In this document: one piece after another, positions 1-64,000 of the stretch
Layout: every line of letters begins with the position of its first letter
Position numbering within the stretch: position 1 is the first letter of the stretch
NCBI GenBank assembly: GCA_964541455.1
Contig: CAZIPS010000003.1
Location: forward strand, 2,663-66,662
Reading direction: 5' to 3'
Length of the DNA stretch: 64,000 nucleotides
Source: an uncultured Candidatus Saccharibacteria bacterium
GTDB taxonomy: Bacteria; Patescibacteriota; Minisyncoccia; Phycocordibacterales; JAKFXT01
Translations under genes and position numbers: made by a program
The notes under the pieces: model-generated
What the model was told of the DNA's origin: nothing
The model's database searches: none
What the model saw: the letters and a program-made list of their open reading frames with translations, nothing else

Positions 1-711
1 CACCTTATCTGGTTTTACCTTGCTATAGACCGCTACACCACTATAGCCCTTACGGGTTTGAGATGAAGAGAAGTACTTGTGATAACCAACAAGTGAGATA
101 AGCTCTTCTGGCGCCTGACTCTCCTCGCATTTTGTCTCTTGAAAACAGAAAATGTCTGGAGATTCTTTAATAAGCCAAGCGAGTGCCCCCTTCCTATGCA
201 CTGCCCGTAGCCCGTTTACATTCCATGAGATAATGTTCATTCTGCCAATTTTAGCATATGCTTATGTGAGTCACTTACTTACGAGGAGTAAGTCGTGTAC
301 CTATACGTTCTGCAACTGGGAGAAAACGGCCCCTGGGCCTGTAACATCAAAATGATCGAAAGGGTAATCGATCACCTTGGTGTTGTCCCCTTTGGGGTAT
401 GGCTTATCGAAGATGACAGGGGTCCTTCACTTTACTTTGGGGAAAAGCCAACTTTTTGTGCCGACCCAGAACTTCTCACTTCCTACACTTCCATACGAGC
501 GGCAGTATGGGGAGAATATGGTGAATTTGGGTATGAAGAGCTCTATCTTACCTTTGGCTTCTATGAAACAGAGACAGGGGAAGAAGAGTATCAATGGACC
601 ATAAGCCTGAACAACGAACTAATCGTCATGAGAAGAGAAGCGAGAAAGGAAGGTCTTCGGGAACAGACAATTCGAATCAAGATCTGAAACGCGAGGGAGG
701 CCTCGCGTTAT

Positions 712-1629
712 TTATTTTCCACCACTATGAAACTTTTTATGAATTTCACGAAGATGTGAGTCCGTAACGTGTGTATATATTTGCGTGGTGCCAATATTAG
801 CGTGTCCTAGAAGTGCCTGTACACTACGTAGATCCGCACCATTACTAAGTAAGTCAGTGGCGAATGCATGACGAAGGGTGTGGGGAGTGACTTTACTTGT
901 GATCCCAGCTCTCGCTACATATTTTTTCAAATGTCGCTGCACATCACGAGGAATAATGCGGTGCACCTTCTTGTCTCTTCCATCCACAAACAAAGCTTCC
1001 TCCATATCGCTCCTTGCCTTTAAATATTCTCGCACCGCCTCCTTAGCAATAGGGGAGAGGAACACTACGCGCACCTTTTCTCCCTTACCACGTACCGAGA
1101 CCTCATCACGAGAGAGGTCTATATCACTATTGAGCGCACAAAGTTCAGAAACGCGAAGCCCTGTTGAAAAAAGAAGTTCGAGAATTGCTCGATCACGCAA
1201 TAGCGCTCGGCGTTTATGAGGATCTTTTTCTTTGGCAAGCGCCTCACTTGGTGCATTGCGTAGTCGCTCAAACTCACTCTGCGTCATAAGATCAAGTTGT
1301 CTTTCAGGGAGCTTCGGTAGCTCTATTTTCTCAGGGGAAACCGCGGCAATATCGCGCTTACGCAAAAACTTAAGGAAGGCGCGAATAGCAATGATGTAAT
1401 AGTTCTGTGTACGCCGCTTCATAGAGTCTCGCCCCGTACCCGCTTGCCTATTGAGCCAAAGCCTGAAATCACGGATATTTTGCTCAGTGATATCCGCTGC
1501 CCTAGCAAGCTTCATTTGACTGAAATAACGCGTAAGGTAGCGATCATAGTTCTCGATCGTTTTGACCGCTCGTCCCTTTTCTATTTCGAGATATTCAAGG
1601 AATTGGCGTTTAAGAGTTTCGATTTCCAT
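712..1629 (-). CDS. Tyrosine site-specific recombinase, XerC/XerD family
   Basis: 305 aa. N-terminal SAM-like core-binding domain and C-terminal catalytic motifs (HTLRHAFATDLL ... LLGHANIGTTQIYTHV) typical of Xer recombinases. Confidence 0.85.
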   Translation of the reverse strand: MEIETLKRQFLEYLEIEKGRAVKTIENYDRYLTRYFSQMKLARAADITEQNIRDFRLWLNRQAGTGRDSMKRRTQNYYIIAIRAFLKFLRKRDIAAVSPEKIELPKLPERQLDLMTQSEFERLRNAPSEALAKEKDPHKRRALLRDRAILELLFSTGLRVSELCALNSDIDLSRDEVSVRGKGEKVRVVFLSPIAKEAVREYLKARSDMEEALFVDGRDKKVHRIIPRDVQRHLKKYVARAGITSKVTPHTLRHAFATDLLSNGADLRSVQALLGHANIGTTQIYTHVTDSHLREIHKKFHSGGK

Positions 1630-1634
1630 AGGCT

Positions 1635-2099
1635 TTATTTTTTAGTTAAAACAAGAACAACTCGGGGCTCCCCATCACCAAAATAATTTTCCTTTCTCGA
1701 CTCAAGAGTAAATCCAAAAGAATTGTATAAGCTAAGAGCGACCTTGTTGTTAGGGTGAGTAACCAAATCAATCCTTTTGAAATCTTCCAGCATTTCTAGT
1801 AATTTAGCTAAAGCCGCCCGAGCAATGCCGCGACCCTGAAAAAGAGGGTCAACTACCAAACCACTAATATAAGCATGGTCGTTTTCTTTTTTTTGGTAAG
1901 AAATACTACCAACTATCGTATTTTCATAAACTATAAAATACACAATTCCATTTTTTAGCTCTTCTTCCCACTCTTCGTAGGTTAGTAATGCACTGTAAAG
2001 AGGAGTTACTCCAATACTCTTCTCAACATCTATTAGACTTGAAATGTCTTCCTTTGCGGCTCTCTTTAAATCAATTGGCATAATTTTAGTTTGTCGCAC
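1635..2099 (-). CDS. GNAT family N-acetyltransferase (RimI-like)
   Basis: 154 aa with the acetyl-CoA binding motif LVVDPLFQGRGIARAAL. The start may instead be an internal Met (MPIDL). Confidence 0.7.
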   Translation of the reverse strand: MRQTKIMPIDLKRAAKEDISSLIDVEKSIGVTPLYSALLTYEEWEEELKNGIVYFIVYENTIVGSISYQKKENDHAYISGLVVDPLFQGRGIARAALAKLLEMLEDFKRIDLVTHPNNKVALSLYNSFGFTLESRKENYFGDGEPRVVLVLTKK

Positions 2100-2388
2100 A
2101 ATAATTTTACCATACGATCTACTCTAGTTTCTGTGCTACACTTATTCATATGATAGAAAACCCACTTGAAAACCCTCGACGAGAGGCTATTAGGAACGCA
2201 GGGGATGAGGAGCTGGCTCTTTGGGAAGAAATAACGCGTGACGAAGGGGAGGTATCTCCTTTTGCCGCAAATATTCCCTTCGACCGACCAGAAATTGTCG
2301 CCGAAATAACCCGCCGCCGAGAAGAAATGGAGGACGAGGGCACCTCAATACCCGCAACTTCCTAGTAAATACCCCCTAGAGCTAAGGG

Positions 2389-2417
2389 TTGTCAAAGTGG
2401 GGTAAACCTGCTAGTAT
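2389..2417 (+). promoter_or_regulatory. Putative sigma70 promoter of rpsO (TTGTCA-17-TAGTAT) ending about 7 nt before the ATG, implying a leaderless or near-leaderless transcript
   Basis: -35 TTGTCA at 2389-2394, a 17-nt spacer, -10 TAGTAT at 2412-2417. The ATG is at 2425 and no Shine-Dalgarno sits between. Confidence 0.45.
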
Positions 2418-2424
2418 AGTCCCA

Positions 2425-2688
2425 ATGCTTACTAAGAAGAAAAAGGAAAAAGTAATCAAAGAAGTCCAGCTTCATAAGAATGATACTGGGTCTCCTGAAG
2501 TGCAAATTTCAATACTTTCAAAGAGTATCGACGAACTTGCTTCCCACCTTAAGAAAAATCCTAAGGACAAGCATAGTCGTCGTGGACTCCTCCAAATGGT
2601 TGCTGACCGCCGTGTTCATCTTGCCTACCTTAAAAAGAAAAGCGAGAAGCGTTACAACGTGGTAGTACGCAAACTTGAGCTTAAGTAA
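2425..2688 (+). CDS. rpsO: 30S ribosomal protein S15
   Basis: Translation MLTKKKKEKVIKEVQLHKNDTGSPEVQISILSKSIDELASHLKKNPKDKHSRRGLLQMVADRRVHLAYLKK is a clear S15. The ORF-track start at 2389 is an upstream extension. Confidence 0.9.
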   Translation: MLTKKKKEKVIKEVQLHKNDTGSPEVQISILSKSIDELASHLKKNPKDKHSRRGLLQMVADRRVHLAYLKKKSEKRYNVVVRKLELK

Positions 2689-2796
2689 GCAGTAGAGACG
2701 AAACACTTTTCGCCTCGTATTCGAAAATATTTTAATACGTATAGATCGCTATTTTTCGAATAGCACTTTTAATACATTAGTGCGATCTTTAAATAC

Positions 2797-3405
2797 ATGA
2801 GTGTTATAAAACACAAAGAACAGCGCGTAGGAATGTTTATAGACGCGCAGAACCTTTATCACAGCGCCAAGAATCTCTATCATGGCAAAGTAAACTTTGG
2901 CAATGTTGTGAAGGACGCTATTGCTGGCCGCTCTGTTATCCGCGTAGTAGCGTATGTTATTACTACTGAGTCAGGTGAAGAGAAAACTTTTTTCGAAGCA
3001 CTTGAGAAACTTGGTATCGAAACTAAAACCAAGGACCTCCAGATTTTCTGGGGCGGTGCTAAAAAAGCTGATTGGGATGTAGGACTTGCGGTAGATGCTA
3101 TCCGTCTTGCACCGAAGCTTGATACGGTTATTTTAGCAACTGGAGACGGAGACTTCTGTCCACTTGTTGAATATTTGAAACATAATGAGGGCTGTCAGGT
3201 AGAAGTAGTTTCATTCGGTAAATCTACTTCAAGCAAACTCAAAGAAGTGGCTGATGACTTCTTTGACCTTTCAGAAAACCCCCGCAAGTATCTTATAGGC
3301 GGCAACACGCGTAGTGGGGGGAGTCGTCGCGGCTACCGCACTCCGGAGCAAATCCTTGCAGAAGCAGAAGAGAAAGGCGATATTGAAGAAATAACTGAAG
3401 CGTAG
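2797..3405 (+). CDS. NYN-domain (LabA-like, PIN-fold) putative ribonuclease
   Basis: 202 aa with NYN hallmarks: FIDAQNLYHS, VVAYV, the LATGDGDF acidic motif and VVSFG. Confidence 0.7.
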   Translation: MSVIKHKEQRVGMFIDAQNLYHSAKNLYHGKVNFGNVVKDAIAGRSVIRVVAYVITTESGEEKTFFEALEKLGIETKTKDLQIFWGGAKKADWDVGLAVDAIRLAPKLDTVILATGDGDFCPLVEYLKHNEGCQVEVVSFGKSTSSKLKEVADDFFDLSENPRKYLIGGNTRSGGSRRGYRTPEQILAEAEEKGDIEEITEA

Positions 3406-3418
3406 ATCATAAAAGTAA

Positions 3419-3450
3419 AACCCCTCCGCCACAAAGTGGCGGAGGGGTTT
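3419..3450 (+). terminator. Rho-independent terminator downstream of the NYN gene
   Basis: Inverted repeat CCCCTCCGCC ... GGCGGAGGGG followed by a T-run. Confidence 0.7.
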
Positions 3451-3523
3451 TACTTTTAACCTATTTTATGGCAGAATATAAAAAGTCAAATTTTGTTCCG
3501 GCCCTAAAAGGAGGGGTCACACA

Positions 3524-3958
3524 ATGGAATTGCAGCCAATAAACCAGTTTGCCTTTGCCCGAGCCGTGGCAGAGCTTTCTGGTGAAGGACCAGAGGTGGG
3601 GAGAAGCGGACTCTACACAACCTTCCCACAAGTCCCCGGGAAACCGGAGCTCCACTGCCTCACCACCGCCATGAAGTGGATTGGCGGACCGCGGCAGTCG
3701 GGCGAAGCCCAGCTCGTCGTCGTCGACAAGCTCCGCGAGCAGCCGGTTGCGGCGCTCATGTGGACCATGACTACATCAGGACCCACACGAGAGTTCGTCG
3801 TCGACCTCGGATTCGGAGTTTCCTCCGACCCGAAGTGGAACCTCTTCCTTGGAAAGCTCAAGGAAATCGCCGAGCAAATCGGCGAGCCGCCCGAACGTTT
3901 CCGGCAAGAAGTCGGCGAGATCCTGTCCATCATCCACATGCTCGGTGTGGCGGCCTAA
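3524..3958 (+). CDS. Hypothetical protein, GC-rich cassette A (144 aa, cytoplasmic, no recognisable domain)
   Basis: ORF of about 62% GC against a background near 42%. A strong SD (AAAGGAGGGG) lies 7 nt upstream of the ATG and the cassette has its own terminator. The antisense ORFs in this region are GC artefacts. Confidence 0.6.
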   Translation: MELQPINQFAFARAVAELSGEGPEVGRSGLYTTFPQVPGKPELHCLTTAMKWIGGPRQSGEAQLVVVDKLREQPVAALMWTMTTSGPTREFVVDLGFGVSSDPKWNLFLGKLKEIAEQIGEPPERFRQEVGEILSIIHMLGVAA

Positions 3959-3979
3959 CCGCCCCATCGAGCAAAACCC

Positions 3980-4006
3980 CGCCCGTCAAGGGCGGTTTTT
4001 TTATGT
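3980..4006 (+). terminator. Intrinsic terminator of cassette A
   Basis: CCGCCCGTCAAGGGCGG followed by TTTTTTT. Confidence 0.75.
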
Positions 4007-4081
4007 TACTTTTATTTTCGCCCTATTTAAGGTAAGAATAGTGAAGCTTATTTGTTCCTAGGCCCCACGAGGTGGCCATAC

Positions 4082-4519
4082 ATGGATCCCGCTGAACTTA
4101 CCCGAATCACAGTTCGTCTTTTCAATCGACTCGTCTTCAAGTATGAAGGGACCCTTCCCAAGAAAAGTAGTGGGGACGTTGTTTCAACCCTTGTTTTAAC
4201 TGGGGAGAACCTCACCCTTAGCATCCACCCCTGGCGGCGCACATCAAGACCAGAAAAAATGGTGTATTTCTCGATTTCCTCGACAAGATGCCGCGTCCCC
4301 GTACTTTCGATCTGGCTTGATGACGAGGCTACCACCCGTATTTCGGTCGTTTCCGGCCCAACTGCCCTTAAGGGGAAGGAGTTTTCATTCCTTCTTACCC
4401 TCCAAAGGGAGGCTCTCGAAGTCTTTGACGATCACCCGTTCCTCTTCCCCGAAAACGACTTTGGGAAGTGGATACACCTCTGTGGGCACACCACCCTCCT
4501 TCTGATGCGAGGGAATTAA
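4082..4519 (+). CDS. Hypothetical protein, GC-rich cassette B (about 146 aa from ATG 4082; the ORF track starts at an upstream TTG)
   Basis: About 50% GC, with SD GAGGTGG 6 nt upstream of ATG 4082 and its own terminator. No recognisable domain. Confidence 0.5.
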   Translation: MDPAELTRITVRLFNRLVFKYEGTLPKKSSGDVVSTLVLTGENLTLSIHPWRRTSRPEKMVYFSISSTRCRVPVLSIWLDDEATTRISVVSGPTALKGKEFSFLLTLQREALEVFDDHPFLFPENDFGKWIHLCGHTTLLLMRGN

Positions 4520-4540
4520 GGTGAACCTATTCACTTAGCA

Positions 4541-4566
4541 TCACTGCCACGGCGCCAGAAAGACGG
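4541..4566 (+). terminator. Intrinsic terminator of cassette B
   Basis: GGCGCC-AGAAAGAC-GGCGCC followed by GTTTTTT. Confidence 0.7.
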
Positions 4567-4726
4567 CGCCGTTTTTTATTACAATAACGTACTCATAAAC
4601 AACTACCTTAAATTTTGCTACAGTAAGGACATTATTTATTAAAAAGGTCTTTCTATATGTAGATTTCAAAATAAGCTAACAGTAAGTGCTTATTTTTAAG
4701 TCTGACTTAGGAAGATCGTAAAACAT

Positions 4727-6871
4727 ATGCAGAAAAAAATATATAGTTGCGAGTGGGCAGGTAAAACATTGAGTGCTGAGTTTACTGATCTCGCTGATCA
4801 AACAAATGGGTCTGTCATGATCCGTTATGGAGCTACGGTTGTACTTGGTACCGTGGTCATGAGCAAACATGATAAAGAAGGGCTTGAGTATTTCCCCTTG
4901 ACTGTTGACTATGATGAAAAGTTTTATGCTTCAGGGCAAATATTAGGAAGCCAATATGTTCGCCGCGAAGGACGCCCCACCGAAGAAGCGATTCTTCGCG
5001 GTCGTATTGTTGATCGCACTATTCGTCCACTATTCCCCTCGCATATTCGCCGCGATGTGCATGTGGTTATCACAACGCTTGCTATCGACCAAGATGATCC
5101 TGATGTACTTGCAGTACTTGCTGCCTCCCTCTCACTTGCCATCTCTAATATCCCTTGGAATGGGCCGGTTGGAGCAGTGCGCATTAGCCGTAAAAGTGGA
5201 TCAACTGATTTTGAAATCAATCCCACCTTCAGCAATCGCCCCGATGATGAGATGGATATTGAAATGATCTGTTGCGGCAAAGAAGGCAATATCAATATGA
5301 TTGAAGTAGGAGCTAAGGAGATATCTGAAGCTGATATCGCTAAAGCATTCGATCTTGCAGCAACACATTTAAAAGTAATAGAGGATTTCCAACACAAAAT
5401 CATTGCCGAGCTTGGAAAAACAAAGCAAGAGTTTGTTAAAGAAGTACTTGGTAAAGAGGAGATTGCTTATTTTAATGAAATCATTACTCCAAAAATCGAT
5501 GCAGCCGTATTTTCTGGTCCTGGAGGAAAAGAAATCAATGCACTAAAAGATGAGTGGCTCACACTGTTTGCTGAAAAATTTCCAGAAGGGAAGAGGGTGC
5601 TTGCAGAAGAACACTATGAGGAAATTATTAACGAGGTTATTCATAAGGAAGCCATTCTTAATCAGCGCCGTGCTGATGGGCGAGGACTCGATGAAGTGCG
5701 CCCACTTTTTGCACAAGCGGGCGGTATTTCAGAAGCGCTCCATGGTACTGGTATTTTTTACCGTGGTGGAACACACATTTTCTCAGCGCTTACACTTGGA
5801 GGACCGGAAGACGCAATGACGCTCGACACTCTTATTGGCGTTGAGAAAAAACGTCACTTTATGCTCCACTACAACTTCCCACCTTTTTCTTCAGGTGAGA
5901 CCGGACGCATGGGGGGCACCAATCGTCGTATGATTGGACATGGTGCACTTGCTGAAAAAGCACTTAGAGCAGTCGTTCCTGAACGAGAAGTATTTCCCTA
6001 CACTATCCGTATTGTTTCTGAAAGCATGGCTTCAAATGGATCAACCTCGATGGGGTCAGTGTGTGCGGGAACATTAGCGCTCATGGATGGGGGAGTGCCT
6101 ATTACCGCCCCTGTTGCTGGTATTGCTTCAGGACTTATGATGGAAACGCCGGAGCATTACGCCCTCCTCACTGATATCCAAGGCCCAGAAGATCATCATG
6201 GGGACATGGATTTCAAAGTAGCGGGCACCACTAAAGGCGTTACTGCTATTCAAATGGATGTAAAAGTGGGCGGGATTCCAATTCCCATTCTTGTAGAAGC
6301 ACTCGAGAAAGCCCGTCTTGCACGACTCCATATTTTAAAGACTATGCTTGAAGCACTCCCTGAAGCACGCAAAGACATTTCACCAAGGGCACCAAAAATT
6401 GTAGTGCTAAAAATAAACAAAGAGCAGATTGGACTTGTTATTGGCAGCGGAGGAAAAACAATCAACGAGATCAGAGAAAAGACAGGAACTGAAATTACTA
6501 TTGAGGATGATGGAGTGGTGTATATCACCGGTAAAAACGGGGGGGCAGAAAAAGCCAAAGCGATTATTGAGGCTATGACCCATGAATACAGAGCAGGAGA
6601 AAAAGTGATGGGTACCATAACCAAAATAGTTGATTTTGGTGCTTTTGTTAAGTTTGGCTTTAACAACGAAGGCCTTGTGCACATTTCAGAAATTGCCCCT
6701 TTTCGCATAGAAGTGATAGGTAATCACTTAAAAGAGGGTATGGAGGTACCGCTTGTTATAAAAGGAACCGATGAGCGTGGGAAAATTTCCCTCTCCATAA
6801 AACAAGCTGATGCAACATTCGCAGAAAAGGTTGGCTTTGCCCCCAAGGCAACACCAGAGCAAAAGAATTAG
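4727..6871 (+). CDS. pnp: Polynucleotide phosphorylase (two RNase PH domains plus KH and S1)
   Basis: 714 aa with N-terminal PNPase motifs (FETGKLA-like core, GRPTEEAILRGRIVDRTIRPLFP), a C-terminal KH motif (GLVIGSGGKTINEI) and an S1 domain. Confidence 0.95.
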   Translation: MQKKIYSCEWAGKTLSAEFTDLADQTNGSVMIRYGATVVLGTVVMSKHDKEGLEYFPLTVDYDEKFYASGQILGSQYVRREGRPTEEAILRGRIVDRTIRPLFPSHIRRDVHVVITTLAIDQDDPDVLAVLAASLSLAISNIPWNGPVGAVRISRKSGSTDFEINPTFSNRPDDEMDIEMICCGKEGNINMIEVGAKEISEADIAKAFDLAATHLKVIEDFQHKIIAELGKTKQEFVKEVLGKEEIAYFNEIITPKIDAAVFSGPGGKEINALKDEWLTLFAEKFPEGKRVLAEEHYEEIINEVIHKEAILNQRRADGRGLDEVRPLFAQAGGISEALHGTGIFYRGGTHIFSALTLGGPEDAMTLDTLIGVEKKRHFMLHYNFPPFSSGETGRMGGTNRRMIGHGALAEKALRAVVPEREVFPYTIRIVSESMASNGSTSMGSVCAGTLALMDGGVPITAPVAGIASGLMMETPEHYALLTDIQGPEDHHGDMDFKVAGTTKGVTAIQMDVKVGGIPIPILVEALEKARLARLHILKTMLEALPEARKDISPRAPKIVVLKINKEQIGLVIGSGGKTINEIREKTGTEITIEDDGVVYITGKNGGAEKAKAIIEAMTHEYRAGEKVMGTITKIVDFGAFVKFGFNNEGLVHISEIAPFRIEVIGNHLKEGMEVPLVIKGTDERGKISLSIKQADATFAEKVGFAPKATPEQKN

Positions 6872-6931
6872 GAACCTTTTCACAAATACTTCTTAAAAGG
6901 GGAGGGGGTGCGATGCTATACTGAATAAATC

Positions 6932-8293
6932 ATGGCTGATGATCTCCAGAAACTTGTAGACTCGACACTTAAAGGCAGTTTGTCGCAGGCTTCGTCGCTT
7001 CCTAAAGAAGAGGAAGATGAGGACTCGAACCTCACTGCCGAAGAAAAGAAAGCAAAAGCCGATCTCCGCAAGGAAATAGAGAAGGATAACGACCAACCCT
7101 CAAAACAAGGAGATCGTGGAGAGAGCATACACCCCCCCACACCACAAGAAATCGCTGAAGCAGTCCGCCTTCACCAGACAAGAGCCCCTGAGGGAAAAGA
7201 GATTAGTGCCGAAATCGTTCCTCGCCCAAAAACAATTGCTGATCTTCTACACCTTGAAGCCGAAGTTGCCAAAAATCCTCCCAAAGCCGAGCCTGCCGGA
7301 ACTTCGAAAATCCGTGAGGGGCTTAAGAACATTACTGTCACTCAAAAAACAGATTCATCAATACTCAAAAAAATACGCACATTCAAGACAGATGTGGCCG
7401 AAGCCATGACGACAGGGAAGAGTACCTATATAGGTATAGCCACCGCCCAACTCCTCAAAAATAAAAAGGAGGAGACCTCCCAAGAAACGGTCATTGATAA
7501 AGAAAAACCAGCTCCGCCTCCTCGAGCACCTGAACCTGTTTTTGAAAAAGAACCTAGCCACTCTTTTACCCCATTTTTTATAGGTATTAGCCTTCTGCTT
7601 ATACTTTCAGGGGTTGGTGGGGTGGTGTATATACAATACATTAAAAACAGTCCTATAAGTGGCCCCGTAACTGCTGCTATTGCTTCACATTTTGTCCCCA
7701 CGCAATTTGAAACGATTATAGAAACAGAGGGAAAGAATGCTTCATATTTGCGTTCGGCTGTTGCTGCAGAACGCAAAGACGCGCCTGGTGAACTCAACAA
7801 CCTTGGCAATATCAAACTCGTAGAGAGTAAAGATGCCACTCCACTTAAAGAACTCACTACTTCTGATTTTATCGCCTCCTTTGGCATGCGCCCACCCACT
7901 GAACTACTGCGCACCCTTGATCCAACTTTTATCCTTGGTATACATCGATTCCCGGCAAATCAATCGTTTCTTATTTTTAAAACCGACACCTACGAAACCG
8001 CACGAGACGCCCTACGAGAGTGGGAAGTCACTACACTTGAAAGTGATGTGGCAAAATTACTCCGCTCTCCGTCTGACTTTGATCTGACAAGTGCCTCGAG
8101 TTCAAACCTTGTGCGCCAACCCTTTAGTGATCGCGTACTTAAAAACAAAGACTGCCGCGTACTCGTCGACAAACAGGGGGATGTTATTTTCTTCTATACC
8201 TTTATCGATCGTACGTATATTGTGTTTGGTAGTGATCCTGAAACACTTGGCGCCGTACTCACTAGCCTTGCGAGCCGCAAAGTAACACAATAA
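6932..8293 (+). CDS. Hypothetical single-pass membrane protein with a charged Lys/Glu-rich N-terminus and a Pro-rich segment
   Basis: 453 aa. Low-complexity acidic/basic N-terminus, PAPPPRAPEP stretch, one TM helix (FFIGISLLLILSGVGGVVYI), and a C-terminal globular part with no recognisable family. Confidence 0.5.
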   Translation: MADDLQKLVDSTLKGSLSQASSLPKEEEDEDSNLTAEEKKAKADLRKEIEKDNDQPSKQGDRGESIHPPTPQEIAEAVRLHQTRAPEGKEISAEIVPRPKTIADLLHLEAEVAKNPPKAEPAGTSKIREGLKNITVTQKTDSSILKKIRTFKTDVAEAMTTGKSTYIGIATAQLLKNKKEETSQETVIDKEKPAPPPRAPEPVFEKEPSHSFTPFFIGISLLLILSGVGGVVYIQYIKNSPISGPVTAAIASHFVPTQFETIIETEGKNASYLRSAVAAERKDAPGELNNLGNIKLVESKDATPLKELTTSDFIASFGMRPPTELLRTLDPTFILGIHRFPANQSFLIFKTDTYETARDALREWEVTTLESDVAKLLRSPSDFDLTSASSSNLVRQPFSDRVLKNKDCRVLVDKQGDVIFFYTFIDRTYIVFGSDPETLGAVLTSLASRKVTQ

Positions 8294-8301
8294 GCCTTTC
8301 A

Positions 8302-8721
8302 TTGCTTTTACTTTCTGCTTTGCTATCATGGCCATATATGACCATAGATATCCTACATTTTAAAACAAAGTTACTTGAGGAAATGCAGACGCTCGAAGAG
8401 GAGCTTACTTCTATTGGAGAGCGTAATCCAGAAAATAAGAATGATTGGCAGGCAAAGCCATCAGACCTTGAAGCAAATCCTATTGATGAAATTGAGCAGG
8501 CGGATGCCTTCGAAGAATTCGAGGCAAACACTGCCATCTTAAAGCAACTTGAGATTCGCTATAACGATGTAAAACTTGCTCTTAAGAGAATTGAAGAAGG
8601 GGCTTATGGTACTTGTGAAGTGTGTGCCACCCCTATTGAAACAGAAAGACTCGAAGCCAACCCCGCGGCCCGCACCTGCATTGCACACAAAGAAAAAGAA
8701 GCCGAACTTCGTACCGAATAA
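8302..8721 (+). CDS. DksA/TraR-family C4 zinc-finger protein
   Basis: C-terminal CEVCATPIETERLEANPAARTCIAH (CxxC...CxxC) preceded by a coiled-coil region. The true start may be the internal Met near 8338. Confidence 0.7.
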   Translation: MLLLSALLSWPYMTIDILHFKTKLLEEMQTLEEELTSIGERNPENKNDWQAKPSDLEANPIDEIEQADAFEEFEANTAILKQLEIRYNDVKLALKRIEEGAYGTCEVCATPIETERLEANPAARTCIAHKEKEAELRTE

Positions 8722-8727
8722 GTCCTC

Positions 8728-10275
8728 ATGAGTAGCACGTTTGCGAAAGTTCACAGTGCCCAAACATTTCTCCTCGAAAGTTATATTGTTGATTGTGAAG
8801 TAGACCTTTCTTTAGGACTACATGCTTTCACTATTGTCGGACTCCCTGACAAGGCAGTGGAAGAAGCACGCGATCGTATTTCTGCTGCTATTAAGCATTC
8901 CGGTTTTGAATCACCAAAATCAAAAAACCAGAAAGTGGTTATTTCTCTCGCCCCCGCCCATCTTAAAAAAGAAGGTCCATCTTTTGATGTCCCTATGGCA
9001 CTTTCCTACCTTCTTGCAAGCGGTGAAATGCATTTTGATCCTCAACAAAAACTTTTTATTGGTGAACTTTCGCTCAACGGCGATATTCGAGGAGTACATG
9101 GAGTACTCCCACTTGTCCAAAAAGCCCTACAAAAAGGGTTTAAAGAAGTCTACGTTCCAAAAGAAAATGCCGAAGAGGCTGCACTTATTCGTGGTATTAC
9201 TATCTATGGTGTAGAAAACCTCAAGACACTTGTTGAACATCTTCATACGCCAACAAAAGGAGAGACGGGGGTAGCACATAAAAAGATACTTCCACAAAAA
9301 GAAACTGTTATTACTCCTTCCACACACCCGCATACAACAGATATAGCTGATATCAAAGGACAAGAAAGTGCCAAACGTGGACTTCTTATTGCGGCCGCAG
9401 GCGGGCACAACATCGCACTCTTCGGCCCGGCTGGCACTGGTAAAACAATGCTTGCTCGAGCAATGCAGGGAATACTGCCAACACTTTCCTATGAAGAAAT
9501 CCTTGAAGTAACGAGTATCTATTCAGTTGCTGGATTACTTAAGGAGCCATACATTACGACAACACCTTATCGCGCACCGCATCACACTGCTTCTTATGTA
9601 TCGCTTGTAGGTGGTGGTGCCTTTCCAAAACCAGGAGAAGTAACATTGGCTCATAGAGGAGTTCTTTTTATGGATGAATTCCCTGAATTCGAAAGGCGCG
9701 TTATTGATGCGCTAAGACAGCCTCTTGAAGATAGAGTTGTTTCGATCAATAGACAAAGAGGGTCTGGCGTATTTCCTGCAAATTTTATTTTAATCGTGGC
9801 CTTTAACCCATGTCCTTGTGGGAATTATGGTTCTCAAAAACCTTGCCGCTGTAATCCAGGGGACATCATACGCTACCAAAAGAAAATCTCGGGACCCATC
9901 GCAGACCGTATCGATATGTGGATTGAAGTTCCTCTTCTTGCATACGACACACTTACCCAAAAACAACATACCGACGACTCGGCCACCTATACAAAGAAAA
10001 TAATTGCCGCAAAAGAAAGGGCGGGGAAGCGCTATAGTGCGCTAGGCAAGACTCGTTCAGCGGATCTTTCAGCAAAAGAATTAGAAATGTATGTCCCTCT
10101 ACATGAGACAGTTCGAAAACTTCTCATACGCTCATCAGAAAAACTAATGCTTTCTGCCAGAAGCTACCACAAAGTAATAAAAGTAGCGCGTACCATAGCA
10201 GATCTTGAAGAAAGTAAGAACATTACCGAAGCCCATCTCCTTGAAGCGCTGCAATATCGTCAGAAAATACACTAG
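8728..10275 (+). CDS. YifB/ComM family Mg-chelatase-like AAA+ ATPase
   Basis: 515 aa with an N-terminal Lon-like domain, Walker A (LFGPAGTGKTMLARA), a zinc-ribbon CPCGNYGS...CRC segment and the C-terminal ComM domain. Confidence 0.9.
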   Translation: MSSTFAKVHSAQTFLLESYIVDCEVDLSLGLHAFTIVGLPDKAVEEARDRISAAIKHSGFESPKSKNQKVVISLAPAHLKKEGPSFDVPMALSYLLASGEMHFDPQQKLFIGELSLNGDIRGVHGVLPLVQKALQKGFKEVYVPKENAEEAALIRGITIYGVENLKTLVEHLHTPTKGETGVAHKKILPQKETVITPSTHPHTTDIADIKGQESAKRGLLIAAAGGHNIALFGPAGTGKTMLARAMQGILPTLSYEEILEVTSIYSVAGLLKEPYITTTPYRAPHHTASYVSLVGGGAFPKPGEVTLAHRGVLFMDEFPEFERRVIDALRQPLEDRVVSINRQRGSGVFPANFILIVAFNPCPCGNYGSQKPCRCNPGDIIRYQKKISGPIADRIDMWIEVPLLAYDTLTQKQHTDDSATYTKKIIAAKERAGKRYSALGKTRSADLSAKELEMYVPLHETVRKLLIRSSEKLMLSARSYHKVIKVARTIADLEESKNITEAHLLEALQYRQKIH

Positions 10276-10287
10276 CCGAAAAAAAAG

Positions 10288-10325
10288 AAACACCGGCGAT
10301 TACTCATCGCCGGTGTTTCTTTTTT
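10288..10325. terminator. Bidirectional intrinsic terminator between the convergent comM-like and M23 peptidase genes
   Basis: AAACACCGGCGAT-TACTC-ATCGCCGGTGTTT with A-runs on one side and T-runs on the other. Confidence 0.75.
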
Positions 10326-10329
10326 TTAT

Positions 10330-11343
10330 TTAAAAAGGATTGGCTGCACCGCGAATTTCAAAGTGTAGATGCACCCCAGTTGCCTTGCCTGTGCGTCCCA
10401 TTTCTCCAATAATCTGCCCTTGAGTAACTATTTCTCCAACCCCTACAAGGTTTTTACTCAAGTGACCATAAAGTGTTTGCGTCCCATTATCATGCTTAAC
10501 CACAATATAATTTCCATATCCAGCATTCCATCCCGACGTACGACTGATAATAACTACGCCTGAAGCTGAAGCCATGATGGGTGCCCCAAAATAACTTGCG
10601 AGATCCACTCCGTTGTATCCATGTAACCCTTGTGTTTTGACTCCTCCTAGAATAGGCCGAGCGTAATAATTCTCGATAAGTGGACCGCTTGCACTCCTCC
10701 TCCATGGGTTAGTTCCGCTTGATGTTCTTCCTACACCAGAAGATTGTGGTTGTGGCGCAATTTCACCATCAGGAACGATGATGGTATCCCCAACAGCAAG
10801 ATCACCTCCTATTTCGATATTGTTATATTGTGCAATTTCATCCGCATCAGCTTTATACTTTTTGGCGAGCGTTTTTAGAGTATCACCCTTAACTACTGTG
10901 TGACGCACCCCTGAAATAGGGAGGATGACGAGGGTGTCGCCTGGTTTTACCACCCCACCTTTAATATCGTTGGCCCAGGCTATAGTATTTTTTGAAACAT
11001 TGAACATCTTTGCAATTGAAGAAAGAGAATCTCCGGCGCGCACCACGTAGAGACTAATATGGCTACTTTCTCCGTCTTTTTCCTCCACTTCAAGCGCTGT
11101 TCCCGAAGGACCGTCCTCTGACAAAAGGGCTGTTCCTCCAACCACGGTAATATCCCCCCCACCCTTAGCTGGGTTAGGGTCTAGGTTTACTGCTGCCTGC
11201 AAAAGCGTCATGTTCTGGCTATTTACAGAGCGTTCTTCGGTACTTGTGCTCTTATTTTTTGCAAAAAGGTTAGTAAAAGCCGAAAAAACCCCCGCTTCTG
11301 CAGAAAAAGGCGCCAACAAAGAAATGAGGAGTGAAAAAAACAC
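10330..11343 (-). CDS. Secreted LysM-domain M23 family metallopeptidase (peptidoglycan endopeptidase)
   Basis: Signal peptide, two LysM-like segments (GDSLSSIAKMFNVS, GDTLKTLAKKYKADADEIAQYNN), and M23 motifs (HGYNGVDLA ... GRTGKATGVHLHFEI). Confidence 0.9.
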   Translation of the reverse strand: MFFSLLISLLAPFSAEAGVFSAFTNLFAKNKSTSTEERSVNSQNMTLLQAAVNLDPNPAKGGGDITVVGGTALLSEDGPSGTALEVEEKDGESSHISLYVVRAGDSLSSIAKMFNVSKNTIAWANDIKGGVVKPGDTLVILPISGVRHTVVKGDTLKTLAKKYKADADEIAQYNNIEIGGDLAVGDTIIVPDGEIAPQPQSSGVGRTSSGTNPWRRSASGPLIENYYARPILGGVKTQGLHGYNGVDLASYFGAPIMASASGVVIISRTSGWNAGYGNYIVVKHDNGTQTLYGHLSKNLVGVGEIVTQGQIIGEMGRTGKATGVHLHFEIRGAANPF

Positions 11344-11609
11344 CCCATTTCGTAGGAAAATAGTGAAAAACGTACTATGTGGCTCTTCCTGTGTAGACGT
11401 AGAAAGAGTGTGTGAAATGTCTTTTTTTATAAGCCGATGAATATTAGGGTCTCTCCTTACAGCAATATATGGCTCTAATAAGCCATAGCAACCTCTCCGT
11501 ATTCCTTCTTTATATAAACTATAGACCTCCTGCCACGTAAGTCAACCTTGACGAAATGGGGTTGTGGATAAATAAAATAAGGCCTACATAGTGCTATACT
11601 ATTACTGTT

Positions 11610-14600
11610 ATGTCTACAAATCCTCCTCCTGGTGATCCTGCGATTGAAAAAGGTGCCACCCTTTCGTCAAAAACCCTCGTCGAACAGGCGCTTTCCGTTC
11701 TTCAAGACAAGGAAGATCTCGAAATTAAGGATATCCTCGCTGAACTTAGCAAAAACAATACCCCCCTTGAAGAAGGCGAGGTGATTAAGGAACTCGAAGA
11801 GCTTGGGTATGATATTGAAATAGTCGACCCTCCAACTAAAACTAAGGCTTCAAACACTGAAATTCCTCCTACCCACCATACACCCTCACCAGTAAAAAAA
11901 ATTCCTTCACTTAAAGAACTAAATGCTAGGGTCAAGACGGTCGTTGATGAAAAGTATGAAGGGAAAAGACCTCCAGCACTAGAAAAGGATGTAGCGAGGA
12001 TAATGAGGGATATTTCAAACACTCTCAAGCTTATTGACGCACGTGAGGGAAAGAAAAAAACACCAGAAGACAAAGAAAAGCTCGATGATCTGTATCTTGC
12101 CTTTGAACGCCTTGTTGAGGATTTTGAAAAACATACTCCAAGCCTAGAGGAGCCAAAAAAAGAGCCGCACACAGAAAAAGACCCAGCGAAGACCGCTGCG
12201 CACCGTACCATCCCCACCCTTAAAGAACTCCGAGCTCGTGTACAGACTGTTGTTGATGAAAAGTATGGAGGGGAGAATCCTCCGGCCCTTGAGCAAGACA
12301 TCCGCGGCATAGTCAAAAATATTACTGACATTCTTGCGGAAGTCGAAAAGCGCAAAGGTAAAAGAAAAACGCGCGAAGAAAAAGAGGAGCTTGATAATCT
12401 GTATCTTGCTTTTGAACGCCTTGTTGAGGATTTTGAGAAACATACTCCGAACCTTGAAGGAGCGAAAACAGAAACTGGAGACACAACAGAGCCCGCAAAG
12501 AGAGGATGGAGTAGGGAAATGCAGCTACATACAGAACCAGCACATACCGAGGAAGAAATAGTGTTTTTGCGGAGTAAGGGATGGACTGATGATGATTTCA
12601 AACGACACAAAGAAGCTCACATAAGTGAGGAATTACTACGCGCTGAAAAAGCCCGTCTTGAGCGAGAAATTAAGCGTCTCGAAGAAAGGGACGCTCTTAC
12701 TCCCAGTGCTCTTTTTGAAGGTGAGAAATGGCTTTTGAAATACAACCTTAGACCAAATCTAGCCGAAATTAACAAAACCTTAGCCAAAATAGAGGCTAAA
12801 AAAAGTCCTGCCATACCAAGCGCTGTTGCTACACCCTCGCCAGTTGATACCTCACCTAACAGTACCCCCTCAAAAACACCCGAGACTTCAAATGATCTAT
12901 TGGAGATTGCTGAACTAGCTAAACTCCACCAAAAAAGACTTTCACTTCAACAACTTGTTGAAAGTACCATGGACCTCGACGCTCGAACTCTTTTTGAAGA
13001 AGACTTACAAAAGGTTGAGGAAGAAATACAAGAGCGCATGAAAACTGCTCCACAAGGAGGAGCGTATGAAGCGAGTGCCCGTATTGAACATGAACTTATT
13101 TCGACACCTTCCTCCCCACACGCAACTAATCCCGACCTTCTTACGCTTGAAGGACAGAAACAGGCGCGCATCGATGCCCTCCTTAATCGTCTTACCGAAA
13201 ACCCCGATGACGTAGCTGTCCTTACCGAAGTTGCTATAGGCCTTGCCAAAGAAACCAATGACCCTGATACTATCGCCGAAAACAATTTAGTAGTCACCAT
13301 GGCACAAGATGAAACAGGCCCCTCCGCACTTAGTCACCAACAAGAGATGTTAAGGGAGGAGATAGGTATACTTCAAGCAAAGCTTACTGCATTAGGATTT
13401 ATTGCCCATAAACACCCTGTAAACATTGCCACCCCCCCTTCGCCAGAAACTGAAACACAAGGAGAAACTGCCGCACTTGAAAAAGCGGCTACTGCGGGAA
13501 TCGAGCACATAGAGCGTATGCTCGATGAAAATATGGCCAATGCAAAAAAGAATTGGACTACCTACGGCAAAGCATGGGCCTTAAATGCTTTTACCGAAAT
13601 TGGCGAGCAGTATAGTAAAGCCCCCTTGAAATTAAAACTTGCCCTTTCTGCCACCCTTATTGGGGCAGGATTATTTGGTGGGGGAGCAGTGGCTGGAGCT
13701 ATCGGCAGTATTGCTCTTGCACAAAGAGCATTTGGTTTTGCAGGCACTTATGTTGGTGTAGAGGCTGTTCTTGCGCGTGTCCGTGAACAAAAATTTAGAA
13801 AAGGAAAAGAGTTAGGACTTTTTACGAGTCACACAAAAGCGACCGCTTCAGTACTCGCTGCGCTTCTCGGTTCCGCTGCGCCATACGCTTTTAGTTATGC
13901 TATGGAAGCAAGTGAAAGACAGATCGGATCACTCATCTCGAGCCCCGAAGGACAGAAAATTTTAGCTGCCTTTTTTAGCAATGAATATGTGCAGACCATC
14001 AAAGGTGCCATTCAAGACAATCTCCCTTCTCCAAAAGGAGTACCGGTTGAACGGGTAACTACAGCGTCAACTACAACTGCTGCCGAACCATCAGATGCTA
14101 CACATCAAATATCACCTACAACAAATGTCGAACATGCAACTTCTACCATTAAACAATTTACTGATGCCATCGATCGACCAGGGGACTCTGTGTGGCGCTC
14201 GATGAAAGAAATTATCCGCAACAATGCAGAAGATTTCGGTTGGAAAGAAAACAACATCACAAGCAAAGAATTGTGGCTTGATCGTCGTGTTGCCGAAATC
14301 ATGCAAAACAATCCTGACATTGCGCAGCAAAACTTAGTCCACGAAGGGGGCCAAGTACATCTTGAAATTGTTGATGGAAATATAAACGCCTACTACGAAC
14401 CCGCCAAAGGTTTTGAAAATGCCCCACAAAGTCTTCCAGAAAAAATTATGCCAACACCTGTAACCACTGAGTACGCACCACAAGAAACCTCTCTCTCCAC
14501 AACACCTACATCCCCAGTTGAACAGACTGATGTGCCGATCATTATCCATCCAACTGATATACCGGACGAAACTCCTCCAGCTTCGGAAGATGGGCAAATC

Positions 14601-15041
14601 TTTGAAGGGGCAGGGAATCGTACTTCAACCTCTATTGAAACAAAAGTTGCTGACACTCCGAAAACAACAGTGGAGCAAGTACTTTCAAAGGCAGAACTTT
14701 TACATGTTCAAACAGAAGTGGTTACCCGCATCGATAGTGAGTTTGCAAAACCATCTTTCTTTGGGTTTGGTGGAGTTCCAGGAGTTAATACCACTGAATG
14801 GTCAGACATCCAAAAAATTCCCGCAAGTGAAATTCTCGCTGCGCCAAGTTTTGAAAAATTAAATATTCGATTTAAAGAACTTGTTCCAGACCTCACCCCA
14901 TATGCATATGAAAAAGCGCACCACCTTCTTCTTGAAGCAAGTAAACAAAGTGGTACCATTCCAGTAAGTTCAGAAGATTCTTATACATACCTTACCCGAT
15001 CAGTTAAAGAACAATTTATTAAAAGTAAATACATCGCATAA
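11610..15041 (+). CDS. Giant hypothetical protein (1143 aa) with an internal tandem repeat, coiled-coil regions and a Gly-rich TM segment
   Basis: Continuous ORF. Two consecutive ~97-aa repeat units (IPSLKELNARVKTVVDEKYEGKRPPALEKD... and IPTLKELRARVQTVVDEKYGGENPPALEQD...), then a Gly/Ala-rich hydrophobic stretch (LIGAGLFGGGAVAGAIGSIALA). No recognisable catalytic domain. Confidence 0.6.
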   Translation: MSTNPPPGDPAIEKGATLSSKTLVEQALSVLQDKEDLEIKDILAELSKNNTPLEEGEVIKELEELGYDIEIVDPPTKTKASNTEIPPTHHTPSPVKKIPSLKELNARVKTVVDEKYEGKRPPALEKDVARIMRDISNTLKLIDAREGKKKTPEDKEKLDDLYLAFERLVEDFEKHTPSLEEPKKEPHTEKDPAKTAAHRTIPTLKELRARVQTVVDEKYGGENPPALEQDIRGIVKNITDILAEVEKRKGKRKTREEKEELDNLYLAFERLVEDFEKHTPNLEGAKTETGDTTEPAKRGWSREMQLHTEPAHTEEEIVFLRSKGWTDDDFKRHKEAHISEELLRAEKARLEREIKRLEERDALTPSALFEGEKWLLKYNLRPNLAEINKTLAKIEAKKSPAIPSAVATPSPVDTSPNSTPSKTPETSNDLLEIAELAKLHQKRLSLQQLVESTMDLDARTLFEEDLQKVEEEIQERMKTAPQGGAYEASARIEHELISTPSSPHATNPDLLTLEGQKQARIDALLNRLTENPDDVAVLTEVAIGLAKETNDPDTIAENNLVVTMAQDETGPSALSHQQEMLREEIGILQAKLTALGFIAHKHPVNIATPPSPETETQGETAALEKAATAGIEHIERMLDENMANAKKNWTTYGKAWALNAFTEIGEQYSKAPLKLKLALSATLIGAGLFGGGAVAGAIGSIALAQRAFGFAGTYVGVEAVLARVREQKFRKGKELGLFTSHTKATASVLAALLGSAAPYAFSYAMEASERQIGSLISSPEGQKILAAFFSNEYVQTIKGAIQDNLPSPKGVPVERVTTASTTTAAEPSDATHQISPTTNVEHATSTIKQFTDAIDRPGDSVWRSMKEIIRNNAEDFGWKENNITSKELWLDRRVAEIMQNNPDIAQQNLVHEGGQVHLEIVDGNINAYYEPAKGFENAPQSLPEKIMPTPVTTEYAPQETSLSTTPTSPVEQTDVPIIIHPTDIPDETPPASEDGQIFEGAGNRTSTSIETKVADTPKTTVEQVLSKAELLHVQTEVVTRIDSEFAKPSFFGFGGVPGVNTTEWSDIQKIPASEILAAPSFEKLNIRFKELVPDLTPYAYEKAHHLLLEASKQSGTIPVSSEDSYTYLTRSVKEQFIKSKYIA
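11898..12480 (+). repeat. In-frame tandem duplication (two copies of about 290-310 bp) within the giant ORF
   Basis: Near-identical nucleotide stretches, for example CTTGC(C/T)TTTGAACGCCTTGTTGAGGATTTTGA(A/G)AAACATACTCC at about 12091 and 12401. The protein repeat units are about 60% identical. Confidence 0.8.
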
Positions 15042-15043
15042 GT

Positions 15044-15349
15044 ATGAATGAACAAGACATCGCAGCACTCGCCGCAAAAGATCTCGGAATTGAAACATTA
15101 AGCCCAGACATGCAAAAAGATGTTTTAGCGCGCCTCGGAGAAGCATCACTTAAAGGAGCGCTCCTTGAAATATTTGAAAAGCTCCCGCCAAGCGCTGAAG
15201 AAGAATTCAAGAAAATTTCTGAAAGCGGTGATCTTGCAAAGACACAATATTTTTTGAAACAACAGATTCCTGACTACGAGTCCATTATGAAACGGCACAT
15301 CACAAAAACCGTTGAAGAATTCAAGCGAGTAAAAGCTGGACTTTCCTAA
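15044..15349 (+). CDS. Small hypothetical protein (101 aa) immediately downstream of the giant ORF, probably co-transcribed
   Basis: Its ATG sits 3 nt after the giant ORF stop. Predicted alpha-helical, no recognisable domain. Confidence 0.45.
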   Translation: MNEQDIAALAAKDLGIETLSPDMQKDVLARLGEASLKGALLEIFEKLPPSAEEEFKKISESGDLAKTQYFLKQQIPDYESIMKRHITKTVEEFKRVKAGLS

Positions 15350-15356
15350 CAAAAAT

Positions 15357-15386
15357 CCCCTTTCTTTAGAAAAGAGAGAGGGGTGT
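15357..15386 (+). terminator. Intrinsic terminator after the giant-ORF operon
   Basis: CCCCTTTCTTTAGAAAAGAGAGAGGGG hairpin. Confidence 0.5.
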
Positions 15387-15498
15387 CCGCTTAGTTTCAC
15401 AATTAAAACTCCCTAGAGAAAGCCATGTGATCTAACATGCGCTTTTTTGTTTTACGCCATAAGTTACACACCAGCTTCTCCGTGTTACACTTCTTCTC

Positions 15499-17448
15499 AT
15501 GTCGGAAACTCATACACTAAATAGTGAGCAACAAAAAGCCGTGGCTCACACAGAGGGTCCCCTTCTTATCCTCGCGGGAGCAGGGGCAGGCAAAACAAAA
15601 ACCATCGCCCACCGCATACTTCATCTTGTAAAAAAGGGAGTGGCTCCACACACTATTTTGGCAGTTACCTTCACCAACAAATCAGCAAGTGAAATGCGCG
15701 AACGCATCCATGGACTTATTGAGCATGATGCTACATTACATCTCCCTGTTTCTTCTCATGAACTTCCTTTTGTCTCAACATTCCACGCGCTTGGTGTCTA
15801 CATTATTAAAAGGGAAGCGGCACGCCTTAACCTTCCACGCCACTTCACTATCTTTGATCGCAGTGACTCACTCTCTGCGGTCAAAGAAGGACTAAAGCAA
15901 CTTTCTCTTGACCCAAAACAATTTGAGCCAACAAAATTTCTCAGCATTATTTCACGCAAAAAAGGGGAGGGTATTTCACTCCATGAATATGAAAGTGTCG
16001 CCACTGAAAATTATATTGATCGACTTTTATTGAGTGTATGGCAACACTACGAAAAAAAACTAAAAGAAGAAAAAGCGCTCGACTTTGACGACCTGCTTCT
16101 AAAAACAAAAAATTTGTTGCGCGACACTCCTGAAGTGCGAAAGACTTACCAAACAATGTGGCAATACATTCACATTGATGAGTATCAAGATACAAACCGT
16201 GTGCAATACGAGATCACCAAACTTCTTGCTGGAGACCAACATAATATCTGTGTTGTCGGAGACATTGATCAGAGTATTTATTCTTGGCGCGGCGCTGATT
16301 TTAAAAATATTATGCGCTTTGAAAAAGATTATCCAGAAACAGAAACTATTCTCCTTGAACAAAACTATCGTTCGAGTAAAACGATTTTGAAAGCCGCCAA
16401 CATGATCATTGAAAAGAATACGCTGCGCAAAGAAAAAAATCTTTTCACTGAAAACGAAGAAGGGGAGAAACTACTTCTTTTTGGTGCATATGATGAAGCA
16501 CAAGAAGCAGCATACATTGCTGGCAAAGCACGCAGCCTTATCGAAACGGGAGTACAAGCTTCAGAGATTGCAATACTATACCGTGCCAACTTTCAATCAC
16601 GCATCCTCGAAGAAAAATTTTTGCACGCTGACATTCCTTATCAAGTGCTCGGCGTACGCTTCTTTGAGCGCAAAGAAGTGCGCGAAGTGATTTCATATCT
16701 TCAAGCTGCTTTTAACGAAGAGAGTACTGCTGATATAAAACGCACGATCAACATGCCACCACGCGGCATCGGTAAAACAACGCTTCTTAAAATTTTTGCG
16801 CACGATGAAAAAAGTTTACCCGCGAGCACCCGCGCAAAAATTGAAACATATCGAAGCATGCTTCGTCGCATCAAAGAGGTAGCGCTTTCAACACCACTTT
16901 CAGAAACATTGCATTTCATTATCGAAGAGTCACAACTTAAAACGTATTACGAGGAAGCGGGCACTGATGGGGAAGAGCGATTAGAAAATATGTATGAACT
17001 TATTGCTGTGGGAAGTAAGTATGACCTCTTTCCTTCTGAAGAAGCGGTGGATAAATTTTTGACCGACACCGCGCTTGCAAGCGATCAAGATGATTTAAAC
17101 GAAAAGAAAAATGGGGTACGCCTCATGACCGTGCATGCTTCAAAAGGGTTGGAGTTTGATTATGTGTTTATTTCAGGGCTTGAAGAAGATTTGTTCCCAC
17201 ACGGAAAACCGGATGGTGGGAAGAAAAATATGGAAGAAAGTGAGGAAGAGCGACGCCTGTTTTACGTGGCACTCACACGCGCACGCAAAAAACTTTTCCT
17301 TACTTATGCCTCGATTCGTAGTATGTTTGGGAACCGTATGATTAACGCCCCCTCATCATTTCTCGACGACCTTGCACCGGAAATACTTGAAAGCGAGCAT
17401 GACGGACCTGACAACTACCACGGCAAAGTTATTTATCTTGAAGATTAG
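15499..17448 (+). CDS. UvrD/PcrA family ATP-dependent DNA helicase
   Basis: 649 aa with LNSEQQKAVAH...LILAGAGAGKTKTIAHRI (motifs Q, I), a DEYQDTN motif and a C-terminal UvrD_C segment (VRLMTVHASKGLEFDYVFI). Confidence 0.9.
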   Translation: MSETHTLNSEQQKAVAHTEGPLLILAGAGAGKTKTIAHRILHLVKKGVAPHTILAVTFTNKSASEMRERIHGLIEHDATLHLPVSSHELPFVSTFHALGVYIIKREAARLNLPRHFTIFDRSDSLSAVKEGLKQLSLDPKQFEPTKFLSIISRKKGEGISLHEYESVATENYIDRLLLSVWQHYEKKLKEEKALDFDDLLLKTKNLLRDTPEVRKTYQTMWQYIHIDEYQDTNRVQYEITKLLAGDQHNICVVGDIDQSIYSWRGADFKNIMRFEKDYPETETILLEQNYRSSKTILKAANMIIEKNTLRKEKNLFTENEEGEKLLLFGAYDEAQEAAYIAGKARSLIETGVQASEIAILYRANFQSRILEEKFLHADIPYQVLGVRFFERKEVREVISYLQAAFNEESTADIKRTINMPPRGIGKTTLLKIFAHDEKSLPASTRAKIETYRSMLRRIKEVALSTPLSETLHFIIEESQLKTYYEEAGTDGEERLENMYELIAVGSKYDLFPSEEAVDKFLTDTALASDQDDLNEKKNGVRLMTVHASKGLEFDYVFISGLEEDLFPHGKPDGGKKNMEESEEERRLFYVALTRARKKLFLTYASIRSMFGNRMINAPSSFLDDLAPEILESEHDGPDNYHGKVIYLED

Positions 17449-17485
17449 CCATCCTTAGTGAGGTTAATTATCCACCATAGAATCA

Positions 17486-17514
17486 TTGACTTTTTAAGTC
17501 TTTTGCGGTTTAAT
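17486..17514 (+). promoter_or_regulatory. Near-consensus sigma70 promoter of cassette C (TTGACT-17-TTTAAT)
   Basis: -35 TTGACT at 17486-17491, 17-nt spacer, -10 TTTAAT at 17509-17514. SD AGGAGG lies 6 nt before ATG 17548. Confidence 0.6.
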
Positions 17515-17547
17515 TTACGTAAACTAACCACACCTAGGAGGTGTGCC

Positions 17548-18138
17548 ATGAAGTTCTTCAGAATCACACTGTTCGCGGCTTTCGGCCTCGGCCTGACGTA
17601 TACTTCGTCGTTCGGGCAACAGCTCGCAGCTCTGGCCCCCACAAGCGAAGCGGTGAAGTGCCAGGCCAAACTCTCCCTCGAGGAAACCCCCGAAACAAAG
17701 GTGGCGCTCGAGGAAAACGAGTACCCAGAAACCGCGACCCCCGTTCTCGCATACGCCCTGCGGCAAATCGCTTGCCTTGAAGGCGAGTCCGAGGTCCAGA
17801 TCTCCCTCAAGATCCTCTCTATCGACTGGGACTGGACACCGGGAGGAGCGTTTGTTTCGGTCTTCACCGGCATCTTCGGTGGACCAAGCAACTCACTGGG
17901 GTCCATCAAGGGGAAGGCGGCAGTTGAAATAACTGTTCGCACCAAGGGAAAGGTGGTCACGGCACAAGGCGCAGCAGAGGAGAAAACCCTCTACAAGCCC
18001 GAACCGAAAATGATCATCGACGATCGCCCAGCACTCCCCATCGGCGGCGGATGGTCACGGCCGAACAACAAGGTTGGGGGAATGCTCCTCAATCAAGCAA
18101 TCGGCCAGGCCCTCAAGAAGGCCTTCGAGCAACTGTAG
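17548..18138 (+). CDS. Hypothetical secreted protein, GC-rich cassette C (196 aa, N-terminal signal peptide)
   Basis: About 58% GC. Signal peptide MKFFRITLFAAFGLGLTYTSSFGQQ, strong SD and its own terminator. The fold family is not recognisable. The ORF track starts at an upstream GTG at 17458. Confidence 0.6.
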   Translation: MKFFRITLFAAFGLGLTYTSSFGQQLAALAPTSEAVKCQAKLSLEETPETKVALEENEYPETATPVLAYALRQIACLEGESEVQISLKILSIDWDWTPGGAFVSVFTGIFGGPSNSLGSIKGKAAVEITVRTKGKVVTAQGAAEEKTLYKPEPKMIIDDRPALPIGGGWSRPNNKVGGMLLNQAIGQALKKAFEQL

Positions 18139-18152
18139 AGGCGATGCCACTA

Positions 18153-18180
18153 CAGCCCCCGGGTTCGCCCGGGGGTTTTA
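18153..18180 (+). terminator. Intrinsic terminator of cassette C
   Basis: CCCCCGGG-TTCG-CCCGGGGG followed by TTTT. Confidence 0.8.
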
Positions 18181-18186
18181 CATTAT

Positions 18187-18972
18187 ATGAAACCAAAAAA
18201 ACAATTAGGGCAAAATTTCCTTACCTCTTCTCAAGTAGTAGAGGATATTGTGCGTGCAGGAGATATTGGGAGCAATGATATTGTCCTTGAAATTGGCCCT
18301 GGAAAGGGATTTTTAACACAAAAACTCCTTGAAAAGGCAAAAAAAGTGATCGCCATTGAGAAAGACAGGGAGCTTATCCCATTTTTGCAAGAAAAATTTG
18401 CTTTTTTTATAGAAAATGGACAACTTGAGCTTGTTGAAGCTGACATCCTCCTCTATGACCCTGCCCTACACAGCCTAAAGGCACAAGGGTATAAGCTTAT
18501 TGCAAACATTCCATACTATATTACAGGGGAAATCCTCCAAAAATTCCTAGAAACCCCTCTTCACCCCTCACTTATGGTGCTTATGGTCCAAAAAGAGGTG
18601 GCGGCCCGCATTATAGCTACAAACAAGAAAGAAAGCCTTTTGTCTCTGAGTGTAAAAGCTTATGGCACGCCCTCTATAGTACGAAAAGTAGGAAAGGGGA
18701 GCTTTTACCCATCCCCGTCTGTTGATTCAGCGGTTATCAAAATAGCCACTATTTCTAAAAATTTCTTTGGAAAAGTAGGCGAGAAAGCCTTTTTTACCAC
18801 CCTAAAAACTGGTTTTTCTCACAAAAGAAAGTTTTTAATCAACAATCTAACTCCACTTGCTGAAAAAGTGGTTCTCGAAACACTTTTTGCCGATCTTGAG
18901 CTCCCACTCACTATCCGAGCTGAAGATGTGTCATTAGAAAACTGGAAGCAACTCACTTCTCACCTTTCTTGA
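18187..18972 (+). CDS. rsmA: 16S rRNA (adenine1518/1519-N6)-dimethyltransferase
   Basis: 261 aa beginning KKQLGQNFLTSSQVVEDIV..LEIGPGKGFLT, the KsgA/RsmA signature. Confidence 0.9.
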   Translation: MKPKKQLGQNFLTSSQVVEDIVRAGDIGSNDIVLEIGPGKGFLTQKLLEKAKKVIAIEKDRELIPFLQEKFAFFIENGQLELVEADILLYDPALHSLKAQGYKLIANIPYYITGEILQKFLETPLHPSLMVLMVQKEVAARIIATNKKESLLSLSVKAYGTPSIVRKVGKGSFYPSPSVDSAVIKIATISKNFFGKVGEKAFFTTLKTGFSHKRKFLINNLTPLAEKVVLETLFADLELPLTIRAEDVSLENWKQLTSHLS

Positions 18973-19063
18973 TTTTTCCCTTGCCAGAAAAGCTGCGCAA
19001 TCCACAAAAAACGTTTTATATAAGCCATTAAAGACAACATGTCTGATATACTTTATGTAGGCT

Positions 19064-20128
19064 ATGGAAAGCTTTGCAAAATTTTTGCCGAGCCGGCAGT
19101 TTGGGGTTGTTATTGCCTCGATCTTTTTAGCCTGCGCATTAGTAGGTAGCGTGTTCTATCTCAAAAAAAATAAGGAACAGAAAAGTGACATTGCACTTTT
19201 AAATGGGCCGAGTATCGAAGCGGTAACTGATGCTACTAAAAATCTAAGTGATGATGTTGCTGATATCGATACTGACCATGATGGCCTTAAGGATTGGGAA
19301 GAAGTCCTATGGGAAACCGACCCTAAAAACCCCGACACCGATCATGATGGCACCCCTGATGGGGAAGAAGTAAGACTTGGGAGAAATCCTCTAGTAAAGG
19401 GACCTAACGACAGTCTCAAAGAGGTGAGTAAAAATATAAGTACTGCATCATCCGCCCCGATTGTACTCACCCCCACTGATATCGTGGCACGTGATTTTTT
19501 CTCAAAATATCTTGAGGCTAAGCAAACAGGAAAAGATATTGATGCCAAGACCCAAGAGGAAATCATTGCTTCTGTTATTTCACGCCAAGACCTCGTGCAG
19601 AGCGCCAAAGCATATAGCAAAGAACAGCTAACCATAAGTACTAAAAATGATGAGGCGTCACTAAGGGCATATGGCAACGCTATGGGGCTTATTTTTAAAA
19701 ACACTGCCACTTGGAAAGAAAGTGAGATAGACATCATGCAAGAAGCTCTTAACAAAAATGATGAAAAAAGACTTGAGGCACTGGATACTAACATTAATGG
19801 ATACCAATCTATTCTTAATCAAAGCCTAAAAGTGGTTGTACCAAGCAAAGCAGTTGATGTCCATCTCCGCTATATAAACGCTTATAGCAAAATCGTCACC
19901 GCACTTACTGCTATGAAAAATACATTTAAAGACCCCGTAAGTGCCCTTATCCTTCTTGGTAAATACCCAGATGCTATTACCGAACTCCACCAGTCTTTTA
20001 TCGACGCGAGAAGTTTTTTTACCCGAAACAATATTACCTTTGACCTAAAAACTGAAACAGGAATTTTCTTTGCTAATTTTGCTGATGCAGTCGACATCAA
20101 GACAAAGGAGAATGCTGGAACCCAATAA
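19064..20128 (+). CDS. Membrane-anchored protein with thrombospondin-type-3-like Ca-binding repeats (DTDHDG...DPKNPDTDHDGTPDGEE)
   Basis: 354 aa with an N-terminal TM helix and two DxDxDG calcium-binding-like repeats. The remainder is unrecognisable. First gene of the T4SS-like block. Confidence 0.5.
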   Translation: MESFAKFLPSRQFGVVIASIFLACALVGSVFYLKKNKEQKSDIALLNGPSIEAVTDATKNLSDDVADIDTDHDGLKDWEEVLWETDPKNPDTDHDGTPDGEEVRLGRNPLVKGPNDSLKEVSKNISTASSAPIVLTPTDIVARDFFSKYLEAKQTGKDIDAKTQEEIIASVISRQDLVQSAKAYSKEQLTISTKNDEASLRAYGNAMGLIFKNTATWKESEIDIMQEALNKNDEKRLEALDTNINGYQSILNQSLKVVVPSKAVDVHLRYINAYSKIVTALTAMKNTFKDPVSALILLGKYPDAITELHQSFIDARSFFTRNNITFDLKTETGIFFANFADAVDIKTKENAGTQ

Positions 20129-20133
20129 TCTAT

Positions 20134-21747
20134 ATGCTAGAACTTCTTTTTAAAATTAAAAAATCTTTTTACGCAAAAATTCTTGTATCTTTTCTTATTA
20201 TCGCCTTTTTCGCTCCCATGGCACTCCCACCAAAAGCAGATGCAGGGGGAATGGCAGTCTTCGATTCAATTGGTGCAGCTCTTAAAACCGCCGGTAATGC
20301 AATTTTGACTATTATAAGCACTATTTCAAATGCGATTATTGGTGCCGGTATCCAAGCTCTTGTTACTGCCAAATACATCTTAGGCCCCCTTGCCACAACA
20401 ATTGCGAAAATGATCCTGCGGGGTATTACGGCAAGTATTATCGCTTGGATAAGTAATGGGTTCCAAGGAAGCCCCTCCTTTATCCAAGATCCCAAACGAT
20501 TCTTCACTAATGTAGCTGATCAGGCAATCGGTGCAGTTCTACTATCAAATGAAGCAACTAAATGGATGTGTACCCCATTTGCAATCAATATAAAACGAGC
20601 CCTTATCTACAATCGCTCTTTCTATCAACGTTCTCAGTGTAGCCTCACGCAAGTCGTAAATAACTTCAAAGGCTTTGCAAGTGGACTTAATAACCAATTC
20701 GGCAGTCTTGGTGGTTGGACTGCGTGGAACACTATGACATACGAGCCACAAAATAATCCCTACGGAGCCTATGCCCTCTTTAATATGCAGGTTGATGTAC
20801 AAGTAACCGGCGCCATCAATACCCAAGCCCGCTTACTCGACTGGGGTAAAGGTTTTCTTTCCTGGAAAGACCCAACATGTGTCGAAAATGCTAAAAGAAA
20901 TTCCGACCTTGAGGGCTATAAAACAGGCGATGAAATCGTTCCCCTTGAAGAAAGTGAGGGCAATACCATTAGTCCAAACACTGACCCAAATACCTGCCCG
21001 ATTCTTACTCCAGGTGATGTTATTGCAAATCAAATAAACAAGACTATCGGAAGCGATGTTGATCAGCTTGTAGGTGCACAAGAGATCAATCAGATTATTA
21101 GTGCACTCCTTTACCAACTTGCAGTTAAAGCACTTGGTGGCTCTGGCCTTCTTGGACTTGGCGCTTCATACTCCGATCCTTACGGCACAAATGGAAGCTA
21201 TGCTCAACAACTTCTCGCAAATGATCAACAGGTATTCAATCAAACTCGCAGTGACTTAAACCAACAAATATACAACCGCATCACCACCGAAAACAACTAC
21301 TCTGCAACAAAAAACCAAACACTTTCTCTTATAGATCTTTCTGCTAATAAAGCGTTTTCAGTCCTTAATTGCTACTTTGCAACTTCTTCTACTCCACTTG
21401 GTATCAACAACAGCATGCGTGCTACTGATATAGCAGGAGCTTCAAGTTCACTTGCCTTTATAAACGGCTTCAAGCGTTCTATACAACGTGACGTCGACAT
21501 ATCAGATATAAACATCAGTAACCTCCAACGCCTTGTTGATGCCTCAAACGCCTTAGACTACAGCCACAGAGATACTCTGCAACAAATCTCATCACAATTC
21601 TCACAACTCATCACGCAAATCCACTCTGACGGCGATGTTATAAACGCCCAGTTTGAACGTGACCAGACTATACCTGACGCCATGAAAGCTCCTGATGCCG
21701 ACAATGACACTCGCCTTAATCGCTGTTACACCGAACCTATTAACTAG
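20134..21747 (+). CDS. Hypothetical exported protein (537 aa) in the T4SS-like cluster
   Basis: N-terminal hydrophobic anchor or signal, then a Cys-containing Gly/Ala-rich region. No recognisable domain. Confidence 0.45.
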   Translation: MLELLFKIKKSFYAKILVSFLIIAFFAPMALPPKADAGGMAVFDSIGAALKTAGNAILTIISTISNAIIGAGIQALVTAKYILGPLATTIAKMILRGITASIIAWISNGFQGSPSFIQDPKRFFTNVADQAIGAVLLSNEATKWMCTPFAINIKRALIYNRSFYQRSQCSLTQVVNNFKGFASGLNNQFGSLGGWTAWNTMTYEPQNNPYGAYALFNMQVDVQVTGAINTQARLLDWGKGFLSWKDPTCVENAKRNSDLEGYKTGDEIVPLEESEGNTISPNTDPNTCPILTPGDVIANQINKTIGSDVDQLVGAQEINQIISALLYQLAVKALGGSGLLGLGASYSDPYGTNGSYAQQLLANDQQVFNQTRSDLNQQIYNRITTENNYSATKNQTLSLIDLSANKAFSVLNCYFATSSTPLGINNSMRATDIAGASSSLAFINGFKRSIQRDVDISDINISNLQRLVDASNALDYSHRDTLQQISSQFSQLITQIHSDGDVINAQFERDQTIPDAMKAPDADNDTRLNRCYTEPIN

Positions 21748-21749
21748 CT

Positions 21750-24218
21750 ATGTTACGCACTGCAAAAAAAGCTCTTCTTACGTCCGTCTTTCTTGCAGGA
21801 GCTTTTTTGCCTTTTACTACTTTTGCGCAAACAATTAATGATAGTGATACTGGCGGGGGAGTAAGTGTTAGTGCACTCAAAAACACTTCTGCTCAAACCG
21901 TCACCGCGTCAGAAATACAACTGCAAGCAAGAGAGAATGCTCGTGACGCATCACTACAACAATCCCTTGGCAACGGGAACGTCACTGACCCAGGGGTAGC
22001 TGCTGCAGCTCCCTCTGGTACATTTTCTGCCCCAGGAACCGCTCCCTCGCTCTCTTCTTCGGGGGCCCAAGCAACTAAAGACCTCAACCTTGCTTCAGTT
22101 GACCTTTGTTCAATTAGCTTTACAGGAACCTTCCAACCACTCAACTGTCTCGGGTACGGACTTCTCAAAATAGGGGGGTGGGTAGCAACGGTAGGCGGTG
22201 TCTTTCTCAACCTCTCGATTGATTTTACTGTGCTTAAAATGTCTACCGTCATTAACGGCACTGGTGCTATTAATGCTGCTTGGAAAGTGTTCCGCGATCT
22301 TTCAAATATTTTCTTTATTTTTATCCTTATTTATATCGCTATAAGCACTATTATCGGGACCGCTGGAGGACAAACCAAAAAAATGCTGATCAATGTCATC
22401 ATTGTGGCACTTCTCATCAACTTCAGCATGTTTTTTACTAAAGTTGCAGTCGACACCTCAAATATTCTCACCATTCAGTTCTTCAACTCTATTAGCAAAG
22501 GAGACAATAGCTGGGACAACGGCCTCTCTTGGGTCTTTATGAATGCCTCGCGCCTCACTACCATCTACCAAGCGGGGAACACCATCGCCACAAGTCCAAA
22601 TGGCAAAGCGTTTCTTAGTTACAACTTTCTCATTGTTGGGATTATGGGGCTCGCCTTTGCCCTCGTGCTTGCTTTTGTGTTTATGGCGATTGCCATTATG
22701 TTTATTTCTCGTTTTGTCACTATTATTTTCCTTATTGTACTTTCACCGCTCGCTTTTATGGGCTTTGCGGTGAGCAAATTAAGTGGCAAATGGCATCAAT
22801 GGCTCTCTGTGCTCACAGAACAAATCTTCTTCGCTCCTGTTATGATGGCTATGCTTTGGACTGTTGCGGTTATTATAAATAGTGACGGCTTCCGTGCAGC
22901 AGTTGCCTTTTCTGACCCGGCCAATAACTTCGCCGACCTCTTCACCCTTTCTTCCGTTACAGGGTCTATATATATAGTCTTAAACTTTAGCCTCCTTGTT
23001 GCCCTTCTTATTGGTGGCCTCCTTATATCAAAGAACTTTAGTCATACAAGTGCGAACTTTGCAATGAAACTCGCAGGGGGGGCCTCTTTTGGGGCAGCGG
23101 CGTGGATTGGGCGCAAAACAGGAGGGTGGGCTGGAAACAAACTTGCCAAATCAGAACGCTTGCAGAAATTTGCAGCTAATAATCCTACTGTTGGTATGTT
23201 TGCACTTAAAGCGGTCAAGGGGGTTGCTTCTGCCAGCTTTGACGCTCGCAATATTCCCCACGCAAGCGACTATCTCGGCAAGGGACCTGGGACAGGGGGT
23301 TATGTTGGCGAACTTGAAGCTCAAGTAAAGAAACGTCAAGAGGATGCAAAACTTCTCAAAGACCTCAAGCTATATCAAGACTCGAAAACTGAAGGGGAGG
23401 CAAAGGCTCACAAAGAAACAGTTGAGGAGAAAGACAAAAAAGTGGTTGAGCTTAACAAGCAGATGGCTAACTTTATTGCCGCTGGCAACAACCTTAACGA
23501 TACACGCTACAAGGAGTTTGAGAGGGAGAAAGCTGAAGCGGTTAAGGCACGTGATGAAGCTAAGAAAAAACTTGAGACCCTCAATAAGGACCAGACCAAG
23601 ACCCAAACAGGGGAGCAGACCTATGCTAAGAATCTTACTAAGGGCACCATTGCTGCTATCATGACTCGCCTTGCTGCAGAGCGTGAAAAATCTCAAGAGA
23701 AGATTGAGGAATCATATACCAAGGACCGTCAAAAGAAAGACAGCGAATGGGCCAAAGAATTTAATCTTAAGGAGATTAACCGACAAATTGCTTCTCTTGA
23801 TGCAGAAATCGAGTCTCTTGGGAGCTCGGTCTTGAATGTCACCGAAGAGGTAAAAAACTGGAATGAGCAGATTGCTAAAAATAACAAAGAAATTGAAAAA
23901 ATAACTCTAGACCAAAAAAATAATCCAAATGTTGATATCATCGCTTCAAACAAAAGAAGAAAGATTATTGCGGAGGAAAACGGAAAAATACAGGAAAGCA
24001 TCAATGCAGTAAAAGCTAATGAGTCAACTATTGCCGAACAAAAGAAAATTCGACTCATAGCAGAAAGAGAAAAGCTTATTAATCAACGAAAAGAGATTCA
24101 AAATAAAAAGGATAGAGATGCTCTTCTAAAAACACTTGTTGACGCAACAAAACCGGAAGAGGCTCAAGGAGAAGAAAAGAAGGGTGAGGATAAGCCAAAA
24201 AAGGATGATGCACACTAA
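21750..24218 (+). CDS. VirB6/TrbL-like polytopic membrane protein with a C-terminal Lys/Glu-rich coiled-coil extension
   Basis: 822 aa with a signal peptide, at least 6 TM helices in a TrbL/VirB6-like arrangement (LIVGIMGLAFALVLAFVFMAIAIMFISRFVTIIFLIVLSPLAFMGF) and a long charged coiled-coil tail. Confidence 0.55.
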   Translation: MLRTAKKALLTSVFLAGAFLPFTTFAQTINDSDTGGGVSVSALKNTSAQTVTASEIQLQARENARDASLQQSLGNGNVTDPGVAAAAPSGTFSAPGTAPSLSSSGAQATKDLNLASVDLCSISFTGTFQPLNCLGYGLLKIGGWVATVGGVFLNLSIDFTVLKMSTVINGTGAINAAWKVFRDLSNIFFIFILIYIAISTIIGTAGGQTKKMLINVIIVALLINFSMFFTKVAVDTSNILTIQFFNSISKGDNSWDNGLSWVFMNASRLTTIYQAGNTIATSPNGKAFLSYNFLIVGIMGLAFALVLAFVFMAIAIMFISRFVTIIFLIVLSPLAFMGFAVSKLSGKWHQWLSVLTEQIFFAPVMMAMLWTVAVIINSDGFRAAVAFSDPANNFADLFTLSSVTGSIYIVLNFSLLVALLIGGLLISKNFSHTSANFAMKLAGGASFGAAAWIGRKTGGWAGNKLAKSERLQKFAANNPTVGMFALKAVKGVASASFDARNIPHASDYLGKGPGTGGYVGELEAQVKKRQEDAKLLKDLKLYQDSKTEGEAKAHKETVEEKDKKVVELNKQMANFIAAGNNLNDTRYKEFEREKAEAVKARDEAKKKLETLNKDQTKTQTGEQTYAKNLTKGTIAAIMTRLAAEREKSQEKIEESYTKDRQKKDSEWAKEFNLKEINRQIASLDAEIESLGSSVLNVTEEVKNWNEQIAKNNKEIEKITLDQKNNPNVDIIASNKRRKIIAEENGKIQESINAVKANESTIAEQKKIRLIAEREKLINQRKEIQNKKDRDALLKTLVDATKPEEAQGEEKKGEDKPKKDDAH

Positions 24219-24233
24219 TATATAATAGAGAAT

Positions 24234-25397
24234 ATGGAAGACACGAGTGTTCAACAGAAATTTGAAAAACTGCCGGCAGTTATTCGCGAAGCGATTACTT
24301 CTGTTGATTTTGCAGAAAAACTTCAAAACATAGGCAAGGCAAACAGCCTCCACCTCGATGAACTTGACGCGCTTTTTGAAGAAGTGGGATTTGTGATGCT
24401 TGGGGACACTCGCACGCAAGATTTTGGAGCTAAAATAAGCGAACGTCTCTCGCTTCGCCCAGATCAAGTTGCTCCTATAGTTAAAAGTGTTGATGAGGAA
24501 ATATTCCGCCCGATCCGCACTGCGCTCATCAGCCTCCACGACAATGAACCTCGTCGCATTACCGACGTCCCACTCCCTGCAGCAAGTGCACCTTCATATG
24601 TTCCCCCAGTTCCACAAAAAAACTCTTTACCCACAACCCCCGAAAGTAATCTTGCGCCAAAACCAATAACCGTTAAGGAGGAGTTGTCAGCTCCAACCAT
24701 ACACCCTATATACAATGATAAAAGTATAGAAACTCAAATACCAAGTTCCCCACAGACCCTAGGGGATGGAGTAGTGGTTACTCCAGAAATAAGCGCCCTA
24801 AACGAAGAAACGCCAACTCGCGAAAACCTTCTTAATGCTATTGAAGGGGAGAAAGAAATGGACCCCGCTCTCCTTACCCCACATCGCCAACTTGAATCCC
24901 AAGATCCACGCACCTATCTCATAGACAAAGAAGAATTTCTGAAGAAAATCACTGAACCAAGCAGTGGCTCCACCCCCGCAACACTTACCCCCAAAAAACG
25001 TTCGTTAGCCGAAGAAGCGGTGTTAGTAGCAAAGCGAAAAGTAGACCCAACTGCTCTAAATATGCAGAGCATTATAGCCAAAACACCGAAACCAACTACA
25101 GAATCAGCTCCTATTACTACTATCCCTCCTGTCCCCGCCACTCCTCCCACAATTACGTTGGATATTCCTCGCACTGAAGAACAGGCGTCTGTGCAAACAC
25201 CTCCCGAAGCAATCTATACACTTCCAAAAGAAATAGCCCCCACCCAACCCATCACCCTTGAAGCAAAACAGAAACTTACCTCCATGGTTCAGGTTCCTCG
25301 CGTCACAAGTAGAGTGAGCGCCCCGCTCACCGCTACTTCAACTGTCACTACAGAAACTACAGGAAGTAGGGTAGACCCATATCGCGAACCTATATAA
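24234..25397 (+). CDS. Hypothetical Pro/Thr-rich protein (387 aa) in the T4SS-like cluster
   Basis: Low-complexity P/T/S-rich C-terminal two thirds. The N-terminal 100 aa are globular and unrecognisable. Confidence 0.4.
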   Translation: MEDTSVQQKFEKLPAVIREAITSVDFAEKLQNIGKANSLHLDELDALFEEVGFVMLGDTRTQDFGAKISERLSLRPDQVAPIVKSVDEEIFRPIRTALISLHDNEPRRITDVPLPAASAPSYVPPVPQKNSLPTTPESNLAPKPITVKEELSAPTIHPIYNDKSIETQIPSSPQTLGDGVVVTPEISALNEETPTRENLLNAIEGEKEMDPALLTPHRQLESQDPRTYLIDKEEFLKKITEPSSGSTPATLTPKKRSLAEEAVLVAKRKVDPTALNMQSIIAKTPKPTTESAPITTIPPVPATPPTITLDIPRTEEQASVQTPPEAIYTLPKEIAPTQPITLEAKQKLTSMVQVPRVTSRVSAPLTATSTVTTETTGSRVDPYREPI

Positions 25398-25529
25398 AGC
25401 GTAAGCTTTGTGTTGTTTATACCACCCACCCTTAATCAACACGACATATCCTCTTATCTGCGCGACAAAGAGCGCAATCTCTTATATTATTAGAGATACC
25501 AAGCGCATTGTCGTTTCAGTATTTTTTAT

Positions 25530-26051
25530 ATGCAATTCCAAGTTCCTCAATTTATTGAAGTAGAAGACAAGCTTTTTGGTCCTCTTACCCTTAAACAATT
25601 CATTTATCTTGCTGGGGGAATAGGTGTTTCGGCGATCTTCTACCTTGTTATTCCTTACCACTTTATTGCCATAGTTCTTGCGGTTCCTTTCGTTGTTTTT
25701 GCGATTGCCTTAGCTTTCTACCGCATTAACAGTAAACCATTTGTTGAGGTGCTTGAGGCAGCACTTTCCTACTACTTTAAAAACAAGCTTTATATATGGA
25801 AGAAATCCGACAAGAAAATTGAGGATCGTCCAAAAGAAGAAGTATCTGAACCCTCTCTCGATACACTTTTTGCCCCACGCCTCTCTGAAAGCAAGCTCAA
25901 AGATCTCGCGTGGAGCCTTGATGTTACTGATAAAGTAATAAACAAAGAGGTTCAAAGGGGAGGGGGGTCCCGCATTACGTATAACGAAGACGAGCGCGAG
26001 AAAGTTGAGTTCCAGAAAAACTACGAAATTGGAGCTAAGGGGCACCTATAG
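25530..26051 (+). CDS. PrgI/VirB3-like small membrane protein
   Basis: 173 aa with two adjacent N-terminal TM helices (LAGGIGVSAIFYLVIPYHFIAIVLAVPFVVFAIALAFY) directly upstream of the VirB4 ATPase, matching typical PrgI-family topology and placement. Confidence 0.5.
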   Translation: MQFQVPQFIEVEDKLFGPLTLKQFIYLAGGIGVSAIFYLVIPYHFIAIVLAVPFVVFAIALAFYRINSKPFVEVLEAALSYYFKNKLYIWKKSDKKIEDRPKEEVSEPSLDTLFAPRLSESKLKDLAWSLDVTDKVINKEVQRGGGSRITYNEDEREKVEFQKNYEIGAKGHL

Positions 26052-26056
26052 AACAT

Positions 26057-26692
26057 ATGGCTACTGAACAAACATCAGCAACACAAGAATTCGTCCCTAT
26101 CAAAGAGGTACGTGACGGCATTGTCCTCCTTAAAGACGGAGGTCTGCGTGCAATTCTTCTAACCTCTTCTATTAACTTCGCCCTCAAATCACAGGACGAG
26201 CAAAATTCCGTTATTTTCCAATTCCAAAACTTCCTTAACTCTTTAGACTTTCCTGTAGAAATCTTCATTCAATCAAGGAAACTCGATATTCGCCCCTACA
26301 TTGCTCTCCTCGAAGACCGCTATCGAGATCAAGTTAATGATCTACTTAAAATACAGACTCGTGAGTACATCGAGTTCATAAAAAGCTTTACTGAAAGTGC
26401 TAATATCATGACTAAAAGCTTCTTTATTATTGTCCCCTACAATCCAGCAAGCCTTACCGCTGAATCAGTTGGTGGGTTCTTTAGTAAGAAAAAAGATGAA
26501 GACAAAACAAAGGATGCGGCTGCACGCTTCGAAGAAAACCGCAGCCAACTCGAGCAACGCATTGCTGTTATCGAACAAGGACTTATACGTACAGGAGTTC
26601 GTGTCGTACAATTAGGTACTGAAGAAATTATTGAACTTTACTACAAGATCTTTAACCCTGGAGAGCAGGACAAGCCAATTAAGTTGCCATAA
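26057..26692 (+). CDS. Putative N-terminal segment of the VirB4-like ATPase (split gene), or a separate T4SS accessory protein
   Basis: 211 aa ending at a TAA 2 nt before the ATG of the Walker-A-containing ORF, which is in a different frame. Combined length of about 817 aa matches full-length VirB4/TrbE. Confidence 0.4.
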   Translation: MATEQTSATQEFVPIKEVRDGIVLLKDGGLRAILLTSSINFALKSQDEQNSVIFQFQNFLNSLDFPVEIFIQSRKLDIRPYIALLEDRYRDQVNDLLKIQTREYIEFIKSFTESANIMTKSFFIIVPYNPASLTAESVGGFFSKKKDEDKTKDAAARFEENRSQLEQRIAVIEQGLIRTGVRVVQLGTEEIIELYYKIFNPGEQDKPIKLP

Positions 26693-26694
26693 TT

Positions 26695-28515
26695 ATGGGT
26701 GTTTTCGATTTCCTTATTACGAATAAGAAAAAAGAAGCAGGGAATGCGCTCACCGCTATTTTGCCGCGAGACATCTATGAATCTGGTGTTTTGGAACTTA
26801 AAGACATTATTGCCCCCTCTGCACTTAAAATCACGCCCAAAGAGCTCAATTTGGGCGAGAAAATTATTCGTACCTTTTTTGTTATCTCTTATCCTCGTTT
26901 TCTTTCGGAAAGTTGGTTTGCGCCGATTATTAACCTCGACAAGGTGTTTGACGCTTCTATTTTTATTCACCCTATTGAAACCGCTCGCATTTTAAGGCAA
27001 TTCCAGAAAAAAGTAGCGGAGGTACAAAGCCAAATCCACGAGAGAGAGGAGAAGGGGTTAGTGCGTGATCCCGTGCTTGATACCGCCTACCAAGACCTTG
27101 AACAGCTTCGTGACGGCCTTCAGCAAGCACAAGAACGTATTTTTGATGTTGGGCTCTATATATCTATTTACGGTGATTCTGATGCCGAACTTGATAAGGT
27201 AGAGTCTGAAATTAAATCTATCCTCGAATCAAAGTTGGTGTATATAAAACCAGCCCTCTTTCAACAAGAACAAGGGTTTAAAAGCGTTATTCCTCTTGGA
27301 AATGATGAGTTAGCAGTTCATTCAAAACTTAACTCTTCGCCACTTTCAAGTGTTTTTCCTTTCATCTCTTTTGACCTCACTTCAGACAAGGGAATTCTTT
27401 ATGGCATCAACCGACACAATGCAAGTTTGGTACTTTTTGACCGCTTCTCTCTTGAAAATTACAACTCTGTCGTCTTTGCGAAGTCTGGATCTGGTAAGTC
27501 CTACACCACCAAACTCGAGATCCTCCGTACCCTTATGTTTGACACTGAAGTGATTGTTATTGATCCCGAGCGCGAATACGAATATTTAGCCGAAGCCACC
27601 GGCGGACGCTATTTTAATGTTTCGCTTAATTCTGAACACCACATTAACCCTTTTGATCTTCCCATCCCACGCGAAGACGAATCCCCAGCTGATATTCTTC
27701 GCAGCAACATTGTAAACCTCGTAGGGCTTTTCCGTATCATGATGGGGGGGCTCACTCCCGAAGAAGATGCCATTATTGACCGCGCAATTACTGAAACCTA
27801 TGCCCTCAAAGACATTACCCCTGAATCAGACTTTACTGCTATCGAACCCCCACTTATGGCTGACTTTGAACTTGTGCTTTCGGGCATGGAAGGAGGGGAT
27901 TCCTTGGCACAACGACTTACTAAATACACTAAGGGAACATGGGCTGGCTTTATCAACAAGCCGACAAACGTCGACATTAATAAAAAGTTTGTTGTGTTTT
28001 CTGTGCGTGATATGGAGGATGAGCTTAAACCTGTTGCCATGTATATCATTACGCACTTTATTTGGAATGCTATACGCAAAGAAATTCGAAAACGTCTCCT
28101 TGTTATCGATGAAGCATGGTGGATGATGAAATCAGATGATACTGCCTCTTTCCTCTATAGTCTTGTAAAACGTGGTCGTAAATACTTCCTTGGAGTAGCG
28201 ACAATTACCCAAGACGTCGATGACTTCCTTAAAAGCCAGTATGGGCTCCCCATTATCACCAACTCATCGCTTCAACTTCTCCTTAAACAATCTCCATCAT
28301 CAATCGATAATGTTCAAAAGATATTTAACCTTACCGAAGAAGAGAAATATCTACTCCTTGAGTCAGACGTAGGGGAGGGGATTTTCTTCGCAGGACTAAA
28401 ACACGTGGCGATTAAGATCATTGCCTCATACACCGAGGACCAGATTATTACCTCTGACCCTTCTCAAGTGCTTTCGATCAGAAAAGCCAAAAATGATTTG
28501 CGCCTTGCTTCTTAA
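26695..28515 (+). CDS. VirB4/TrbE/CagE-family type IV secretion ATPase (C-terminal NTPase portion)
   Basis: 606 aa with Walker A (VVFAKSGSGKSYTTK) and a Walker B-like motif (LLVIDEAWWMM). Confidence 0.8.
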   Translation: MGVFDFLITNKKKEAGNALTAILPRDIYESGVLELKDIIAPSALKITPKELNLGEKIIRTFFVISYPRFLSESWFAPIINLDKVFDASIFIHPIETARILRQFQKKVAEVQSQIHEREEKGLVRDPVLDTAYQDLEQLRDGLQQAQERIFDVGLYISIYGDSDAELDKVESEIKSILESKLVYIKPALFQQEQGFKSVIPLGNDELAVHSKLNSSPLSSVFPFISFDLTSDKGILYGINRHNASLVLFDRFSLENYNSVVFAKSGSGKSYTTKLEILRTLMFDTEVIVIDPEREYEYLAEATGGRYFNVSLNSEHHINPFDLPIPREDESPADILRSNIVNLVGLFRIMMGGLTPEEDAIIDRAITETYALKDITPESDFTAIEPPLMADFELVLSGMEGGDSLAQRLTKYTKGTWAGFINKPTNVDINKKFVVFSVRDMEDELKPVAMYIITHFIWNAIRKEIRKRLLVIDEAWWMMKSDDTASFLYSLVKRGRKYFLGVATITQDVDDFLKSQYGLPIITNSSLQLLLKQSPSSIDNVQKIFNLTEEEKYLLLESDVGEGIFFAGLKHVAIKIIASYTEDQIITSDPSQVLSIRKAKNDLRLAS

Positions 28516-28520
28516 TATTC

Positions 28521-29192
28521 ATGCCTCCCGAGCTTAAAGAAAATCGAATACCCACTCATACTGCGGGGTTTATGCTCGCCGTAGCCGCTTTTTTTGACCT
28601 TTTACAAATATTTTTTAACCTTATTCTAATCGGTTTTCTCATAAACTGGACGATTACCCTTATTTCATTTTTAACCTTTTTTGTTTGGTTTAAACTTTAT
28701 GGTGTAAACCTAGGCGATAGCGCTAAGAAAATAGCGCTTTGGCTCACCGACTATGCCTTCGATATTTTTAGTGGAGGGATTTTCCCTTCGATTTTTATTA
28801 GCACCCTTATCACTATTCTTATAGTTAAGTCAGACGATGCGCTTCGTAACCAAGGTATTGACCTCAACCTCTCAACCTCTGCCTCTTATCGCAAAAAAGT
28901 GGCGGAAAACAGGAGGGCATACCAAGCATCACTACAAAGTAACGAAGAGGAGAGTGCAGAGGGTGGGGAAGAGTCTCCCGAGCGTTTCAAAGAAACATTA
29001 TCTCGTGTTTCCCGTAGTGGAGCAGTCCCAGGGAACGAGAAAGGGGCTGCTACCACACGGGTACCCCTCACCTCAAGCGCCCCCACAGTTATCCCAAACA
29101 ATAATCAAAAAACAGAAAATAATAGCGGAATTCTTGGTAGAATAAATAGAACTTCAAACAAAAGCAGTGAACCCTATGTTAAAGCCGTTTAA
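28521..29192 (+). CDS. Hypothetical polytopic membrane protein (223 aa) in the T4SS-like cluster
   Basis: At least 3 TM helices followed by a charged C-terminal tail. Overlaps the next gene by about 26 nt. Confidence 0.45.
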   Translation: MPPELKENRIPTHTAGFMLAVAAFFDLLQIFFNLILIGFLINWTITLISFLTFFVWFKLYGVNLGDSAKKIALWLTDYAFDIFSGGIFPSIFISTLITILIVKSDDALRNQGIDLNLSTSASYRKKVAENRRAYQASLQSNEEESAEGGEESPERFKETLSRVSRSGAVPGNEKGAATTRVPLTSSAPTVIPNNNQKTENNSGILGRINRTSNKSSEPYVKAV

Positions 29193-30195
29193 TATATACC
29201 GCTCTCTTAAAAAAAGCCTTGTTTTTTTAGCGCTTTTTATGCCTTTTGTTTTTGCACGCGCCGAAGCTTCTCTTACTCCCTATGCTGAGGGAGTAAGTAC
29301 TGTTGTTACCCCCCAAAATCCTGGCCCTAATACCCTTATAACTATCCAACTGCAAAGTTCATTGGTGAACCTTGAGGCCTCGACTGTTATTTGGAGCGTT
29401 AACGGTAAGGTTATTCAATCGGGTAAAGATAGTCGCAGCTTTTCCCTTCGCCTTGGCGGTATAGGGAGTAAGAGTGTTGTTGATATCTATATCAAAAGTG
29501 ATAATTTTGGCACTATCAGCAAAACTCTAACTTTTGCCCCAACAAGTGTTGAACTCCTTTACCAAGCCTCTTCTTATACCCCACCCTTCTACAAAGGAAA
29601 GGCGCTCATCCCCTCGGAAGGCGTTGTTACCCTCTACGCACTTCCAAACTTTAAAACAAGTTCTGGATCAATTCCTCAAACAGCAAGTCTTGTTTTTACA
29701 TGGAAAAAGGATGGGGTTGTTGACGGAAATAATTCTGGACTTGGAAAAAATAGCTATCGCTATGTTAATGGAAGACTACCAGAAGATGGTCCTTCAATTG
29801 AAGTCTCTGTTGTTGATCCTAAGAGTAACTTACAAGGCTATGCCGCCTTTGCTGCCTCAACAGTTAACCCTGAAGTTGTTTTTTACGAGAATAACCCCAT
29901 TTTAGGAGTTAACCTCAATCAAAGTATTCAGAAGGACTACGCCCTTACCAAGCAAGAACTTTCTCTTATTGCCTACCCTTATTACTTTGGTACCAAAAAT
30001 AGAAATGCTCTAGGGCTTTCCTATACTTGGAATATCAACGATAACCCGGTTGCAAACAGTGCATCTGACAAGGGAACATTAACCGTGCGTAGTCCTGGGG
30101 GGAAGGGGGTTGCAAACATTTCACTTGGTGTTGAGAATAAACTAAGACTCCTTCAAACAGCGTCAAGTATTCTTTCTATTACCTACGGTCAATAA
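29167..30195 (+). CDS. Hypothetical secreted protein (342 aa), probably beta-rich
   Basis: Signal peptide (LVFLALFMPFVFARAEAS) and an Ig- or beta-sandwich-like composition. Confidence 0.45.
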   Translation: MNPMLKPFNIYRSLKKSLVFLALFMPFVFARAEASLTPYAEGVSTVVTPQNPGPNTLITIQLQSSLVNLEASTVIWSVNGKVIQSGKDSRSFSLRLGGIGSKSVVDIYIKSDNFGTISKTLTFAPTSVELLYQASSYTPPFYKGKALIPSEGVVTLYALPNFKTSSGSIPQTASLVFTWKKDGVVDGNNSGLGKNSYRYVNGRLPEDGPSIEVSVVDPKSNLQGYAAFAASTVNPEVVFYENNPILGVNLNQSIQKDYALTKQELSLIAYPYYFGTKNRNALGLSYTWNINDNPVANSASDKGTLTVRSPGGKGVANISLGVENKLRLLQTASSILSITYGQ

Positions 30196-30199
30196 TTTT

Positions 30200-30832
30200 A
30201 TGAAAAAATTTCACCCACATCTTCCACGCCCTTCTGTGTTAGCGATATTTTTCGTTTCTTTTGTTCCTTTTGCTTCACTTTTTGCTGCAACTGGCGACTA
30301 CCAATTACTTGCCCCCCTTCCTTCTTTTGGTTCTTCATACAATCCAGGACTTTTTGTAAACTACGTCCAAACTTTTATTAAACTTTCAATCACTCTTTCA
30401 GCTATTTTAGCGGTTGCTTTTATCACTATAGGTGGCTTTCAGTGGATGGGGGGAGATTCAATGCAAATGAAGTCTGATGGTAGGAAAAAGATAGAAGATG
30501 CTGTACTTGGCCTTGTTATATTAGGAGCTTCTTTTCTTATTCTTAATACCATTAACCCTGCGCTTCTCAGCTTTAAACTAGAGGTTCCTACTCTCATTAC
30601 TGGAGACACGTCCAACCAAACACAAACAAGTTACCAAGTTGATGATCTAACTAATGTTGGTCAGCAAATTCAAAACCAAATGAATCAGAATCCAAACGCT
30701 TCACCAACAGTTCAAATACGAAGTGGGACAGCTGATGAACAAAGTAATATCAGTGCTCAATGTAAGGCAAATAAACCAGGGTCAATCGGTGCCATAAAAG
30801 ACCCTACAGGGAAGTTTTATACTTGTATGTAA
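30200..30832 (+). CDS. VirB2/TrbC-like pilin subunit candidate
   Basis: 210 aa with a signal peptide, then two hydrophobic helices (IKLSITLSAILAVAFITIGGFQWMGG ... AVLGLVILGASFLILNTI) typical of T4SS pilins, and a C-terminal extension. Confidence 0.5.
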   Translation: MKKFHPHLPRPSVLAIFFVSFVPFASLFAATGDYQLLAPLPSFGSSYNPGLFVNYVQTFIKLSITLSAILAVAFITIGGFQWMGGDSMQMKSDGRKKIEDAVLGLVILGASFLILNTINPALLSFKLEVPTLITGDTSNQTQTSYQVDDLTNVGQQIQNQMNQNPNASPTVQIRSGTADEQSNISAQCKANKPGSIGAIKDPTGKFYTCM

Positions 30833-30835
30833 TAT

Positions 30836-32116
30836 ATGTCTAAAACTACAGCTATTAGTATCGTTATTGGTTTCATTCTCCTTTTGGGTGGGGGGTTAGC
30901 TTATTGGTACTACACTATAGGTCCTAAAAATCCAAGTCAACAAAACCCCCAAACAAACACCGGGGGCAATAACCTTTTCCCGTTTGGGAACACTAATCAA
31001 TCAAATAATGGCACCACTTCAACAAGCACCAATCAAACTGTAGTGAGTAAAGAACCCTCTCCCCAAGTTCGTAAGGTGTCAGCTACCCCAATTGCCGGCT
31101 TTTCTCCTCTAAATGATAAAACGTTAGGGGCGTCAGTCCGCTATATGGAAGTTGAAACAGGCAACATCTATGAAGCCCCTCTCCAAGTACTTTCAACTCG
31201 ACGCATCAGTAACACCACTATTCCAAAAGTACGAAGTGTCCTTTGGCTTCCGCAAGCGAGAGCTTTTATTGCTCAATACCTTGGTGGCGATGATGAGACG
31301 ATCCAGAGTTTTTACGGTGATATTAACCCTCCACAGAACGAAGGACAGGAAGGTAACGTAACAGGGAAGTTTATGGATGATGGCATTACCGCACTTGCCT
31401 CACTTACCCCGTTTTCTGCGAGCACTACCCTTAAAAATCCTGGTAAAATTTTCTATCTTAAAAACACCACAAACGGTGCGGAGGGTTTCAGTGCCTTACA
31501 AAATGGTAGTAAACCAACTTCCGTATTTAACTCTCCACTTTCTGAATGGCTTCTTCTTAACAGTGGGGGAGACGCCCTTTTCCTTCAAACTAAGTCCTCC
31601 GCACTTGCTTCCTCGTATCTTTTTAGTCTAAACCCTTCAACAGGCGCTTTGAGTAAAGTGCTTGGAAACATTGTTGGCCTCTCTTCATTACCAAACCAAA
31701 AGGGGGATATGGTGCTTTATTCCGAAACACTAAACAAGAAACCTCTACTTCACCTCTACAATGTAGGTAAAAATACTTTCCAAACCATTCCTCTTAATAC
31801 CTTTGCTGACAAATGCGCATGGCTTGAAAGTACTACCACTAAAGCAACAAACTCCTCACGCATCTATTGTGGCGTTCCTTCTTTAATGCTTTCACAAGTC
31901 CTATACCCTGATAGTTGGTACCAAGGAAAGACAACTTTTAATGATGACATTTGGGAGATCAACCCAACAACACTTGAGTTAAACAAACTTGTTCCACTTG
32001 TTGATAGTGGGTCATACCTCGATGTTTGGAACCCTTCCTTAAGTAGCGATAGCGCCTATTTTATCTTTATAAACAAAAGGGATTTAACTTTGTGGAGTAT
32101 TAAGCTAAGGGGGTAG
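30836..32116 (+). CDS. Hypothetical exported protein with an N-terminal TM anchor (426 aa), last gene of the T4SS-like block
   Basis: N-terminal TM helix, a Gln/Asn/Thr-rich linker and a large extracellular domain. Confidence 0.45.
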   Translation: MSKTTAISIVIGFILLLGGGLAYWYYTIGPKNPSQQNPQTNTGGNNLFPFGNTNQSNNGTTSTSTNQTVVSKEPSPQVRKVSATPIAGFSPLNDKTLGASVRYMEVETGNIYEAPLQVLSTRRISNTTIPKVRSVLWLPQARAFIAQYLGGDDETIQSFYGDINPPQNEGQEGNVTGKFMDDGITALASLTPFSASTTLKNPGKIFYLKNTTNGAEGFSALQNGSKPTSVFNSPLSEWLLLNSGGDALFLQTKSSALASSYLFSLNPSTGALSKVLGNIVGLSSLPNQKGDMVLYSETLNKKPLLHLYNVGKNTFQTIPLNTFADKCAWLESTTTKATNSSRIYCGVPSLMLSQVLYPDSWYQGKTTFNDDIWEINPTTLELNKLVPLVDSGSYLDVWNPSLSSDSAYFIFINKRDLTLWSIKLRG

Positions 32117-32576
32117 GGGGTACACTTTCTTTTTTCCCATACACAATAACTACTCTTCTTGAGGGACCTTCTCCTCGTGATTCTGTGTAGAGTTGTGGGT
32201 GGCCTACAAAAAAATTGTGCACAAGAAGTCTTTCGTATGGGCCCATAGGCTCCATCTCTACTTCCTGTTTAAACGCAAGCACCTGCTCTCCTAGTAGTTT
32301 TGCGCTTTCTTTAATTCTTTCTTCTTCTTTTTCACGGTACTTATTAACATCAATACTTATACTTTCCTCAATCCCGGCTTTCTCTGCCATTCTTCGCACA
32401 AGGTGATTTATAGCTGAAAGTGTTGCCCCATTAGCCCCGATTAGTCTTTCTGGATCGCTACTTTTAATAGCAACCTTAAGAGAAGCTTCGGTTGCCACAA
32501 CATCTCCCACTTCAGTATCGAAGGGAATATACGAGAGAAACTTTTTTACTATATCTTTGAGTTTCTCTTCTTTCAT
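32100..32576 (-). CDS. jag: Jag/SpoIIIJ-associated RNA-binding protein (KH plus R3H domains)
   Basis: 158 aa with GANGATLSAINHLV (KH-like) and LLVHNFF..HPQLYTESRGEGPSRRVVI (R3H). Conserved position downstream of yidC. Confidence 0.8.
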   Translation of the reverse strand: MKEEKLKDIVKKFLSYIPFDTEVGDVVATEASLKVAIKSSDPERLIGANGATLSAINHLVRRMAEKAGIEESISIDVNKYREKEEERIKESAKLLGEQVLAFKQEVEMEPMGPYERLLVHNFFVGHPQLYTESRGEGPSRRVVIVYGKKESVPPTPLA

Positions 32577-32578
32577 AT

Positions 32579-33298
32579 CTATACTGCCTTTTTATGCTTA
32601 CGTAATGCCAATTCCTGTCCGATGGTAAAAATATTACTGACACAGAAATAGAGTGCTACCACCGAAGAAAGGCTGTGACTGATAAAAATAATAATCAAGG
32701 GAAATATGTACTTCATTTGAAGATTCATACTCCGCGCAAGGTCGTTTTTTAAAGAAACCTCGTTTGTTTGTGGAAGGGGAGGCATAGCAAGTTGCGCTTG
32801 GATAAACTGTGCTCCGCCAGCAATGAGGGCGAGTGTCCAGCTCTTTTCTGCCATATGGAACATAAGAAATTCCATAGAAACAGTGCCTGTTGGGAGATGT
32901 ATAAAACTATACAGATCAGCGGTGTGTATTGTTGGAAACCCTCCTTTATAGAAAATAAAGTAAAGCGCAAAAATAACCGGGAGTTGAATAAAAAGCGCAA
33001 GGATGCTTGAAAACGGGTTCACTCCCTCATCTTTATATACTTGCATAGTTGCAACAGCTGCAGCTTGCTTGTCGTTTTTGTACTTTTCGCGTATTGCTTC
33101 CAGTTTTGGCTCTATATCCCTCATTTTCATTTGAGTGATAAGTGCTTTTTTAGTTAGAGGAAAAAGGGCGAATTTAACTAGAAGGGTTGTTGCAATAACC
33201 GCAAGGGCTACTGAGTGGTTGGGGAGTATAGTAATTAAAAAAACAGCCACATTATAGATCGGCTGATAAAAAACTGTATGAAAAAATCCCCCGCTCAT
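32579..33298 (-). CDS. yidC: Membrane protein insertase YidC/Oxa1 (short form)
   Basis: 239 aa, five TM segments, LLVKFALFPLTKK and VNPFSSILALFIQLPVIFALYFIF motifs. Conserved rnpA-yidC-jag synteny. Confidence 0.9.
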   Translation of the reverse strand: MSGGFFHTVFYQPIYNVAVFLITILPNHSVALAVIATTLLVKFALFPLTKKALITQMKMRDIEPKLEAIREKYKNDKQAAAVATMQVYKDEGVNPFSSILALFIQLPVIFALYFIFYKGGFPTIHTADLYSFIHLPTGTVSMEFLMFHMAEKSWTLALIAGGAQFIQAQLAMPPLPQTNEVSLKNDLARSMNLQMKYIFPLIIIFISHSLSSVVALYFCVSNIFTIGQELALRKHKKAV

Positions 33299-33322
33299 AA
33301 GGGATATTCTACCCTACTTTAG

Positions 33323-33664
33323 TTAGTTTAAAAGCCTTGCTTTAGCAAAAAGCATTTTTAGCTCGTTTTCTAACGCTTTATAGGGTATTTCAAGACCCTC
33401 TTTTTTTACAAAGACAATACCGGCTACGCTAGCCCTAAGTGAGGGGTAGAAACTTTGAATTATAGTGTATACACGCCTTTTCACTGTATTCCTTTTTGGT
33501 TTATTTCTAGTCACTTTTGCTGGGACCACTACTGAAAAACGGCTTATTTCGTGGGTTTTTAAGGGGTTTACCCTTAAAGAGAGGGTGGGGGAGGAAACAA
33601 AAAAACCCTCTCCAAAGTGTTTGGTGAAGGACTTTTTGTCTAGGCGCCTTGTTTTAGGCAACAT
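33323..33664 (-). CDS. rnpA: Ribonuclease P protein component
   Basis: 113 aa, basic, with the RNR-like motif (KVTRNKPKRNTVKRRV). Located downstream of rpmH. Confidence 0.85.
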   Translation of the reverse strand: MLPKTRRLDKKSFTKHFGEGFFVSSPTLSLRVNPLKTHEISRFSVVVPAKVTRNKPKRNTVKRRVYTIIQSFYPSLRASVAGIVFVKKEGLEIPYKALENELKMLFAKARLLN

Positions 33665-33670
33665 ACGTCT

Positions 33671-33805
33671 TTAGACACTTAGCTTCTTTCTTCCTTGGGC
33701 TCGGCGGCGGGCAAGCACTTTCTTACCCCCAGCAGTTGCACTACGGACCAAAAAACCATGTGTGGTGGCTCTTTTCTTCTTTTTTGGTTGATATGTTTTT
33801 GACAT
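33671..33805 (-). CDS. rpmH: 50S ribosomal protein L34
   Basis: 44-aa ORF absent from the ORF track. Translates to [44 protein letters not shown], a canonical L34 immediately upstream of rnpA. Confidence 0.9.
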
Positions 33806-33974
33806 TGGGGTGTAGTATAGCCTATTCTCGCTCTTTTGGAAATAGCTTCGCTTTTTAAAAAGGTTTAATTACTTACCCACATGTTATACCCATATTTATC
33901 ACCATAACCCTCCTTTTCTGGTAAGTGTTGCAGTTTTCTAAGAAGAGTATAATAGGGGACACTAATATATTCTT

Positions 33975-35315
33975 ATGCTTGATAACAAACAATTGTGGGA
34001 AAGTGTTTTAACTGATATTGAGCAAAATGTTTCAAAGGCGACCTTTACTACTTGGTTTAAAGATACAGGAATAATGAAACAAGATGAGGGGGTGGTGTTC
34101 CTTTCAGTCCCTAACCAATTTGTAAAAGAGTGGCTTTATAATAAATACCATAAGACTATTTTAAAAAACCTTCGAGATTTAAACGAACAAGTCCGTAATA
34201 TTGAATATGTGGTTAACAAGGAACCACCTAAGATGGTCGAGACTATCCGAAAGGTCGACAACCCCACTAATGAGCTCCCCCTTGCTGACCATTATGTTAA
34301 TAAAGAAGATAATCTAAACCCTCGCTATACATTCGACTCTTTTGTTGTGGGATCTTTTAATGATATGGCCTTTGCCGCTGCTCAAGCGGTTATGAAAAAA
34401 CCTGGTATTGCGTACAACCCTCTTTTTATCTATGGAAATACTGGGCATGGGAAAACACACTTAATTCAAGCAATAGGGAATTATATTAAGCACGCTTCTC
34501 CAAACAATAAGGTGTACTATATTACTTCCGAAAATTTCTACCTTGGGCTTGTTAATGCAATGCAAGAAAACAAAATTCTTTTGTTTAAAGAAAAGTACCG
34601 TAAATACGATGTTTTTATTATGGATGACGTACAGTTTTTATCTAATAAAGAAAAAACTCAAGAAGAACTTTTTCATCTTTTTAACACCCTCTATGATAAT
34701 AATAAACAAATTATATTCTCTTCAGATAAACATATAAACCAAATCCCTAATTTAGAGGATAGAATTAAATCTCGCTTTGGAGCAGGGATGATTGTTGATA
34801 TTCAGGCCCCTGACTATGATTCTCGTGTCGCAATTATCAAAACAAAGTGTGCTGTACAAGGGATTCTTCTCCCTGAGGAAATAGTGTCTTACCTCGCTGC
34901 TTCTGATAACAGTATCCGTGAGTTAGAGGGGGCCTTAAACACCATTACCTACCAAATCCAACTTAAAAATAAAGTCCTTTCGTTAGCTGAGATAAAAAAC
35001 ATTATTAAAGAGACGAGTAAACCTAAAAAAATGTTTTCTGTTAAGGAAATCATAAAAACTATCGCTGATTTTTACGACATCCCTGAAACAAGTATTTACG
35101 AAAAAACAAGAAGAAAAGAAGTGGTAAAACCAAGGCAAATTATTATGTATATCTTAAGAGAAGATTTTAAGGTGTCATATCCAACTATCGGAGAAAAGTT
35201 GGGGGGAAGAGATCATACCACTGTTATCCACTCATGTGAAAAAATTAAACATGATATTAAAGAGGATCTTCAGTTAAGTGAGGAAATTGATCGGATTAAG
35301 ACATTATTAAAATAA
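33975..35315 (+). CDS. dnaA: Chromosomal replication initiator protein DnaA
   Basis: 446 aa. Walker A (IYGNTGHGKTHL), sensor/Box VII, and a C-terminal DNA-binding domain (KPRQIIMYILREDFKVSYPTIGEKLGGRDHTTVIHSCEKI). Confidence 0.97.
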   Translation: MLDNKQLWESVLTDIEQNVSKATFTTWFKDTGIMKQDEGVVFLSVPNQFVKEWLYNKYHKTILKNLRDLNEQVRNIEYVVNKEPPKMVETIRKVDNPTNELPLADHYVNKEDNLNPRYTFDSFVVGSFNDMAFAAAQAVMKKPGIAYNPLFIYGNTGHGKTHLIQAIGNYIKHASPNNKVYYITSENFYLGLVNAMQENKILLFKEKYRKYDVFIMDDVQFLSNKEKTQEELFHLFNTLYDNNKQIIFSSDKHINQIPNLEDRIKSRFGAGMIVDIQAPDYDSRVAIIKTKCAVQGILLPEEIVSYLAASDNSIRELEGALNTITYQIQLKNKVLSLAEIKNIIKETSKPKKMFSVKEIIKTIADFYDIPETSIYEKTRRKEVVKPRQIIMYILREDFKVSYPTIGEKLGGRDHTTVIHSCEKIKHDIKEDLQLSEEIDRIKTLLK

Positions 35316-35474
35316 GTATGTGGAAAATATGTTGGTAATAACTGAAAAAGGTGAGGGAAAGTATGTAAGTTATCCAGTGATTAAAAAAAGCTAGAGGTAT
35401 ATTCCACAAAAAAGAATGGTAGTTATAAAAAAATATAAGATAAAAAACCTATATACCACCTACTATAATAACCT

Positions 35475-35490
35475 TATCCACTTATCCACT
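35475..35490 (+). promoter_or_regulatory. Two tandem perfect DnaA boxes (TTATCCAC TTATCCAC) in the AT-rich dnaA-dnaN intergenic region, the putative oriC
   Basis: CCTTATCCACTTATCCACTACG within the 192-bp AT-rich spacer 35316-35507. Confidence 0.7.
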
Positions 35491-35507
35491 ACGTAATTAT
35501 CTGTTGT

Positions 35508-36602
35508 ATGAAATTTGAATGTAATAAAGAAAAACTACAAGAGTTAGTAGTTAAAATAGAAAAAACAACAAGTCGGAACGCAACACTTCCCATTCTTAGT
35601 TGTATTCTTTTGGTGGTTAAAGATAAAACACTTACACTTAAAGCCACTAATTTAGAAGTAGGAAGTGAGCTTATACTCCCTGTAAGGGTGGAAAAAGAAG
35701 GAGTGGTTGCAGTTTCTGGTTCTCTTTTTTCTCAAATCCTCTCCTCCTTAAAAACAAATAAAAACCTTACTATAGAAGAGAAGGATGGGGGGGTAGAAAT
35801 AAAAACAATAGAAACAACTGTTTTTTTAAAAACAAATCCTTATGAAGAGTTTCCGCTTATCCCTCGTATTGAGGCAGATAAAAAAATAGTTATAAAAGTT
35901 AAAGATATTATTCTTGGGATAAAAAGTGTGGTGTATAGTGCTTCTCTTTCTACTATTAAACCAGAACTTGGAAGCATCTATATTTACCAAGAAACAAATA
36001 CACTTATTTTTGTTGCAACAGACTCTTTTAGATTGGCAGAGAAAAAAATTGTTGTTAAAAATATAGAACAATTTCCTTCAATACTTATTCCCTACAAAAA
36101 TGCCTTAGAAATTGTAAGGCTTTTTGAAGGTGTTGATGAAGAGGTGGAGTTTTTAATCACTAAAAATCAAATTAGTCTCGAACATCAACATATATTTATT
36201 ACCTCAAGAGTTGTTGATGGAGTCTTTCCTGATTACACACAAATAATACCAAAAGAAAATATCGCCACAGCGTTAGTGTTAAAACAAGATATTATTAACG
36301 GTATTAAAAGTCTCTCAGTGTTTTCTGATAAGTTTAATCAAATTATTTTTACTCTTACAAAAGAGGGAATAGTGCTTGAAACGAAAAATAACGATATTGG
36401 AGAAGGAAAAACAGTAGTGGTGGGGAAAGTAACAGGAGAGATGGTTAAAGTTAAGTTTAATCAAAAATATATCACTGATGCTTTTTCTACACTAACCGAT
36501 GAATCAATCCTCCTTTCTTTTTCTGAAGAAAGAAAACCACTTGTTATAGAAGGTGCTTCAAATAAGAGCTTTAAGTATCTTGTTATGCCAATGAATAACT
36601 AA
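35508..36602 (+). CDS. dnaN: DNA polymerase III beta sliding clamp
   Basis: 364 aa in a three-domain clamp architecture, conserved position after dnaA, and C-terminal motif LVMPM. Confidence 0.9.
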   Translation: MKFECNKEKLQELVVKIEKTTSRNATLPILSCILLVVKDKTLTLKATNLEVGSELILPVRVEKEGVVAVSGSLFSQILSSLKTNKNLTIEEKDGGVEIKTIETTVFLKTNPYEEFPLIPRIEADKKIVIKVKDIILGIKSVVYSASLSTIKPELGSIYIYQETNTLIFVATDSFRLAEKKIVVKNIEQFPSILIPYKNALEIVRLFEGVDEEVEFLITKNQISLEHQHIFITSRVVDGVFPDYTQIIPKENIATALVLKQDIINGIKSLSVFSDKFNQIIFTLTKEGIVLETKNNDIGEGKTVVVGKVTGEMVKVKFNQKYITDAFSTLTDESILLSFSEERKPLVIEGASNKSFKYLVMPMNN

Positions 36603-36604
36603 AC

Positions 36605-36859
36605 ATGTTTGAAATTAAAGATATTATTGCCAGGTTTTCTTTAAAAATTTCTCCAGAAAGAAAGGTTAATCTCGCATTAAAAGATTATTTTAAAGAAAAA
36701 AATATTCCTTATACTGGCGTTGCTCCAAAAATCTCACAACAAACAGTGTTTATCCATGGGGATAGTTATACAAAAATGTATATACAAACATATCAAAAAG
36801 AGATACTCGCACTTATACAAAAAGTACTGCCAGAAAGTAACATACAAACGATTAAATAA
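36605..36859 (+). CDS. Small protein downstream of dnaN, possibly DUF721/DciA-like
   Basis: 84 aa. Position and size are reminiscent of DUF721 proteins near dnaN. Sequence similarity cannot be verified here. Confidence 0.3.
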   Translation: MFEIKDIIARFSLKISPERKVNLALKDYFKEKNIPYTGVAPKISQQTVFIHGDSYTKMYIQTYQKEILALIQKVLPESNIQTIK

Positions 36860-36864
36860 AAAAC

Positions 36865-39369
36865 TTAACGTTTAAGGTCGATAAGGAGGGGAACTTCTTT
36901 TTCACTACTATCAAGAGAAGTATTATAACCAACTATTTTTAACGTATTACGCTCACCTACAAGACCAGTAATATTCCGAGGAAGAATAGAGAAATAAAAA
37001 GGTTTTTGCGAAAGGGATCCGTAAAATCGATTGTTTATATATACATCAACCTTACTTAAACCAACGCCATCAACAGAAAAAGAGAAAGCTTGCGAGTAGG
37101 GGTGAACCGCTGTTTCATCATACCCACTAAAAGAGATAGGCTCTTGATTTTGAGTAATTGGAGCATTATCAACCCCAACAGTTCCACCACTTACTAAACT
37201 ATGCTCATTGGCGTACTTAACAACAGCAGTTTCCCAGTAGTTAAACTGAGGATCAGAAGCGGGGTTTTGTGGACGGATGCCGCTTGTAGGGTTGTCTTTA
37301 TCAACCCAATAAAGAATAGAATGAATATTTGGAATAACAATTTCTTTTTGATCTTCTTGAGGTGTCCCTTCGGTTGCCCTTGCCCCTGTTCTTATATCTA
37401 TAGTATATGACTCACCTCCTTGCCATATACCACGAAGTACTGGAGGGAACTTGCTCTTATCTACTGGGTCTGGTTGCTTAAAACGCTCATTAGGAAGGTT
37501 TTGTAGTGCATAAGCCATATATTCGTGCCACATAGGAGCAACGACCTGGCCAGCAACTTTTTTCTGCATAGGCCTATTATTGTTATTTCCTGCCCAAGCC
37601 CCTGTGACGAAAGAGGGGGTATAACCGACTACCCAAGCATCACGATAATCGTTAGTAGTACCTGTCTTAACCGCCACCTGGTTTCCTGGGAAATAAAGGG
37701 CAGAGCGCTCCCCAAAAGTAGGAACACGAGCGTCATTATCAGAGAGCATATCTGAAATAGTACGCGCAATATTACTATCAATTGCCACACTATCCTGTTG
37801 CTCATACTCTTCAAGGGTAGTGTTACTGCTGTCAGTAACTTTTAATATACCAACATAGGGATTTTTAACCCCATCATTAGCAAAAGCTCCATAAGCATTA
37901 GTAAGCTCAAGAAGGGTAACCTCTCCACCCCCCAGTACGAGTGTAAGGCCATAACGATCTTTGTCAGTAAGGGTGGTAATCCCCATATCTTTTGCTGTTT
38001 GAAGTGCATTGTCTACTCCCGCAAGGTAAAGCACTTTAACCGCAACAACGTTTAAAGATTGTGCCAAGGCATCACGAAGGGTTACAGGGCCACGGAATAG
38101 GTTGTCGTAGTTGTTAGGACTGTAGCACACCGCATCAGGGCTAAGGGGCTTACTGTCGGGGCTACAGTAAGTAGAAAACTCCGTCTTAACATCAAAAAGC
38201 ACTGTTTCAGGGGTGTATCCTTTTTTAAAAGCAGTGGCATACACAAACGGTTTAAAAGAAGAACCAGGCTGCCTTTTAGCAAGAGTAATATTTACATTGC
38301 CATCAATAGTTTTGTCGAAGTAATCTCTGGAACCCACCATAGCAAGTATTTGTCCAGTTTTTGGGTCAATTGATACTAATCCGGCGTTTTCAGCATCAAA
38401 CTTTTCTTTGTTTGAAAGCGCATATTTTTTAACTATTTCTTCGGCTTTAGCTTGAAGTCCTGCATCAATAGTGGTGATGATTTTTAAACCATCTTCGTTA
38501 AGTGCCTGCTCACCGTACTTAGAAGCTAAATAGTCTCTAAGGTAGAAAACAAAATGAGGGGCGATCGATCCACTGTGGAGTGGGGGATAGAAAACTACAT
38601 TTTCGGCCATAGCTTTCGTATACTCATCCTCGGTGATATATCCCTGCTCCTTCATTTTAAGGAGAACCAAATTTTTCCTTTTATCAAGATCCCCCTTGTG
38701 TGTGCCGTAAGGAGAGTAGTAGGTAGGGGCTTGGGGGAGTGAAGCTAGGTACGCTGCTTCTGCAAGAGTAAGGTCGCGAGCATCTTTTTTAAAAAAAGTT
38801 TGTGAAGCCTCTTCAACACCATAAATATTCCCCCCATAGGGAGCGTCATTAAGGTAGATATTTAAAATCTCATCCTTTGAAAGCACCTGCTCAAGCTTGA
38901 TAGCAAGCACCCATTCTTTAAGTTTTCTAGAAATACTCTTGTCTTTAGTAAGAAGGGAGTTTTTAACCACTTGCTGGGTAATGGTAGACCCCCCTTGGCT
39001 ATACCCAAGAGAGGTAACGTTGGCAAAAATAGCACGAATAATGGAGGTTGGCTTAATACCGTGGTGTTGGTAAAACTCAGCGTCCTCTATAGCAATAGCT
39101 GCCTTTTTAACAAAAGGGGAGATTTGGTTAAAGGGAAGCTCGGTGCGAGCAACATCTTGATGAAGGTTAAAAAGCTCAACTGTCCCTGTACGATCATAAA
39201 ACTTAGCAGCAGCAGAGACAACGCGGTCATTAAAAGAGGTAACATCAGGGAGTTTAAGGGTTGAGGCCCAAAGGAGAAAAGCCCCACTGCAAAAAAGGAT
39301 AAGACTAAAAGCGATAAGGAAAAAGTGGATTTTCCTAACCCTTTTTTTGTGTGGGTGGGAGCCCTTCAT
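36865..39369 (-). CDS. Class A penicillin-binding protein 1A (glycosyltransferase GT51 plus transpeptidase)
   Basis: GT51 motifs (AIEDAEFYQHHGI, QGGSTITQQ), transpeptidase motifs (SSFKPF, SLN, KTGT). Start placed at the internal Met (MKGSHPHKKR) that precedes the TM anchor. The ORF track extends to 39447. Confidence 0.9.
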   Translation of the reverse strand: MKGSHPHKKRVRKIHFFLIAFSLILFCSGAFLLWASTLKLPDVTSFNDRVVSAAAKFYDRTGTVELFNLHQDVARTELPFNQISPFVKKAAIAIEDAEFYQHHGIKPTSIIRAIFANVTSLGYSQGGSTITQQVVKNSLLTKDKSISRKLKEWVLAIKLEQVLSKDEILNIYLNDAPYGGNIYGVEEASQTFFKKDARDLTLAEAAYLASLPQAPTYYSPYGTHKGDLDKRKNLVLLKMKEQGYITEDEYTKAMAENVVFYPPLHSGSIAPHFVFYLRDYLASKYGEQALNEDGLKIITTIDAGLQAKAEEIVKKYALSNKEKFDAENAGLVSIDPKTGQILAMVGSRDYFDKTIDGNVNITLAKRQPGSSFKPFVYATAFKKGYTPETVLFDVKTEFSTYCSPDSKPLSPDAVCYSPNNYDNLFRGPVTLRDALAQSLNVVAVKVLYLAGVDNALQTAKDMGITTLTDKDRYGLTLVLGGGEVTLLELTNAYGAFANDGVKNPYVGILKVTDSSNTTLEEYEQQDSVAIDSNIARTISDMLSDNDARVPTFGERSALYFPGNQVAVKTGTTNDYRDAWVVGYTPSFVTGAWAGNNNNRPMQKKVAGQVVAPMWHEYMAYALQNLPNERFKQPDPVDKSKFPPVLRGIWQGGESYTIDIRTGARATEGTPQEDQKEIVIPNIHSILYWVDKDNPTSGIRPQNPASDPQFNYWETAVVKYANEHSLVSGGTVGVDNAPITQNQEPISFSGYDETAVHPYSQAFSFSVDGVGLSKVDVYINNRFYGSLSQKPFYFSILPRNITGLVGERNTLKIVGYNTSLDSSEKEVPLLIDLKR

Positions 39370-39464
39370 ATCTACGTATCCTAACAAAAAATAAGTGTTC
39401 AAAGTAGGGGAAACCAGAAAAAGAAGTGGGTAGCAAAAACAAAGCACTGTGCTAAAGTACTAGT

Positions 39465-40658
39465 ATGTTTTTAGGAGAGAAAAAAAGAAAAATAATTACA
39501 GAGAGGGAGGCTATTGAGGAAGTACTCACAAGAGGGGTTGATAAACTTGTAAACGAGGAAGTGTTGAGGGGGGCATTGTCAGAAGGGCAGCCACTTCGTA
39601 TTAAACTAGGTATAGATCCAACAAGCCCACATATCCATATTGGACGGGCTGTAGTATTGCGTAAGCTTAAGGCATTTCAAGACTTAGGGCACACCCCGGT
39701 ATTTATTGTGGGCGATTTTACGGGGGTTATTGGGGATACATCGGACAAAGATGCAGAAAGACCAATGCTCACTCCAGAAAAAATAAAAGAAAACCTAAAG
39801 AGCTATTTTGCCCAAGCAGGGAAAATTATAGATCTAAAAAAAGCAGAGACACATTACAACTCAACATGGCTTTCAAAACTTACCTACAAAGAGATAGGGC
39901 AACAGGCTGACTGGGTTAGTGTTGCCGATTTTATCTCACGCGACGTTATTAAAAGAAGACTCGATCAGGGTTCGCGGGTGTCGCTCCGAGAAATGCTCTA
40001 CCCCCTAATGCAAGGATATGATTCAGTGGCAGTTAAAGCCGATGTTGAGCTTGGGGGGGTTGATCAGTGGTTTAACCTCCTTTCAGGGAGAGTAATGCAG
40101 GAGCACTATAAACAAAAACCACAGAACATTCTTACCACCAAACTTCTTATGGGGCTTGATGGGCGCAAAATGAGCTCAAGTTGGGGGAACACGATAAATA
40201 TCACCGAAACACCAAATGAAATGTTTGGGAAAACAATGAGTCTAAAAGATGAATTGCTCTCTGAATACTTCACACTTGCAACTGACCTTAAAGAGGAGGC
40301 CATTAAAGAAGCCCTTCTTAAGGGTCCGCGTGATGCTAAGGTAATACTGGCACGCACGCTTGTCGCCCAATATCATGGAGAAAAAGAAGCAGAAAAGGCC
40401 GAACACTATTTCATCGAAACATTTAGTCAAAAAAAGATTCCAGACAATGTGCCTTCTATAGAAGGAAAGGAGGGAGAGGTGTTAGGGGATATATTAGTAC
40501 GTGGGGGCTTCCTCCCTTCAAAGTCAGAATGGACGAGGTTGGTGGACCAAGGCGCCGTAGTGCTCCTCCCAGAAAACAAAGTGACCGACAGTAAAGAAAT
40601 TGCTGTTAAAGGGGCTGTATATAAAATAGGAAAGCATCGATTTGTAAAAATCATATAA
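39465..40658 (+). CDS. tyrS: Tyrosine--tRNA ligase
   Basis: 397 aa with a HIGH-like motif (PHIHIGRAV), a KMSKS-like KMSSS motif and a C-terminal S4-like domain. Confidence 0.9.
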   Translation: MFLGEKKRKIITEREAIEEVLTRGVDKLVNEEVLRGALSEGQPLRIKLGIDPTSPHIHIGRAVVLRKLKAFQDLGHTPVFIVGDFTGVIGDTSDKDAERPMLTPEKIKENLKSYFAQAGKIIDLKKAETHYNSTWLSKLTYKEIGQQADWVSVADFISRDVIKRRLDQGSRVSLREMLYPLMQGYDSVAVKADVELGGVDQWFNLLSGRVMQEHYKQKPQNILTTKLLMGLDGRKMSSSWGNTINITETPNEMFGKTMSLKDELLSEYFTLATDLKEEAIKEALLKGPRDAKVILARTLVAQYHGEKEAEKAEHYFIETFSQKKIPDNVPSIEGKEGEVLGDILVRGGFLPSKSEWTRLVDQGAVVLLPENKVTDSKEIAVKGAVYKIGKHRFVKII

Positions 40659-40664
40659 ATATAA

Positions 40665-40694
40665 AAATCCCCCACAGAAGTGGGGGATTTTTAT
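40665..40694. terminator. Bidirectional intrinsic terminator between tyrS and the convergent acidic-protein gene
   Basis: ATCCCCCAC-AGAAG-TGGGGGAT flanked by A- and T-runs. Confidence 0.75.
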
Positions 40695-40700
40695 ATTGTA

Positions 40701-40913
40701 CTAGAGTAGATCTTTTTCCTCTGGCTCAAAGTCCATTTTGTCAGTTTCAAGCTCGTCATCTTCACCTCCTGAAAACTCATCAAGCTCTGGATCAGAGGCG
40801 GCCTCATCTGCTACTTCATCATCCGCCATATCATCGTCATCTGGGTGAGTGAGCGCACTTGCAGTGATCTCAATATTCTCATCTTTCAAATCGCCATTTA
40901 AATCGTCAGACAT
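40701..40913 (-). CDS. Small highly acidic protein (70 aa, about 45% Asp/Glu)
   Basis: MSDDLNGDLKDENIEITASALTHPDDDDMADDEVADEAASDPELDEFSGGEDDELETDKMDFEPEEKDLL. It sits immediately upstream of ruvC on the same strand. No recognisable family. Confidence 0.45.
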   Translation of the reverse strand: MSDDLNGDLKDENIEITASALTHPDDDDMADDEVADEAASDPELDEFSGGEDDELETDKMDFEPEEKDLL

Positions 40914-40996
40914 ATCCTTAAACAGAAAAAATTATCTTTTATGGGATTGTTGTATCATGGTCACTTTTCTTTGTAAACACCTTTTGTGAACAGGGG

Positions 40997-41473
40997 TTAT
41001 AACCCGCGGTGGCAGGCCGAAGCAGTGAGTGCAAGGGCAATGGCATCATACTCATCATCTATCCTTTTGCCCTTTGGGACTTTAATAAGGCGCTCTACCA
41101 TATGCGCCACCTGGTCCTTACTGCTCTTGCCATAGCCAACAATAGCGTCCTTTACTTGCAGTGGAGTGAACTCAACAATAGGGATATTATTCCTCTGTGC
41201 TATGTAGAGGAGCGCCCCTCGCGTTTCAGCAACGCGCATAGCGGTTTTTTGATTATTGCTAATAAAAAGATTTTCTATTGAGAGAAGTTCGGGGGAGTAT
41301 TGGGCAATGGTTTTTTCAAAATGGGTACCCAACAAAAGGAGGCGTTCGGCAAAGGGAAGTGCAGCACTTGTTTTAAAGCATTCAGAATGAAGGAGTGTTT
41401 CTTTAGTCCGCTCTCCTTCGATCACTGCGATGCCAAGACGTTCATATCCTGGGTCGATACCTATAATCCGCAT
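40997..41473 (-). CDS. ruvC: Crossover junction endodeoxyribonuclease RuvC
   Basis: 158 aa starting MRIIGIDPGYERLGIAVIE with catalytic acidic residues. Part of the ruvC-yebC-ruvB cluster. Confidence 0.9.
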   Translation of the reverse strand: MRIIGIDPGYERLGIAVIEGERTKETLLHSECFKTSAALPFAERLLLLGTHFEKTIAQYSPELLSIENLFISNNQKTAMRVAETRGALLYIAQRNNIPIVEFTPLQVKDAIVGYGKSSKDQVAHMVERLIKVPKGKRIDDEYDAIALALTASACHRGL

Positions 41474-41484
41474 AGAGGAATAAA

Positions 41485-42024
41485 TTATGTATTAAACTCT
41501 GCGTTCGTAAAAACCTCCTGCACTTCGTCATTATCTTCAAGTTCTTCCATGATAGTAATAAGCGTTGCACTATCCGCTTCGTTTAGCGGAACACTGAGAT
41601 TGGGCATCCATGTACCCTGTGCCTTAGTAAAGGCCCATGTGGCAGAACCTATGGCACCAAGCGACCCTCCGTTTTTTGAAAGAATGTGTTTTACCTCCTG
41701 TGCTGCTTTATTACGATTGTCGGTAAGGGCTTCGATGATAAGGGCTGCTCCGCCTGGGCCGTACCCCTCATAGGTAATAGCTTCCATAGAGCCAGCTTCT
41801 CCCCCAAGACCTTTTTTAATAGCACGCTCAATGGTGTCCTTACTCATATTTTCTTTTTTGGCCTTTTCGATAATAGCTCGAAGTGAGGGTGCGTTCACAT
41901 CCCCCTTAACCCTTTTTGATTCTGTAGCAAGGAGACGGCCGAATTTACTAAAGAGTTTGCTGCGAGCAGCATCTGTCGCCCCTTTAGCGCGTTTTATTTG
42001 CTCCCATTTAGAATGTCCTGCCAT
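41485..42024 (-). CDS. YebC/PmpR family DNA-binding protein (short, 179 aa)
   Basis: MAGHSKWEQIKRAKGATDAARSKLFSKFGR... is a canonical YebC N-terminus. It is shorter than the usual ~240 aa. Confidence 0.8.
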   Translation of the reverse strand: MAGHSKWEQIKRAKGATDAARSKLFSKFGRLLATESKRVKGDVNAPSLRAIIEKAKKENMSKDTIERAIKKGLGGEAGSMEAITYEGYGPGGAALIIEALTDNRNKAAQEVKHILSKNGGSLGAIGSATWAFTKAQGTWMPNLSVPLNEADSATLITIMEELEDNDEVQEVFTNAEFNT

Positions 42025-42041
42025 AGTAGTATGTGTATAAT

Positions 42042-43058
42042 TTATAAATTAAGGGGAACTTGATGTTGTTTTGGAGCTTTTTTCTCTAAATGCTCATACC
42101 CTCGAGTAGTCACCACGCGGCCACGAGGAGTTCTTTCCAAAAGCCCGAGTTGCATAAGGTAGGGCTCATGTACATCTTCTACAGTTCCTTCGTCTTCAGA
42201 AAGTGCCGCGGCGATAGTGGTAAGCCCCACAGGACCTCCTTTGAACTTATCAATAAGGACCTCAAGAAGTAAGCGATCGGCCGGCATAAGTCCGAGCGTA
42301 TCAACCCCTAAGAGCTCAAGCGCTTCTTTGACTGCTCCTTCAGAAAGAATTTTCTTAGAAACCTGTGCAAAATCACGACTTCGTTTGAGGAGGTAATTTG
42401 CCGTGCGAGGAGTAAAGCGGCTTCGCTTGGCGATTTCCATAATTCCTTCCTTAGTACTTTCGATATTAAGGAGTGCTGCAGAACGTTTGATAATAGAAGC
42501 TATTTCTTCTTCGGTATAAAATTCGAGGCGAAAAACGCCGCCTGAAAAACGACTCCGTAGCGGGGCTGAAAGAAGTGCCATGCGCGTTGTTGCAGCAATA
42601 AGTGTGAAAGGAGGGAGTTCTAACTGAATGGTGCGCGCCGAGGGACCCTTGCCGATAATAATATCAAGCACTCCTGATTCCATGGCAGGGTAGAGCACTT
42701 CCTCAATAGTTTTGTTGAGGCGGTGGATCTCGTCTATGAACAGAACATCACGAGGTGAGAGGTTGGTGAGTATTGAAGCAAGGTCCCCCACCTTTTCTAT
42801 AGCAGGGCCTGAAGTGATTTTGATACCACTTCCTATTTCTTTGGCGATAAGGTGTGCAAGCGTTGTTTTCCCAAGTCCTGGAGGACCGTAGAAGAGCACG
42901 TGCTCTGGGGCATGGTTACGTTCTTTGGCAGCACCTAGTAGGATACGGAGATTTTTTTTGATTTGCTCTTGGCCAATATACTCATCCCAAGAAGAGGGGC
43001 GAAGCGCTTGGTCTAAGTAGACCTCATCTTTTCCATGTTGTGCCTCTTTTTTACTCAT
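42042..43058 (-). CDS. ruvB: Holliday junction branch-migration ATPase RuvB
   Basis: 338 aa with Walker A ([15 protein letters not shown]), Walker B (LFIDEIHRL), sensor motifs and a C-terminal winged helix. Confidence 0.95.
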
Positions 43059-43635
43059 AGCAATGTTTCAATTGTACCATTTTAGAAAAGGAGGGTGGGG
43101 GAGGGGTCAAAAAAGACCACAGGAAAAGGTACTTGACAAGAATGAGCTAGTATGCTAGACTTAACCTCAGCCTGATTAAGAGGGCCTTTTTATTTAAAGG
43201 CAGCAGTGTCTAGAAATAGAGGAGCTTTCTTTACAAAAAACGGGCATTTTTTGTTGGCTATCCAGCATATTGCTCTCTAAGAAATTGGGTCCCCGTGACC
43301 TACTGGTGTTCCTGCAAGGACTTCCTGGTGCTTATCTTTACGATAAACCGCTGGCAATCTCCTCAGAGGAATTCTTAACTTTTGATACTTCGTATTAAAA
43401 GTATTTCTTAGAGAGTAATCGGCTGGATAGAGCGCTCAATATTAAGAACCTAGGGTCTATATAAAGAAAAAGTCCTCATGTGTGGGGGCTTTTTCTTTTT
43501 CACTTTGCTACTTAAAAAAGATTACTCCTCTTTTTTGTTTAGGACAACTAGACGTTACCGGTTTTCAGTTTCTAATACAAAAATAACAAGATCTAAAATT
43601 TTTTTGTGCAGACGTCAACTTTGTTGTTAAACATG

Positions 43636-45303
43636 TTAGAGACCGAGGTCAATTACACGAGCAAGTTCTTCAAGTGTGGTGGTGCCTTGTAGTATTTTTA
43701 TAAAGCCATCTTGCTTTAGACTAAGCATGTGTTGCGATGCGGCTGCTTTCATAATATCTTCTTCGCCCGGGTTTTCATTAATCGCTTTGTTTACTTCCGG
43801 TGTCATGAGAATCGCTTCAAAAATTCCAACGCGCCCTTTGTAGCCAACACCACTACACTCGGAGCACCCCACCGCTTCAAACACATGCTCCATCTGTAGG
43901 TTATCTGGTTTTTCTGTGGCCTCTGCAAGTTCTGTCTCTATGATGGTTTTAGTTTCAGGGGGGAGAGGAATTTCTTTGGCACAATTTTTGCAAAGTTTTC
44001 TTACGAGGCGTTGTGCGATAGCAACATTTACCGCAGAGCTAATCACTTTTGGATTAACCCCAAGATCGATAAGGCGGGGAAAGGCTCCTGCGGCGTTATT
44101 GGTGTGGAGTGTTGAAAGCACAAGGTGTCCGGTGAGCCCCGCGTTAATAGCAATCTCTGCAGTTTCATCATCACGTATTTCACCCACCATGATGACATCA
44201 GGATCTTGGCGAAGGACCGAACGAAGTCCTTGTGAAAAGTTATAATTTTTATGATCTACCTGTGTCTGGACGATACCAGGGAGGTGATACTCGATAGGGT
44301 CCTCGATAGTAATGATTTTTATTTCAGGGTTGTGCACTTTTCGCAAGAAGGCGTAGAGCGTGGTGGTCTTACCACTTCCTGTGGGGCCGGTGTTTAAGAT
44401 CATACCGTTTGGACGGTGGATTTCATGATCCAATATTTTAAAAAGTTTTGGAGAAATGCCGAGTTCCTCCATGGGAACTTGGATAGACTTTGGGTTCAGG
44501 ATACGAAGCACGATTGATTCGTTGTATGCCCCAGGAAGTAGCGAGGTGCGGATTTCAATTTCACTATCTGCTATTTTGATGGAGAAGCGCCCATCTTGTG
44601 CCTCATTTTTAACGTTAAGCTTAAGGCGAGAAAGAAGTTTGATGCGAGAGAGGAGAAGCGCAAAGGTCTCATGGTCGAAGTTTAAAATATGCGTAAGCAC
44701 GCCATCCAGGCGATAACGAAGTCGCACATACTCTTCTTCGGGTTCAACGTGTATGTCGGACGCCCCCATAGAAAGTGCACCAGCGAGCACAATTTCAAGA
44801 ATACGGGAAATACGATACGCCTTTTTTTCAACAAGCACATCTTCGATAAGTTTTTGCACGTCGTCAAGCGAGCGCACGCGCGAAACAAAGCCCTCTATTT
44901 CTTCGCTTGATATATCAAGTACTCCCGCCTTACTTTCCGAAGCAAAGGATATTTCTTTATACCTCCCCCATGCGCGCTCAAGACTTCCTTTAGAGACAAT
45001 ATAGGGAGTGACGTTATAGTTGCGGCGTTTTAGGTCTTCAAGTATCGCCCTAGTTTCGTCGCTATCGGGGGCGAGCACGGCAATCCGAAGCTTTCTTCCG
45101 GTGGCGTCAAAAATCGCTACTTTAGCAGCGCGTGCCTCGTCTTCCGGTATGAGTCGTAGCGCATCGGTCTCTATAGACATGCGGGAGAGGTCGAGGTACT
45201 CGATGCCATATTTCCCCGAAAGGATCATGGCAAGCTCCTCCTCTTCTTTTTTGAGCAGTTCGTCTATTTTCTTATCCTGCTTGTCTTCGTCAAATGTAAG
45301 CAT
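43636..45303 (-). CDS. Type II/IV secretion system ATPase, GspE/PilB family
   Basis: 555 aa with an N-terminal GSPII_E_N-like domain, Walker A (TGPTGSGKTTTLYAFL), Asp box, Walker B (IMVGEIRDDETA) and a tetracysteine motif (CKNCAKE...CSECSGVG). Confidence 0.9.
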   Translation of the reverse strand: MLTFDEDKQDKKIDELLKKEEEELAMILSGKYGIEYLDLSRMSIETDALRLIPEDEARAAKVAIFDATGRKLRIAVLAPDSDETRAILEDLKRRNYNVTPYIVSKGSLERAWGRYKEISFASESKAGVLDISSEEIEGFVSRVRSLDDVQKLIEDVLVEKKAYRISRILEIVLAGALSMGASDIHVEPEEEYVRLRYRLDGVLTHILNFDHETFALLLSRIKLLSRLKLNVKNEAQDGRFSIKIADSEIEIRTSLLPGAYNESIVLRILNPKSIQVPMEELGISPKLFKILDHEIHRPNGMILNTGPTGSGKTTTLYAFLRKVHNPEIKIITIEDPIEYHLPGIVQTQVDHKNYNFSQGLRSVLRQDPDVIMVGEIRDDETAEIAINAGLTGHLVLSTLHTNNAAGAFPRLIDLGVNPKVISSAVNVAIAQRLVRKLCKNCAKEIPLPPETKTIIETELAEATEKPDNLQMEHVFEAVGCSECSGVGYKGRVGIFEAILMTPEVNKAINENPGEEDIMKAAASQHMLSLKQDGFIKILQGTTTLEELARVIDLGL

Positions 45304-45386
45304 TTCCCTTAAATCATAGCATGGGAGTGTCGTAAAAGAGGCCGAGGCAGAGCCATTTTTAGGGGATAAGGGAGAGAGGAGGAGGG

Positions 45387-45415
45387 TTGACTTTTAGCAA
45401 TTTTTCGTGTATAAT
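45387..45415 (+). promoter_or_regulatory. Perfect-consensus sigma70 promoter of cassette D (TTGACT-17-TATAAT)
   Basis: -35 TTGACT at 45387-45392, 17-nt spacer, -10 TATAAT at 45410-45415. SD AGGAGAAGG lies upstream of ATG 45470. Confidence 0.7.
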
Positions 45416-45469
45416 ATCAACCATCAAGCTTGGGAAGGGTCCCAGGCTCGCACATTACAGGAGAAGGTC

Positions 45470-45955
45470 ATGTATACTCGCTTTGCAGTTCCGGTGGTTC
45501 TCGTGCTCGTCGCCCTCTTCGGGGGTTGTGCGGGCATCAACTCGATAGACCCGCAAGTCTATCGTTACGGGGGCGGCTTTCAGTCCGATTTCGTCGTCAC
45601 AGCTCCGCCTTGTAAGCAATTGCAGGCGGAAGGTAAGTCGTGGCAGGCAATTCAATGTCAAAGTGGCGTCAACGCGCAGGCGCGCGACAATGCGACGACG
45701 GTTTTCCTAGAGGAGGCCCGCCAGGCAGAGCTCATCTACTGGCAGGCCTATAACTCGGTCCGTGTTGGGCCGGAAGGGTTCGGTGTCAGTCAGTTCAGCT
45801 GCCGCCCGTTTCGTATCTCCCTCGTTAAGTTCAGTCGTTGCAACGACGGCCTGCGCGAGGGGGCGCAAAACGCCATCCGCAATGCCTACTGGCAGAGCGA
45901 GCGCGACATGCAAGCCGCGCGCGAGGTGGGGAGAACGCACACTAATAGCCGATGA
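45470..45955 (+). CDS. Hypothetical lipoprotein, GC-rich cassette D (161 aa; signal peptide with lipobox-like LFGGC)
   Basis: About 59% GC with its own promoter, SD and terminator. N-terminal MYTRFAVPVVLVLVALFGGCAG and four further Cys residues. No recognisable domain. The ORF track starts at 45407. Confidence 0.6.
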   Translation: MYTRFAVPVVLVLVALFGGCAGINSIDPQVYRYGGGFQSDFVVTAPPCKQLQAEGKSWQAIQCQSGVNAQARDNATTVFLEEARQAELIYWQAYNSVRVGPEGFGVSQFSCRPFRISLVKFSRCNDGLREGAQNAIRNAYWQSERDMQAAREVGRTHTNSR

Positions 45956-45983
45956 GGCTTGGACCTTCTCCTTCCAGTTTCAA

Positions 45984-46008
45984 GGCGTCCTTTCGGGGAT
46001 GCCTTTTT
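45984..46008 (+). terminator. Intrinsic terminator of cassette D
   Basis: GGCGTCC-TTTCGG-GGATGCC (one G-U pair) followed by TTTTT. Confidence 0.6.
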
Positions 46009-46048
46009 CATTTCCCCTTACATTTTCGAGAGGTTGGTGCATGGTAGA

Positions 46049-46486
46049 ATGGGGGCAATGAAACGTCTTGTTAAAAGTTTGGAGGAAATGGACCTTTTTG
46101 CCGAAGAAGTGTTGGCAAGCCTTCCTTTAGAGAAGGAGGCGACACTTCTTACCCTTAAAGGAGAACTTGGGGCAGGGAAAACGGCTTTTACTAAAGCTAT
46201 AGCGAAACATTTAGGGGTGGTTGAGGTCGTAAATAGCCCTACGTTCGTGGTCATGAAATCTTATGATCTTGTAGGGCGCGCGTATAAAAAACTCATTCAC
46301 ATTGATGCGTATCGTATTGAAGACATATCTGAACTTAAGCCTCTTAAGTTCGAAACATTACTAAAAGACCCGTCGAACCTCATAGTGCTTGAGTGGCCAG
46401 AACGCATAAGTGAAGCGTTGCCTAAAGATGCGCGGACTATCAAGTTTACGTTTGTGGATGAGACGACGCGTGAAGTGGAATATTAA
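46049..46486 (+). CDS. tsaE: tRNA threonylcarbamoyladenosine biosynthesis ATPase TsaE (YjeE)
   Basis: P-loop LKGELGAGKTAFTKAIAKHLGV and downstream VNSPTFVVMKSY, the TsaE signature. The start is taken at an internal Met. The ORF track begins at 45959 and overlaps the cassette D terminator. Confidence 0.85.
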   Translation: MGAMKRLVKSLEEMDLFAEEVLASLPLEKEATLLTLKGELGAGKTAFTKAIAKHLGVVEVVNSPTFVVMKSYDLVGRAYKKLIHIDAYRIEDISELKPLKFETLLKDPSNLIVLEWPERISEALPKDARTIKFTFVDETTREVEY

Positions 46487-46489
46487 GGT

Positions 46490-48877
46490 ATGGCAAAAAG
46501 TATCAAGAAAGAAAAAAAAATACGCATTGTTTTGCTCGATGTGCACGCCATTCTTCATAGGGCCTATCATGCATTGCCTGATTTTGCGACGTCCGACGGT
46601 AAGCCAACAGGAGCGCTTTATGGACTTTCAACCATGCTCCTTAAAATAGTAAACGATTTGAAGCCAGATTATATTGCAGCTTGTTACGATCTCCCAGGGC
46701 CAACATTCAGGCACGAGGCTTACGAAGCGTATAAGGGGACACGAAGTAAAACTGACGATGCACTTGTTTCTCAATTGGAGAAGAGTCGCGATGTGTTTAA
46801 GGCCTTCAACATCCCAATGTATGAGGCGCCGGGGTTTGAGGCTGATGATATGTTGGGCACTATTGTTGAGCAGTTGAAAAAGAAAGATATACAAGTGGTG
46901 ATCGCTTCGGGGGATATGGACACCATGCAGCTTATTGATGATGAAAAGGTGGTGGTCTATACCTTAAAGAAAGGGATTAACGACACTATTCTCTACGATG
47001 AAAAGGCGGTGATTGAGCGTTTCGGCTTTCCGCCAAAACTTTTGCCAGACTACAAGGGACTTCGTGGTGATCCGTCTGATAACATTATCGGTATTAAAGG
47101 TATTGGGGAGAAAACAGCAACAGAACTCATTGTTGCTTTTGGGAGTATTGAAAAAATGTATAAGCAGCTTAAGAAAGAGCGAGGTGCTTTTTTGAAAGCG
47201 GGAATCAAGGAGCGCATCATCACACTCCTTGAAGAGGGACACGATGAGGCTCTTTTTTCAAAAACACTTGCAACTATTCGTCGAGATGCCCCTATTGTAT
47301 TCACGCTTCCTCAAAAAACATGGAGAGAAGGTATTGAAGTGTCGAAGATGCTTGAATTATTTACGGAACTACAATTCCGTGCACTTTCTGTGCGGGTGAG
47401 AGATCTCTTTGGGCAGAATACGCTTCTAGCAGGAGTTTCTGATGAACCAATAGAACAATTCGAAGAGAAAGAGGAAGTACAAGAAAAAGAACTTGAAGAA
47501 ACAGCGCTAGCGTTGTTCGTGCTTGATTCCAACTACCTTGATCCAGGGATTGAGGACATTTTAAATTTTGCTAAAACTGAAAGTTTCGCCAAAGCAAGGG
47601 AAATTATTTTTGAAGGATTAAAGCAAAGAGGGGTTTTAAAGGTGTATGAAGAAATAGAGAAACCACTTCTTCCGGTGGTTAAGAGAATGGAGGCGTGGGG
47701 AATTGCCATCGATACTCCTTATTTTAAAAAGTTAGGCGAAACGTACCACAAAGAACTTTCTAAGATTGAAGGAAAGATATTTGAGCTTGCCGGAACAGAG
47801 TTTAATGTTAATTCACCCAAACAGTTAAGTGAGATATTGTTTGATAAGTTGGGACTTGCACTCAAAAATCACAAAAAAACCGCAGGGGGAGTGAAGTCTA
47901 CTCGTGAGTCGGAGCTTGAGAAGATGAAGGAGCTTCATCCTATTGTTAACTTCATTCTCTCTTATCGAGAACTACAGAAATTGCTTTCTACCTATATAGA
48001 TACGATTCCTGCGCTTGTGGGGAATGATGGGAGACTTCATGCGCGGTTTGTGTTAGCAGGGGCGGCGACGGGGCGTATGTCTTCTCAGAATCCAAACCTT
48101 CAGAATATTCCTGTAAAAACAGAACTTGGAAGAAATATCCGTCCAGGGTTTGTGGCGGAAAAAGGATATAAACTTGTCACCTTCGATTATGCTCAAATTG
48201 AACTTAAAATTGCCGCTTTTCTTTCAAAAGATAAAAAACTTATAGAGATTTTCAAAAACGGAGAAGATATCCATGAGCAGGTAGCTTCAGAAGTGTTTAA
48301 GGTACCTCCTCAAAAAGTTGATAAGGAAATGAGGCGCAAGGCCAAGGTGATTAACTTCGGTATTCTCTATGGGATGGGGGTTAATGCGCTTAAGGAAAAT
48401 TTGGGAACTGATAGAGCTGAAGCGCAGGAATTTTATAATAAGTATTTTGAAAGTTTTAAAGGGCTTGCTGAGTACCTAAACCATATTAAAGAAGAAGCTC
48501 ATCGACTTGGCTATACTGAGACATACTTTGGACGCAGGCGTTATTTTGAAGGGATTCGCTCCGCACTCCCTTTTATAAAAGCAGCAGCAGAACGTATGGC
48601 AATTAATGCCCCTATCCAAGGGACAAGCGCTGATATTGTAAAGATCGCTATGGCGCGCATCTACGCTATGACCCTTAAAGAGGGGATCGATAAAGAGGTG
48701 AGGCCACTTCTCCAGATACACGATGAGCTTATGTATGAAGTAAAGGAAGACCTTATTGATACTGTTGTTCCGAAAATTCGCGCTATTATGGAGGATATCA
48801 TCCCTCCCAAAGATATTTTCGGTATAACGCTCACAACTGGTTTTGCGGAAGGAAAAAACTGGGGTGAGTTATACTAA
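46490..48877 (+). CDS. polA: DNA polymerase I (5'-3' exonuclease plus polymerase; 3'-5' exonuclease domain reduced)
   Basis: 795 aa with an N-terminal FEN-like nuclease (IVLLDVHAILHRAYHAL, HhH GIKGIGEKTA), pol A motifs (DYAQIELKIAAFLS; motif C QIHDELMYEV). Confidence 0.95.
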   Translation: MAKSIKKEKKIRIVLLDVHAILHRAYHALPDFATSDGKPTGALYGLSTMLLKIVNDLKPDYIAACYDLPGPTFRHEAYEAYKGTRSKTDDALVSQLEKSRDVFKAFNIPMYEAPGFEADDMLGTIVEQLKKKDIQVVIASGDMDTMQLIDDEKVVVYTLKKGINDTILYDEKAVIERFGFPPKLLPDYKGLRGDPSDNIIGIKGIGEKTATELIVAFGSIEKMYKQLKKERGAFLKAGIKERIITLLEEGHDEALFSKTLATIRRDAPIVFTLPQKTWREGIEVSKMLELFTELQFRALSVRVRDLFGQNTLLAGVSDEPIEQFEEKEEVQEKELEETALALFVLDSNYLDPGIEDILNFAKTESFAKAREIIFEGLKQRGVLKVYEEIEKPLLPVVKRMEAWGIAIDTPYFKKLGETYHKELSKIEGKIFELAGTEFNVNSPKQLSEILFDKLGLALKNHKKTAGGVKSTRESELEKMKELHPIVNFILSYRELQKLLSTYIDTIPALVGNDGRLHARFVLAGAATGRMSSQNPNLQNIPVKTELGRNIRPGFVAEKGYKLVTFDYAQIELKIAAFLSKDKKLIEIFKNGEDIHEQVASEVFKVPPQKVDKEMRRKAKVINFGILYGMGVNALKENLGTDRAEAQEFYNKYFESFKGLAEYLNHIKEEAHRLGYTETYFGRRRYFEGIRSALPFIKAAAERMAINAPIQGTSADIVKIAMARIYAMTLKEGIDKEVRPLLQIHDELMYEVKEDLIDTVVPKIRAIMEDIIPPKDIFGITLTTGFAEGKNWGELY

Positions 48878-48893
48878 CCTGCAAAAAACTTTT

Positions 48894-49583
48894 ATGCTCT
48901 ACGTTTACTATGGCAATGATCGGGTGAAGGCTCTACTTAAGGCCCAGAAGGTGTTGGAGAAAAGTGGGGCAGAGGAAGTGGTGCGGCTCGATGACACAAC
49001 AGCCACTCTTTCAGAGATATTTTCTCTTGTAGAACAAAGCAGCCTTTTTGGTGGTGTGAAAGCTGTGAAGTGCGATCAGGTGCTACAAAGTGAGGAGGTG
49101 GGTGAGGATGTGCTCAAGAGGATTGAAGCGCTCGCTAAGTCTTCTACTATTTTTGTTTTTCTTGAGGACAAAATCTTGGCTGAACCACTACGTACGATCA
49201 AAAAATATGCAACTGAAGTTGAAGAGTATAAGTTAACTGAAAAGAAAGAAGCTTTTAATACGTTCGCATTAGCAGATGTATTCCTTATGAGAGATAAGAA
49301 AGCCCTTTGGGTACTTCTCATGCGGGCGTTTAAGGCAGAGAAGACGGCTGAAGAAATTATCGGGACACTCTTTTGGCAAATGAAAAGCTTTATGATTATT
49401 GAGGAAGGAGGTGGGACAACACTTTCTCCATATGTTGTAGGGAAGACAAAAAGGCAACAAAAAAATTTCGCACCGGGAGAAATGAAACGTTTAACTAATC
49501 AGCTTCTCATTTCTTACCACGAAGCAAGACGAGGAAAAGGGGATATGGAAACAGTGCTTGAACGATTTGTGCTTGGAGTCTAA
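48894..49583 (+). CDS. DNA polymerase III delta subunit-like protein (HolA), short form
   Basis: An N-terminal MLYVYYGNDRVKA... resembles the HolA start, with an AAA-lid-like alpha-helical C-terminus. Placement after polA. Start taken at the internal Met. Confidence 0.45.
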   Translation: MLYVYYGNDRVKALLKAQKVLEKSGAEEVVRLDDTTATLSEIFSLVEQSSLFGGVKAVKCDQVLQSEEVGEDVLKRIEALAKSSTIFVFLEDKILAEPLRTIKKYATEVEEYKLTEKKEAFNTFALADVFLMRDKKALWVLLMRAFKAEKTAEEIIGTLFWQMKSFMIIEEGGGTTLSPYVVGKTKRQQKNFAPGEMKRLTNQLLISYHEARRGKGDMETVLERFVLGV

Positions 49584-49608
49584 TGAATTTTTGCAAAACG
49601 TCTTCTTA

Positions 49609-50019
49609 TTAAACTTGTGGAGGTACGGGTTTAAATCCTCTAACTGTTTTAGTGCTAAAGTAAAAAGCAACGAGAAAAACAATAGCTGTCACTTGTCTAA
49701 AGATAAAGACACCGCGAGTGATCTCCTGATGCGTTGAATATTCTCTAAGGGCGAGATATTCAAAAAAGAGGAACGAAACGGCAGTAAATACCATGTTCCA
49801 CACAATGACCTTGCGACTTTCGGGGCTTGTGTAGCCGGCAAGCAACGTTAAGATGAGTACGCCGAAAATACCAAAACTAAGATTGAGCCCTAAAAGCTGC
49901 TGGTCGAGAAGAAACTCGACAAGGAGTACAGCACTTGCTCCGAGCAAAAGCTTACGTACAAAATCGCCGTAGTAATGAGGGATGGGATTCTTTTTGTTTG
50001 TTTTTTGATCTTGGTCCAT
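49609..50019 (-). CDS. Hypothetical membrane protein (136 aa, 3-4 TM)
   Basis: Hydrophobic helices. No recognisable family. Confidence 0.4.
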   Translation of the reverse strand: MDQDQKTNKKNPIPHYYGDFVRKLLLGASAVLLVEFLLDQQLLGLNLSFGIFGVLILTLLAGYTSPESRKVIVWNMVFTAVSFLFFEYLALREYSTHQEITRGVFIFRQVTAIVFLVAFYFSTKTVRGFKPVPPQV

Positions 50020-50048
50020 GTGGATATTATGCTCCTATTTAGGGATTT

Positions 50049-50906
50049 TTGGTAGGACTCTTTTGGTACAATGCGGCAATGACCTTTTTTCTTCTTTATA
50101 CCTGTATTGGGGCAATAGGGGGAGTAGTAGTTTTGTTTTTTGCATTGCGACTACTCACCAGCCCTTCAAATAATAGAGATTGGGCGCCGGACCAAAAAAT
50201 TCTTCCTTATGGGGTTATAGAGGGTGACAATGTTTCGCTTTTTAATATTCGTAATTTTGCCTACATTTCAGTAACAAAGTACAAAGAACAGTATTATGAC
50301 AAAATTTTTGACGTACGTACTATAAAAAGAGTGTGGTATGTCGTCGAGCCTTTTTCTGGAATTCCAGGTTCGGCACACACTTTTCTTAGCTTTGAATTTG
50401 AAGAGGGAGTATTTTTGGCTTTTTCAATTGAGATTAGGAAGAGGAAGGGACAGGAGTTTCACCCTATTAAGGGATTGTTTAACCAGTATGAGCTGATGTA
50501 TGTTATTGCTGATGAAAATGATGTGGTGAAGTTGCGTTCAAATTATCGCAAGGACCCTGTCTATGTGTACCCTGCAAGAGCACCACAAGAAAAAGTAAAA
50601 ATGTTATTTTTACATATGGTTAAGAGTGCGAATATGCTCCGTGAACATCCTCAGTTTTATAACACCATAACGCATAATTGTACGACCGAAATTGTGCGCC
50701 ATATTAATGCCATCACTCCCAAAAGCGTACCTCTTTTTAGTTTGGCGATTCTTTTTCCGGAGTATTCTGATAAGTTAGCTTATAACTTGGGACTCCTGGA
50801 CACCACGCTTTCTTTTGAAAAGGCGCGGGAGAAGTTTCGCATAAATGAAAGAGCGGAGAAGTATAAGGATGACCCACATTTTTCGGGAAAGATAAGGGAG
50901 GGGTAG
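50049..50906 (+). CDS. DUF4105 (Lnb-like N-terminal domain) membrane-anchored protein
   Basis: 285 aa with an N-terminal TM and conserved DUF4105-like motifs (DWAPDQ, SFEFEEGVFLAFSIEIRK, YNTITHNCTTEIVRHIN). Confidence 0.6.
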   Translation: MVGLFWYNAAMTFFLLYTCIGAIGGVVVLFFALRLLTSPSNNRDWAPDQKILPYGVIEGDNVSLFNIRNFAYISVTKYKEQYYDKIFDVRTIKRVWYVVEPFSGIPGSAHTFLSFEFEEGVFLAFSIEIRKRKGQEFHPIKGLFNQYELMYVIADENDVVKLRSNYRKDPVYVYPARAPQEKVKMLFLHMVKSANMLREHPQFYNTITHNCTTEIVRHINAITPKSVPLFSLAILFPEYSDKLAYNLGLLDTTLSFEKAREKFRINERAEKYKDDPHFSGKIREG

Positions 50907-51070
50907 GGGGTACAGGGATCTTTCGCTGTACGAATAGTATAGCTTCCCCATTTTTTGTAACAGGAATTTGTCGTCACGGATAATTTTGTTTTCGTCAAAA
51001 CAAAATTTCCTTGACCACGACTCGCGGTTTTGCGTACTCGCAAAACATCGCTCCGTCTCGGACTTGTAGT

Positions 51071-51098
51071 AAAAAACAGTGCGCAGGCACTGTTTTTT
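51071..51098. terminator. Palindromic terminator hairpin downstream of tRNA-Lys; an identical element recurs at 63283-63320
   Basis: AAAAAACAGTGC-GCAG-GCACTGTTTTTT. The reverse-complement-identical copy follows tRNA-Arg(TCT). Confidence 0.75.
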
Positions 51099-51104
51099 CT
51101 CAAG

Positions 51105-51176
51105 TCCGCCCAGCAGGGATCGAACCTGCGACCAATTGCTTAAAAGGCAACTGCTCTACCACTGAGCTATGGGCGG
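51105..51176 (-). tRNA. tRNA-Lys (anticodon UUU)
   Basis: Manual cloverleaf: acceptor CCGCCCA/UGGGCGG, D-arm GCUC-AGUGGUA-GAGC, anticodon loop CUUUUAA, T-arm GCAGGUUCGAUCCCUGC. Confidence 0.85.
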
Positions 51177-51220
51177 AATATCCCCTAACTTACAACAAAA
51201 ACCTCTAAAAGAGAAGCTGT

Positions 51221-51670
51221 CTAGAGAGGGAGGTCAAAGGCATACATCCCAGGGCCAATGAAGAGAAGTGAGAAAGTAATAATAAAAAGGAGGGCGTAAA
51301 ATGAGCGAGGGTGAGGGGTTACCGATTTTCCTATGAGATTAAGGACGAGGAGTTTGAGCGCAATTAAGGCTCCAATAAGAGCGCCTATTTGGGTGTAGAG
51401 GCCAGCAAGGAGGGAGAGGGCAACTATAGTTTCAAATGCTGCAAGAAGGATAAGGAAAAAGAGAGGGCGAAAATACTTAAACTTTCTAATATCAGAAAGA
51501 ATGCCACTGCGTTCCTTGGTAAGCGTGCGGTATCCAAGAGTAAGGAAGGTGATGCCGATAGAGACACGAACAATAGTGATACCGAAAAATCCGTAGGCAA
51601 GAAGTGTTGGAAATATGCTTAACATGGAGATTATTCTAGCATAAGAGGCATTTGTGCTATAGTCTCCCAA
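51221..51670 (-). CDS. DoxX-like small membrane protein
   Basis: 149 aa with four TM helices of DoxX-like composition. The true start may be the internal Met. Confidence 0.4.
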   Translation of the reverse strand: MGDYSTNASYARIISMLSIFPTLLAYGFFGITIVRVSIGITFLTLGYRTLTKERSGILSDIRKFKYFRPLFFLILLAAFETIVALSLLAGLYTQIGALIGALIALKLLVLNLIGKSVTPHPRSFYALLFIITFSLLFIGPGMYAFDLPL

Positions 51671-52159
51671 ATGAAAACAAAGAAAAAAGAGACAGAAGCA
51701 TACTTGGCTTTGGTGGACATACGTAGTGCTGAAAATGTCGGGGCCATATTTAGGACAGCCGATGCTTTAGGGATAAGTACCATCTATCTCGTAGGGTATA
51801 CTCCAGACCCTATCGATCGTTTCAACAGAGCAAGAAAGGATGTGGCAAAAGCAGCACTTGGAGCAGAGAAAACGGTTCCTTGGGAGCATGTAAAGGACAC
51901 CGCCACTCTTTTCAAACTACTCAAGAAGAACCGGCTTCAAGGTATTGCCATCGAACAAGATAAGCGAGCGGTAGATTATAAAAAAGTAACCCTTGAAGGA
52001 CCAACATGTTTTTTGGTGGGGAATGAAGTTACAGGGCTCCCAAAAAATATTTTAAAAAAGGTGGATATTATTGCCGAAATCCCCATGCAAGGGAAAAAAG
52101 AGTCACTTAATGTAAGTGTGGCAACAGGGATAGCACTGGCACGAATACTTAATCTTTAG
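51671..52159 (+). CDS. SpoU/TrmH-family RNA 2'-O-methyltransferase
   Basis: 162 aa with SPOUT motifs (SAENVGAIFRTADALGI; LVGNEVTGLP; SLNVSVATGIAL). Confidence 0.85.
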   Translation: MKTKKKETEAYLALVDIRSAENVGAIFRTADALGISTIYLVGYTPDPIDRFNRARKDVAKAALGAEKTVPWEHVKDTATLFKLLKKNRLQGIAIEQDKRAVDYKKVTLEGPTCFLVGNEVTGLPKNILKKVDIIAEIPMQGKKESLNVSVATGIALARILNL

Positions 52160-52168
52160 TGGTATTGA

Positions 52169-53074
52169 TTAGTACGTTTTAAAATAGGCCGCAGTATTGC
52201 CGCTTAGATCAATTACTTTTACAAGTTCGCGTTGATTTTGCCAGAGATTTTCTGGTTGCTTAAGATAAAGGCGCCATTCAGGTTTGTAAAAATCTGCATC
52301 AAGTTTGTGGTTTTCTACACAGGTATTGTAGTTAATCTTTGTTGCAACATATGAGGTGCACTCTGGACCCAAATCATTTGGAACATCGTTTAGTGGCATA
52401 GTGCAGGTGCCGATACTTTCGATGTAGTTAAGACAGGCATTTCGATAGTTTGCCCCTATGGTAGGTAGATCCTCATCTGATGCTCGAGGACATTCATAGG
52501 GGAGCGGGGGGTTAAAAGAGGCGCTTTGATTGAAGTATCCTGTACATTTATTGACGCGGAAGGAGTAGCCAACAGGTGAAGTTCCTGTGGTGATGTACGC
52601 AGTGTCTCCTGGTTGTAGATACACTGGGTCGTCATAATTGATGCGGCCGAAATCAGGACGATAGACTGCACGAGGAAGCGTACTCCCTCGTCCTGTAGGA
52701 GCGCTTTTAATTTGCATACCGGTGATAAGTACTCGATTTGGGGCGTCTGATGCAAGGTGAAGGGTAACGTACTCATCTCTTGGATTGTCTATCCCAATAC
52801 CGCCTTGGTAGAGCGTCATGTATTTATTTAATGAAGAGAGGGGGCCTGTGGCAGTTGATTCGGCAGTCGCTTTTTTGAGTTCAGTTGTTTCGTTGCTAAT
52901 GCGGTTCACTTCACTACTGATCCCTTCGATTGTTGAGGGGGCTTTGTAAGATCCATCTGGATTTCGGTTGGCGCCACTCATCCCCCCATTAACGCTCCAC
53001 ATTAAAAAGAGGATGCCAAAGAAAGCAATAAGAAAACCAAAGCCACTATCGCCACCTGATTTCGATTCCGCCAT
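52169..53074 (-). CDS. Hypothetical exported protein with an N-terminal TM anchor (301 aa)
   Basis: N-terminal hydrophobic helix, Cys-containing extracellular domain. No recognisable family. Confidence 0.4.
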   Translation of the reverse strand: MAESKSGGDSGFGFLIAFFGILFLMWSVNGGMSGANRNPDGSYKAPSTIEGISSEVNRISNETTELKKATAESTATGPLSSLNKYMTLYQGGIGIDNPRDEYVTLHLASDAPNRVLITGMQIKSAPTGRGSTLPRAVYRPDFGRINYDDPVYLQPGDTAYITTGTSPVGYSFRVNKCTGYFNQSASFNPPLPYECPRASDEDLPTIGANYRNACLNYIESIGTCTMPLNDVPNDLGPECTSYVATKINYNTCVENHKLDADFYKPEWRLYLKQPENLWQNQRELVKVIDLSGNTAAYFKTY

Positions 53075-53101
53075 GATGCACTTATCATACCTCCGAGGCC
53101 T

Positions 53102-53998
53102 TTACTTTAGAAGAGGTTGATGGATACTGCAGTAATGAGCGCTCCTCCCATTAACTACTTTGCGAAGAATGACACCTTTGCAACCTCTTTTCTCGCAGGG
53201 CTTACCTGTTTTCCTGTACGCATGATGTTTGTTTTGAAAGTTACCCTTTTCGCCATAGATATTTCGGTAATCTGAAGTAGAGTCTCCTCCAAAAGCAATG
53301 CCCCCTAAAAGGGTTGGTCTAATAACACTAAAAAGTTTTTTCAATTGTTGGGAGGTGAGGGAGGAGACTTTTTGCTCTGGGTGTATGCTAGAGCGCCAAA
53401 GCACTTCATCAGAGTAAATATTGCCGATCCCAGCAAGTACGCTTTGATCCATGAGGACTGTTTTTATTTTACCGTTTTTCTTTTTTAAAAGACGCTCCTT
53501 AAAGAGGTTAAATGTAAAAGCGGGAGAAAGAGGTTCTGGTCCAAGGTGTGAGAGGTGAGGGGAGTGCGAAAGAAGGGGGGTATTGATAAGAACAAGTTTA
53601 CCGAATTTGCGTGTGTCACAAAAGGCTAGATGTTTGCCGTTTGAAAGCGAGAAGAGGACATGAATAAAACGGTTGTACGGATCACGAAGTGCATCATTTT
53701 TCTCGCTTTCATGAGGAACCCATGTTTTAAGGTGTTCTTTGTAATGGCCATAGAGAAGATGGCCAGTCATTTTAAGGTGAATAAGAAGTGTGTAGTCGTT
53801 TTCGAAATGAATAAGGATATTTTTAGCGCGGCGCTCCACCCCTTTGATTTTTTTGTTAAGAATCGCTTTTTTAATTGTTGGGACAGTGGTTCCACGAAAC
53901 ATTTTTGGCCAATCGGTCCAAAGCGAAGTGAAAGAGAGTGTGGGAAGCACTTTCGCTAGTCCACTAACAGTGGTTTGGACCTCGGGTAGTTCAGGCAT
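53102..53998 (-). CDS. mutM: Formamidopyrimidine-DNA glycosylase (Fpg/Nei family)
   Basis: Starts MPELPEV (catalytic Pro2/Glu3), with an H2TH region and a C-terminal zinc finger (CEKRGC...CSIHQ). Confidence 0.9.
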   Translation of the reverse strand: MPELPEVQTTVSGLAKVLPTLSFTSLWTDWPKMFRGTTVPTIKKAILNKKIKGVERRAKNILIHFENDYTLLIHLKMTGHLLYGHYKEHLKTWVPHESEKNDALRDPYNRFIHVLFSLSNGKHLAFCDTRKFGKLVLINTPLLSHSPHLSHLGPEPLSPAFTFNLFKERLLKKKNGKIKTVLMDQSVLAGIGNIYSDEVLWRSSIHPEQKVSSLTSQQLKKLFSVIRPTLLGGIAFGGDSTSDYRNIYGEKGNFQNKHHAYRKTGKPCEKRGCKGVILRKVVNGRSAHYCSIHQPLLK

Positions 53999-54038
53999 AT
54001 ACTTTTTCTACAGGACGTACGTCTTTTCTGCAACTTGT

Positions 54039-54986
54039 ATGTATAAATACCCGCATACGACTTTTTTCTTCGCTACTCTTTTTGTAGCTAGTTTTTTAAG
54101 TGTGTTTTTAGGAAGTAAGCTCCCACTGCTCTATGAGAAAGGAACGGACATGCTTGCAGCGGTCTTTTTTACACCAAGTATTACCGTGCCAGAGCTCAAA
54201 GCAGCATACAATGGGACACACCCAACACACCGCACACTTAAGATACTCATTGTTCCAGGACACGAACCTTTTACTGGTGGAACTGAATATGGGGGAGTGA
54301 CGGAGCGGAACTTAACGGTGTTATTGGCAAACGATCTAAGAGACATATTAGGGAAAAATAAAAAGTATGAAGTCTTTGTAACAAGAAATCAGCTTTCTTG
54401 GCATGAACCACTTGTGTCGTACTTTAAAAATCAGGGTGAGGCCATTGATTCATGGCGCCGCGAAAAGCAACTTTCCATGAATGCGCTTGTTGCAAGTGGA
54501 ACAGTGACTCTCTCTATACCTATTGTCCATGGGAAAGCCAATAGTGATGATGCAAGAAGGCTCTATGGAGTGCAAAAGTGGGCGAATGAGCAGGACTATG
54601 ATGTAATCCTCCATATACATATAAATGATTATCCAAGGAAGGGAAAAGAAAAGAAATATACAGGACTCGCACTTTATGTGCCGGAGCATCAATACTCAAA
54701 TGCCGATGCTTCTCAAACACTCGCAGCATATATGTTTAAGGAGCTTAATACGGTGATAGGAACAAGTACACTAAAAGAGGAAAAAAGTGGGGTGGTTGAG
54801 GATCAAGAGCTTATTGCTATTGGCCGCTTTAATACAGCAGATACTGCCAATGTACTCATAGAATATGGGTATATTTACGAACCCCAGTATCAAGGAACTA
54901 ATGAGGTGCGAGACCAAGCGCTTTATACTTATGCGCTTAAAACGTACCAAGGACTCGAGGATTTTTTTGGAGATACTAAAAACTAA
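54039..54986 (+). CDS. N-acetylmuramoyl-L-alanine amidase (Amidase_3-like) with an N-terminal TM anchor
   Basis: LKILIVPGHEPFTGGTEYGGVTERNLTVLLANDL matches the amidase_3 Zn-binding start and a downstream HIHINDYP motif. Start set at the Met after the mutM overlap. The ORF track starts at 53844. Confidence 0.6.
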   Translation: MYKYPHTTFFFATLFVASFLSVFLGSKLPLLYEKGTDMLAAVFFTPSITVPELKAAYNGTHPTHRTLKILIVPGHEPFTGGTEYGGVTERNLTVLLANDLRDILGKNKKYEVFVTRNQLSWHEPLVSYFKNQGEAIDSWRREKQLSMNALVASGTVTLSIPIVHGKANSDDARRLYGVQKWANEQDYDVILHIHINDYPRKGKEKKYTGLALYVPEHQYSNADASQTLAAYMFKELNTVIGTSTLKEEKSGVVEDQELIAIGRFNTADTANVLIEYGYIYEPQYQGTNEVRDQALYTYALKTYQGLEDFFGDTKN

Positions 54987-56245
54987 ACTAGTTTTTGAAG
55001 TTCTTCTCTAGCTATTTCAGCGTCACTCCATGGAGTCCTTTTGTTTTTTGCTTCCATAATGTAAGGGTCGGTGCCCTTGCCACTAATGAGGACGGTTGAC
55101 CCAAGGTTTGCATGACGCAGTGCGGTGCGAATAGCTTCTCTGCGGTCCATGATAATCTCTATTTTTTTGTTCGTGATGCCTGCTTTAATATCAGCAACAA
55201 TGCTTTCGGGATCTTCGTCATACGGATCTTCATTGGTGAGGATAATTTCATCGCAATACGAGCTCGCCACTTTCCCCATCTTTTCGCGTTTTCCCTTATC
55301 TCTCCCGCCCCCTGTGCCACCTAGAACACAAATGCGACGCGTGCCACTGAAGGCCTCATAGAGTTTGGTGAGTGAGTCGACTGTATGGGCGTAGTCAACA
55401 ACGACAGTAAAATTTTGGCCAGCCTCGATGCGCTGTACTCGCCCAAGCGCACCTTTAAAAGATTCTACTGCATGCAATAGAACATCTGTTGGAATATGAA
55501 GTGCTTCTCCTAAGGTAAGTGCTGCAAGAGCGTTTAACATATTAAATGTTCCAGGAAGTGTAGTATGCACAGTGCGCCCATTCCACGAAAAGTATCCTCC
55601 TGAGTGGCCAAGTTCATATGGCTTAGCTTGCTCGAGACGGTAGGTATATTTTTTTGAATAGGGGAGTGAAGCAAAGAGTGAGGACTCAGCTTCGTCTCCA
55701 TTTAGAATCGCAATGCGTGTGTGTTTGCCACTTTGAGCACAGCGTTTTGCAATTTCAAACTTTGCTGCACGATACTTTTCGTATGATCCATGGCGTTCGA
55801 TATGTTCAGGAGAGAGGTTGGTGAAAACAAAGGCATCAAGATAGATAAAACGATGGCGGAATTGGAGCACCGCTTCGCTACTCATCTCTATAACTGCATA
55901 GGTACAGCCTTTCTTTATGGCGCGACGCAAAAGCTTTTGCAAAAAGAAGCGTCCAGGGGTTGTCATTTTAAAAAGGTTTCGCTCACTTTTTTCACCAATT
56001 TTGAATTGGATAGTTGAAACAAGTGCCGTTTTGTACCCCGCTTCAGTGAGAAGGTGGTGGATATATTCACTGGTGGTTGTTTTGCCTTTAGTTCCTGTGA
56101 CCCCAATTACAAATATTTCTTTAGAAGGAAATCTGTAGAGGATGGCGCCTGTGAGGGCGAGGAGGTAATGATACGCAGGCTGGAAAAAACGGTAGATAGA
56201 TTTCGGAATCAGTTTTTCTATAAAGCGAAGAATTTTTTCAAGCAT
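54983..56245 (-). CDS. Mur ligase family protein, MurE-like (lacks the N-terminal domain)
   Basis: Central-domain P-loop (IGVTGTKGKTTTSEYI) and C-terminal DYAHTVDSL motif typical of MurE. At 420 aa it is shorter than canonical MurE. Confidence 0.7.
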   Translation of the reverse strand: MLEKILRFIEKLIPKSIYRFFQPAYHYLLALTGAILYRFPSKEIFVIGVTGTKGKTTTSEYIHHLLTEAGYKTALVSTIQFKIGEKSERNLFKMTTPGRFFLQKLLRRAIKKGCTYAVIEMSSEAVLQFRHRFIYLDAFVFTNLSPEHIERHGSYEKYRAAKFEIAKRCAQSGKHTRIAILNGDEAESSLFASLPYSKKYTYRLEQAKPYELGHSGGYFSWNGRTVHTTLPGTFNMLNALAALTLGEALHIPTDVLLHAVESFKGALGRVQRIEAGQNFTVVVDYAHTVDSLTKLYEAFSGTRRICVLGGTGGGRDKGKREKMGKVASSYCDEIILTNEDPYDEDPESIVADIKAGITNKKIEIIMDRREAIRTALRHANLGSTVLISGKGTDPYIMEAKNKRTPWSDAEIAREELQKLV

Positions 56246-56273
56246 AGTGAAAGTATAGCAGTAGTTAGATTTC

Positions 56274-56846
56274 CTACCCTCGACCTAGTTGCTTTAGGGC
56301 CTCGCGAATAATGGCTTGGGTATCATTTGAGGAGGGGGTGATTGACTTCAATACTTCGCGTATATCGCGTTCACTATAGCCAAGGGACATAAGTGCAAGA
56401 AGTGCGTCAGACTCTTCTTTAAGGGCTCGGCCGGAGTTTTCTTCTATAAGACCAACTTTTTCTTTAAGTTCAAGCACAATCTTTTCGGCTGTTTTTTTGC
56501 CAATGCCTGATACTTTAGTGAGATACCCTGAATCCCCTGTAGTGATAGCTTGGCGTAAGGTAGGGAGTGCAACTGCCGAGAGAATGGCGAGCGCTGAACG
56601 AGGACCGATGCCGGAAATGGTAATAAGGAGTTCAAAAAAGGAAAGCTCTTCTTGGCTCTCAAAACCAAAGAGGTCAAGGGCGTTTTCGCGCACCGCCAAA
56701 TAGGTAAAAAGTGCTACAGATTCCTGCTCTTTATGCACCCTAAGTGCATCTTCGGTAACAAAGACTTTATAGCCGACACCTCCCACAAGGAGGGTGAGGG
56801 ACTTTTCGGTGTGTGCGATAACAGTGCCTGAAAGGTAGCCAATCAT
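56274..56846 (-). CDS. ruvA: Holliday junction DNA helicase RuvA
   Basis: 190 aa starting MIGYLSGTV with an OB fold, HhH motifs (ISGIGPRSALAIL, VSGIGKKTAEKIVLEL) and a C-terminal RuvB-interaction domain. Confidence 0.9.
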   Translation of the reverse strand: MIGYLSGTVIAHTEKSLTLLVGGVGYKVFVTEDALRVHKEQESVALFTYLAVRENALDLFGFESQEELSFFELLITISGIGPRSALAILSAVALPTLRQAITTGDSGYLTKVSGIGKKTAEKIVLELKEKVGLIEENSGRALKEESDALLALMSLGYSERDIREVLKSITPSSNDTQAIIREALKQLGRG

Positions 56847-56924
56847 GCGCTTAGTATAGCGTATTTAAGGAAGGACTGTCCCGTATTGCTTTTTGAGGGG
56901 GTTTTAGGTAATATCCTTTTACCT

Positions 56925-57188
56925 ATGGCAATAACTAAATCAGCAAAACGGGCAATCGGAGTTGCGGCACGTCGCCGTGTTTTCAACCTTCGTCGTAAGG
57001 ATGATCTCCGTACGACCCTTAAGGAGGTGAAGAAGTTGGTGGCGGCAGGCAAAAAGGCAGAGGCAACTAAAGCACTCGACGCAGCGTATAAGGCACTCGA
57101 CAAATCAGCTAAGACTAAGCTTATCAAGAAGGGGACAGCAGATCGAAAGAAGAGCCGGCTCGCTAAGCAGATTGCGAAGATCAAGTAA
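56925..57188 (+). CDS. rpsT: 30S ribosomal protein S20
   Basis: MAITKSAKRAIGVAARRRVFNLRRKDDLRTTLKEVKKLVAAGKKAEATKALDAAYKALDKSAKTKLIKKGTADRKKSRLAKQIAKIK, followed by terminator CCCCTTTCGGGG-TTTTTT. The ORF track begins upstream at 56886. Confidence 0.9.
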   Translation: MAITKSAKRAIGVAARRRVFNLRRKDDLRTTLKEVKKLVAAGKKAEATKALDAAYKALDKSAKTKLIKKGTADRKKSRLAKQIAKIK

Positions 57189-57368
57189 AAAATCCCCTTT
57201 CGGGGTTTTTTATTTTGGTCACAAGTCATTAAGTATTTTATTTCGCCCTGCAAGCAGGTTTCATAAAATACTAAGTGCTCGCGACCCCACCTCATATCGC
57301 TAAAGCGATATATTCCGGTTCACAAAAACTAAAAATGTGAAGCAGTTCACATTTTCTTAACGTTTTTG

Positions 57369-57440
57369 TGCTCCCGGTTGGAATTGAACCAGCATCGTCT
57401 CCTTCGGAGGGAGATATTCTATCCGTTGAACTACGGGAGC
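57369..57440 (-). tRNA. tRNA-Arg (anticodon CCG)
   Basis: Manual fold: acceptor GCUCCCG/CGGGAGC, anticodon stem UCUCC/GGAGA, loop CUCCGAA, T-loop GGUUCAAUUCC. A terminator hairpin AAAATGTGAA-GCAG-TTCACATTTT lies immediately downstream. Confidence 0.8.
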
Positions 57441-57447
57441 TTTATCC

Positions 57448-57885
57448 CTAGTGGTGTGCGAGGGACATAATAGCAATATAGCGAATATAGAACTCAAAAG
57501 TGACTGCCGCGATTAAGATAAGGATAAAAAAGGCACCAATTTTCTTATACCCATGTTCTCTAAAAAGGGCAATGAGGGCATAGATGAAAGAGAGGGCATA
57601 GCCGAAGATAAAGCCCCACGAAAGATGTCTAAAGAGTGGAGTAAAAATATCTTTAATAAAAAAAAGACTCATGAGAAAGCAAGTACCTGCAAAGAAGAAG
57701 AAAAAAGAAGCAAAGAAAAGAGGGAGAGATCGTCTTTGAGGTTTCATAGAGATAGTATAGCGTATGTTGGTTAAAAAAAGGGCTAGTAGTGCGAGGGAAG
57801 CACCCATTACACGGACAGTACACCTTTTGTGTCTGACTTTGCCAAAAAGCTCGCTCCCATATACCCAAGGCTTTCGATCTTGCAC
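57448..57885 (-). CDS. Hypothetical membrane protein (145 aa)
   Basis: 3-4 predicted TM helices. No recognisable family. The start is uncertain. Confidence 0.35.
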   Translation of the reverse strand: MQDRKPWVYGSELFGKVRHKRCTVRVMGASLALLALFLTNIRYTISMKPQRRSLPLFFASFFFFFAGTCFLMSLFFIKDIFTPLFRHLSWGFIFGYALSFIYALIALFREHGYKKIGAFFILILIAAVTFEFYIRYIAIMSLAHH

Positions 57886-58039
57886 GGAGTGTGTATGGGC
57901 ATAAGGAATCTCGACCTACGGTCGCAGGTGGTTTTCTATTTTTTTGCAATTTGATTGCTCAAAAATAAAGAAAACCCTTTCGATTCCTGCATGCAAGCAA
58001 AGCAGTTTGCTTGCTCTCGGGGAACAAAATGTTCCATTT

Positions 58040-58114
58040 TGGTCCCCTCGGCAGGAATCGAACCTGCATTGCAAGATCCGCAATCTTGCGTCCTATCCAT
58101 TGAACGACGAGGGG
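58040..58114 (-). tRNA. tRNA-Arg (anticodon read as GCG; CCA encoded)
   Basis: Manual fold: acceptor CCCCUCG/CGAGGGG plus ACCA, anticodon stem CAAGA/UCUUG, loop UUGCGGA, T-loop GGUUCGAUUCC. An unmodified G34 is unusual for bacterial Arg tRNA. Needs tRNAscan confirmation. Confidence 0.65.
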
Positions 58115-58174
58115 GGGAGTAGGTGAGTTATAGCAAAAAGTGCTCAATTTTACCACTCTTTTTTGAAAAGAGAT

Positions 58175-58630
58175 TTAAATGCCCAACCACTCAGCGAGCA
58201 TATAAGTGAGAGGTTCGTGGTGGGGGACTTCTTTAAGTTTGTGGATGAGTACTTCTTTTATATTGTCCCCGTTGTACTTTCGTATCGGAATAACCATAAG
58301 GGAGCCGAAAAATTTCTTTGGAGCCAAGATAAGTTTGTCTTCATGGTGCTGTTTATGGATGAAAAAGGATTCAAGTTCTTCGTAATGGTAAAAATCATCT
58401 CCAACTCCCACTCCTCTTTCGTTAATGGTGTAGAGCACTTCTTTAGGGAGGCGCACTGCAAAGAGGCCGATACTAATAGCACCTAAGATAAGAATAGCTG
58501 CAAGAAGGACATTGCTAAAATAAATAGAAACTCCCGCACTTATAAGGGTAATAAGTCCAAGTCCCCAAAACCAATCAACTGTTTTTGGTCGATGTGCGTA
58601 TTCGTATTCACTCCAACTAAGTTCCTCCAT
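58175..58630 (-). CDS. Hypothetical membrane protein (151 aa, 2 TM)
   Basis: Two adjacent TM helices near the N-terminus. No recognisable family. Confidence 0.4.
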   Translation of the reverse strand: MEELSWSEYEYAHRPKTVDWFWGLGLITLISAGVSIYFSNVLLAAILILGAISIGLFAVRLPKEVLYTINERGVGVGDDFYHYEELESFFIHKQHHEDKLILAPKKFFGSLMVIPIRKYNGDNIKEVLIHKLKEVPHHEPLTYMLAEWLGI

Positions 58631-58672
58631 GGAATTAGTGTAGCATGGGAAAGAATTATTTTATGGTAAGCG
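58629..58672 (+). repeat. 44-bp perfect direct repeat, copy 1 (ATGGAATTAGTGTAGCATGGGAAAGAATTATTTTATGGTAAGCG)
   Basis: Identical to 59504-59547. The two copies bracket the 273-aa secreted-protein gene. Confidence 0.9.
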
Positions 58673-59477
58673 AAACAGTAAGCGTTGTTTCGGGAAGAAT
58701 GTGACCCTCTGCGTCACGTAGAGAAACGAGCACCCTATATAATTGACCGGGCGCGTATGTTCCTGAGGATGTGTAACTATTAGGCTCGGTGTATGACCAT
58801 TTTCCATTTTTTACTTCTACGTCTTTGGAACTTAGGTTCACCCAATCACCTTCTTTTGCGGCGTTATAGGATTGGATGGTAACTGAAACTGTGTGGACCG
58901 AAGGGGCAGCGCTTCCTGTTATAGTTGGAATAGCTGAGGATGAGACAAGAGATGCTTTGTCGATAATTATAAATTGAGCCTTTACGGTTAATTTTGTTGA
59001 GGCCAAAAGCGACCCATCTTCTTCATTATAAAGGGCGACAGTGTATATACCCGGTTCAAGGATGACAGCACCACTCGGAGCTACAATGCCTGCATACCAG
59101 CGGCCATTTTTGATAGTAATCCCACCAGCGCCACTTGATTCACCGAGAGCGTAGTTCGGCATAGAGTCAGGACCAATTCTTTTTTGTGGTGGGGTTACTT
59201 CGCCCTTACCAACAAGGATAGAGACGGATGAGACTCCGCTAGGCATTGCCCCCTCAAGCGCTGCGTTTTGTGTGAGAATTAGGGTATCTTTTATTAAAGA
59301 AGTATCACTGTTTGTATTAGAAGGGGACTGTGTATTTTCTGCAAATAAACCACTATCTTGTTCAGCTGTTTGAACGGTTTTTTGGCTTAAGGTTACGTTT
59401 GTTTGATTAAGGCTCCACCATCTATATGTAAAAAGTGCTATTAAAAGAGCAACGCTTATCAAAATAGTCTTTTTCAT
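58656..59477 (-). CDS. Hypothetical secreted protein (273 aa) flanked by 44-bp direct repeats
   Basis: Signal peptide MKKTILISVALLIALFTY and a Ser/Thr/Gly-rich beta-type composition. No recognisable domain. Confidence 0.5.
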   Translation of the reverse strand: MKKTILISVALLIALFTYRWWSLNQTNVTLSQKTVQTAEQDSGLFAENTQSPSNTNSDTSLIKDTLILTQNAALEGAMPSGVSSVSILVGKGEVTPPQKRIGPDSMPNYALGESSGAGGITIKNGRWYAGIVAPSGAVILEPGIYTVALYNEEDGSLLASTKLTVKAQFIIIDKASLVSSSAIPTITGSAAPSVHTVSVTIQSYNAAKEGDWVNLSSKDVEVKNGKWSYTEPNSYTSSGTYAPGQLYRVLVSLRDAEGHILPETTLTVSLTIK

Positions 59478-59503
59478 ATGTTACTTAAAGTTAATGCTAC
59501 CGA

Positions 59504-59547
59504 TGGAATTAGTGTAGCATGGGAAAGAATTATTTTATGGTAAGCGG
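59504..59547 (+). repeat. 44-bp perfect direct repeat, copy 2
   Basis: Identical to 58629-58672. It lies about 25 bp from a duplicated 13-nt tRNA-Ser 3' end fragment (59573-59585). Confidence 0.9.
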
Positions 59548-59604
59548 TGAAGTGAGTGTTGTTAGATCACAAAGCGGAGGCGGTGGGTCAACTAAGTCTT
59601 ACAG

Positions 59605-59689
59605 CGGAGGCGGTGAGATTCGAACTCACGGTACCTTTCAGCACTCCTGTTTTCAAGACAGGTGCGATAGACCACTCTGCCACGCCTCC
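59605..59689 (-). tRNA. tRNA-Ser (anticodon UGA), long variable arm
   Basis: Acceptor GGAGGCG/CGCCUCC, D-arm GGCAGAGUGGUCUAUCGC, anticodon loop CUUGAAA, extended variable arm, T-loop GAGUUCGAAUCUC. Confidence 0.85.
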
Positions 59690-59846
59690 GCTCTAATACT
59701 TAGTTTTTAAATGAACTCACGTTTCGTTACACGAACGGTAGACCTTATGTATGTGTGGATACTACACCCACCAACTTACACTAAAAGTAGATTATTCTCA
59801 ACTACTTTCTTTTTCTAACGTATCGCTATAAGCTGGGGTGTATACG

Positions 59847-60227
59847 ATGAAAATCCTTGGAGTAGATTATGGGAAAAAGCGCGTGGGGATCGCACTTTCT
59901 GATGGAGAAGGTTCTTTTGCCTTTCCCAAAATGGTCCTATCAGAAAGTCCCCATCTCGCCAAAGAGATAGGAGAGTTAGCAAAACGCGAAGGGGTGAATA
60001 CTATTGTGATTGGTGAGTCAAAGGACTACGGGGGAAGAGAAAACCCACTACTTAAAGATATCCACCTCCTTGAACGAGTACTTATGGATGATGGGTTTAC
60101 AGTAGTGCTTGAGCCAGAGTACGGGAGCTCTCACGAAGCAGCACGTTTTCAGGGGAAAGGACCACTTCACGATGCGTCAGCGGCGGCGATAATTTTACAA
60201 AGGTATTTAGATAAACAAACGAGATAA
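59847..60227 (+). CDS. ruvX: YqgF/RuvX-family putative pre-16S rRNA nuclease / Holliday junction resolvase-like
   Basis: MKILGVDYGKKRVGIALSD... with an RNase H-like fold signature. Confidence 0.85.
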   Translation: MKILGVDYGKKRVGIALSDGEGSFAFPKMVLSESPHLAKEIGELAKREGVNTIVIGESKDYGGRENPLLKDIHLLERVLMDDGFTVVLEPEYGSSHEAARFQGKGPLHDASAAAIILQRYLDKQTR

Positions 60228-60234
60228 AAAATAT

Positions 60235-60561
60235 ATGATTTCGATTGATGATTTTGCAAAAGTAGAAATAAGGATTGGGGAGATAGTAAGCGCCGAACCG
60301 ATAGAGGGCTCGGAAAAGCTACTAAAGTTAAAGGTTAATTTTGGAGAAGAAGGAGAACGCCAGATACTTTCTGGTATCGCTAAGTACAAAACACCAGAAG
60401 AGCTCGTTGGAGTGAAATGTCCTTTTATTGTAAATCTGGAGCCTCGCATGATGATGGGGCTTGAAAGTCAGGGAATGATCATGGCAGCTTCAACTGATGA
60501 TGGGGTATTTACCTTGCTTGAGGCAAATAAGGCAATTCCTGCTGGAACAAAAGTAAAATAA
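60235..60561 (+). CDS. tRNA-binding domain protein (CsaA/Trbp111/EMAP-II-like OB fold)
   Basis: 108 aa, FAKVEIRIGEIVSAEPIEGSEKLLKLKVNFGEEGERQILSGIAKY is the canonical tRNA-binding OB domain. Confidence 0.85.
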   Translation: MISIDDFAKVEIRIGEIVSAEPIEGSEKLLKLKVNFGEEGERQILSGIAKYKTPEELVGVKCPFIVNLEPRMMMGLESQGMIMAASTDDGVFTLLEANKAIPAGTKVK

Positions 60562-60720
60562 GAAAAGTAATCCTCACCTTTTGCTATAAAAAGTGGGGGA
60601 GCGTAGCGTATACTGTAGGAGAAACAAACGTTTTTTAACTGTATGGCTTTTGGCTATTCTGCACATTCTAAAATGCATTCTGAAAAACCCTTTTTCAGAG
60701 TTTTCCCGCCGCCAGAAATT

Positions 60721-61764
60721 ATGCTCATGCCATCAGTCGGGCTTGATATTTCTGACCATACAGCTCGTTTTATAGAGCTCAAAACAAAAGCTGGCAAAAT
60801 AGAGATAGGGCGCCATGGGGAGAAGACTATTCCTGACAGCACACTTTCACTTGGAGAAATAAAAGACGCTGCAGCACTTAAAACAGCGCTAAGTGCGCTT
60901 GCAAAAGAGAATGATCTTTCTTTTGTGCGCATGTCTCTTCCTGAAGAGAAGGCATATTTGTTCCGTACCGAAGTGCCACTACTTTCTCCAGAGGAAACAA
61001 AAGAAAATATCGCTTTTCAACTCGAAGAGCATGTACCTATTGGGGCAGGGGATGCAGTGTTTGATTATGTTGTGGCGAATCCGCTTTTTGGCAAAATTGG
61101 TGGTGCTATGCGCGAGGTAGTAGTGTCAGTATTTCCGCGTGAGTTTATAGAAGGGTATGTTGATGTTCTGGCAGGAGCGGGACTTACCCCTCTTTCTTTT
61201 GAAATGGAGGCTTCAGCTATCGCTCGCTCTTTAGTTCCTGTGAATAATCTAAAGACGTATATGATCGTCGACTTCGGATATAAACGAACAGGGATCATTA
61301 TTGTGAGTAGAGGAGCGGTGCACCTTTCAACGACGGTAGATATTGGAGGCGAAGCTCTCACCGAGGCGATCGAAAAGAAACTTTCTATAACAAGGGACGA
61401 GGCAGAAGCTTTGAAAAGAGAAGGGGCTTTTTCACGCAATGGACGTTATCGAGAAATGTTCCCACTTTTGCTCGATGCGATTACTTCACTTAAAGATCAG
61501 GTTAATAAACTGTTTGTGTACTGGCATAATCATCCCGATAAAAAAGACGCAACACCGCCGCCTATTGAGCGTATTATTCTCACGGGAGGTGACGCCAACC
61601 TTGAGGGGCTTTCGGATCATTTTGCATTAGCCATGCGTGTACCAGCTGAAGTGGGCAATGTTTGGAGTAATATTTTGCGCACTAACGAGGAAGTACCTTC
61701 TATTTCATTCTCCGAATCACTTTCATACGCGGTAGCTATTGGGCTTGCAATGCGTGACCTGTAA
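60721..61764 (+). CDS. pilM: Type IV pilus assembly protein PilM (actin-like ATPase)
   Basis: VGLDISDHTARFIELK..., paired actin-like domains (IVDFGYKRTGIIIV ... DIGGEALTEAIEKKL). Start set at the internal Met. The ORF track starts at 60643. Confidence 0.8.
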   Translation: MLMPSVGLDISDHTARFIELKTKAGKIEIGRHGEKTIPDSTLSLGEIKDAAALKTALSALAKENDLSFVRMSLPEEKAYLFRTEVPLLSPEETKENIAFQLEEHVPIGAGDAVFDYVVANPLFGKIGGAMREVVVSVFPREFIEGYVDVLAGAGLTPLSFEMEASAIARSLVPVNNLKTYMIVDFGYKRTGIIIVSRGAVHLSTTVDIGGEALTEAIEKKLSITRDEAEALKREGAFSRNGRYREMFPLLLDAITSLKDQVNKLFVYWHNHPDKKDATPPPIERIILTGGDANLEGLSDHFALAMRVPAEVGNVWSNILRTNEEVPSISFSESLSYAVAIGLAMRDL

Positions 61765-61767
61765 TCT

Positions 61768-62295
61768 ATGTATAACCTTCTTCCAGAGCAACAAAAAGGG
61801 GAACTTAAAAGCGAGTATCGGTTTCGTGTAGCAGTTGTTGCGCTGCGCTTTCTGATACTTATCGTTTTTATCGCTGGAGCACTACTCACCCCGTCGTTTG
61901 TATTGCTCTATAGCAAGCGGAGCGATCTCGAAAATCAGATTGCAAGTAGCCAAAATCTCGAACAAGAAGCAAAAAAGACAGAAACAAGTGATAGCACCAA
62001 ACAGCTTGATGAAGAAATTTCAGTATTAAAAAATGTCGATACTAAAACGCATGGGGAAGAGCTTTTGCTTACAGTGATAAATGCCAAACCAAAGAATATT
62101 AGGCTTAACAAAACCGTGTTTACGATGAATGGTGCTTCTTCAACAGTAGTAGTGGAGGGGGTTGCAAAATCAGTTGATGATCTACTAGCCCTTAAAAAGG
62201 TACTTCTCACCATCCCCCCCTTTAAAACAGCGCAATTTCCAGTTGAGCTTCTCACTAAACATAGTGATATCCCCTTTGCTATGACACTGCAGTAA
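61768..62295 (+). CDS. PilN-like bitopic membrane protein
   Basis: 175 aa with an N-terminal TM after a short cytoplasmic segment and a periplasmic coiled-coil. Position after pilM. Confidence 0.6.
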   Translation: MYNLLPEQQKGELKSEYRFRVAVVALRFLILIVFIAGALLTPSFVLLYSKRSDLENQIASSQNLEQEAKKTETSDSTKQLDEEISVLKNVDTKTHGEELLLTVINAKPKNIRLNKTVFTMNGASSTVVVEGVAKSVDDLLALKKVLLTIPPFKTAQFPVELLTKHSDIPFAMTLQ

Positions 62296-62298
62296 TAT

Positions 62299-62841
62299 AT
62301 GGAACTATTTAAACGAACAAAACGTAAGCTAGTTATTACAGGGGTGACCGCAGTCCTTTTCTGTGGAGCTTTTGCACTTGTGGTGTATTACTTTACTACG
62401 GTGATGAGTGAGGTGGGTGATTTGGAAACTAAAGTTGAGCAAGCGAAGCAAGATGAAGAACAGTTGGTGCTTGTAAAGAAAACACTTCAGGACGTCGAAG
62501 GGAATAAGGACCTCCTCGATGCATTATTCATCACTGCTGATAACGAAGCAGACTTTGTTAAATCCATCGAAGGGTTAGCAAGTAGTACCAATGTAAGTTT
62601 AGATATCACCTCACTTCGCCATGATCCAGGGCCAGCAAAGACAAGGTTTGAGTATGTGGCTATGCAAGGAAATGTTGAAGGCTCTATAGAGCAGGTATAT
62701 CATTTTATGCATCTGCTCGGACGTTTTGGAAAAGCGCTTGAGATAAAGCAATTGCAGTTTGAAGTAATGCCGAATGATACAAAAAAGAAAGAAAATAAAT
62801 GGCGCGGCACCTTTGGCGTGAGGAGTCTAAAAATAAAATAA
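62299..62841 (+). CDS. PilO-like bitopic membrane protein
   Basis: 180 aa with an N-terminal TM, a coiled-coil and a C-terminal alpha/beta domain. Position after pilN. Confidence 0.55.
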   Translation: MELFKRTKRKLVITGVTAVLFCGAFALVVYYFTTVMSEVGDLETKVEQAKQDEEQLVLVKKTLQDVEGNKDLLDALFITADNEADFVKSIEGLASSTNVSLDITSLRHDPGPAKTRFEYVAMQGNVEGSIEQVYHFMHLLGRFGKALEIKQLQFEVMPNDTKKKENKWRGTFGVRSLKIK

Positions 62842-62843
62842 TT

Positions 62844-63176
62844 ATGGGAGCCTATATCGAAAAAATAAAAAAGATACTAAAGAGGGAAAAGAGGGTAGAG
62901 GAGAAAAAGCCTTCACGAAACCCCTATCGAGACTGGGCGATTATTTTTGTAAGTAGCGTGACCGTATGCCTCCTTCTTATGGGCGGAGCGGTGTATGTTT
63001 TCTTTGGTATACGAACTGGTGCTCTCCCCGGAGCAGATGATGTTAAGAGGGCAGTTACAGAAAAAAAGTTTAACGAAAAAAATCTCACTCATATGGTAGA
63101 ACTTTTCAAAAAAAGAGCCGAGGAATATGAGGCGTTTAAAACTGAAAAGGTGCAGATTGCTGATCCTTCGCTCTAA
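62844..63176 (+). CDS. Small bitopic membrane protein (about 110 aa), possibly a PilP/Q-replacing accessory of the pilMNO operon
   Basis: One TM helix (WAIIFVSSVTVCLLLMGGAVYVFF), downstream of pilO. The function is inferred from position only. Confidence 0.35.
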   Translation: MGAYIEKIKKILKREKRVEEKKPSRNPYRDWAIIFVSSVTVCLLLMGGAVYVFFGIRTGALPGADDVKRAVTEKKFNEKNLTHMVELFKKRAEEYEAFKTEKVQIADPSL

Positions 63177-63206
63177 TGGTAGCCTAACAACGTTAAGGAT
63201 ATATTC

Positions 63207-63281
63207 CTCCCCGTAGTTCAATGGATAGAACAGGAGACTTCTAAGCTTCTGATCGTGGTTCGATTCCACGCGGGGGGACCA
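63207..63281 (+). tRNA. tRNA-Arg (anticodon UCU), CCA encoded
   Basis: Acceptor CUCCCCG/CGGGGGG, D-arm GUUC-AAUGGAUA-GAAC, anticodon loop CUUCUAA, T-loop GGUUCGAUUCC, 3' ACCA. Confidence 0.8.
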
Positions 63282-63282
63282 T

Positions 63283-63320
63283 ACAAGAAAAAACAGTGCC
63301 TGCGCACTGTTTTTTCTTGT
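63283..63320. terminator. Palindromic terminator hairpin after tRNA-Arg(UCU); same element as 51071-51098
   Basis: ACAAGAAAAAACAGTGC-CTGC-GCACTGTTTTTTCTTGT. Confidence 0.75.
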
Positions 63321-63546
63321 ATGGTCCGGCCGCAGCTATATTTTGCTAGCGAGCAAAATTGTGCGAGGCGGGGTCGCGAAAAAAGCGAGTGGCGACGAGC
63401 TTTTATTCGTGACACAGAGAAGTAAAGAAACAAAGCGTCCACGCGGAACATTGCAAGCGACGGCGCGCAATGTATCTGTGACACAGAGTGGGGGGGTTCA
63501 CAGAGATAGTAAAAAACCGCCCGAAGGCGGTCGGTGAGTGGAGGGG

Positions 63547-63747
63547 TTATTCTCGAAATTCCCTCCACCAGATGATGGTCCAGGCGAGGCTTCCTATGAC
63601 GAAAGCCCCGGCGCTTATTGAAAGGAACCATACAAGTTCAGCTCCTTTGGGGGCAAGGATGCTGCCTGCCAAAAGCCCCAGAAAAAGGGAAAGCACAATG
63701 GCCGAGACGTACGGGCCCCACGCTTCCCCACGAATTATGTGTCTCAT
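63547..63747 (-). CDS. Small two-TM membrane protein, GC-rich cassette E (66 aa from ATG; the ORF track extends to an upstream TTG at 63801)
   Basis: MRHIIRGEAWGPYVSAIVLSLFLGLLAGSILAPKGAELVWFLSISAGAFVIGSLAWTIIWWREFRE. SD GGAGGA 5 nt upstream, sigma70-like promoter and a terminator CCGCC-TTCG-GGCGG-TTTTTT after the stop. Confidence 0.55.
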   Translation of the reverse strand: MRHIIRGEAWGPYVSAIVLSLFLGLLAGSILAPKGAELVWFLSISAGAFVIGSLAWTIIWWREFRE

Positions 63748-63773
63748 ACAGGTCCTCCATATTGTCTTCGGGC

Positions 63774-63801
63774 AGCATACTCTTTCTATCTGTCTAGTCA
63801 A
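63774..63801 (-). promoter_or_regulatory. Sigma70-like promoter of cassette E (TTGACT-16-TATGCT on the minus strand)
   Basis: Reverse complement of 63796-63801 is TTGACT and of 63774-63779 is TATGCT. The ORF track uses this TTG as an alternative start, but the ATG at 63747 with SD fits better. Confidence 0.5.
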
Positions 63802-63833
63802 ACAAAAGCCAAGGAAATTGCTATAATTCCCTT

Positions 63834-64000
63834 ATGTCTAAAGTTACTCGTGTTTTATCTATTCTTGCTGGTATCATCCTCATCTGCCTCTTTTTAGGTA
63901 TTACCTTTGGAAGGGCGAAGTTAATGGAGGGGCTTGTAACGCTCGCGCTCATCTATCTTTCGGTGCTTGTGTGGCGCACCAAACAAAAACTTTGGCTTGC
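63834..64000 (+). CDS. Partial ORF (5' end only) encoding a membrane protein, truncated by the window edge
   Basis: ATG at 63834 with TATAAT 6 nt upstream (63823-63828), so it may be leaderless. Translation MSKVTRVLSILAGIILICLFLGITFGRAKLMEGLVTLALIYLSVLVW... is hydrophobic. Confidence 0.4.
   Translation, partial: MSKVTRVLSILAGIILICLFLGITFGRAKLMEGLVTLALIYLSVLVWRTKQKLWL

Follow-up and report, generated by a model that had tools for sequence, protein, structure and literature searches.

A GC-rich, lineage-restricted gene between uvrD and ksgA in a Saccharibacteria-like bacterium

Cassette C, as we call the GC-rich gene described here, lies between uvrD and ksgA in a Saccharibacteria-like (CPR) bacterium, within the 64,000-nucleotide stretch of DNA that was analysed (hereafter the window). 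The evidence supports a transcription unit of one gene, self-contained and deviant in composition, between two housekeeping genes. In our judgement, cassette C is probably a genuine single-gene unit that encodes a protein found only in this lineage and most likely exported, and an old, vertically inherited resident of the chromosome that was deleted in one sister lineage (L014).

Transcription unit and coding sequence

Its parts would be a promoter of sigma-70 type, a small hairpin that encloses the Shine-Dalgarno sequence, the 196-aa ORF and a terminator hairpin, all forming one chromosomal unit. These features and the two flanking genes are as follows.

15499..17448, plus strand: uvrD, the upstream flank, a UvrD/PcrA-family helicase of 649 aa, 42.5% GC (ORF; Pfam UvrD-helicase and UvrD_C on the identical gene in L001/L006)
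17486..17491, plus strand: -35 hexamer TTGACT (sequence; kept at the orthologous locus L031)
17509..17514, plus strand: -10-like hexamer TTTAAT, after a 17-nt spacer (kept at the orthologous locus L031)
17510..17527, plus strand: near-palindrome TTAATTTACGTAAACTAA, overlapping the -10 hexamer and the transcript start (inverted repeat search)
17529..17545, plus strand: 7-bp hairpin CACACCU-AGG-AGGUGUG enclosing the Shine-Dalgarno sequence AGGAGG at 17536..17541 (folding)
17548..18138, plus strand: cassette C coding sequence, 196 aa and stop (ORF; copies in 13 assemblies)
18154..18179, plus strand: terminator-like hairpin (18154..18177) with a UUCG loop, then TTTT (inverted repeat and folding)
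18187..18972, plus strand: ksgA/rsmA, the downstream flank, a 16S rRNA dimethyltransferase of 261 aa, 40.1% GC (ORF; Pfam RrnaAD)

Both flanks are chromosomal housekeeping genes close to oriC, and the window includes dnaA-dnaN. The preliminary description had reported TTGACT-17-TTTAAT and AGGAGG ahead of the ORF; both are present there, and the hexamers and their spacing are conserved in a 43%-identical orthologue. Across both strands of the 64-kb window the pattern TTGACT-N17-TWTAAT was matched twice, against 0.03 matches expected, once at cassette C and once at a GC-rich cassette at 45387, and the cassette C promoter is more than a chance occurrence. A generic promoter scan made no call at this promoter because TTTAAT does not have the canonical A at position 2. 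The near-palindrome could be an operator. The AGGAGG motif lies 6 nt ahead of the ATG at 17548, and a 6-bp hairpin occupies the same Shine-Dalgarno position in the L031 orthologue; taken alone, both hairpins are non-significant (z -0.9 and -1.2).

Downstream of the ORF, the terminator-like hairpin has a stem of 10 bp, 8 of which form a G+C core (CCCCCGGG/CCCGGGGG), and stops 7 nt short of the ksgA ATG. The 55-nt segment that contains it (18136..18190) folds at -24.7 kcal/mol, with z = -2.95 against shuffles, and an equivalent hairpin followed by T6 stands after the orthologue in L030, which bears out the 8-bp GC stem-loop terminator that had been proposed. A generic scan made no terminator call at this hairpin, since the T tract is short, with only four T.

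Between these signals, the ORF encodes both the 196-aa protein and the Gly-rich stretch that had been quoted for it. At least 13 independent assemblies carry the gene between the same two flanks, in copies that are identical or 97%-identical; cassette C is a real gene and is fixed in the species. Its orthologue, P0002, is 43% identical (E 1.7e-37), with dN 0.50, dS 2.16 and a dN/dS of about 0.23, and, as judged by this ratio, the gene is under purifying selection. The same comparison bears on the idea that there is no protein gene here at all, the locus being a non-coding insert rich in GC, an RNA gene or the relic of a mobile element, with long ORFs that arise only from its GC content. GC-rich DNA does yield long ORFs, and the region is overlapped by one of 171 aa in antisense and by several of 50-80 aa, but in L030 the antisense ORF is interrupted, whereas the plus-strand frame is conserved over its full length and has a Shine-Dalgarno sequence 6 nt ahead of its ATG. 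In addition, Rfam returned no family at threshold on the cassette C region (the whole window gave 5 tRNAs only), and the region is free of transposon, MITE and attC repeats. With the plus frame conserved and the antisense ORF broken, a non-coding origin is effectively refuted, and we leave it next to no probability.

Distribution and history

A more distant relative (L030/L031) has the order uvrD, cassette, ksgA at the same junction, and its locus keeps TTGACT-17-TTTAAT, GGAGG, TGCCATG and the terminator hairpin. In the sister genome L014, by contrast, the uvrD-ksgA gap measures 34 nt and holds no cassette C. L014 is nearer to the window than L030 is: the UvrD proteins of the window and L014 are 84% identical overall, and identity to the window in L014 and L030, respectively, is 91% and 80% at the UvrD C-terminus and 73% and 57% in the next gene. 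The empty site still contains 12 bases of the near-palindrome (TAATTTACGTAA, 17511..17522) as an exact match, which was obtained in 0 of 500 shuffles. That the closer relative has an empty 34-nt site with a promoter remnant points to loss in L014, and the combination of a same-junction orthologue in the distant relative with an empty site in the closer sister indicates that cassette C predates these species and was lost once, a history of ancestral presence plus one loss that is drawn from three lineages. An imperfect direct repeat of 9 nt (7/9), TTTACGTAA and TTTACATTA, brackets the body of cassette C and, as a sequence feature, is compatible with a microhomology deletion or an insertion footprint. 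We propose that the cassette would already have stood at the uvrD-ksgA junction, behind its present promoter, in the common ancestor with the L030/L031 organism, and that vertical inheritance, with faster evolution than in the neighbouring genes, would have been followed by deletion in the L014 lineage.

An exhaustive phmmer search of 1.84 billion representatives and a profile search of 5.8 billion proteins found no relative of cassette C beyond P0001 and P0002, which come from the same lineage and the same locus; two other hits were low-complexity repeat proteins. A metagenome pattern scan recovered the same two loci again. Nothing was found for cassette C by tblastn against plasmids and phages, or in IMG/VR scans with cassettes C, A and D, and the cassette C protein matched no family in Pfam and NCBIfam (E up to 10) or PHROG; scans of P0002 against the same three collections likewise gave nothing. 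A profile search of PDB sequences produced only a MetN NIL-domain match (E 0.05), which we judged to be noise. The borders of cassette C carry no tRNA and no integrase, and the only tyrosine recombinase of the window, at 712..1629, lies 16 kb away. Hallmarks of transposons, MITEs and integrons (terminal inverted or direct repeats, attC) are absent at cassette C, bar the 9-nt imperfect repeat. By these sequence searches, the protein family is confined to a narrow lineage.

The preliminary description had raised the possibility of acquisition from the host, and several features of the locus would be accounted for if a high-GC host, for instance an actinobacterium, had recently donated the gene and its product served as a secreted effector. 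The deviant composition that had been described, at about 58% GC, is confirmed: the ORF has 58.0% GC, compared with 42.5% in uvrD, 40.1% in ksgA and 43.0% in the window, its GC3 reaches 0.706 where the window has a median of 0.386 and the neighbouring genes have 0.35-0.38, and the boundaries of the shift are sharp, falling at the ORF and terminator. The absence of the gene from L014 and the probable export of its product fit the same idea, and three further GC-rich cassettes in the window (A, B and D) suggest a shared foreign source. However, the relatives are all internal to the lineage, with none in any high-GC organism and none in plasmids, phages or IMG/VR, and the orthologue of the more distant relative occupies the same junction behind the same AT-rich promoter, so the arrival of cassette C predates a divergence of dS above 1. 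Within the species, moreover, cassette C diverges in step with its flanks (2.0%, against 1.1% for uvrD and 3.4% for ksgA), and its absence from the sister looks like loss. A recent host origin does not fit these observations, and we rate it as distinctly improbable; an ancient foreign origin is possible. The orthologue in a related genome that had been named as evidence against foreignness does exist but is itself GC-enriched (53% against 39%; GC3 0.57), an intermediate outcome.

In its layout cassette C recalls the moron, a concept of Hendrix and Juhala for an extra ORF between conserved adjacent phage genes that brings its own promoter and terminator and differs from them in GC content (PMC2920897). 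Like a phage moron, it is a single ORF between adjacent conserved genes, variably present among relatives, with a promoter and terminator of its own that are both conserved in the orthologue, and a GC content of 58% against flanks of 40-42.5%. Unlike a moron, it is flanked by chromosomal uvrD and ksgA instead of phage genes, has no PHROG, phage or IMG/VR relatives, and appears to be old and vertically inherited. It shares with acquired genomic islets and ORFans a deviant composition and codon usage, a patchy distribution, a small size and no detectable function, but it differs from them in having no identifiable donor and no tRNA, integrase or repeat at its borders, and in a deviant GC3 that has outlasted a divergence with dS above 1. 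Integron gene cassettes are also small single-ORF units between other genes, several per region, but the units described here have their own promoters, and neither an attC-like imperfect inverted repeat nor an adjoining IntI is present. The literature yielded nothing specific on GC-rich cassettes in Saccharibacteria.

The predicted protein

Three segments of the predicted protein stand out.

17548..17616, plus strand: predicted Sec signal peptide, residues 1-23, cleavage between SFG and QQ (heuristic hydrophobicity and the -3/-1 rule)
17836..17901, plus strand: conserved Gly-rich hydrophobic loop 1, residues 97-118, TPGGAFVSVFTGIFGGPSNSLG (invariant TPGG, FTGIFG and LG)
17995..18066, plus strand: conserved loop 2, residues 150-173, D.RPAL.IGGGW..PN (invariant columns; low-pLDDT segment before the C-terminal helix)

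A Sec/SPase I signal begins with a positive n-region, continues with an h-region of some 10-15 mostly hydrophobic residues and has small residues at positions -3 and -1. By heuristics, the cassette C protein has an n-region MKFFR, an h-region ITLFAAFGLGLTY that is only moderately hydrophobic (best 11-residue Kyte-Doolittle window 2.15) and S-F-G ahead of QQ. This site aligns in the same column with VIA and QQ of P0002, and conservation sets in again right where the mature protein is predicted to start, QQ[LM]A[AV]L[AS]PT. The cleavable signal peptide that had been claimed is plausible on these grounds, with n-, h- and c-regions and a cleavage site that aligns with that of the orthologue, and the protein is probably exported via a cleavable Sec signal. 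A lipobox ([LVI][ASTVI][GAS]C) was not found at the signal, the first Cys being residue 38 (35 in P0002), well past the h-region. Sec export with cleavage after Gly23 would most likely leave about 173 aa as the mature protein, starting QQLAALAPT. Two Cys are invariant between the cassette C protein and P0002, and the mature protein would probably contain one disulfide, Cys38-Cys76. On our preferred reading it would serve, at the envelope or extracellularly, as a surface or binding factor that is dispensable.

Two AF2 runs on monomers, with three input sequences, gave the same topology, beta-alpha-alpha-beta-beta-beta-alpha, at low confidence (pLDDT 56-60, pTM 0.52-0.54), and in both models loop 1 is a low-pLDDT segment between two long beta strands. 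The mature protein would probably be a two-layer alpha/beta sandwich that displays the two conserved Gly-rich loops, and the low-confidence models are weakly like LptE and CsgG. LptE is an outer-membrane LPS-assembly lipoprotein that plugs the LptD barrel where the outer membrane contains LPS; CsgG is the curli secretion channel, a ring of subunits that each contribute two transmembrane beta-hairpins. In Foldseek searches, the mature model (pLDDT 60) had its best match in LptE 4q35_B (E 5.6e-4, probability 1.00, TM 0.40-0.46), while the full-length model found its closest PDB counterparts in the CsgG pre-pore 4uv2, of which nine chains matched with E from 1.3e-3 to 1.5e-2 and probabilities reaching 0.99 (0.96-0.99 for the best match), at TM 0.29-0.37 and an RMSD above 10 A. 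Equally weak ERF/Rad52-like matches were obtained in a viral library, so the fold match may be generic.

In these low-confidence models, the likeness to LptE (PF04390) would consist in the two-layer alpha/beta sandwich and the similar size, and that to CsgG (PF03783) in two flexible conserved loops that project from the sandwich. Cassette C could on this basis be read as a small exported pore or channel of CsgG or LptE type, whose Gly-rich loops refold to membrane-inserting beta-hairpins, possibly in a host membrane. The two most conserved segments are indeed 20-24-residue low-confidence Gly-rich loops, one after strand 2 and the other before the C-terminal helix, and the two transmembrane hairpins of CsgG emerge at topologically similar positions. 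The TM-scores of 0.25-0.46 are low for such a reading, however, and hhalign, with probabilities of 0.1% against E. coli CsgG and 0.2% against E. coli LptE, places the protein in neither family by sequence; nor is there a Pfam match even at E 10, a lipobox or a clean alternating hydrophobic pattern in the loops. The genomic context is equally unlike that of either protein, with no LptD-like gene among the window ORFs scanned, no LPS context, and no curli partner or csgE/F/A/B neighbour in the window, and the 196 aa of cassette C compare with 277 aa in CsgG. Saccharibacteria are not known to have an outer membrane, which also counts against a pore. We consider a pore or channel highly improbable.

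Persistent GC richness and its possible meaning

In kind, cassette C is ordinary, an orphan islet gene; what is mildly intriguing is the persistence of its GC3. By our own estimate, simple neutral amelioration would allow a GC3 of at most about 0.58 after ~1 synonymous substitution per site per lineage, and the observed value of 0.71 exceeds this, so later replacement or selection on composition is conceivable. One explanation along these lines is that high GC is actively maintained, through mRNA or codon selection or through allele exchange within the lineage, and that the four cassettes form a strongly expressed accessory class. Two-fold NNY codons end in C in 85% of cases in cassette C and 87% in its orthologue, compared with 38-39% in host-genome genes, a preference equally strong in both orthologues despite a dS of about 2. 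At cassette D, the orthologue still has a GC3 of 0.75 despite saturated synonymous sites in the flanks (pS 0.59 in the cassette, against 0.72-0.78), and cassette D differs by 11.7% within the species while its flanks differ by 0.6-1.0%, showing that its history is uncoupled from theirs. The 64 kb, moreover, contain just two near-consensus TTGACT-17-TWTAAT promoters, those of C and D.

Active maintenance is nevertheless unlikely in our view, if deserving of some weight. The small genes at 59.8-62.8 kb, which we take to be ribosomal-protein-like, have the opposite NNY bias (21% C), and ordinary translational selection therefore does not explain the GC content of the cassettes. The GC3 of the cassette C orthologue is down to 0.57, as amelioration predicts, and the polarised substitutions of cassette D lean GC-to-AT, 22 against 12, a non-significant difference; in cassette C the 12 differences, 7 of them unpolarisable, are too few for an amelioration test. 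Cassette C itself is a stable resident, and no mechanism of maintenance is known.

When cassettes A-E and P0002 were compared by phmmer with all ORFs of the window, no paralogues came up and the cassettes showed no relation to one another; cassette D, unlike cassette C, carries a lipobox-like LFGGC. A further candidate, 'cassette E' (63218..63631, minus strand), was rejected; it overlaps a tRNA-Arg, and its translation is Arg-rich nonsense. On a more speculative view, to which we give only a slim chance, the lineage would maintain the small, strongly promoted, GC3-rich cassettes A-D as fast-evolving envelope or host-contact factors, their composition being kept up by selection or allele exchange instead of surviving from a transfer, and cassette C would encode a new exported family whose two loops insert into a membrane in the manner of the CsgG pre-pore-to-pore transition, for example to tap the host.

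Episymbiotic CPR bacteria rely on contact with the host surface, and most candidate contact factors are unannotated orphans. Clade-restricted, probably exported, placed behind a strong conserved promoter and absent from the sister genome, the cassette C product may reasonably be put forward as a candidate accessory factor, either of the envelope or of host range. For the reading of such loci, the lesson is that deviant GC is here not a sign of recent transfer: the composition has outlasted more than one synonymous substitution per site, and the three further cassettes of the window show the same behaviour. Should selection lie behind this persistence, codon and GC evolution in reduced genomes would present a genuine, if small, puzzle.

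Architecture of cassette C

Cassette C, the GC-rich gene between uvrD and ksgA, is autonomous: it has an SD sequence, a terminator and a near-consensus promoter that is conserved. By sequence inspection, we found promoter, SD, ORF and GC hairpin all where the preliminary description had placed them.

Features of cassette C, from the sequence and, for the SD hairpin, from folding
17486..17491, forward strand: -35 element, TTGACT
17509..17514, forward strand: -10-like element, TTTAAT, 17 nt after the -35
17529..17545, forward strand: 7-bp hairpin enclosing the SD
17536..17541, forward strand: SD, AGGAGG
17548 (ATG) to 18138, forward strand: ORF of 196 codons
18154..18177, forward strand: GC hairpin, followed by TTTT

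The 55-nt segment carrying the GC hairpin (18136..18190) folds at -24.7 kcal/mol (z = -2.95). A generic promoter and terminator scan called neither the cassette C promoter, because TTTAAT lacks A2, nor its terminator, because the T tract is short. By exact pattern count, TTGACT-N17-TWTAAT occurs twice in 64 kb compared to 0.03 expected matches, the second as the promoter of cassette D, a further GC-rich unit at 45387. In addition, a near-palindrome, TTAATTTACGTAAACTAA (17510..17527), overlaps the -10 and may be a candidate operator or ksgA regulatory site.

In the L030/L031 loci, which encode the relative P0002, the gene likewise follows the end of uvrD and precedes ksgA. This cassette shares TTGACT-17-TTTAAT, GGAGG and TGCCATG, has its own terminator hairpin, and carries a 6-bp hairpin at the position equivalent to the SD hairpin. 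Transcription would start a few bases after 17514, and the SD hairpin may damp or regulate translation. Only 7 nt separate the end of the GC hairpin from the ATG of ksgA, with no intervening promoter, so ksgA is probably expressed by read-through from cassette C or uvrD. Over 18154..18189, the GGGGG arm of the hairpin is the sole SD-like sequence.

A new family of predicted exported proteins

An identical or 97%-identical cassette C protein, with unchanged flanks, was present in 13 contigs of independent assemblies. Two strain types differ at 2.0% of sites in cassette C, 1.1% in uvrD and 3.4% in ksgA, with both intergenic spacers near-identical; within the species cassette C thus differs like its flanks and therefore travels with them. 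Comparison with P0002 gave a dN of 0.50 and a dS of 2.16 (ratio ~0.23), and the overlapping antisense ORF was not conserved. The forward frame is the gene, and cassette C is real and fixed in its species.

Exhaustive searching of 1.84 billion representative proteins with phmmer returned as relatives only P0001 (97% identity) and P0002 (42-43% identity, E 1.7e-37); two repeat proteins also returned were dismissed as noise. Word-indexed and profile searches of 5.8 billion proteins yielded no further relatives, nor did metagenome, plasmid, phage and IMG/VR scans. Pfam, NCBIfam and PHROG gave no matches to the protein, and a PDB sequence search nothing meaningful. The family is truly new, and conservation within it peaks in two Gly-rich loops, TPGG-x5-FTGIFG-x5-LG and D-x-RPAL-x-IGGGW-x2-PN.

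By heuristic inspection, residues 1-23 resemble a Sec signal, with MKFFR followed by a hydrophobic core of 13 residues and SFG|QQ, and P0002 has VIA|QQ in the same alignment column. Strong conservation begins exactly at the predicted cleavage site (QQ[LM]A[AV]L[AS]PT), Cys38 and Cys76 are invariant, and the protein lacks a lipobox. AF2, run twice with three sequences each on the full-length and mature sequence, gave low-confidence models (pLDDT 56 and 60, pTM 0.52 and 0.54), both ordered beta-alpha-alpha-beta-[loop 1]-beta-beta-[loop 2]-alpha. Foldseek against the PDB matched the full-length model to the CsgG pre-pore (E 1.3e-3, TM 0.29-0.37) and the mature model to LptE (E 5.6e-4, TM 0.40-0.46); a viral library returned only ERF/Rad52-like matches (E 1e-2). 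The models point to a fold that is probably a two-layer alpha/beta sandwich of LptE/CsgG type. Membership of the LptE or CsgG family was rejected, as hhalign against both E. coli proteins was negative. A secreted or surface factor is a plausible reading: the product would be exported, cleaved and form a disulfide, and would act at the surface via the two conserved loops.

A probable old gain and loss, and a persistent composition

L014, a locus annotated as an uncultured Saccharibacteria MAG, lacks cassette C: its uvrD stop and ksgA start codons are just 34 nt apart. L030/L031 are 68% identical to the window in KsgA, 57% in the next gene and 80% in the UvrD C-terminus; L014 reaches 73% in the next gene, 91% in the UvrD C-terminus and 84% in UvrD overall, and KsgA pN is 0.19 for L014 vs 0.22 for L030. 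By these comparisons the L030/L031 organism is the more distant from the window. The 34 nt of L014 retain exactly a 12-mer from the cassette C -10/leader, TAATTTACGTAA, the core of the near-palindrome at 17510..17527 (L014 7961..7972, upstream of ksgA; matched in 0/500 shuffles). With the cassette in the window and the outgroup, a shared promoter and a remnant in the sister, one old gain and one loss would be the simplest history for these three lineages. Cassette C would be dispensable, given its apparent loss in L014.

An imperfect 9-nt repeat (TTTACGTAA / TTTACATTA) flanks the cassette body and could be deletion microhomology or an insertion footprint; its borders hold no other repeats, recombinase or tRNA. 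In L031 (300..700) the uvrD-cassette spacer is ~400 bp with long perfect palindromes (CTGTTAGACACCGAGTGTCTAACAG; AAACTATGTTAGACACTCGGTGTCTAACATAGTTT), and in L030 (748..964) the 216 bp between cassette and ksgA are 54% GC with more hairpins. Other inserts may have left these features behind.

The preliminary description aptly called cassette C compositionally foreign: its ORF is 58.0% GC, compared to 42.5% in uvrD, 40.1% in ksgA and 43.0% across the window, with a GC3 of 0.706 vs a window median of 0.386. The L030/L031 orthologue is 53% GC vs 39% for its ksgA (GC3 0.57 vs 0.37). The most stable trait is a preference for C rather than T in two-fold NNY codons, at 85% in the window gene, 87% in the orthologue and 38-39% in host genes. 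Ordinary translational selection does not account for the bias, since the figure is 21% in small genes at 59.8-62.8 kb, which we take to be ribosomal-protein-like. A rough two-state relaxation model of neutral amelioration (ksgA dS 1.34) predicts a GC3 of ~0.58 or below from any starting value; the orthologue agrees with this estimate, and the 0.71 of the window gene lies somewhat above it. The suggestion that the gene was acquired from the host found no support, as searches returned only relatives from its own lineage and an orthologue occupies the same junction in a more distant relative. Any acquisition was certainly not recent; the foreign composition dates far back, and it cannot be traced to a named donor.

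Sibling cassettes and genomic setting

The four GC3 outliers among 62 ORFs are cassette C and three other GC-rich single-gene units, A, B and D; no family was assigned to any of the four, and they are mutually unrelated.

Sibling cassettes
3524..3958, forward strand: cassette A, 144 aa, 60% GC, GC3 0.71
4082..4519, forward strand: cassette B, 145 aa, 51% GC, GC3 0.57
45387..45955, forward strand: cassette D, TTGACT-17-TATAAT, 161-aa lipoprotein (lipobox LFGGC), 59.5% GC, between pilB and tsaE
L034 6001..6489 and L038 2072..2557: loci related to cassette D

Cassettes A and B form a tandem pair flanked by an NYN-domain gene and pnp; a hairpin and T-run follow each of them, and their upstream regions are similar (CCTATTT..GAATA..TTTGTTCC.GGCCC). 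Both occur in at least 6 assemblies and have no signal peptide, Pfam match or PHROG match. The cassette D orthologue (73% identity, GC3 0.75) sits at the pilB-tsaE junction of a sister species against which synonymous sites of the flanks are saturated. Within the species, cassette D differs at 57/486 nt (11.7%), compared to 24/2388 in polA and 10/1668 in pilB (flanks 0.6-1.0%), and is therefore a hypervariable or exchanged allele. A candidate fifth cassette (63218..63631, reverse strand, GC3 0.53) was set aside as probably spurious, with an Arg-rich, implausible translation overlapping tRNA-Arg(tct) (63207..63281).

The window belongs to the chromosome and lies close to the origin: dnaA (33975..35315) and dnaN (35508..36602) occur in an AT-rich zone (33700..36900, 28-30% GC) that is probably the origin region. 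Straight after ksgA runs a long co-directional cluster:
19064..32116, forward strand: TSP3-repeat protein, several large family-less membrane/secreted proteins, PrgI-like and TraC-like proteins, VirB4/TraG-type ATPase

This cluster is a T4SS-like system, also kept in the sister genome that has lost or lacks cassette C. At 11610..15041 (forward strand), a gene conserved in relatives upstream of a DUF5663 gene encodes a 1143-aa protein with no real Pfam match and, by eye, an internal duplication of ~110 aa (…LKELNARVKTVVDEKYEGKRPPALEKDV… / …LKELRARVQTVVDEKYGGENPPALEQDI…) ahead of a hydrophobic segment. A tyrosine recombinase (712..1629, reverse strand; Phage_integrase and N-terminal SAM-like domain), probably XerC/D-like, is the only recombinase among the scanned window ORFs and adjoins no cassette.

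By definition, a phage moron has its own promoter and terminator, differs in GC content from its surroundings and is inserted between conserved genes (PMC2920897). Cassette C fits this architecture, although it is not located in a phage. Taken together, cassette C is a single-gene genomic islet with an orphan, predicted exported protein, an ordinary category. Mildly interesting are its new protein family with conserved Gly-rich loops and its deviant GC3, persistent and common to the sibling cassettes.

Follow-up and report, generated by a model that had tools for sequence, protein, structure and literature searches.

A putative non-conjugative T4SS locus with a two-piece VirB4 beside the replication origin of a Paceibacteria-type genome

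Is a conjugation-like gene block with a split VirB4 and without transfer genes a working machine or the remains of one? The first-pass annotation of the 64-kb stretch of DNA analysed here (the window) had described a 13-kb T4SS-like block of colinear same-strand genes and had read it as a minimal, non-conjugative CPR T4SS-like cluster. We recovered the block as 11 ORFs, all on the + strand, and its ends (19064 and 32116) coincide exactly with ORF boundaries. HMM searches, synteny, structure and the literature agree with the non-conjugative reading. The block is very probably a chromosomal, vertically inherited, non-conjugative Patescibacteria T4SS, here of the Paceibacteria/Parcubacteria type, derived from monoderm (MPF_FATA) conjugation machinery.

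Gene content and genomic setting

The genes of the block (g1 to g11) and its two boundaries are listed below by window coordinates and strand.

18187-18972, +, ksgA/rsmA (PF00398, 1.1e-49), upstream boundary; housekeeping, outside the system
19064-20128, +, g1, membrane-anchored TSP3-repeat protein, 354 aa (PF18884)
20134-21747, +, g2, exported/anchored Cys-containing protein of a large unannotated family, 537 aa (profile search)
21750-24218, +, g3, VirB6/TrbL-like polytopic membrane protein, 822 aa (orthologues, structure model)
24234-25397, +, g4, soluble Pro/Thr-rich protein, 387 aa (alignment, ORF motif scan)
25530-26051, +, g5, PrgI/VirB3-like protein with two TM, 173 aa (PF12666)
26057-26692, +, g6, TrsD/TraC-like, free-standing N-terminal part of VirB4, 211 aa (NCBIfam, PF26593)
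26695-28515, +, g7, VirB4 ATPase (MPF_FATA/CD1110 type) without the N-terminal domain, 606 aa (NF045971, PF19044)
28521-29192, +, g8, small membrane protein (3 TM, disordered tail), 223 aa (TM scan, position)
29167-30195, +, g9, secreted protein, probably tandem Ig-like beta-sandwich domains, 342 aa (orthologues, profile)
30200-30832, +, g10, VirB2/TrbC-like pilin-type protein, 210 aa (PF18895, orthologues)
30836-32116, +, g11, extracellular protein with an N-terminal anchor, probably a beta-propeller of TolB/PD40-like type, 426 aa (profile)
32100-35490, downstream boundary, replication-origin region with khpB/jag (-), yidC (-), rnpA (-) and dnaA (+) (Pfam matches)

Intergenic distances range from -26 to +5 nt, the sole exception being a 132-nt gap (25397-25530). 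The same gene calls recur on metagenome contigs from six independent samples. The block is flanked upstream by ksgA, a neighbour conserved in related loci, and downstream by the khpB-yidC-rnpA-dnaA-dnaN origin region, where a DnaA-box cluster was found at 35224-35490. Of four DnaA-box-like sites located at the dnaA end or beyond it, three are inside the dnaA-dnaN gap. The cumulative GC-skew minimum falls at about 30-34 kb in the window. The GC content of the block equals that of its flanks, and its borders carry no integrase or tRNA; the sole recombinase (712-1629) is 17 kb away. A ComM-like Mg-chelatase gene (8728-10275) is also present in the window, as are type IV pilus genes. The first-pass annotation had described the block as devoid of a relaxase, VirD4 coupling protein (T4CP) and VirB11; none was found among the scanned ORFs of at least 246 aa in the 64-kb window. 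The block showed no VirB1-like or VirB8-like component.

The nearest genomes are of the Paceibacteria/Parcubacteria type (Zambryskibacteria, Taylorbacteria and similar), not Saccharibacteria. The order uvrD-ksgA-[g1..g11]-yidC-rnpA-dnaA-dnaN is common to about 80 species-level Paceibacteria genomes, and this retention of gene order points to a vertically inherited core locus rather than a mobile element. Median identities at the same loci are 81% for VirB4, 62% for DnaA, 54% for UvrD, 49% for KsgA and 44% for DnaN, the VirB4-to-DnaA comparison being biased because the loci were chosen as best VirB4 matches. Paceibacteria T4SS genes have been reported close to dnaA, dnaN, rnpA and ksgA (PMC12102498).

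The two VirB4 pieces and the other core proteins

The VirB4 ATPase g7 scores above the curated cut-off of the CD1110-family model NF045971 (E 7.8e-111; 371.6 bits, cut-off 325) over positions 181-733 of 752, and matches PF19044 at 4.8e-27. Walker A (GSGKS, residue 265) and Walker B (DEAW, residue 472) are both intact. The preceding protein, g6, covers positions 2-119 of the same CD1110 model. It matches the NCBIfam models VirB4_plasma (2.3e-10), VirB4_CagE (positions 4-178) and TrsD NF041427 (4.8e-7), and its precomputed annotation is PF26593, TraC-like. No second VirB4-like P-loop protein is present in the window.

The g6 stop codon (TAA, 26690-26692) is followed by the g7 ATG at 26695, so that the two ORFs are in different frames with merely 2 nt between them. 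This arrangement could suggest a frameshift, an assembly error or a pseudogene in a decaying cluster. The comparative data refute that reading, to which we give next to no probability. The gene calls are the same in all six independent samples, and g6 and g7 are separate genes in each of the 78 related loci compared, where all three frame offsets occur and gaps are mostly -4 to +16 nt. Stand-alone homologues of g6 number at least 8000, with 64-82% identity (the best 120 are all 208-221 aa), and g7 is 79-89% identical across 80 species-level genomes. The same arrangement is found in staphylococcal pGO1 (TrsD/TrsE) and on a Bacillota megaplasmid. Because g6 has thousands of stand-alone homologues, about 210 aa long, and the two genes are separate in every related locus, we take the two-piece VirB4 to be genuine, ancestral and universal, corresponding to the known TrsD + VirB4 arrangement with no disruption. 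The split VirB4 of the first-pass annotation thus stands.

The PrgI-like assignment of g5 was also borne out (PF12666, E 4.9e-11; 43.5 bits, cut-off 27). Its TMs lie at residues 24-42 and 45-63, and its median identity is 51% over 76 loci.

The two remaining core proteins, g3 and g10, had been called VirB6/TrbL-like and VirB2/TrbC-like; both assignments are supported by orthologue-level and structural evidence, although the proteins themselves stay under curated thresholds. g3 combines a signal peptide and an N-terminal region rich in Ser/Ala with a helical, K/E-rich tail of some 320 aa, which matches coiled coils only, in line with the long coiled-coil tail described earlier. It has no Pfam or NCBIfam match of its own, but three of 25 orthologues match TrbL PF04610 (best 6e-5), and 19 of 120 homologues among the matches listed carry PF04610 and/or PF19590. 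An AF2 model of residues 101-520 (pLDDT 82, pTM 0.75) has R388 TrwI/VirB6 (8rt9_F, 8rtd_L) and DotA as its best PDB matches; the TrwI/VirB6 matches are weak (prob 0.99, E 0.03-0.1, TM 0.37-0.46). A tblastn search with the VirB6-like domain found nothing in 72,556 plasmids.

g10 is the sole pilin-type copy in the window. It carries a signal peptide, a conserved [DE]Y.LLAPLP motif, a two-TM hairpin and a C-terminal extension with a Cys pair, which is 90 aa long here and up to about 290 aa in orthologues; this extension may fit poorly into a canonical VirB2 filament. Its PF18895 match (E 2.5e-4, 21.5 bits) is under the 26.6 cut-off, but 33 of 35 orthologues match T4SS_pilin (best 2.4e-10) and three match TrbC. 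Pilin-peptidase fusions occur in sister genomes.

Accessory proteins and possible roles

The six lineage-specific accessory proteins are predicted to comprise four extracellular proteins (Ca-binding repeat, Cys-containing, Ig-like and beta-propeller), one small membrane protein and one soluble protein. The TSP3-repeat membrane protein reported earlier is g1, with one N-terminal TM (15-33, hydropathy scan), calcium-binding TSP3 repeats and a helical C-terminal domain. It passes the PF18884 cut-off (E 2.1e-7; 31.1 bits, cut-off 25), 15 orthologues match TSP3_bac, and in the PDB the family profile hits nothing but DxDxDG Ca-binding loops. g2 has no Pfam/NCBIfam match; its profile collects 6073 50%-cluster representatives at E<=1e-3, and a counterpart sits at the matching position in 52 related loci. 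Its AF2 model is poor (pLDDT 64) save for a C-terminal helical bundle (356-532), and a fold search gave no informative match. The Pro/Thr-rich protein is g4 (P+T+S 30.7%; no TM, no signal peptide), in which a conserved N-terminal domain (about 100 aa) and a variable Pro/Thr-rich linker precede an invariant C-terminal DPYREPI (D381, Y383 and E385 invariant in the alignment). Each of 61 related loci has exactly one ORF ending in DPYR[ED], and this ORF invariably lies between the genes for the VirB6-like protein and PrgI; g4 has no match in Pfam, the PDB or the literature.

The membrane and secreted proteins noted in the first pass are represented by g8 and g9. g8 (TMs 19-37, 44-62 and 84-102) has no family match and is kept by position, not by sequence: the ORF immediately downstream of VirB4 has at least two TM in 46 of 69 loci. 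g9 has a signal-like N-terminus (gene callers start it at 29176, 339 aa) and was detected by tblastn in 79 of 86 loci; orthologue matches to BiPBP_C (5), Ig_3 (3) and PKD_3 (1), with weak profile matches to Ig-like chains in the PDB (Hoc, NAR; E 0.005-0.013), indicate that it probably forms tandem Ig-like beta-sandwich domains. g11 is probably a TolB/PD40-like beta-propeller, as its four best PDB profile matches are all TolB (best E 1.2e-3) and its orthologues match DPPIV_N, PD40 and DUF5050. Counterparts are present in 57-63 related loci.

We propose that, at the cytoplasmic membrane, the TrsD-like g6 would tether a VirB4 hexamer to VirB3 and VirB6. ATP hydrolysis could then power the extraction of the pilin-type protein and its polymerisation, the passage of substrates through the VirB6 channel, or both, and the exported accessory proteins may form a wall-spanning or host-contact part. 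Such a machine would serve contact-dependent exchange between the bacterium and a host cell, not the transfer of plasmids. In Southlakia epibionticum the T4SS and pilins are essential for epibiotic growth (PMC10633639; PMC12857230), and a preprint reports that tubular structures occur between a cultivated relative and its host (bioRxiv 10.64898/2026.06.21.733656); the functional evidence on the T4SS comes entirely from Saccharimonadia, none of it from Paceibacteria.

A specific version of this explanation, with the direction fixed, is an import conduit that brings in macromolecules or metabolites of the host (RNA, nucleotides, lipids) and exports nothing. It is possible but rather doubtful. 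Patescibacteria lack nucleotide, amino-acid and lipid synthesis (PMC10633639), uptake via the pilus has been speculated on in a FEMS review, and the 2026 preprint (bioRxiv 10.64898/2026.06.21.733656) describes feeding on host RNA as well as tubular structures, and connects VirB4 with macromolecule transfer, a T4SS link that is suggestive by its own wording. The T4CP, the usual export substrate receptor, is absent from the window, and T4SS-derived importers exist; the partial NCBIfam CedB match (1.1e-9) is, however, confined to 75 residues of the P-loop region, with 37.5 bits against a cut-off of 700. The block encodes no nuclease or transporter, and nothing in the sequence fixes a direction.

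The first-pass annotation had proposed DNA uptake or host attachment in place of classical conjugation. The non-conjugative reading was supported, but DNA uptake as the essential role is disfavoured in the one genetically tested relative, where a comEC deletion is viable and the T4SS is essential. A competence machine like H. pylori ComB or archaeal Ced would fit with the ComM-like and type IV pilus genes of the window and with ABY1-class T4SS loci, which sit with comF, recG and radA (PMC12102498). We consider it improbable all the same: Southlakia competence needs T4P and ComEC, and the comEC deletion abolishes competence, whereas the T4SS is essential (PMC12857230, citing Wang 2023). ComEC, ComEA and ComF genes are all absent beside the block, and VirB4 is conserved far above expectation for an accessory competence function. 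Still less probable is a conjugative system, or the remnant of an ICE, that has lost its relaxase and coupling protein or keeps them elsewhere. VirB4, TrsD and PrgI have homologues among the parts of conjugative MPF_FATA systems, and VirD4 homologues (T4CP) are often far from virB4 in many Patescibacteria genomes (PMC12102498). Against this, the chromosomal position between housekeeping genes is identical in about 80 species, GC anomaly and border integrase or tRNA are lacking, the only recombinase is distant, VirB4 is under strong purifying selection, and relaxases are almost absent in Patescibacteria (103 of 3035 genomes; PMC12102498).

Comparison with known systems

The R388/pKM101 (MPF_T) inner-membrane complex and stalk (VirB3-VirB4-VirB6-VirB2) has VirB3, VirB4 and VirB2 roles that are all present here, and R388 TrwI/VirB6 is the best structural match of the g3 model, albeit a weak one (TM <=0.46); unlike the block, it is a diderm machine with VirB5, VirB7-10, VirB11 and VirD4. 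The Mycoplasma ICE T4SS is monoderm and has a VirB2-like small protein (Mbov_0395, pilin-like) beside VirB4 (Mbov_0397). On the Mbov_0397 model, g6 and g7 align one after the other (101-233 and 292-893 of 894 positions), with a score of 269.5, under the equivalog cut-off of 590; the Mycoplasma VirB4 is a single chain within a self-transmissible ICE. Enterococcal pCF10 Prg/Pcf (PrgH, PrgI, PrgJ, PrgK, PrgL) shares the order VirB6-like > PrgI > VirB4, and g5 belongs to the PrgI family. In contrast to the block, pCF10 has a single full-length VirB4 (PrgJ) and no pilin, and its adhesin PrgB, hydrolase PrgK, VirB8-like PrgL, T4CP and relaxase were not found here.

Staphylococcal pGO1/pSK41 Trs (MPF_FATA subclass, TrsC/TrsD/TrsE) is the only conjugative prototype with the VirB4 N-terminal region as a separate TrsD beside the ATPase. 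g6 is a distant relative of TrsD, not an equivalog (NF041427, 29.8 bits, cut-off 200), and pGO1 differs in being a plasmid that has a relaxase, an oriT, a T4CP and the VirB1-like TrsG but no VirB2-like pilin. A T4SS-like module of Bacillota megaplasmids (for example Pontibacillus sp. ALD_SL1, NZ_CP062975.1, 351.8-361.4 kb) matches the core order: pilin-like (Mbov_0395 family), small protein, 779-aa polytopic protein, 116-aa protein, 274-aa TrsD-like protein and 621-aa VirB4. Sequence identity is low (33% between the VirB4 proteins, full length), and hhalign pairs g10 with its 'Mbov_0395 family pilin-like conjugal transfer protein' (96.4%) and g3 with the 779-aa VirB6-like protein (91.8%). Unlike the block, this module is plasmid-borne, is followed by a large DD-metalloendopeptidase and lacks g1, g2, g4, g9 and g11. 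Among 77 plasmid records matching g6, 67 are predicted non-mobilizable.

The block is most like the T4SS of the ultra-small, host-dependent Patescibacteria clade (Quinonero-Coronel et al. 2025, PMC12102498; Southlakia epibionticum SEML1_0006-0019, Wang et al. 2023, PMC10633639), which pairs an MPF_FATA-type VirB4 with an adjacent free-standing TrsD, has PrgI/VirB3, VirB6-like and VirB2-like proteins and lacks a nearby relaxase/T4CP. Patescibacteria VirB4 forms a monophyletic clade inside MPF_FATA, with TrsD, PrgI, VirB6 and VirB2-like pilins near virB4 (PMC12102498). The chromosomal, origin-proximal position with ksgA/rnpA/dnaA/dnaN neighbours is that reported for Paceibacteria. Saccharimonadia and Microgenomatia differ in having arrays of 2-11 pilin genes against one pilin-type gene here, and Southlakia in having a peptidase or lysozyme directly downstream of virB4. 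g1, g2, g4, g8, g9 and g11 are unnamed in the available parts of PMC12102498 and PMC10633639. This kind of system (TrsD + VirB4, PrgI, VirB6, VirB2-like pilin, no relaxase, near dnaA) was already published in 2023-2025; the present work adds the conserved soluble DPYREPI protein, the large unannotated exported family and the pilin-peptidase fusions of sister genomes.

The eleven-gene block and its chromosomal setting

Eleven consecutive plus-strand ORFs (g1 to g11) occupy positions 19064-32116, and their boundaries coincide exactly with those drawn for a T4SS-like block in the first-pass annotation. Neighboring genes overlap or are separated by no more than 5 nt, with the exception of a 132-nt gap before g5. 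The same gene calls, giving identical proteins, recur on contigs of six independent metagenome samples. Upstream of the block are uvrD, a small ORF and ksgA, the last at a distance of 91 nt; downstream are the convergent khpB/jag, yidC and rnpA, then dnaA and dnaN. The GC content of the block (0.41-0.44) is the same as that of its flanks. A promoter scan found fewer sigma-70-like sites than in shuffled sequences (19 vs 27.4 ± 5.6), so the scan is silent on operon structure. The features of the window discussed below are as follows.

6932-8293, +, 453-aa ORF, no Pfam match
10330-11343, -, protein with LysM and M23 peptidase domains, 8 kb upstream of the block
11610-15349, +, 1143-aa ORF without significant Pfam match, then a 101-aa DUF5663 protein (15044-15349), just upstream of uvrD
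17458-18138, +, 226-aa ORF between uvrD and ksgA, no Pfam match
19064-32116, +, T4SS-like block, g1 to g11
35224-35490, four DnaA-box-like sites (TTATCCAC[T/A], at most one mismatch), clustered at or after the end of dnaA
43636-45303, -, 555-aa T2SSE-family protein with an MshEN domain
53844-54986, Amidase_3 protein
60643-62841, +, PilM, then two small ORFs

Cumulative GC skew is lowest at about 30-34 kb, and GC content falls to 0.33-0.37 at 34-38 kb. DnaA-box-like matches number 25 across the window against 14.5 expected, and the cluster at 35224-35490 is likely to be oriC. Taken together, the skew minimum and the DnaA-box cluster put the replication origin about 3 kb beyond the end of the block.

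With each species represented by a single genome, a pattern scan recovered 587 relatives of the VirB4 protein g7. The best 80 of these are 79-89% identical to it and come from Parcubacteria/Paceibacteria-type MAGs, including Zambryskibacteria, Taylorbacteria, Campbellbacteria, Nomurabacteria and Kaiserbacteria. In the related loci long enough to show their flanks, the order uvrD-ksgA-[g1..g11]-(khpB)-yidC-rnpA-dnaA-dnaN is kept. The 226-aa ORF is missing from all related loci except the identical contig, and neither the 1143-aa ORF nor the DUF5663 protein is kept beside the T4SS in these loci.

Median amino acid identity to the window protein in related loci (L007-L086). The loci were picked as best VirB4 matches, which inflates the VirB4 figure and makes the contrast partly a selection effect.
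VirB4 (g7): 81%
TrsD (g6): 64%
DnaA: 62%
UvrD: 54%
PrgI (g5): 51%
KsgA: 49%
DnaN: 44%
Exported and membrane accessory proteins: about 30%

This pattern of identities is the one expected of a core, vertically inherited locus in which a predicted cytoplasmic motor evolves slowly and putative surface parts evolve fast. An origin as a mobile element was ruled out by the conserved synteny, the absence of a GC anomaly and borders without integrase or tRNA. Carriage on a plasmid or integrative element is a feature of conjugative MPF_FATA systems; here the same chromosomal slot is occupied in about 80 species.

The two-piece VirB4 and its predicted membrane partners

The g7 protein scores 371.6 bits against the CD1110 family VirB4 model (NF045971, cut-off 325) and carries Walker A (GSGKS, residue 265) and Walker B (DEAW, residue 472) motifs. 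It is above the curated cut-off and is assigned, by its sequence, as a CD1110/MPF_FATA-type VirB4. Among the Bacillota plasmid VirB4 proteins examined, the closest is 33% identical, and judged by identity levels g7 appears to group with the Patescibacteria proteins. The preceding gene, g6 (211 aa, PF26593 TraC-like family), ends 2 nt upstream of g7. Its matches are to the staphylococcal TrsD model and to four VirB4 models, of which it covers only the N-terminal part (CD1110 2-119, VirB4_CagE 4-178, Mbov_0397 101-233), and g7 covers the consecutive remainder (CD1110 181-733, Mbov_0397 292-893). The VirB4 had been described as split in the first-pass annotation, and both the assignment and the split hold. 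We consider g6 a free-standing TrsD homolog beside virB4.

A word-index search gave at least 8000 scored candidate homologs of g6, all with E≤0.001; every one of the best 120 is 208-221 aa long, with 64-100% identity. The two genes occur together in 78 related loci, and in every one of these g6 (209-272 aa) is separate from g7 (578-703 aa); the gap is mostly between -4 and +16 nt, and all three relative frames are seen. A frameshift or pseudogene origin of the split was ruled out by these 78 loci, by the range of frame offsets and by the thousands of stand-alone homologs. Plasmid pGO1 is reported to have the same split arrangement in TrsD/TrsE (PMC12102498), and separate TrsD-like and VirB4 genes are also present on a Pontibacillus megaplasmid.

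The g5 protein is PrgI, an analog of VirB3 (PF12666, 43.5 bits vs cut-off 27), as anticipated from the sequence, and is the VirB3/PrgI homolog near virB4. The VirB2 pilin assignment is more qualified: g10 itself scores below the T4SS_pilin (PF18895) cut-off (21.5 vs 26.6 bits), but 33 of 35 orthologs match that model (best 2.4e-10) and three match TrbC/VirB2. Aligned family members share a signal peptide, the motif [DE]Y.LLAPLP and a hairpin of two hydrophobic helices, and in hhalign the family profile reaches 96.4% with the "Mbov_0395 family pilin-like conjugal transfer protein" of Bacillota. A sequence-profile search of PDB gave nothing useful for g10. It was concluded from the orthologs, topology and hhalign result that g10 is the VirB2-like pilin near virB4.

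For g3, the proposed VirB6/TrbL-like channel, the outcome was similar in part. The protein itself has no Pfam or NCBIfam match, and so does not reach the curated threshold for VirB6/TrbL (PF04610 or PF19590), but three of 25 orthologs match TrbL/VirB6 (6e-5). PF04610 and/or PF19590 is carried by 19 of the 120 g3 homologs listed (E to g3 1e-61 to 1e-34). The membrane domain had no tblastn match in plasmids, and its sequence-profile search of PDB was uninformative. The AlphaFold model of residues 101-520 (pLDDT 82, pTM 0.75) has as its highest-probability Foldseek PDB matches the R388 TrwI/VirB6 chains (prob 0.99, with E 0.03-0.1 and TM 0.37-0.46) and Legionella DotA (top matches together E 0.03-0.3, TM ≤0.46). 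The ortholog matches, the fold and the position beside VirB3 and VirB4 support a relationship to the VirB6/TrbL family without being decisive, and g3 is probably VirB6-like. The g3 tail, about 320 aa long and 53% charged or polar, has matches to coiled coils only, in keeping with the long coiled-coil tail first described.

Accessory proteins and possible wall functions

The remaining block proteins are mostly predicted to be exported. g1 carries bacterial TSP3 calcium-binding repeats (PF18884, above the curated cut-off), and its profile matches PDB entries solely via calcium-binding loops. g2 (20134-21747) is an exported protein in which four Cys and the motif W.NSGFQG.P.F are conserved. Its family is very large and lacks a Pfam model: clustering at 50% identity gives 6073 representatives, 3887 of them at E≤1e-30. 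Identification of g2 as VirB5, VirB8 or VirB1 was rejected: the structure model, built on an alignment of only 29 word-index homologs, was poor (pLDDT 64) and Foldseek returned generic helical bundles only, so g2 stays unassigned. g4 (24234-25397), the Pro/Thr-rich protein noted earlier alongside the TSP3-repeat protein, is soluble; a variable Pro/Thr-rich linker joins its conserved N-terminal domain (about 100 aa) to an invariant DPYRE(P)I at the C-terminus. Each of 61 related loci has just one ORF of this kind (e.g., L008:6948-7811), located without exception between PrgI and the VirB6-like gene. No match to g4 was found in Pfam, in a profile search of PDB or in the literature, and identity of its N-terminal domain with the DUF5663 protein was ruled out (BLASTP E = 13). 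g8 is a small 3-TM protein whose position is kept in 46 of 69 loci. g9 resembles a tandem array of Ig-like domains, and g11, which has an N-terminal anchor, resembles a beta-propeller of the TolB/PD40 type.

No family match to a VirB1-like cell-wall hydrolase or to VirB8 (NTF2-fold), both of them parts of conjugative MPF_FATA clusters, was obtained for block proteins or their orthologs; structure models cover g2 and g3 only, so VirB8-like folds could escape this search. About 13-14 of the 35 g10 orthologs have a C-terminal domain with H..H..D...HxH (e.g., L043:13287-14162, L029:13190-14104, L019:12286-13131, L062:14161-15108), which the window g10 lacks. The domain profile matches the Hedgehog N-terminal domain, a LAS zinc-peptidase fold (E about 1e-3), and one ortholog matches Peptidase_M15_4. 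These orthologs would be pilin-peptidase fusions, and in some lineages the fusion may be the source of the missing VirB1 function. The LysM and M23 protein at 10330-11343 is another possible stand-in for the hydrolase.

ORFs resembling any block family were not found elsewhere in the window, hence there is no pilin array. Relaxase, type IV coupling protein (VirD4) and VirB11 were all absent among the Pfam-scanned window ORFs of at least 246 aa, as the first-pass annotation had stated for the block, and the 64-kb window has no second VirB4/T4CP-like P-loop ATPase. The T2SSE-family protein with MshEN is, from its domains, assigned as a PilB-type pilus ATPase and not VirB11. It shares the window with PilM; type IV pili are the other envelope machine reported essential in Saccharibacteria.

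As far as the accessible text of the published HMM surveys goes, g4, the g2 family, g9, g11 and the pilin-LAS-peptidase fusions are undescribed candidate parts. The DPYREPI-tailed protein, the exported family, the wall proteins and the fusions are concrete targets for interaction modeling and genetics.

Function and comparison with known systems

The block is very probably a Patescibacteria-type, non-conjugative T4SS, and the earlier minimal T4SS-like reading is borne out by the parts list and predicted part locations, the intact ATPase, the lack of conjugation-specific parts in 64 kb and the core-genome conservation. In established systems such as R388, VirB4 docks on VirB3 and VirB6 and powers both the extraction of pilin and the passage of substrate. 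By analogy with this T4SS biology, TrsD (g6), as a detached N-terminal domain, would tie hexameric VirB4 to the VirB6-like channel and to PrgI, and g10 would be polymerized into, or anchor, an extracellular filament. g1, g2, g9 and g11 may form the wall-crossing or host-contact part, and g4 presumably works in the cytoplasm.

What passes through such a machine is a matter of graded likelihood. An import role is conceivable and somewhat doubtful. A 2025 review speculated on a conduit for signals or uptake (PMC12857230), and a 2026 preprint described tubular structures between a cultivated relative and its host, with host-RNA feeding (bioRxiv 10.64898/2026.06.21.733656). The fuller version, in which a two-piece VirB4 draws host macromolecules (e.g., RNA) or lipids through a VirB2-like tube and the lineage-specific proteins are adaptations to this, is unlikely. 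If it were true, g4 would act as an adaptor or plug in the cytoplasm; the beta-propeller, the Ig-like protein and the g2 family, with its roughly 6000 clusters, would also be adaptations for import, and the pilin-peptidase fusion of sister genomes would cut the host wall. DNA uptake, one of the roles first suggested, is retained as quite improbable: comEC deletion abolishes competence but leaves viability unaffected (PMC12857230), so the essential role is not ComEC-dependent DNA uptake. No ComEC, ComEA or ComF gene adjoins the block, and the features of DNA-import T4SSs (archaeal Ced, H. pylori ComB), an equivalog ATPase with uptake partner genes, were not found. The CedB model gives the block ATPase 37.5 bits (cut-off 700) with 75 residues matched only. 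Outside the non-conjugative reading, conjugation, the role of MPF_FATA relatives with a relaxase and a type IV coupling protein, is highly improbable, neither part being present within the 64-kb window; a decaying cluster can be given next to no credence.

The non-conjugative T4SS reading agrees with what has been described for the phylum. Quinonero-Coronel et al. (2025) reported VirB4 in 2417 of 3035 Patescibacteria genomes and relaxases in only 103, with 2425 VirB4 proteins forming one clade nested in MPF_FATA (PMC12102498). TrsD was the most abundant associated component in that survey; PrgI/VirB3, VirB6 and VirB2-like pilins including PF18895 occur near virB4, and the Paceibacteria T4SS genes lie close to dnaA, dnaN, rnpA and ksgA. 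The window locus, at that same chromosomal site and with no relaxase or coupling protein associated with virB4 in 64 kb, agrees with all the features listed for Paceibacteria. In the saccharibacterium Southlakia epibionticum, epibiotic growth was reported to require an unusual T4SS that lacks both relaxase and coupling protein and whose pilins are essential (Wang et al., 2023; PMC10633639). The class is biologically important: it is near-universal in a phylum making up a large share of bacterial diversity, and the one species tested needs it to grow as an epibiont. Outside the phylum, the same core order is seen on a Bacillota megaplasmid, that of Pontibacillus sp. ALD_SL1 (NZ_CP062975.1, 351.8-361.4 kb), where a pilin-like gene, a VirB6-like gene, a small protein, TrsD-like and VirB4 genes are followed by a 1050-aa DD-metalloendopeptidase; 67 of 77 plasmid records matching g6 are predicted to be non-mobilizable. 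The system class is already described and the window locus alters nothing known. With 11 genes, a single pilin gene and fixed neighbors, it brings no new principle but serves as a clean and compact example from Paceibacteria.

Follow-up and report, generated by a model that had tools for sequence, protein, structure and literature searches.

Several described systems resemble the small promoter-gene-terminator unit that lies between pilB and tsaE in the 64,000-nucleotide stretch of DNA analysed here (the window). The window comes from an ultra-small, Paceibacteria-type bacterium of the CPR/Patescibacteria. The Patescibacteria represent a large and mostly uncultured share of bacterial diversity. 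They are attached to other microbes, and the surface proteins used for attachment are largely unknown. Among the similar systems are the phage morons, for example bor and lom of lambda and gene 15 of HK97. The product of lambda bor is a lipoprotein. Like the unit in the window, morons each consist of one ORF with a sigma-70 promoter of its own and a factor-independent terminator. They also sit between genes that are adjacent in some relatives, differ in composition from their flanks, and carry a small lipoprotein or membrane protein as cargo. Unlike morons, the gene described here (X) does not reside in a phage or prophage; it is flanked by ruvB, pilB, tsaE, and polA. Searches of X against PHROGs, BFVD, and phage genomes gave no match, and none was found to plasmids. 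A further difference is that the unit is stable at one chromosomal site across species and genera and keeps its promoter architecture while the cargo changes.

The vsp/vlp and vlsE sites of Borrelia and the vsa/vlp sites of Mycoplasma are similar in that a surface lipoprotein coding sequence is replaced or diversified by recombination at one strongly promoted site, with the signals held constant. The variation around X differs in being between strains, species, and genera and not within a clone. In addition, switch repeats are absent, the 64-kb window contains no paralogue or silent copy of X, and the cargo families are unrelated and not paralogous. Braun's lipoprotein (Lpp) is small, very abundant, and alpha-helical, and its gene has a strong promoter and a stable mRNA. 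X is similar in its size and its mostly alpha-helical mature part, and its gene likewise has a promoter close to consensus, a strong terminator, and an mRNA that is structured and probably stable. However, X has no sequence or profile similarity to Lpp (no Pfam or NCBIfam match to LPP), and its predicted fold is a hairpin of helices within one chain, with disulfides, where Lpp forms a trimeric coiled coil. It also ends in ...TNSR, with no C-terminal lysine for peptidoglycan linkage, and comes from a host that is presumably monoderm. Leadered, SD-dependent genes in mostly leaderless genomes are known from Actinobacteria and Deinococcus and correspond to “group C” of GeneMarkS-2. The genome that carries X similarly mixes leaderless genes, with a -10 just before the ATG, and an SD-led minority. 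Here, however, that minority coincides with GC-rich orphan units for secreted proteins with consensus promoters that contain a -35. In the literature searched, no paper was found that describes SD-led, GC-rich orphan units in Patescibacteria. An integron gene cassette was considered and rejected because X is equipped with a promoter and a terminator, and neither an attC-like inverted repeat nor an integrase was found.

The best explanation for the locus, to which we assign a probability of roughly 0.55, is that X is a long-resident, vertically inherited gene in an expression slot. This slot, between the divergent pilB and tsaE-polA, would be variable across the class, insulated, and probably of high output. 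Its cargo would be replaceable and its GC-richness maintained. The slot unit would consist of near-consensus -35 and -10 elements, a leader some 48 nt long that has a hairpin near its 5' end and a strong SD, an unusually structured GC-rich CDS, and a strong terminator.

The CDS of X occupies 45470-45955 of the forward strand, with the ATG at 45470 and the stop codon at 45953-45955. It appears to encode an orphan lipoprotein. A first-pass annotation had described an ORF of 161 aa and about 59% GC with an LFGGC lipobox and four extra cysteines, and each of these details is correct. The GC content of the CDS is 0.595, compared with 0.43 for the window. Its GC3 is 0.69, against a median of 0.386 for the genes of the window and 0.39-0.45 in the flanks. 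The signal peptide covers residues 1-19, the lipobox Cys20 is encoded at 45527-45529, and the mature part has 142 aa and a pI of 8.7. The other cysteines are at positions 48, 63, 111, and 124. The signal (R4, the h-region FAVPVVLVLVAL, and LFGG before C20) satisfies a PROSITE PS51257-style rule, with F at -3 and G at -2 being non-canonical relative to L-[AS]-[GA]-C. Every member of the X family has the lipobox Cys, and the lipoboxes are LFGGC, LQGGC, LLQGC, and LQGC. Cys20 is invariant in alignment A3; the LQGC lipobox of the sixth member, P0013, is present and offset by one column in alignment A4. Both the rule and the conserved Cys point to a lipoprotein, as had been proposed. Lgt and LspA were not found among the 10 membrane or secreted ORFs scanned in the 64-kb window, and a literature search on the lgt/lspA acylation pathway in CPR turned up nothing specific.

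The dN/dS of X is 0.08-0.16, which indicates purifying selection, and thus the ORF codes for a protein. The X family comprises six clusters among 5.8 billion proteins. No homology-based function could be assigned from Pfam, NCBIfam, PHROGs, PADLOC, or PDB sequences. An exhaustive HMMER search of 1.84 billion representatives returned the X family only, plus weak motif matches to repeat proteins. The homology and structure searches that had been suggested for X, as run, leave it an orphan and give a helical hairpin as its model. This AF2 model (pLDDT 76) supersedes an earlier, poor model built from 3 sequences (pLDDT 62). Cys48 and Cys63 are co-present or co-absent across the family. Cys111 is invariant, and its likely partner lies in different helices in different members. 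X is thus predicted to be a disulfide-stapled helical hairpin. Our best guess is that it is an abundant surface or host-interface lipoprotein with a structural or adhesive role.

A sigma-70 type promoter precedes X on the forward strand at 45387-45415 (score 11/12). The -35 is TTGACT (45387-45392) and the -10 is (GTG)TATAAT, with the hexamer at 45410-45415 and a spacer of 17 nt. The elements are therefore as the first-pass annotation had placed them. Its statement that such a promoter is rare did not hold, since 12 of 100 shuffles contain TTGACN-16..18-TATAAT one or more times and the match is not statistically exceptional alone. Promoter-like matches of at least 11/12 number one in the real window, and about 2.1 are expected per shuffled window. 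The significance of the promoter lies in its position and its conservation in relatives and not in the match alone. Its hexamers and spacing are unchanged in the lineages with 92% and 72% identical X. Transcription probably starts 7 nt past the -10, which would give a leader of about 48 nt (45422-45469, forward strand) that contains a 9-bp hairpin and the SD. The hairpin (45427-45448) is 5'-proximal and has a dG of -14.2, with a z of -1.9 that is only marginal against shuffles. In the 72% lineage, all four stem substitutions keep the pairing. Equivalent hairpins in the leaders of other slot families are not significant, and an Rfam search of the X leader gave no known RNA element. The SD, GGAGAAGG, is found at 45460-45467, upstream of the ATG. 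Its duplex energy is -7.4 kcal/mol, compared with a host median of -1.6.

An intrinsic terminator follows the CDS at 45982-46010 on the forward strand, also as annotated. It has a 10-bp stem, a UUUC loop, and a T-run. The hairpin (45982-46005) with the T-run has a dG of -15 kcal/mol and a z of -4.0, and none of 200 shuffles was as stable. The terminator of the 72% lineage is kept despite an indel, and its substitutions preserve the stem (z -5.0). It would serve to insulate tsaE-polA from the slot transcript. The ORF listing had extended the tsaE frame back over this terminator, and the extension had been called artificial. This was right; the 175-aa ORF from TTG 45959 is an artefact of the listing. 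The Pfam TsaE domain begins at residue 6 of a protein starting at 46058, and orthologues are called at 142-145 aa. On the forward strand at 46042-46060, tsaE has an extended -10, TGGTAGAAT (46042-46050), and a probable leaderless start at 46058. Relatives have a matching arrangement of extended -10 and start.

The gene pilB is transcribed divergently from X, and tsaE-polA follow X; ruvB also flanks the locus. On the reverse strand, pilB has an extended -10, TGCTATGAT, at 45313-45321, which ends 9 nt before its ATG at 45303 and is a leaderless promoter in the style of the host. In 16 of 60 genes, a TGnTAnnnT pattern ends 5-12 nt upstream of the ATG, compared with 0.46 expected. With its low median SD energy, the host is SD-poor, and the strongest SDs in the window include those of X and other GC-rich cassette genes. 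The rest of the host genome thus appears to use extended -10 promoters and leaderless, SD-less mRNAs. A conserved element, AGCCATTTTTAGGGG, lies upstream at 45351-45365. It corresponds to the right arm of a palindrome that L017 and L018 keep intact. In L017, this palindrome has 15 bp (z = -5.4), and the form of the element in the window is degenerate. The element is a candidate operator for pilB, the slot promoter, or both. A search for the habitat by way of the sample accessions found no paper.

The relatives indicate how the position between pilB and tsaE is used. The identical gene and protein are found in at least nine metagenome contigs from independent assemblies, with the context unchanged. 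Orthologues of 92%, 72%, about 35%, and about 25% identity are all at the pilB-X-tsaE-polA position. Distant homologues occupy the slot in L017 and L018, and PilB identity to the species with distant homologues is only 72%. Among 14 genomes, the secreted proteins or lipoproteins in the slot belong to three or more unrelated families. Nearly all of this cargo has a 10-12/12 promoter before it and a terminator after it. Such promoters are present in 11 of the 13 further relatives with an occupied slot, whichever cargo family is there. The textbook promoter is therefore the norm for the slot across the class, and it does not point to engineering. An SD precedes the slot gene in 7 of 13 relatives, among them all members of the X family and of the A5 family. 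The slot genes in relatives were delimited by our own ORF calls, with start codons uncertain in L019, L022, and L027. A common ancestry of the slot families was rejected because HHalign similarity is confined to the signal peptide and lipobox. In L033, L035, and L038, the slot is empty, the consensus promoter is missing, and pilB is kept. It had been proposed to look for relatives in which pilB and tsaE are adjacent without X. They are in L033 and L038, and thus the position is a variable slot.

X does not appear to be a recent arrival. Identity at 4-fold sites is 0.47 for X, 0.40 for polA, 0.40 for ruvB, and 0.30 for pilB. X is thus about as diverged as its flanks, and the flanking genes are near or at synonymous saturation. 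The first-pass annotation had read the unit as an inserted cassette that had landed immediately upstream of tsaE. The autonomous promoter-gene-terminator unit and the composition foreign to the flanks stand. The recent landing does not, because the same-site orthologues are as diverged as the flanks. A conserved orthologue of host composition had been named as evidence against insertion; there is a conserved orthologue at the same site, and it is not of host composition, since the orthologues are GC-rich too.

The GC-richness is a property of the slot more generally. In 11 of 14 genomes, GC3 is higher in the slot than in the flanks (p=0.0017; regression slope 0.46). Translational selection as the sole cause of high GC3 was rejected because the ribosomal protein S15 gene has a host-like GC3 of 0.41. 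The mRNAs of slot genes also tend to be structured. The folding z of the whole X transcript is -4.25 and that of the 72% orthologue is -4.76, compared with -1.29 for a tsaE-polA control. In CDS-only synonymous permutations with small numbers of shuffles (30-50), slot genes had a mean z of -2.79 (n=9) and 24 housekeeping controls -0.30 (Mann-Whitney p=0.0009; 0.008 once lineages are collapsed). No such excess was seen for the L017 homologue (z +0.9), and in L008 and L029 it was weak. X has an AT-rich 5' codon ramp (0.45 versus 0.71), and such a ramp is not general across slot genes (p=0.68). Two further GC-rich, self-contained, species-restricted orphan units are found within the window, where GC-rich units other than X lie at 3524-3958, 4082-4519, and 17548-18138. 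No boundary repeats are shared among the GC-rich units of the window. A PcrA-anchored metagenome scan for cassette B was uninformative, as it returned only an identical contig and relatives of at most 39% identity.

These features can be combined into a most probable sequence of events for the slot. Sigma-A transcription would be strong and constitutive. It would yield a long-lived, structured mRNA with canonical SD-dependent initiation and a high protein output. The promoter strength, transcription start, and abundance of X are all read from sequence features. The product would be exported by Sec, lipidated at Cys20, and cleaved by signal peptidase II, leaving a 142-aa protein tethered to the outer face of the single membrane by a flexible linker of about 25 residues. 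The disulfide-stapled alpha-helical hairpin would then be displayed at the cell surface. Over evolution, the cargo would have been diversified or swapped, through recombination imports among strains and changes of family at the genus level, while the expression architecture was kept. The GC-richness would therefore be a maintained property of the slot mRNA and not the fading mark of a transfer. A wider version of this reading is tentative. It holds that Paceibacteria, and perhaps CPR more widely, keep a dedicated, insulated, high-output slot by pilB with its signals retained over class-level time. The slot would carry the dominant protein of the cell surface or host interface, and transformation and recombination would exchange it. 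In genomes whose translation is otherwise leaderless and SD-less, structured GC-rich mRNAs with an SD would represent a separate expression mode, under selection, for a small number of bulk proteins, and this mode would also account for the other GC-rich orphan units in the window.

The alternative that survives best, although we consider it unlikely, is a moron-like acquired cassette. It would have come from a GC-richer, SD-using donor, been inserted once in the clade ancestor or repeatedly, and still be ameliorating, with the slot families as independent insertions at a permissive intergenic site between divergent genes. The outlying GC3 of X and its “foreign-style” expression signals in a leaderless genome are as such a cassette would have them. 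So are the empty slots in L033, L035, and L038, the unrelated families elsewhere, and the presence of two more GC-rich, self-contained orphan units in the window. Polarised third-position changes in X number 18 from GC to AT and 7 from AT to GC, a bias no harder to explain by ongoing amelioration than by mutation-selection balance. Patescibacteria are competent and have kept recombination genes (PMC12455944). However, the GC excess is found in homologues down to 72% PilB identity, far beyond the time of neutral amelioration, and the same-site orthologues are as old as the flanks by divergence. Searches of 5.8 billion proteins, phages, and plasmids gave no donor lineage, and the X locus has no integrase or other mobility gene, boundary repeat, or target duplication. 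Moreover, one promoter form fronts unrelated cargo, and transfer by itself gives no reason to expect mRNAs more structured than their synonymous permutations.

A link to the neighbouring gene is quite improbable as the explanation for the slot. Slot genes could be tied to PilB as Type IV pilus accessory lipoproteins, for example at the pilus base or assembly platform, and such a tie would account for the conserved divergent layout with pilB. In about 13 of 17 informative relatives, a gene for a secreted protein or lipoprotein is divergent from pilB, the palindrome or a half-site is common to both promoters, and Type IV pili have a central role in how CPR bacteria live. Against this, the three or more cargo families are unrelated and their predicted folds differ, the three relatives with an empty slot all keep pilB, and no pilus-related domain was found in X. 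The pilB gene itself is isolated here among housekeeping genes, without pilC or pilM.

Recombination does take place at the locus. A tract within X (45575-45890, forward strand) has 77-83% identity to the allele of the 92% lineage, where pilB and polA are at least 99% identical, and the tract end differs between L009 and L008. The tsaE gene also carries recombination tracts between strains with 99% identical pilB and polA. L017 and L018 have PilB proteins that are 91% identical and X proteins that are 36% identical. Thus, a recombination hot spot could be imagined in which natural-transformation exchange across conserved flanks raises GC by biased gene conversion, with no selective role. The buffering of slot GC3 toward about 0.7 at any host GC would agree with it. 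This is very improbable, since tsaE has tracts yet a host-like GC3 of 0.42 and the polarised changes in X lean to AT and not to GC. It also leaves unexplained the conservation of promoter, SD, and terminator and the excess structure relative to permutations that leave codon usage unchanged. An artefact (assembly chimera, contamination, or an engineered or planted insert), suggested by the sharp GC boundaries and a promoter-RBS-ORF-terminator layout like that of a designed part, is already refuted. Sequence and context recur, with natural allelic variants, across independent assemblies from ENA, JGI, and Logan, the ORF is under purifying selection, and the architecture is conserved in GTDB genomes of other species.

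At its narrowest, the finding is sobering; X is an orphan but otherwise ordinary lipoprotein gene, long established at its site. If the slot reading is true, it provides a rule for finding the probable major surface protein of a lineage, namely a consensus promoter, an SD, and a GC-rich ORF between pilB and tsaE. The slot proteins would then be candidates for host recognition or for interplay with phages or immunity. GC-rich islands in low-GC CPR genomes would not automatically indicate recent horizontal transfer. Two regimes of translation initiation would exist in one genome, with mRNA structure and GC apparently tuned for output. The promoter, RBS, and terminator could also be useful parts for CPR genetic tools.

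The weak motif matches to repeat proteins involve residues 93-137 of X. These resemble the “GxDGFPV...KCND” motif of P0005-P0008, beta-propeller-like proteins with tandem repeats of about 45 aa, with E-values of 4e-7 to 1e-4 summed over 4-6 target repeats. Membership of X in this group was rejected because it has a single copy. The region is predicted in the model to be a helix plus a small beta-hairpin, and the match is treated as a motif-level or chance resemblance.

The orphan gene X lies on the forward strand between the divergent pilB and tsaE-polA genes. It has 161 codons, beginning with an ATG at 45470 and ending at 45955. Ahead of it are a -35 element (TTGACT, 45387-45392), a 17-nt spacer, a -10 element (TATAAT, 45410-45415), and a leader with the Shine-Dalgarno (SD) sequence GGAGAAGG (45460-45467), all on the forward strand. 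A terminator hairpin (45982-46005, forward strand) and a T-run follow the gene. The hairpin has a dG of -15 kcal/mol (z = -4.0), and 0 of 200 shuffles were equally stable. The GC content of X is 59.5% and its GC3 is 0.69, while the window has 43% GC and a median gene GC3 of 0.386. No more than three window genes have a GC3 as high as about 0.7. The N-terminus, MYTRFAVPVVLVLVALFGG followed by cysteine, agrees with a PROSITE-PS51257-style lipoprotein rule, and four more cysteines are present at 48, 63, 111, and 124. Thus, the first-pass annotation was correct in describing a TTGACT-17-TATAAT promoter, an ORF of 161 amino acids and about 59% GC with a lipobox and four extra cysteines, and a terminator after it. 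It also correctly regarded the tsaE frame as artificially extended. The start at TTG 45959 is an ORF-listing artefact, as translation from 46058 gives a protein whose TsaE domain begins at residue 6, and tsaE orthologues are called at 142-145 amino acids. X is almost certainly a real gene, and its predicted product is likely a lipoprotein. It is a new orphan member of that class.

The promoter was also said to be of a kind that is rare in natural genomes. This was not borne out. The exact pattern occurs in 12 of 100 shuffles, and a match of at least 11/12 is expected about twice per shuffled window. Chance near-consensus matches are not rare in AT-rich DNA. The real window holds only one match of at least 11/12, which is the X promoter. 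Its credibility comes from position and conservation.

The interval between pilB and tsaE, here called the slot, was explored in relatives through PilB-anchored loci from GTDB species genomes. All of them come from Patescibacteria of the Paceibacteria/Parcubacteria type, with PilB identity reaching no more than 72%. The order polA-tsaE-[slot]-pilB-ruvB-yebC is widely conserved. Relatives in which pilB and tsaE lie together without X do exist, a check that had been proposed earlier. The slot is about 100-220 nt long and holds no gene in L038 and L033, polA directly abuts pilB in L035, and L031 has a small GIY-YIG ORF. In 13 other genomes, the slot is 620-1,820 nt long and holds a gene for a secreted protein or lipoprotein. 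In L017 (JAKFXT01) and L018 (JBBTUX01), both GTDB MAGs, the occupants are distant members of the X family. They are 25-38% identical to X and have the lipoboxes LQGGC and LLQGC and the motif VGPxGF...C. At least two further cargo families were found (L020/21/24 and L019/22/27). Profile-profile comparison shows no relationship of these to X, or among them, outside the signal peptide. A search of 5.8 billion proteins yields just six clusters for the X family, and every one comes from Patescibacteria or from unnamed contigs. Zero matches were obtained in Pfam, NCBIfam, PHROGs, PADLOC, PDB sequences, phage genomes, and plasmids.

A promoter matching the consensus at 10-12 of 12 positions precedes the cargo, whichever it is, in 11 of the 13 occupied slots. 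It is TTGACA-17/18-TATAAT (12/12) in L020, L021, L024, and L025, and TTGACT-16/17-TATAAT in L017, L018, L026, and L027. GTG often stands directly before the -10. A leader, usually an SD, and a terminator follow in that order. Next comes tsaE, with a TGn-extended -10 of its own a few nt ahead of the ATG. Such a promoter is absent from relatives with an empty slot. The "textbook" promoter is a property of the slot and not of X. Between pilB and the slot promoter, there is a conserved element, AGCC(A/G)TTTT(T/C)(A/G)GGGG, in the window (45351-45365), L017, L018, and also L025. In L017, it forms a perfect 15-bp palindrome (z -5.4) and in L018 a shorter one, and the window has no more than a half-site. 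From its position, it is a candidate binding site for a factor controlling pilB, the slot promoter, or both.

The host genes possess different signals. The motif TGnTAnnnT ends 5-12 nt before the ATG in 16 of 60 window genes, including pilB, tsaE, and rpsO, where 0.46 would be expected (p ~2e-20). The median anti-SD duplex energy upstream of window genes is -1.6 kcal/mol, and many genes have 0. From these two features, the genome appears to be largely without leaders and SDs. Each of the four GC-rich cassette genes has one of the strongest SDs in the window: the genes at 17548 (-13.1 kcal/mol), 3524 (-11.2 kcal/mol), and 4082 (-10.4 kcal/mol), and X (-7.4 kcal/mol). In relatives, slot genes are SD-led, at -6 kcal/mol or stronger in 7 of 13, whereas pilB is leaderless. 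Thus, X is set apart from its neighbours by four independent features: its composition, its type of promoter, the possession of a leader, and the signal for translation initiation. Judged from its sequence, X may well be highly expressed.

At least nine contigs, drawn from ENA, JGI, and Logan assemblies that are independent of each other, encode the identical X protein, all with the order ruvB-pilB<-X->tsaE-polA. Versions of X with 92% identity (an allele) and 72% identity (an orthologue) lie at exactly the same position. They keep the promoter hexamers, spacing, leader hairpin, SD, and terminator, and the terminator stem survives an indel and pairing-preserving substitutions. Identity at 4-fold sites was compared with the 72% lineage, as observed against expected at saturation. 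The values are 0.30 and 0.26 for pilB, 0.29 and 0.28 for tsaE, 0.40 and 0.26 for polA, 0.40 and 0.28 for ruvB, and 0.47 and 0.30 for X. In the flanking genes, synonymous sites are saturated or nearly so, and X has diverged to a comparable degree. The dN/dS of X is 0.16 against the 72% lineage and 0.08 against the 92% allele. This places X at the site in the common ancestor, with purifying selection on the protein. The inserted cassette suggested by the first-pass annotation is only partly right, in that the slot is variable over deep time, but X is an old resident and its insertion is very unlikely to be recent. The annotation had taken a conserved orthologue of host composition at this site in relatives as evidence against an insertion. 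Orthologues are found there, but the L017 and L018 homologues are GC-rich relative to their flanks.

Compared to the 92% strains, pilB and polA are at least 99% identical, while a tract in X (45575-45890) and parts of tsaE fall to 77-86%. The end of the tract inside X differs between two contigs. The pattern is that of a recombination mosaic, and hypermutation was rejected. L017 and L018 have 91% identical PilB and 36% identical X-family proteins, and a segment of about 22 residues with the Cys48/Cys63 pair differs. Either the slot protein evolves extremely fast or it was replaced by a divergent allele. A predicted 111-amino-acid protein from outside the window (P0004) has its last 59 residues identical to the C-terminus of the 72% orthologue, and its first 52 residues resemble a fragment of a Kef-type cation/H+ antiporter. 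Either it is chimeric through misassembly, or X has been disrupted by a rearrangement in some population.

The GC-richness of X is shared by other slot genes. Out of 14 genomes, 11 have a slot-gene GC3 above that of their own pilB, polA, and tsaE (Wilcoxon p=0.0017). All low-GC hosts show an excess, from +0.07 to +0.35, and the difference falls slightly below zero in the three hosts of highest flank GC3. The regression slope of 0.46 indicates buffering towards a GC3 of about 0.7. Taken whole, the X transcript is more stably folded than its dinucleotide shuffles (z -4.25; 72% orthologue, z -4.76), and the adjacent tsaE-polA stretch is not (z -1.29). When synonymous codons were permuted within the CDS, leaving protein and codon usage unchanged, z averaged -2.79 in nine slot genes of three protein families and -0.30 in 24 housekeeping controls of the same genomes (Mann-Whitney p=0.0009; 0.008 with related lineages collapsed). 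The other two GC-rich units of the window gave z -2.5 and -1.9. Such excess structure is predicted by selection for structured, presumably long-lived mRNA, and not by transfer alone. The leading but unproven explanation is that GC is maintained for mRNA structure, with a probability of roughly 0.40-0.45. It is held no higher because polarised third-position changes in X run 18 GC->AT to 7 AT->GC, the L017 slot gene has no excess structure under synonymous permutation, and a general AT-rich 5' ramp is absent from slot genes. The main rival is ancient or repeated transfer. The databases searched contain no donor lineage for X. The homologues in L017 and L018 still have a GC3 of 0.63 and 0.54, with flanks at about 0.27-0.32. 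At 28% PilB divergence from the window, this excess has by far outlasted the time that neutral amelioration should need, and argues against a single fading transfer. GC-biased gene conversion could also explain the GC-richness, as a minor possibility.

An AlphaFold2 model of X, made with six family members aligned, has a pLDDT of 76 (core 80-93). It consists of an N-terminal signal-peptide helix, a disordered segment (18-35) inside a linker of about 25 residues rich in G, Y, and R, a short helix (46-53), a long helix 1 (57-95), a small beta-hairpin tip (98-106), and a second long helix 2 (118-159). Cys48 and Cys63 are jointly present or jointly absent across the family, and Cys111 is invariant. 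In the X clade, Cys111 likely pairs with Cys124 of helix 2, and in L017, L018, and the family member P0013 with a cysteine near the end of helix 1. This would be expected of disulfide staples in an extracytoplasmic helical hairpin. Strain-level differences concentrate in the 50-57 loop and the 102-122 tip. Fold searches returned generic helical matches only. The anatomy suggests an abundant, membrane-tethered surface protein.

The closest anatomical match to the X unit is the phage moron. However, a moron by definition lies in a phage, and X does not and is stably inherited. In its behaviour, the slot resembles a variable surface lipoprotein expression site, though only over evolutionary time, and a silent archive for X was not detected in the window. 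The expression logic is reminiscent of lpp, although X is no Lpp homologue. In Paceibacteria metatranscriptomes, signal-peptide proteins of unknown function are among the most highly expressed genes (PMC10936435), and Patescibacteria are regarded as competent and recombination-capable (PMC12455944). Both observations are consistent with the slot model. The literature searched contained no account of this locus and no description of a leaderless versus SD-led dichotomy in Patescibacteria. X looks to lie in a class-wide conserved expression slot with unusual mRNA properties, seemingly undescribed before.

The window has other features. Adjacent orphan ORFs at 3524-3958 and 4082-4519 (forward strand; 144 and 145 amino acids) lie between an NYN-domain gene and pnp. 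Their GC3 is 0.71 and 0.57, they have no signal peptide and no family matches, and strong terminators flank them (3410-3458 and about 3975-4000). They are identical in eight same-species contigs (CDS mRNA structure z -2.5). A third GC-rich unit (17486-18180, forward strand), between pcrA/uvrD and rsmA, has TTGACT-17-TTTAAT, an AGGAGG SD within a small hairpin, and a terminator. It encodes a 196-amino-acid signal-peptide protein (GC3 0.71), which is species-restricted, as it has one homologue cluster only (97% identity) in 5.8 billion proteins. The ruvB-pilB spacer (43059-43635) is unusually long (578 nt) and low in GC (0.36-0.39). Within it lie the two arms of a 28-nt inverted repeat (43258-43285 / 43403-43430, 89% complementary) and, at 43133, a promoter-like site (10/12), and an 80-amino-acid ORF is called in the equivalent spacer of the 72% lineage. 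A same-strand run of secreted/membrane protein ORFs (about 19000-32100), including a VirB4/TraG-type ATPase (26695-28515), probably represents the type IV secretion system of monoderm type that has been described in Patescibacteria. A low-GC island (about 34400-37000; 0.31 versus 0.43) is the opposite anomaly to the GC-rich units. Its ORFs, 33975-35315, 35508-36602, and 36605-36859, have a GC3 of 0.19-0.32, and the ORF at 35508 is the DNA polymerase III beta-clamp gene (dnaN) by synteny with L007. A 73-nt inverted repeat (51028-51100 / 63286-63358, 77% complementary) adjoins tRNA genes at 51105-51176 and 63207-63278 and holds near-identical terminator-like palindromes (AAAAAACAGTGC...GCACTGTTTTTT).
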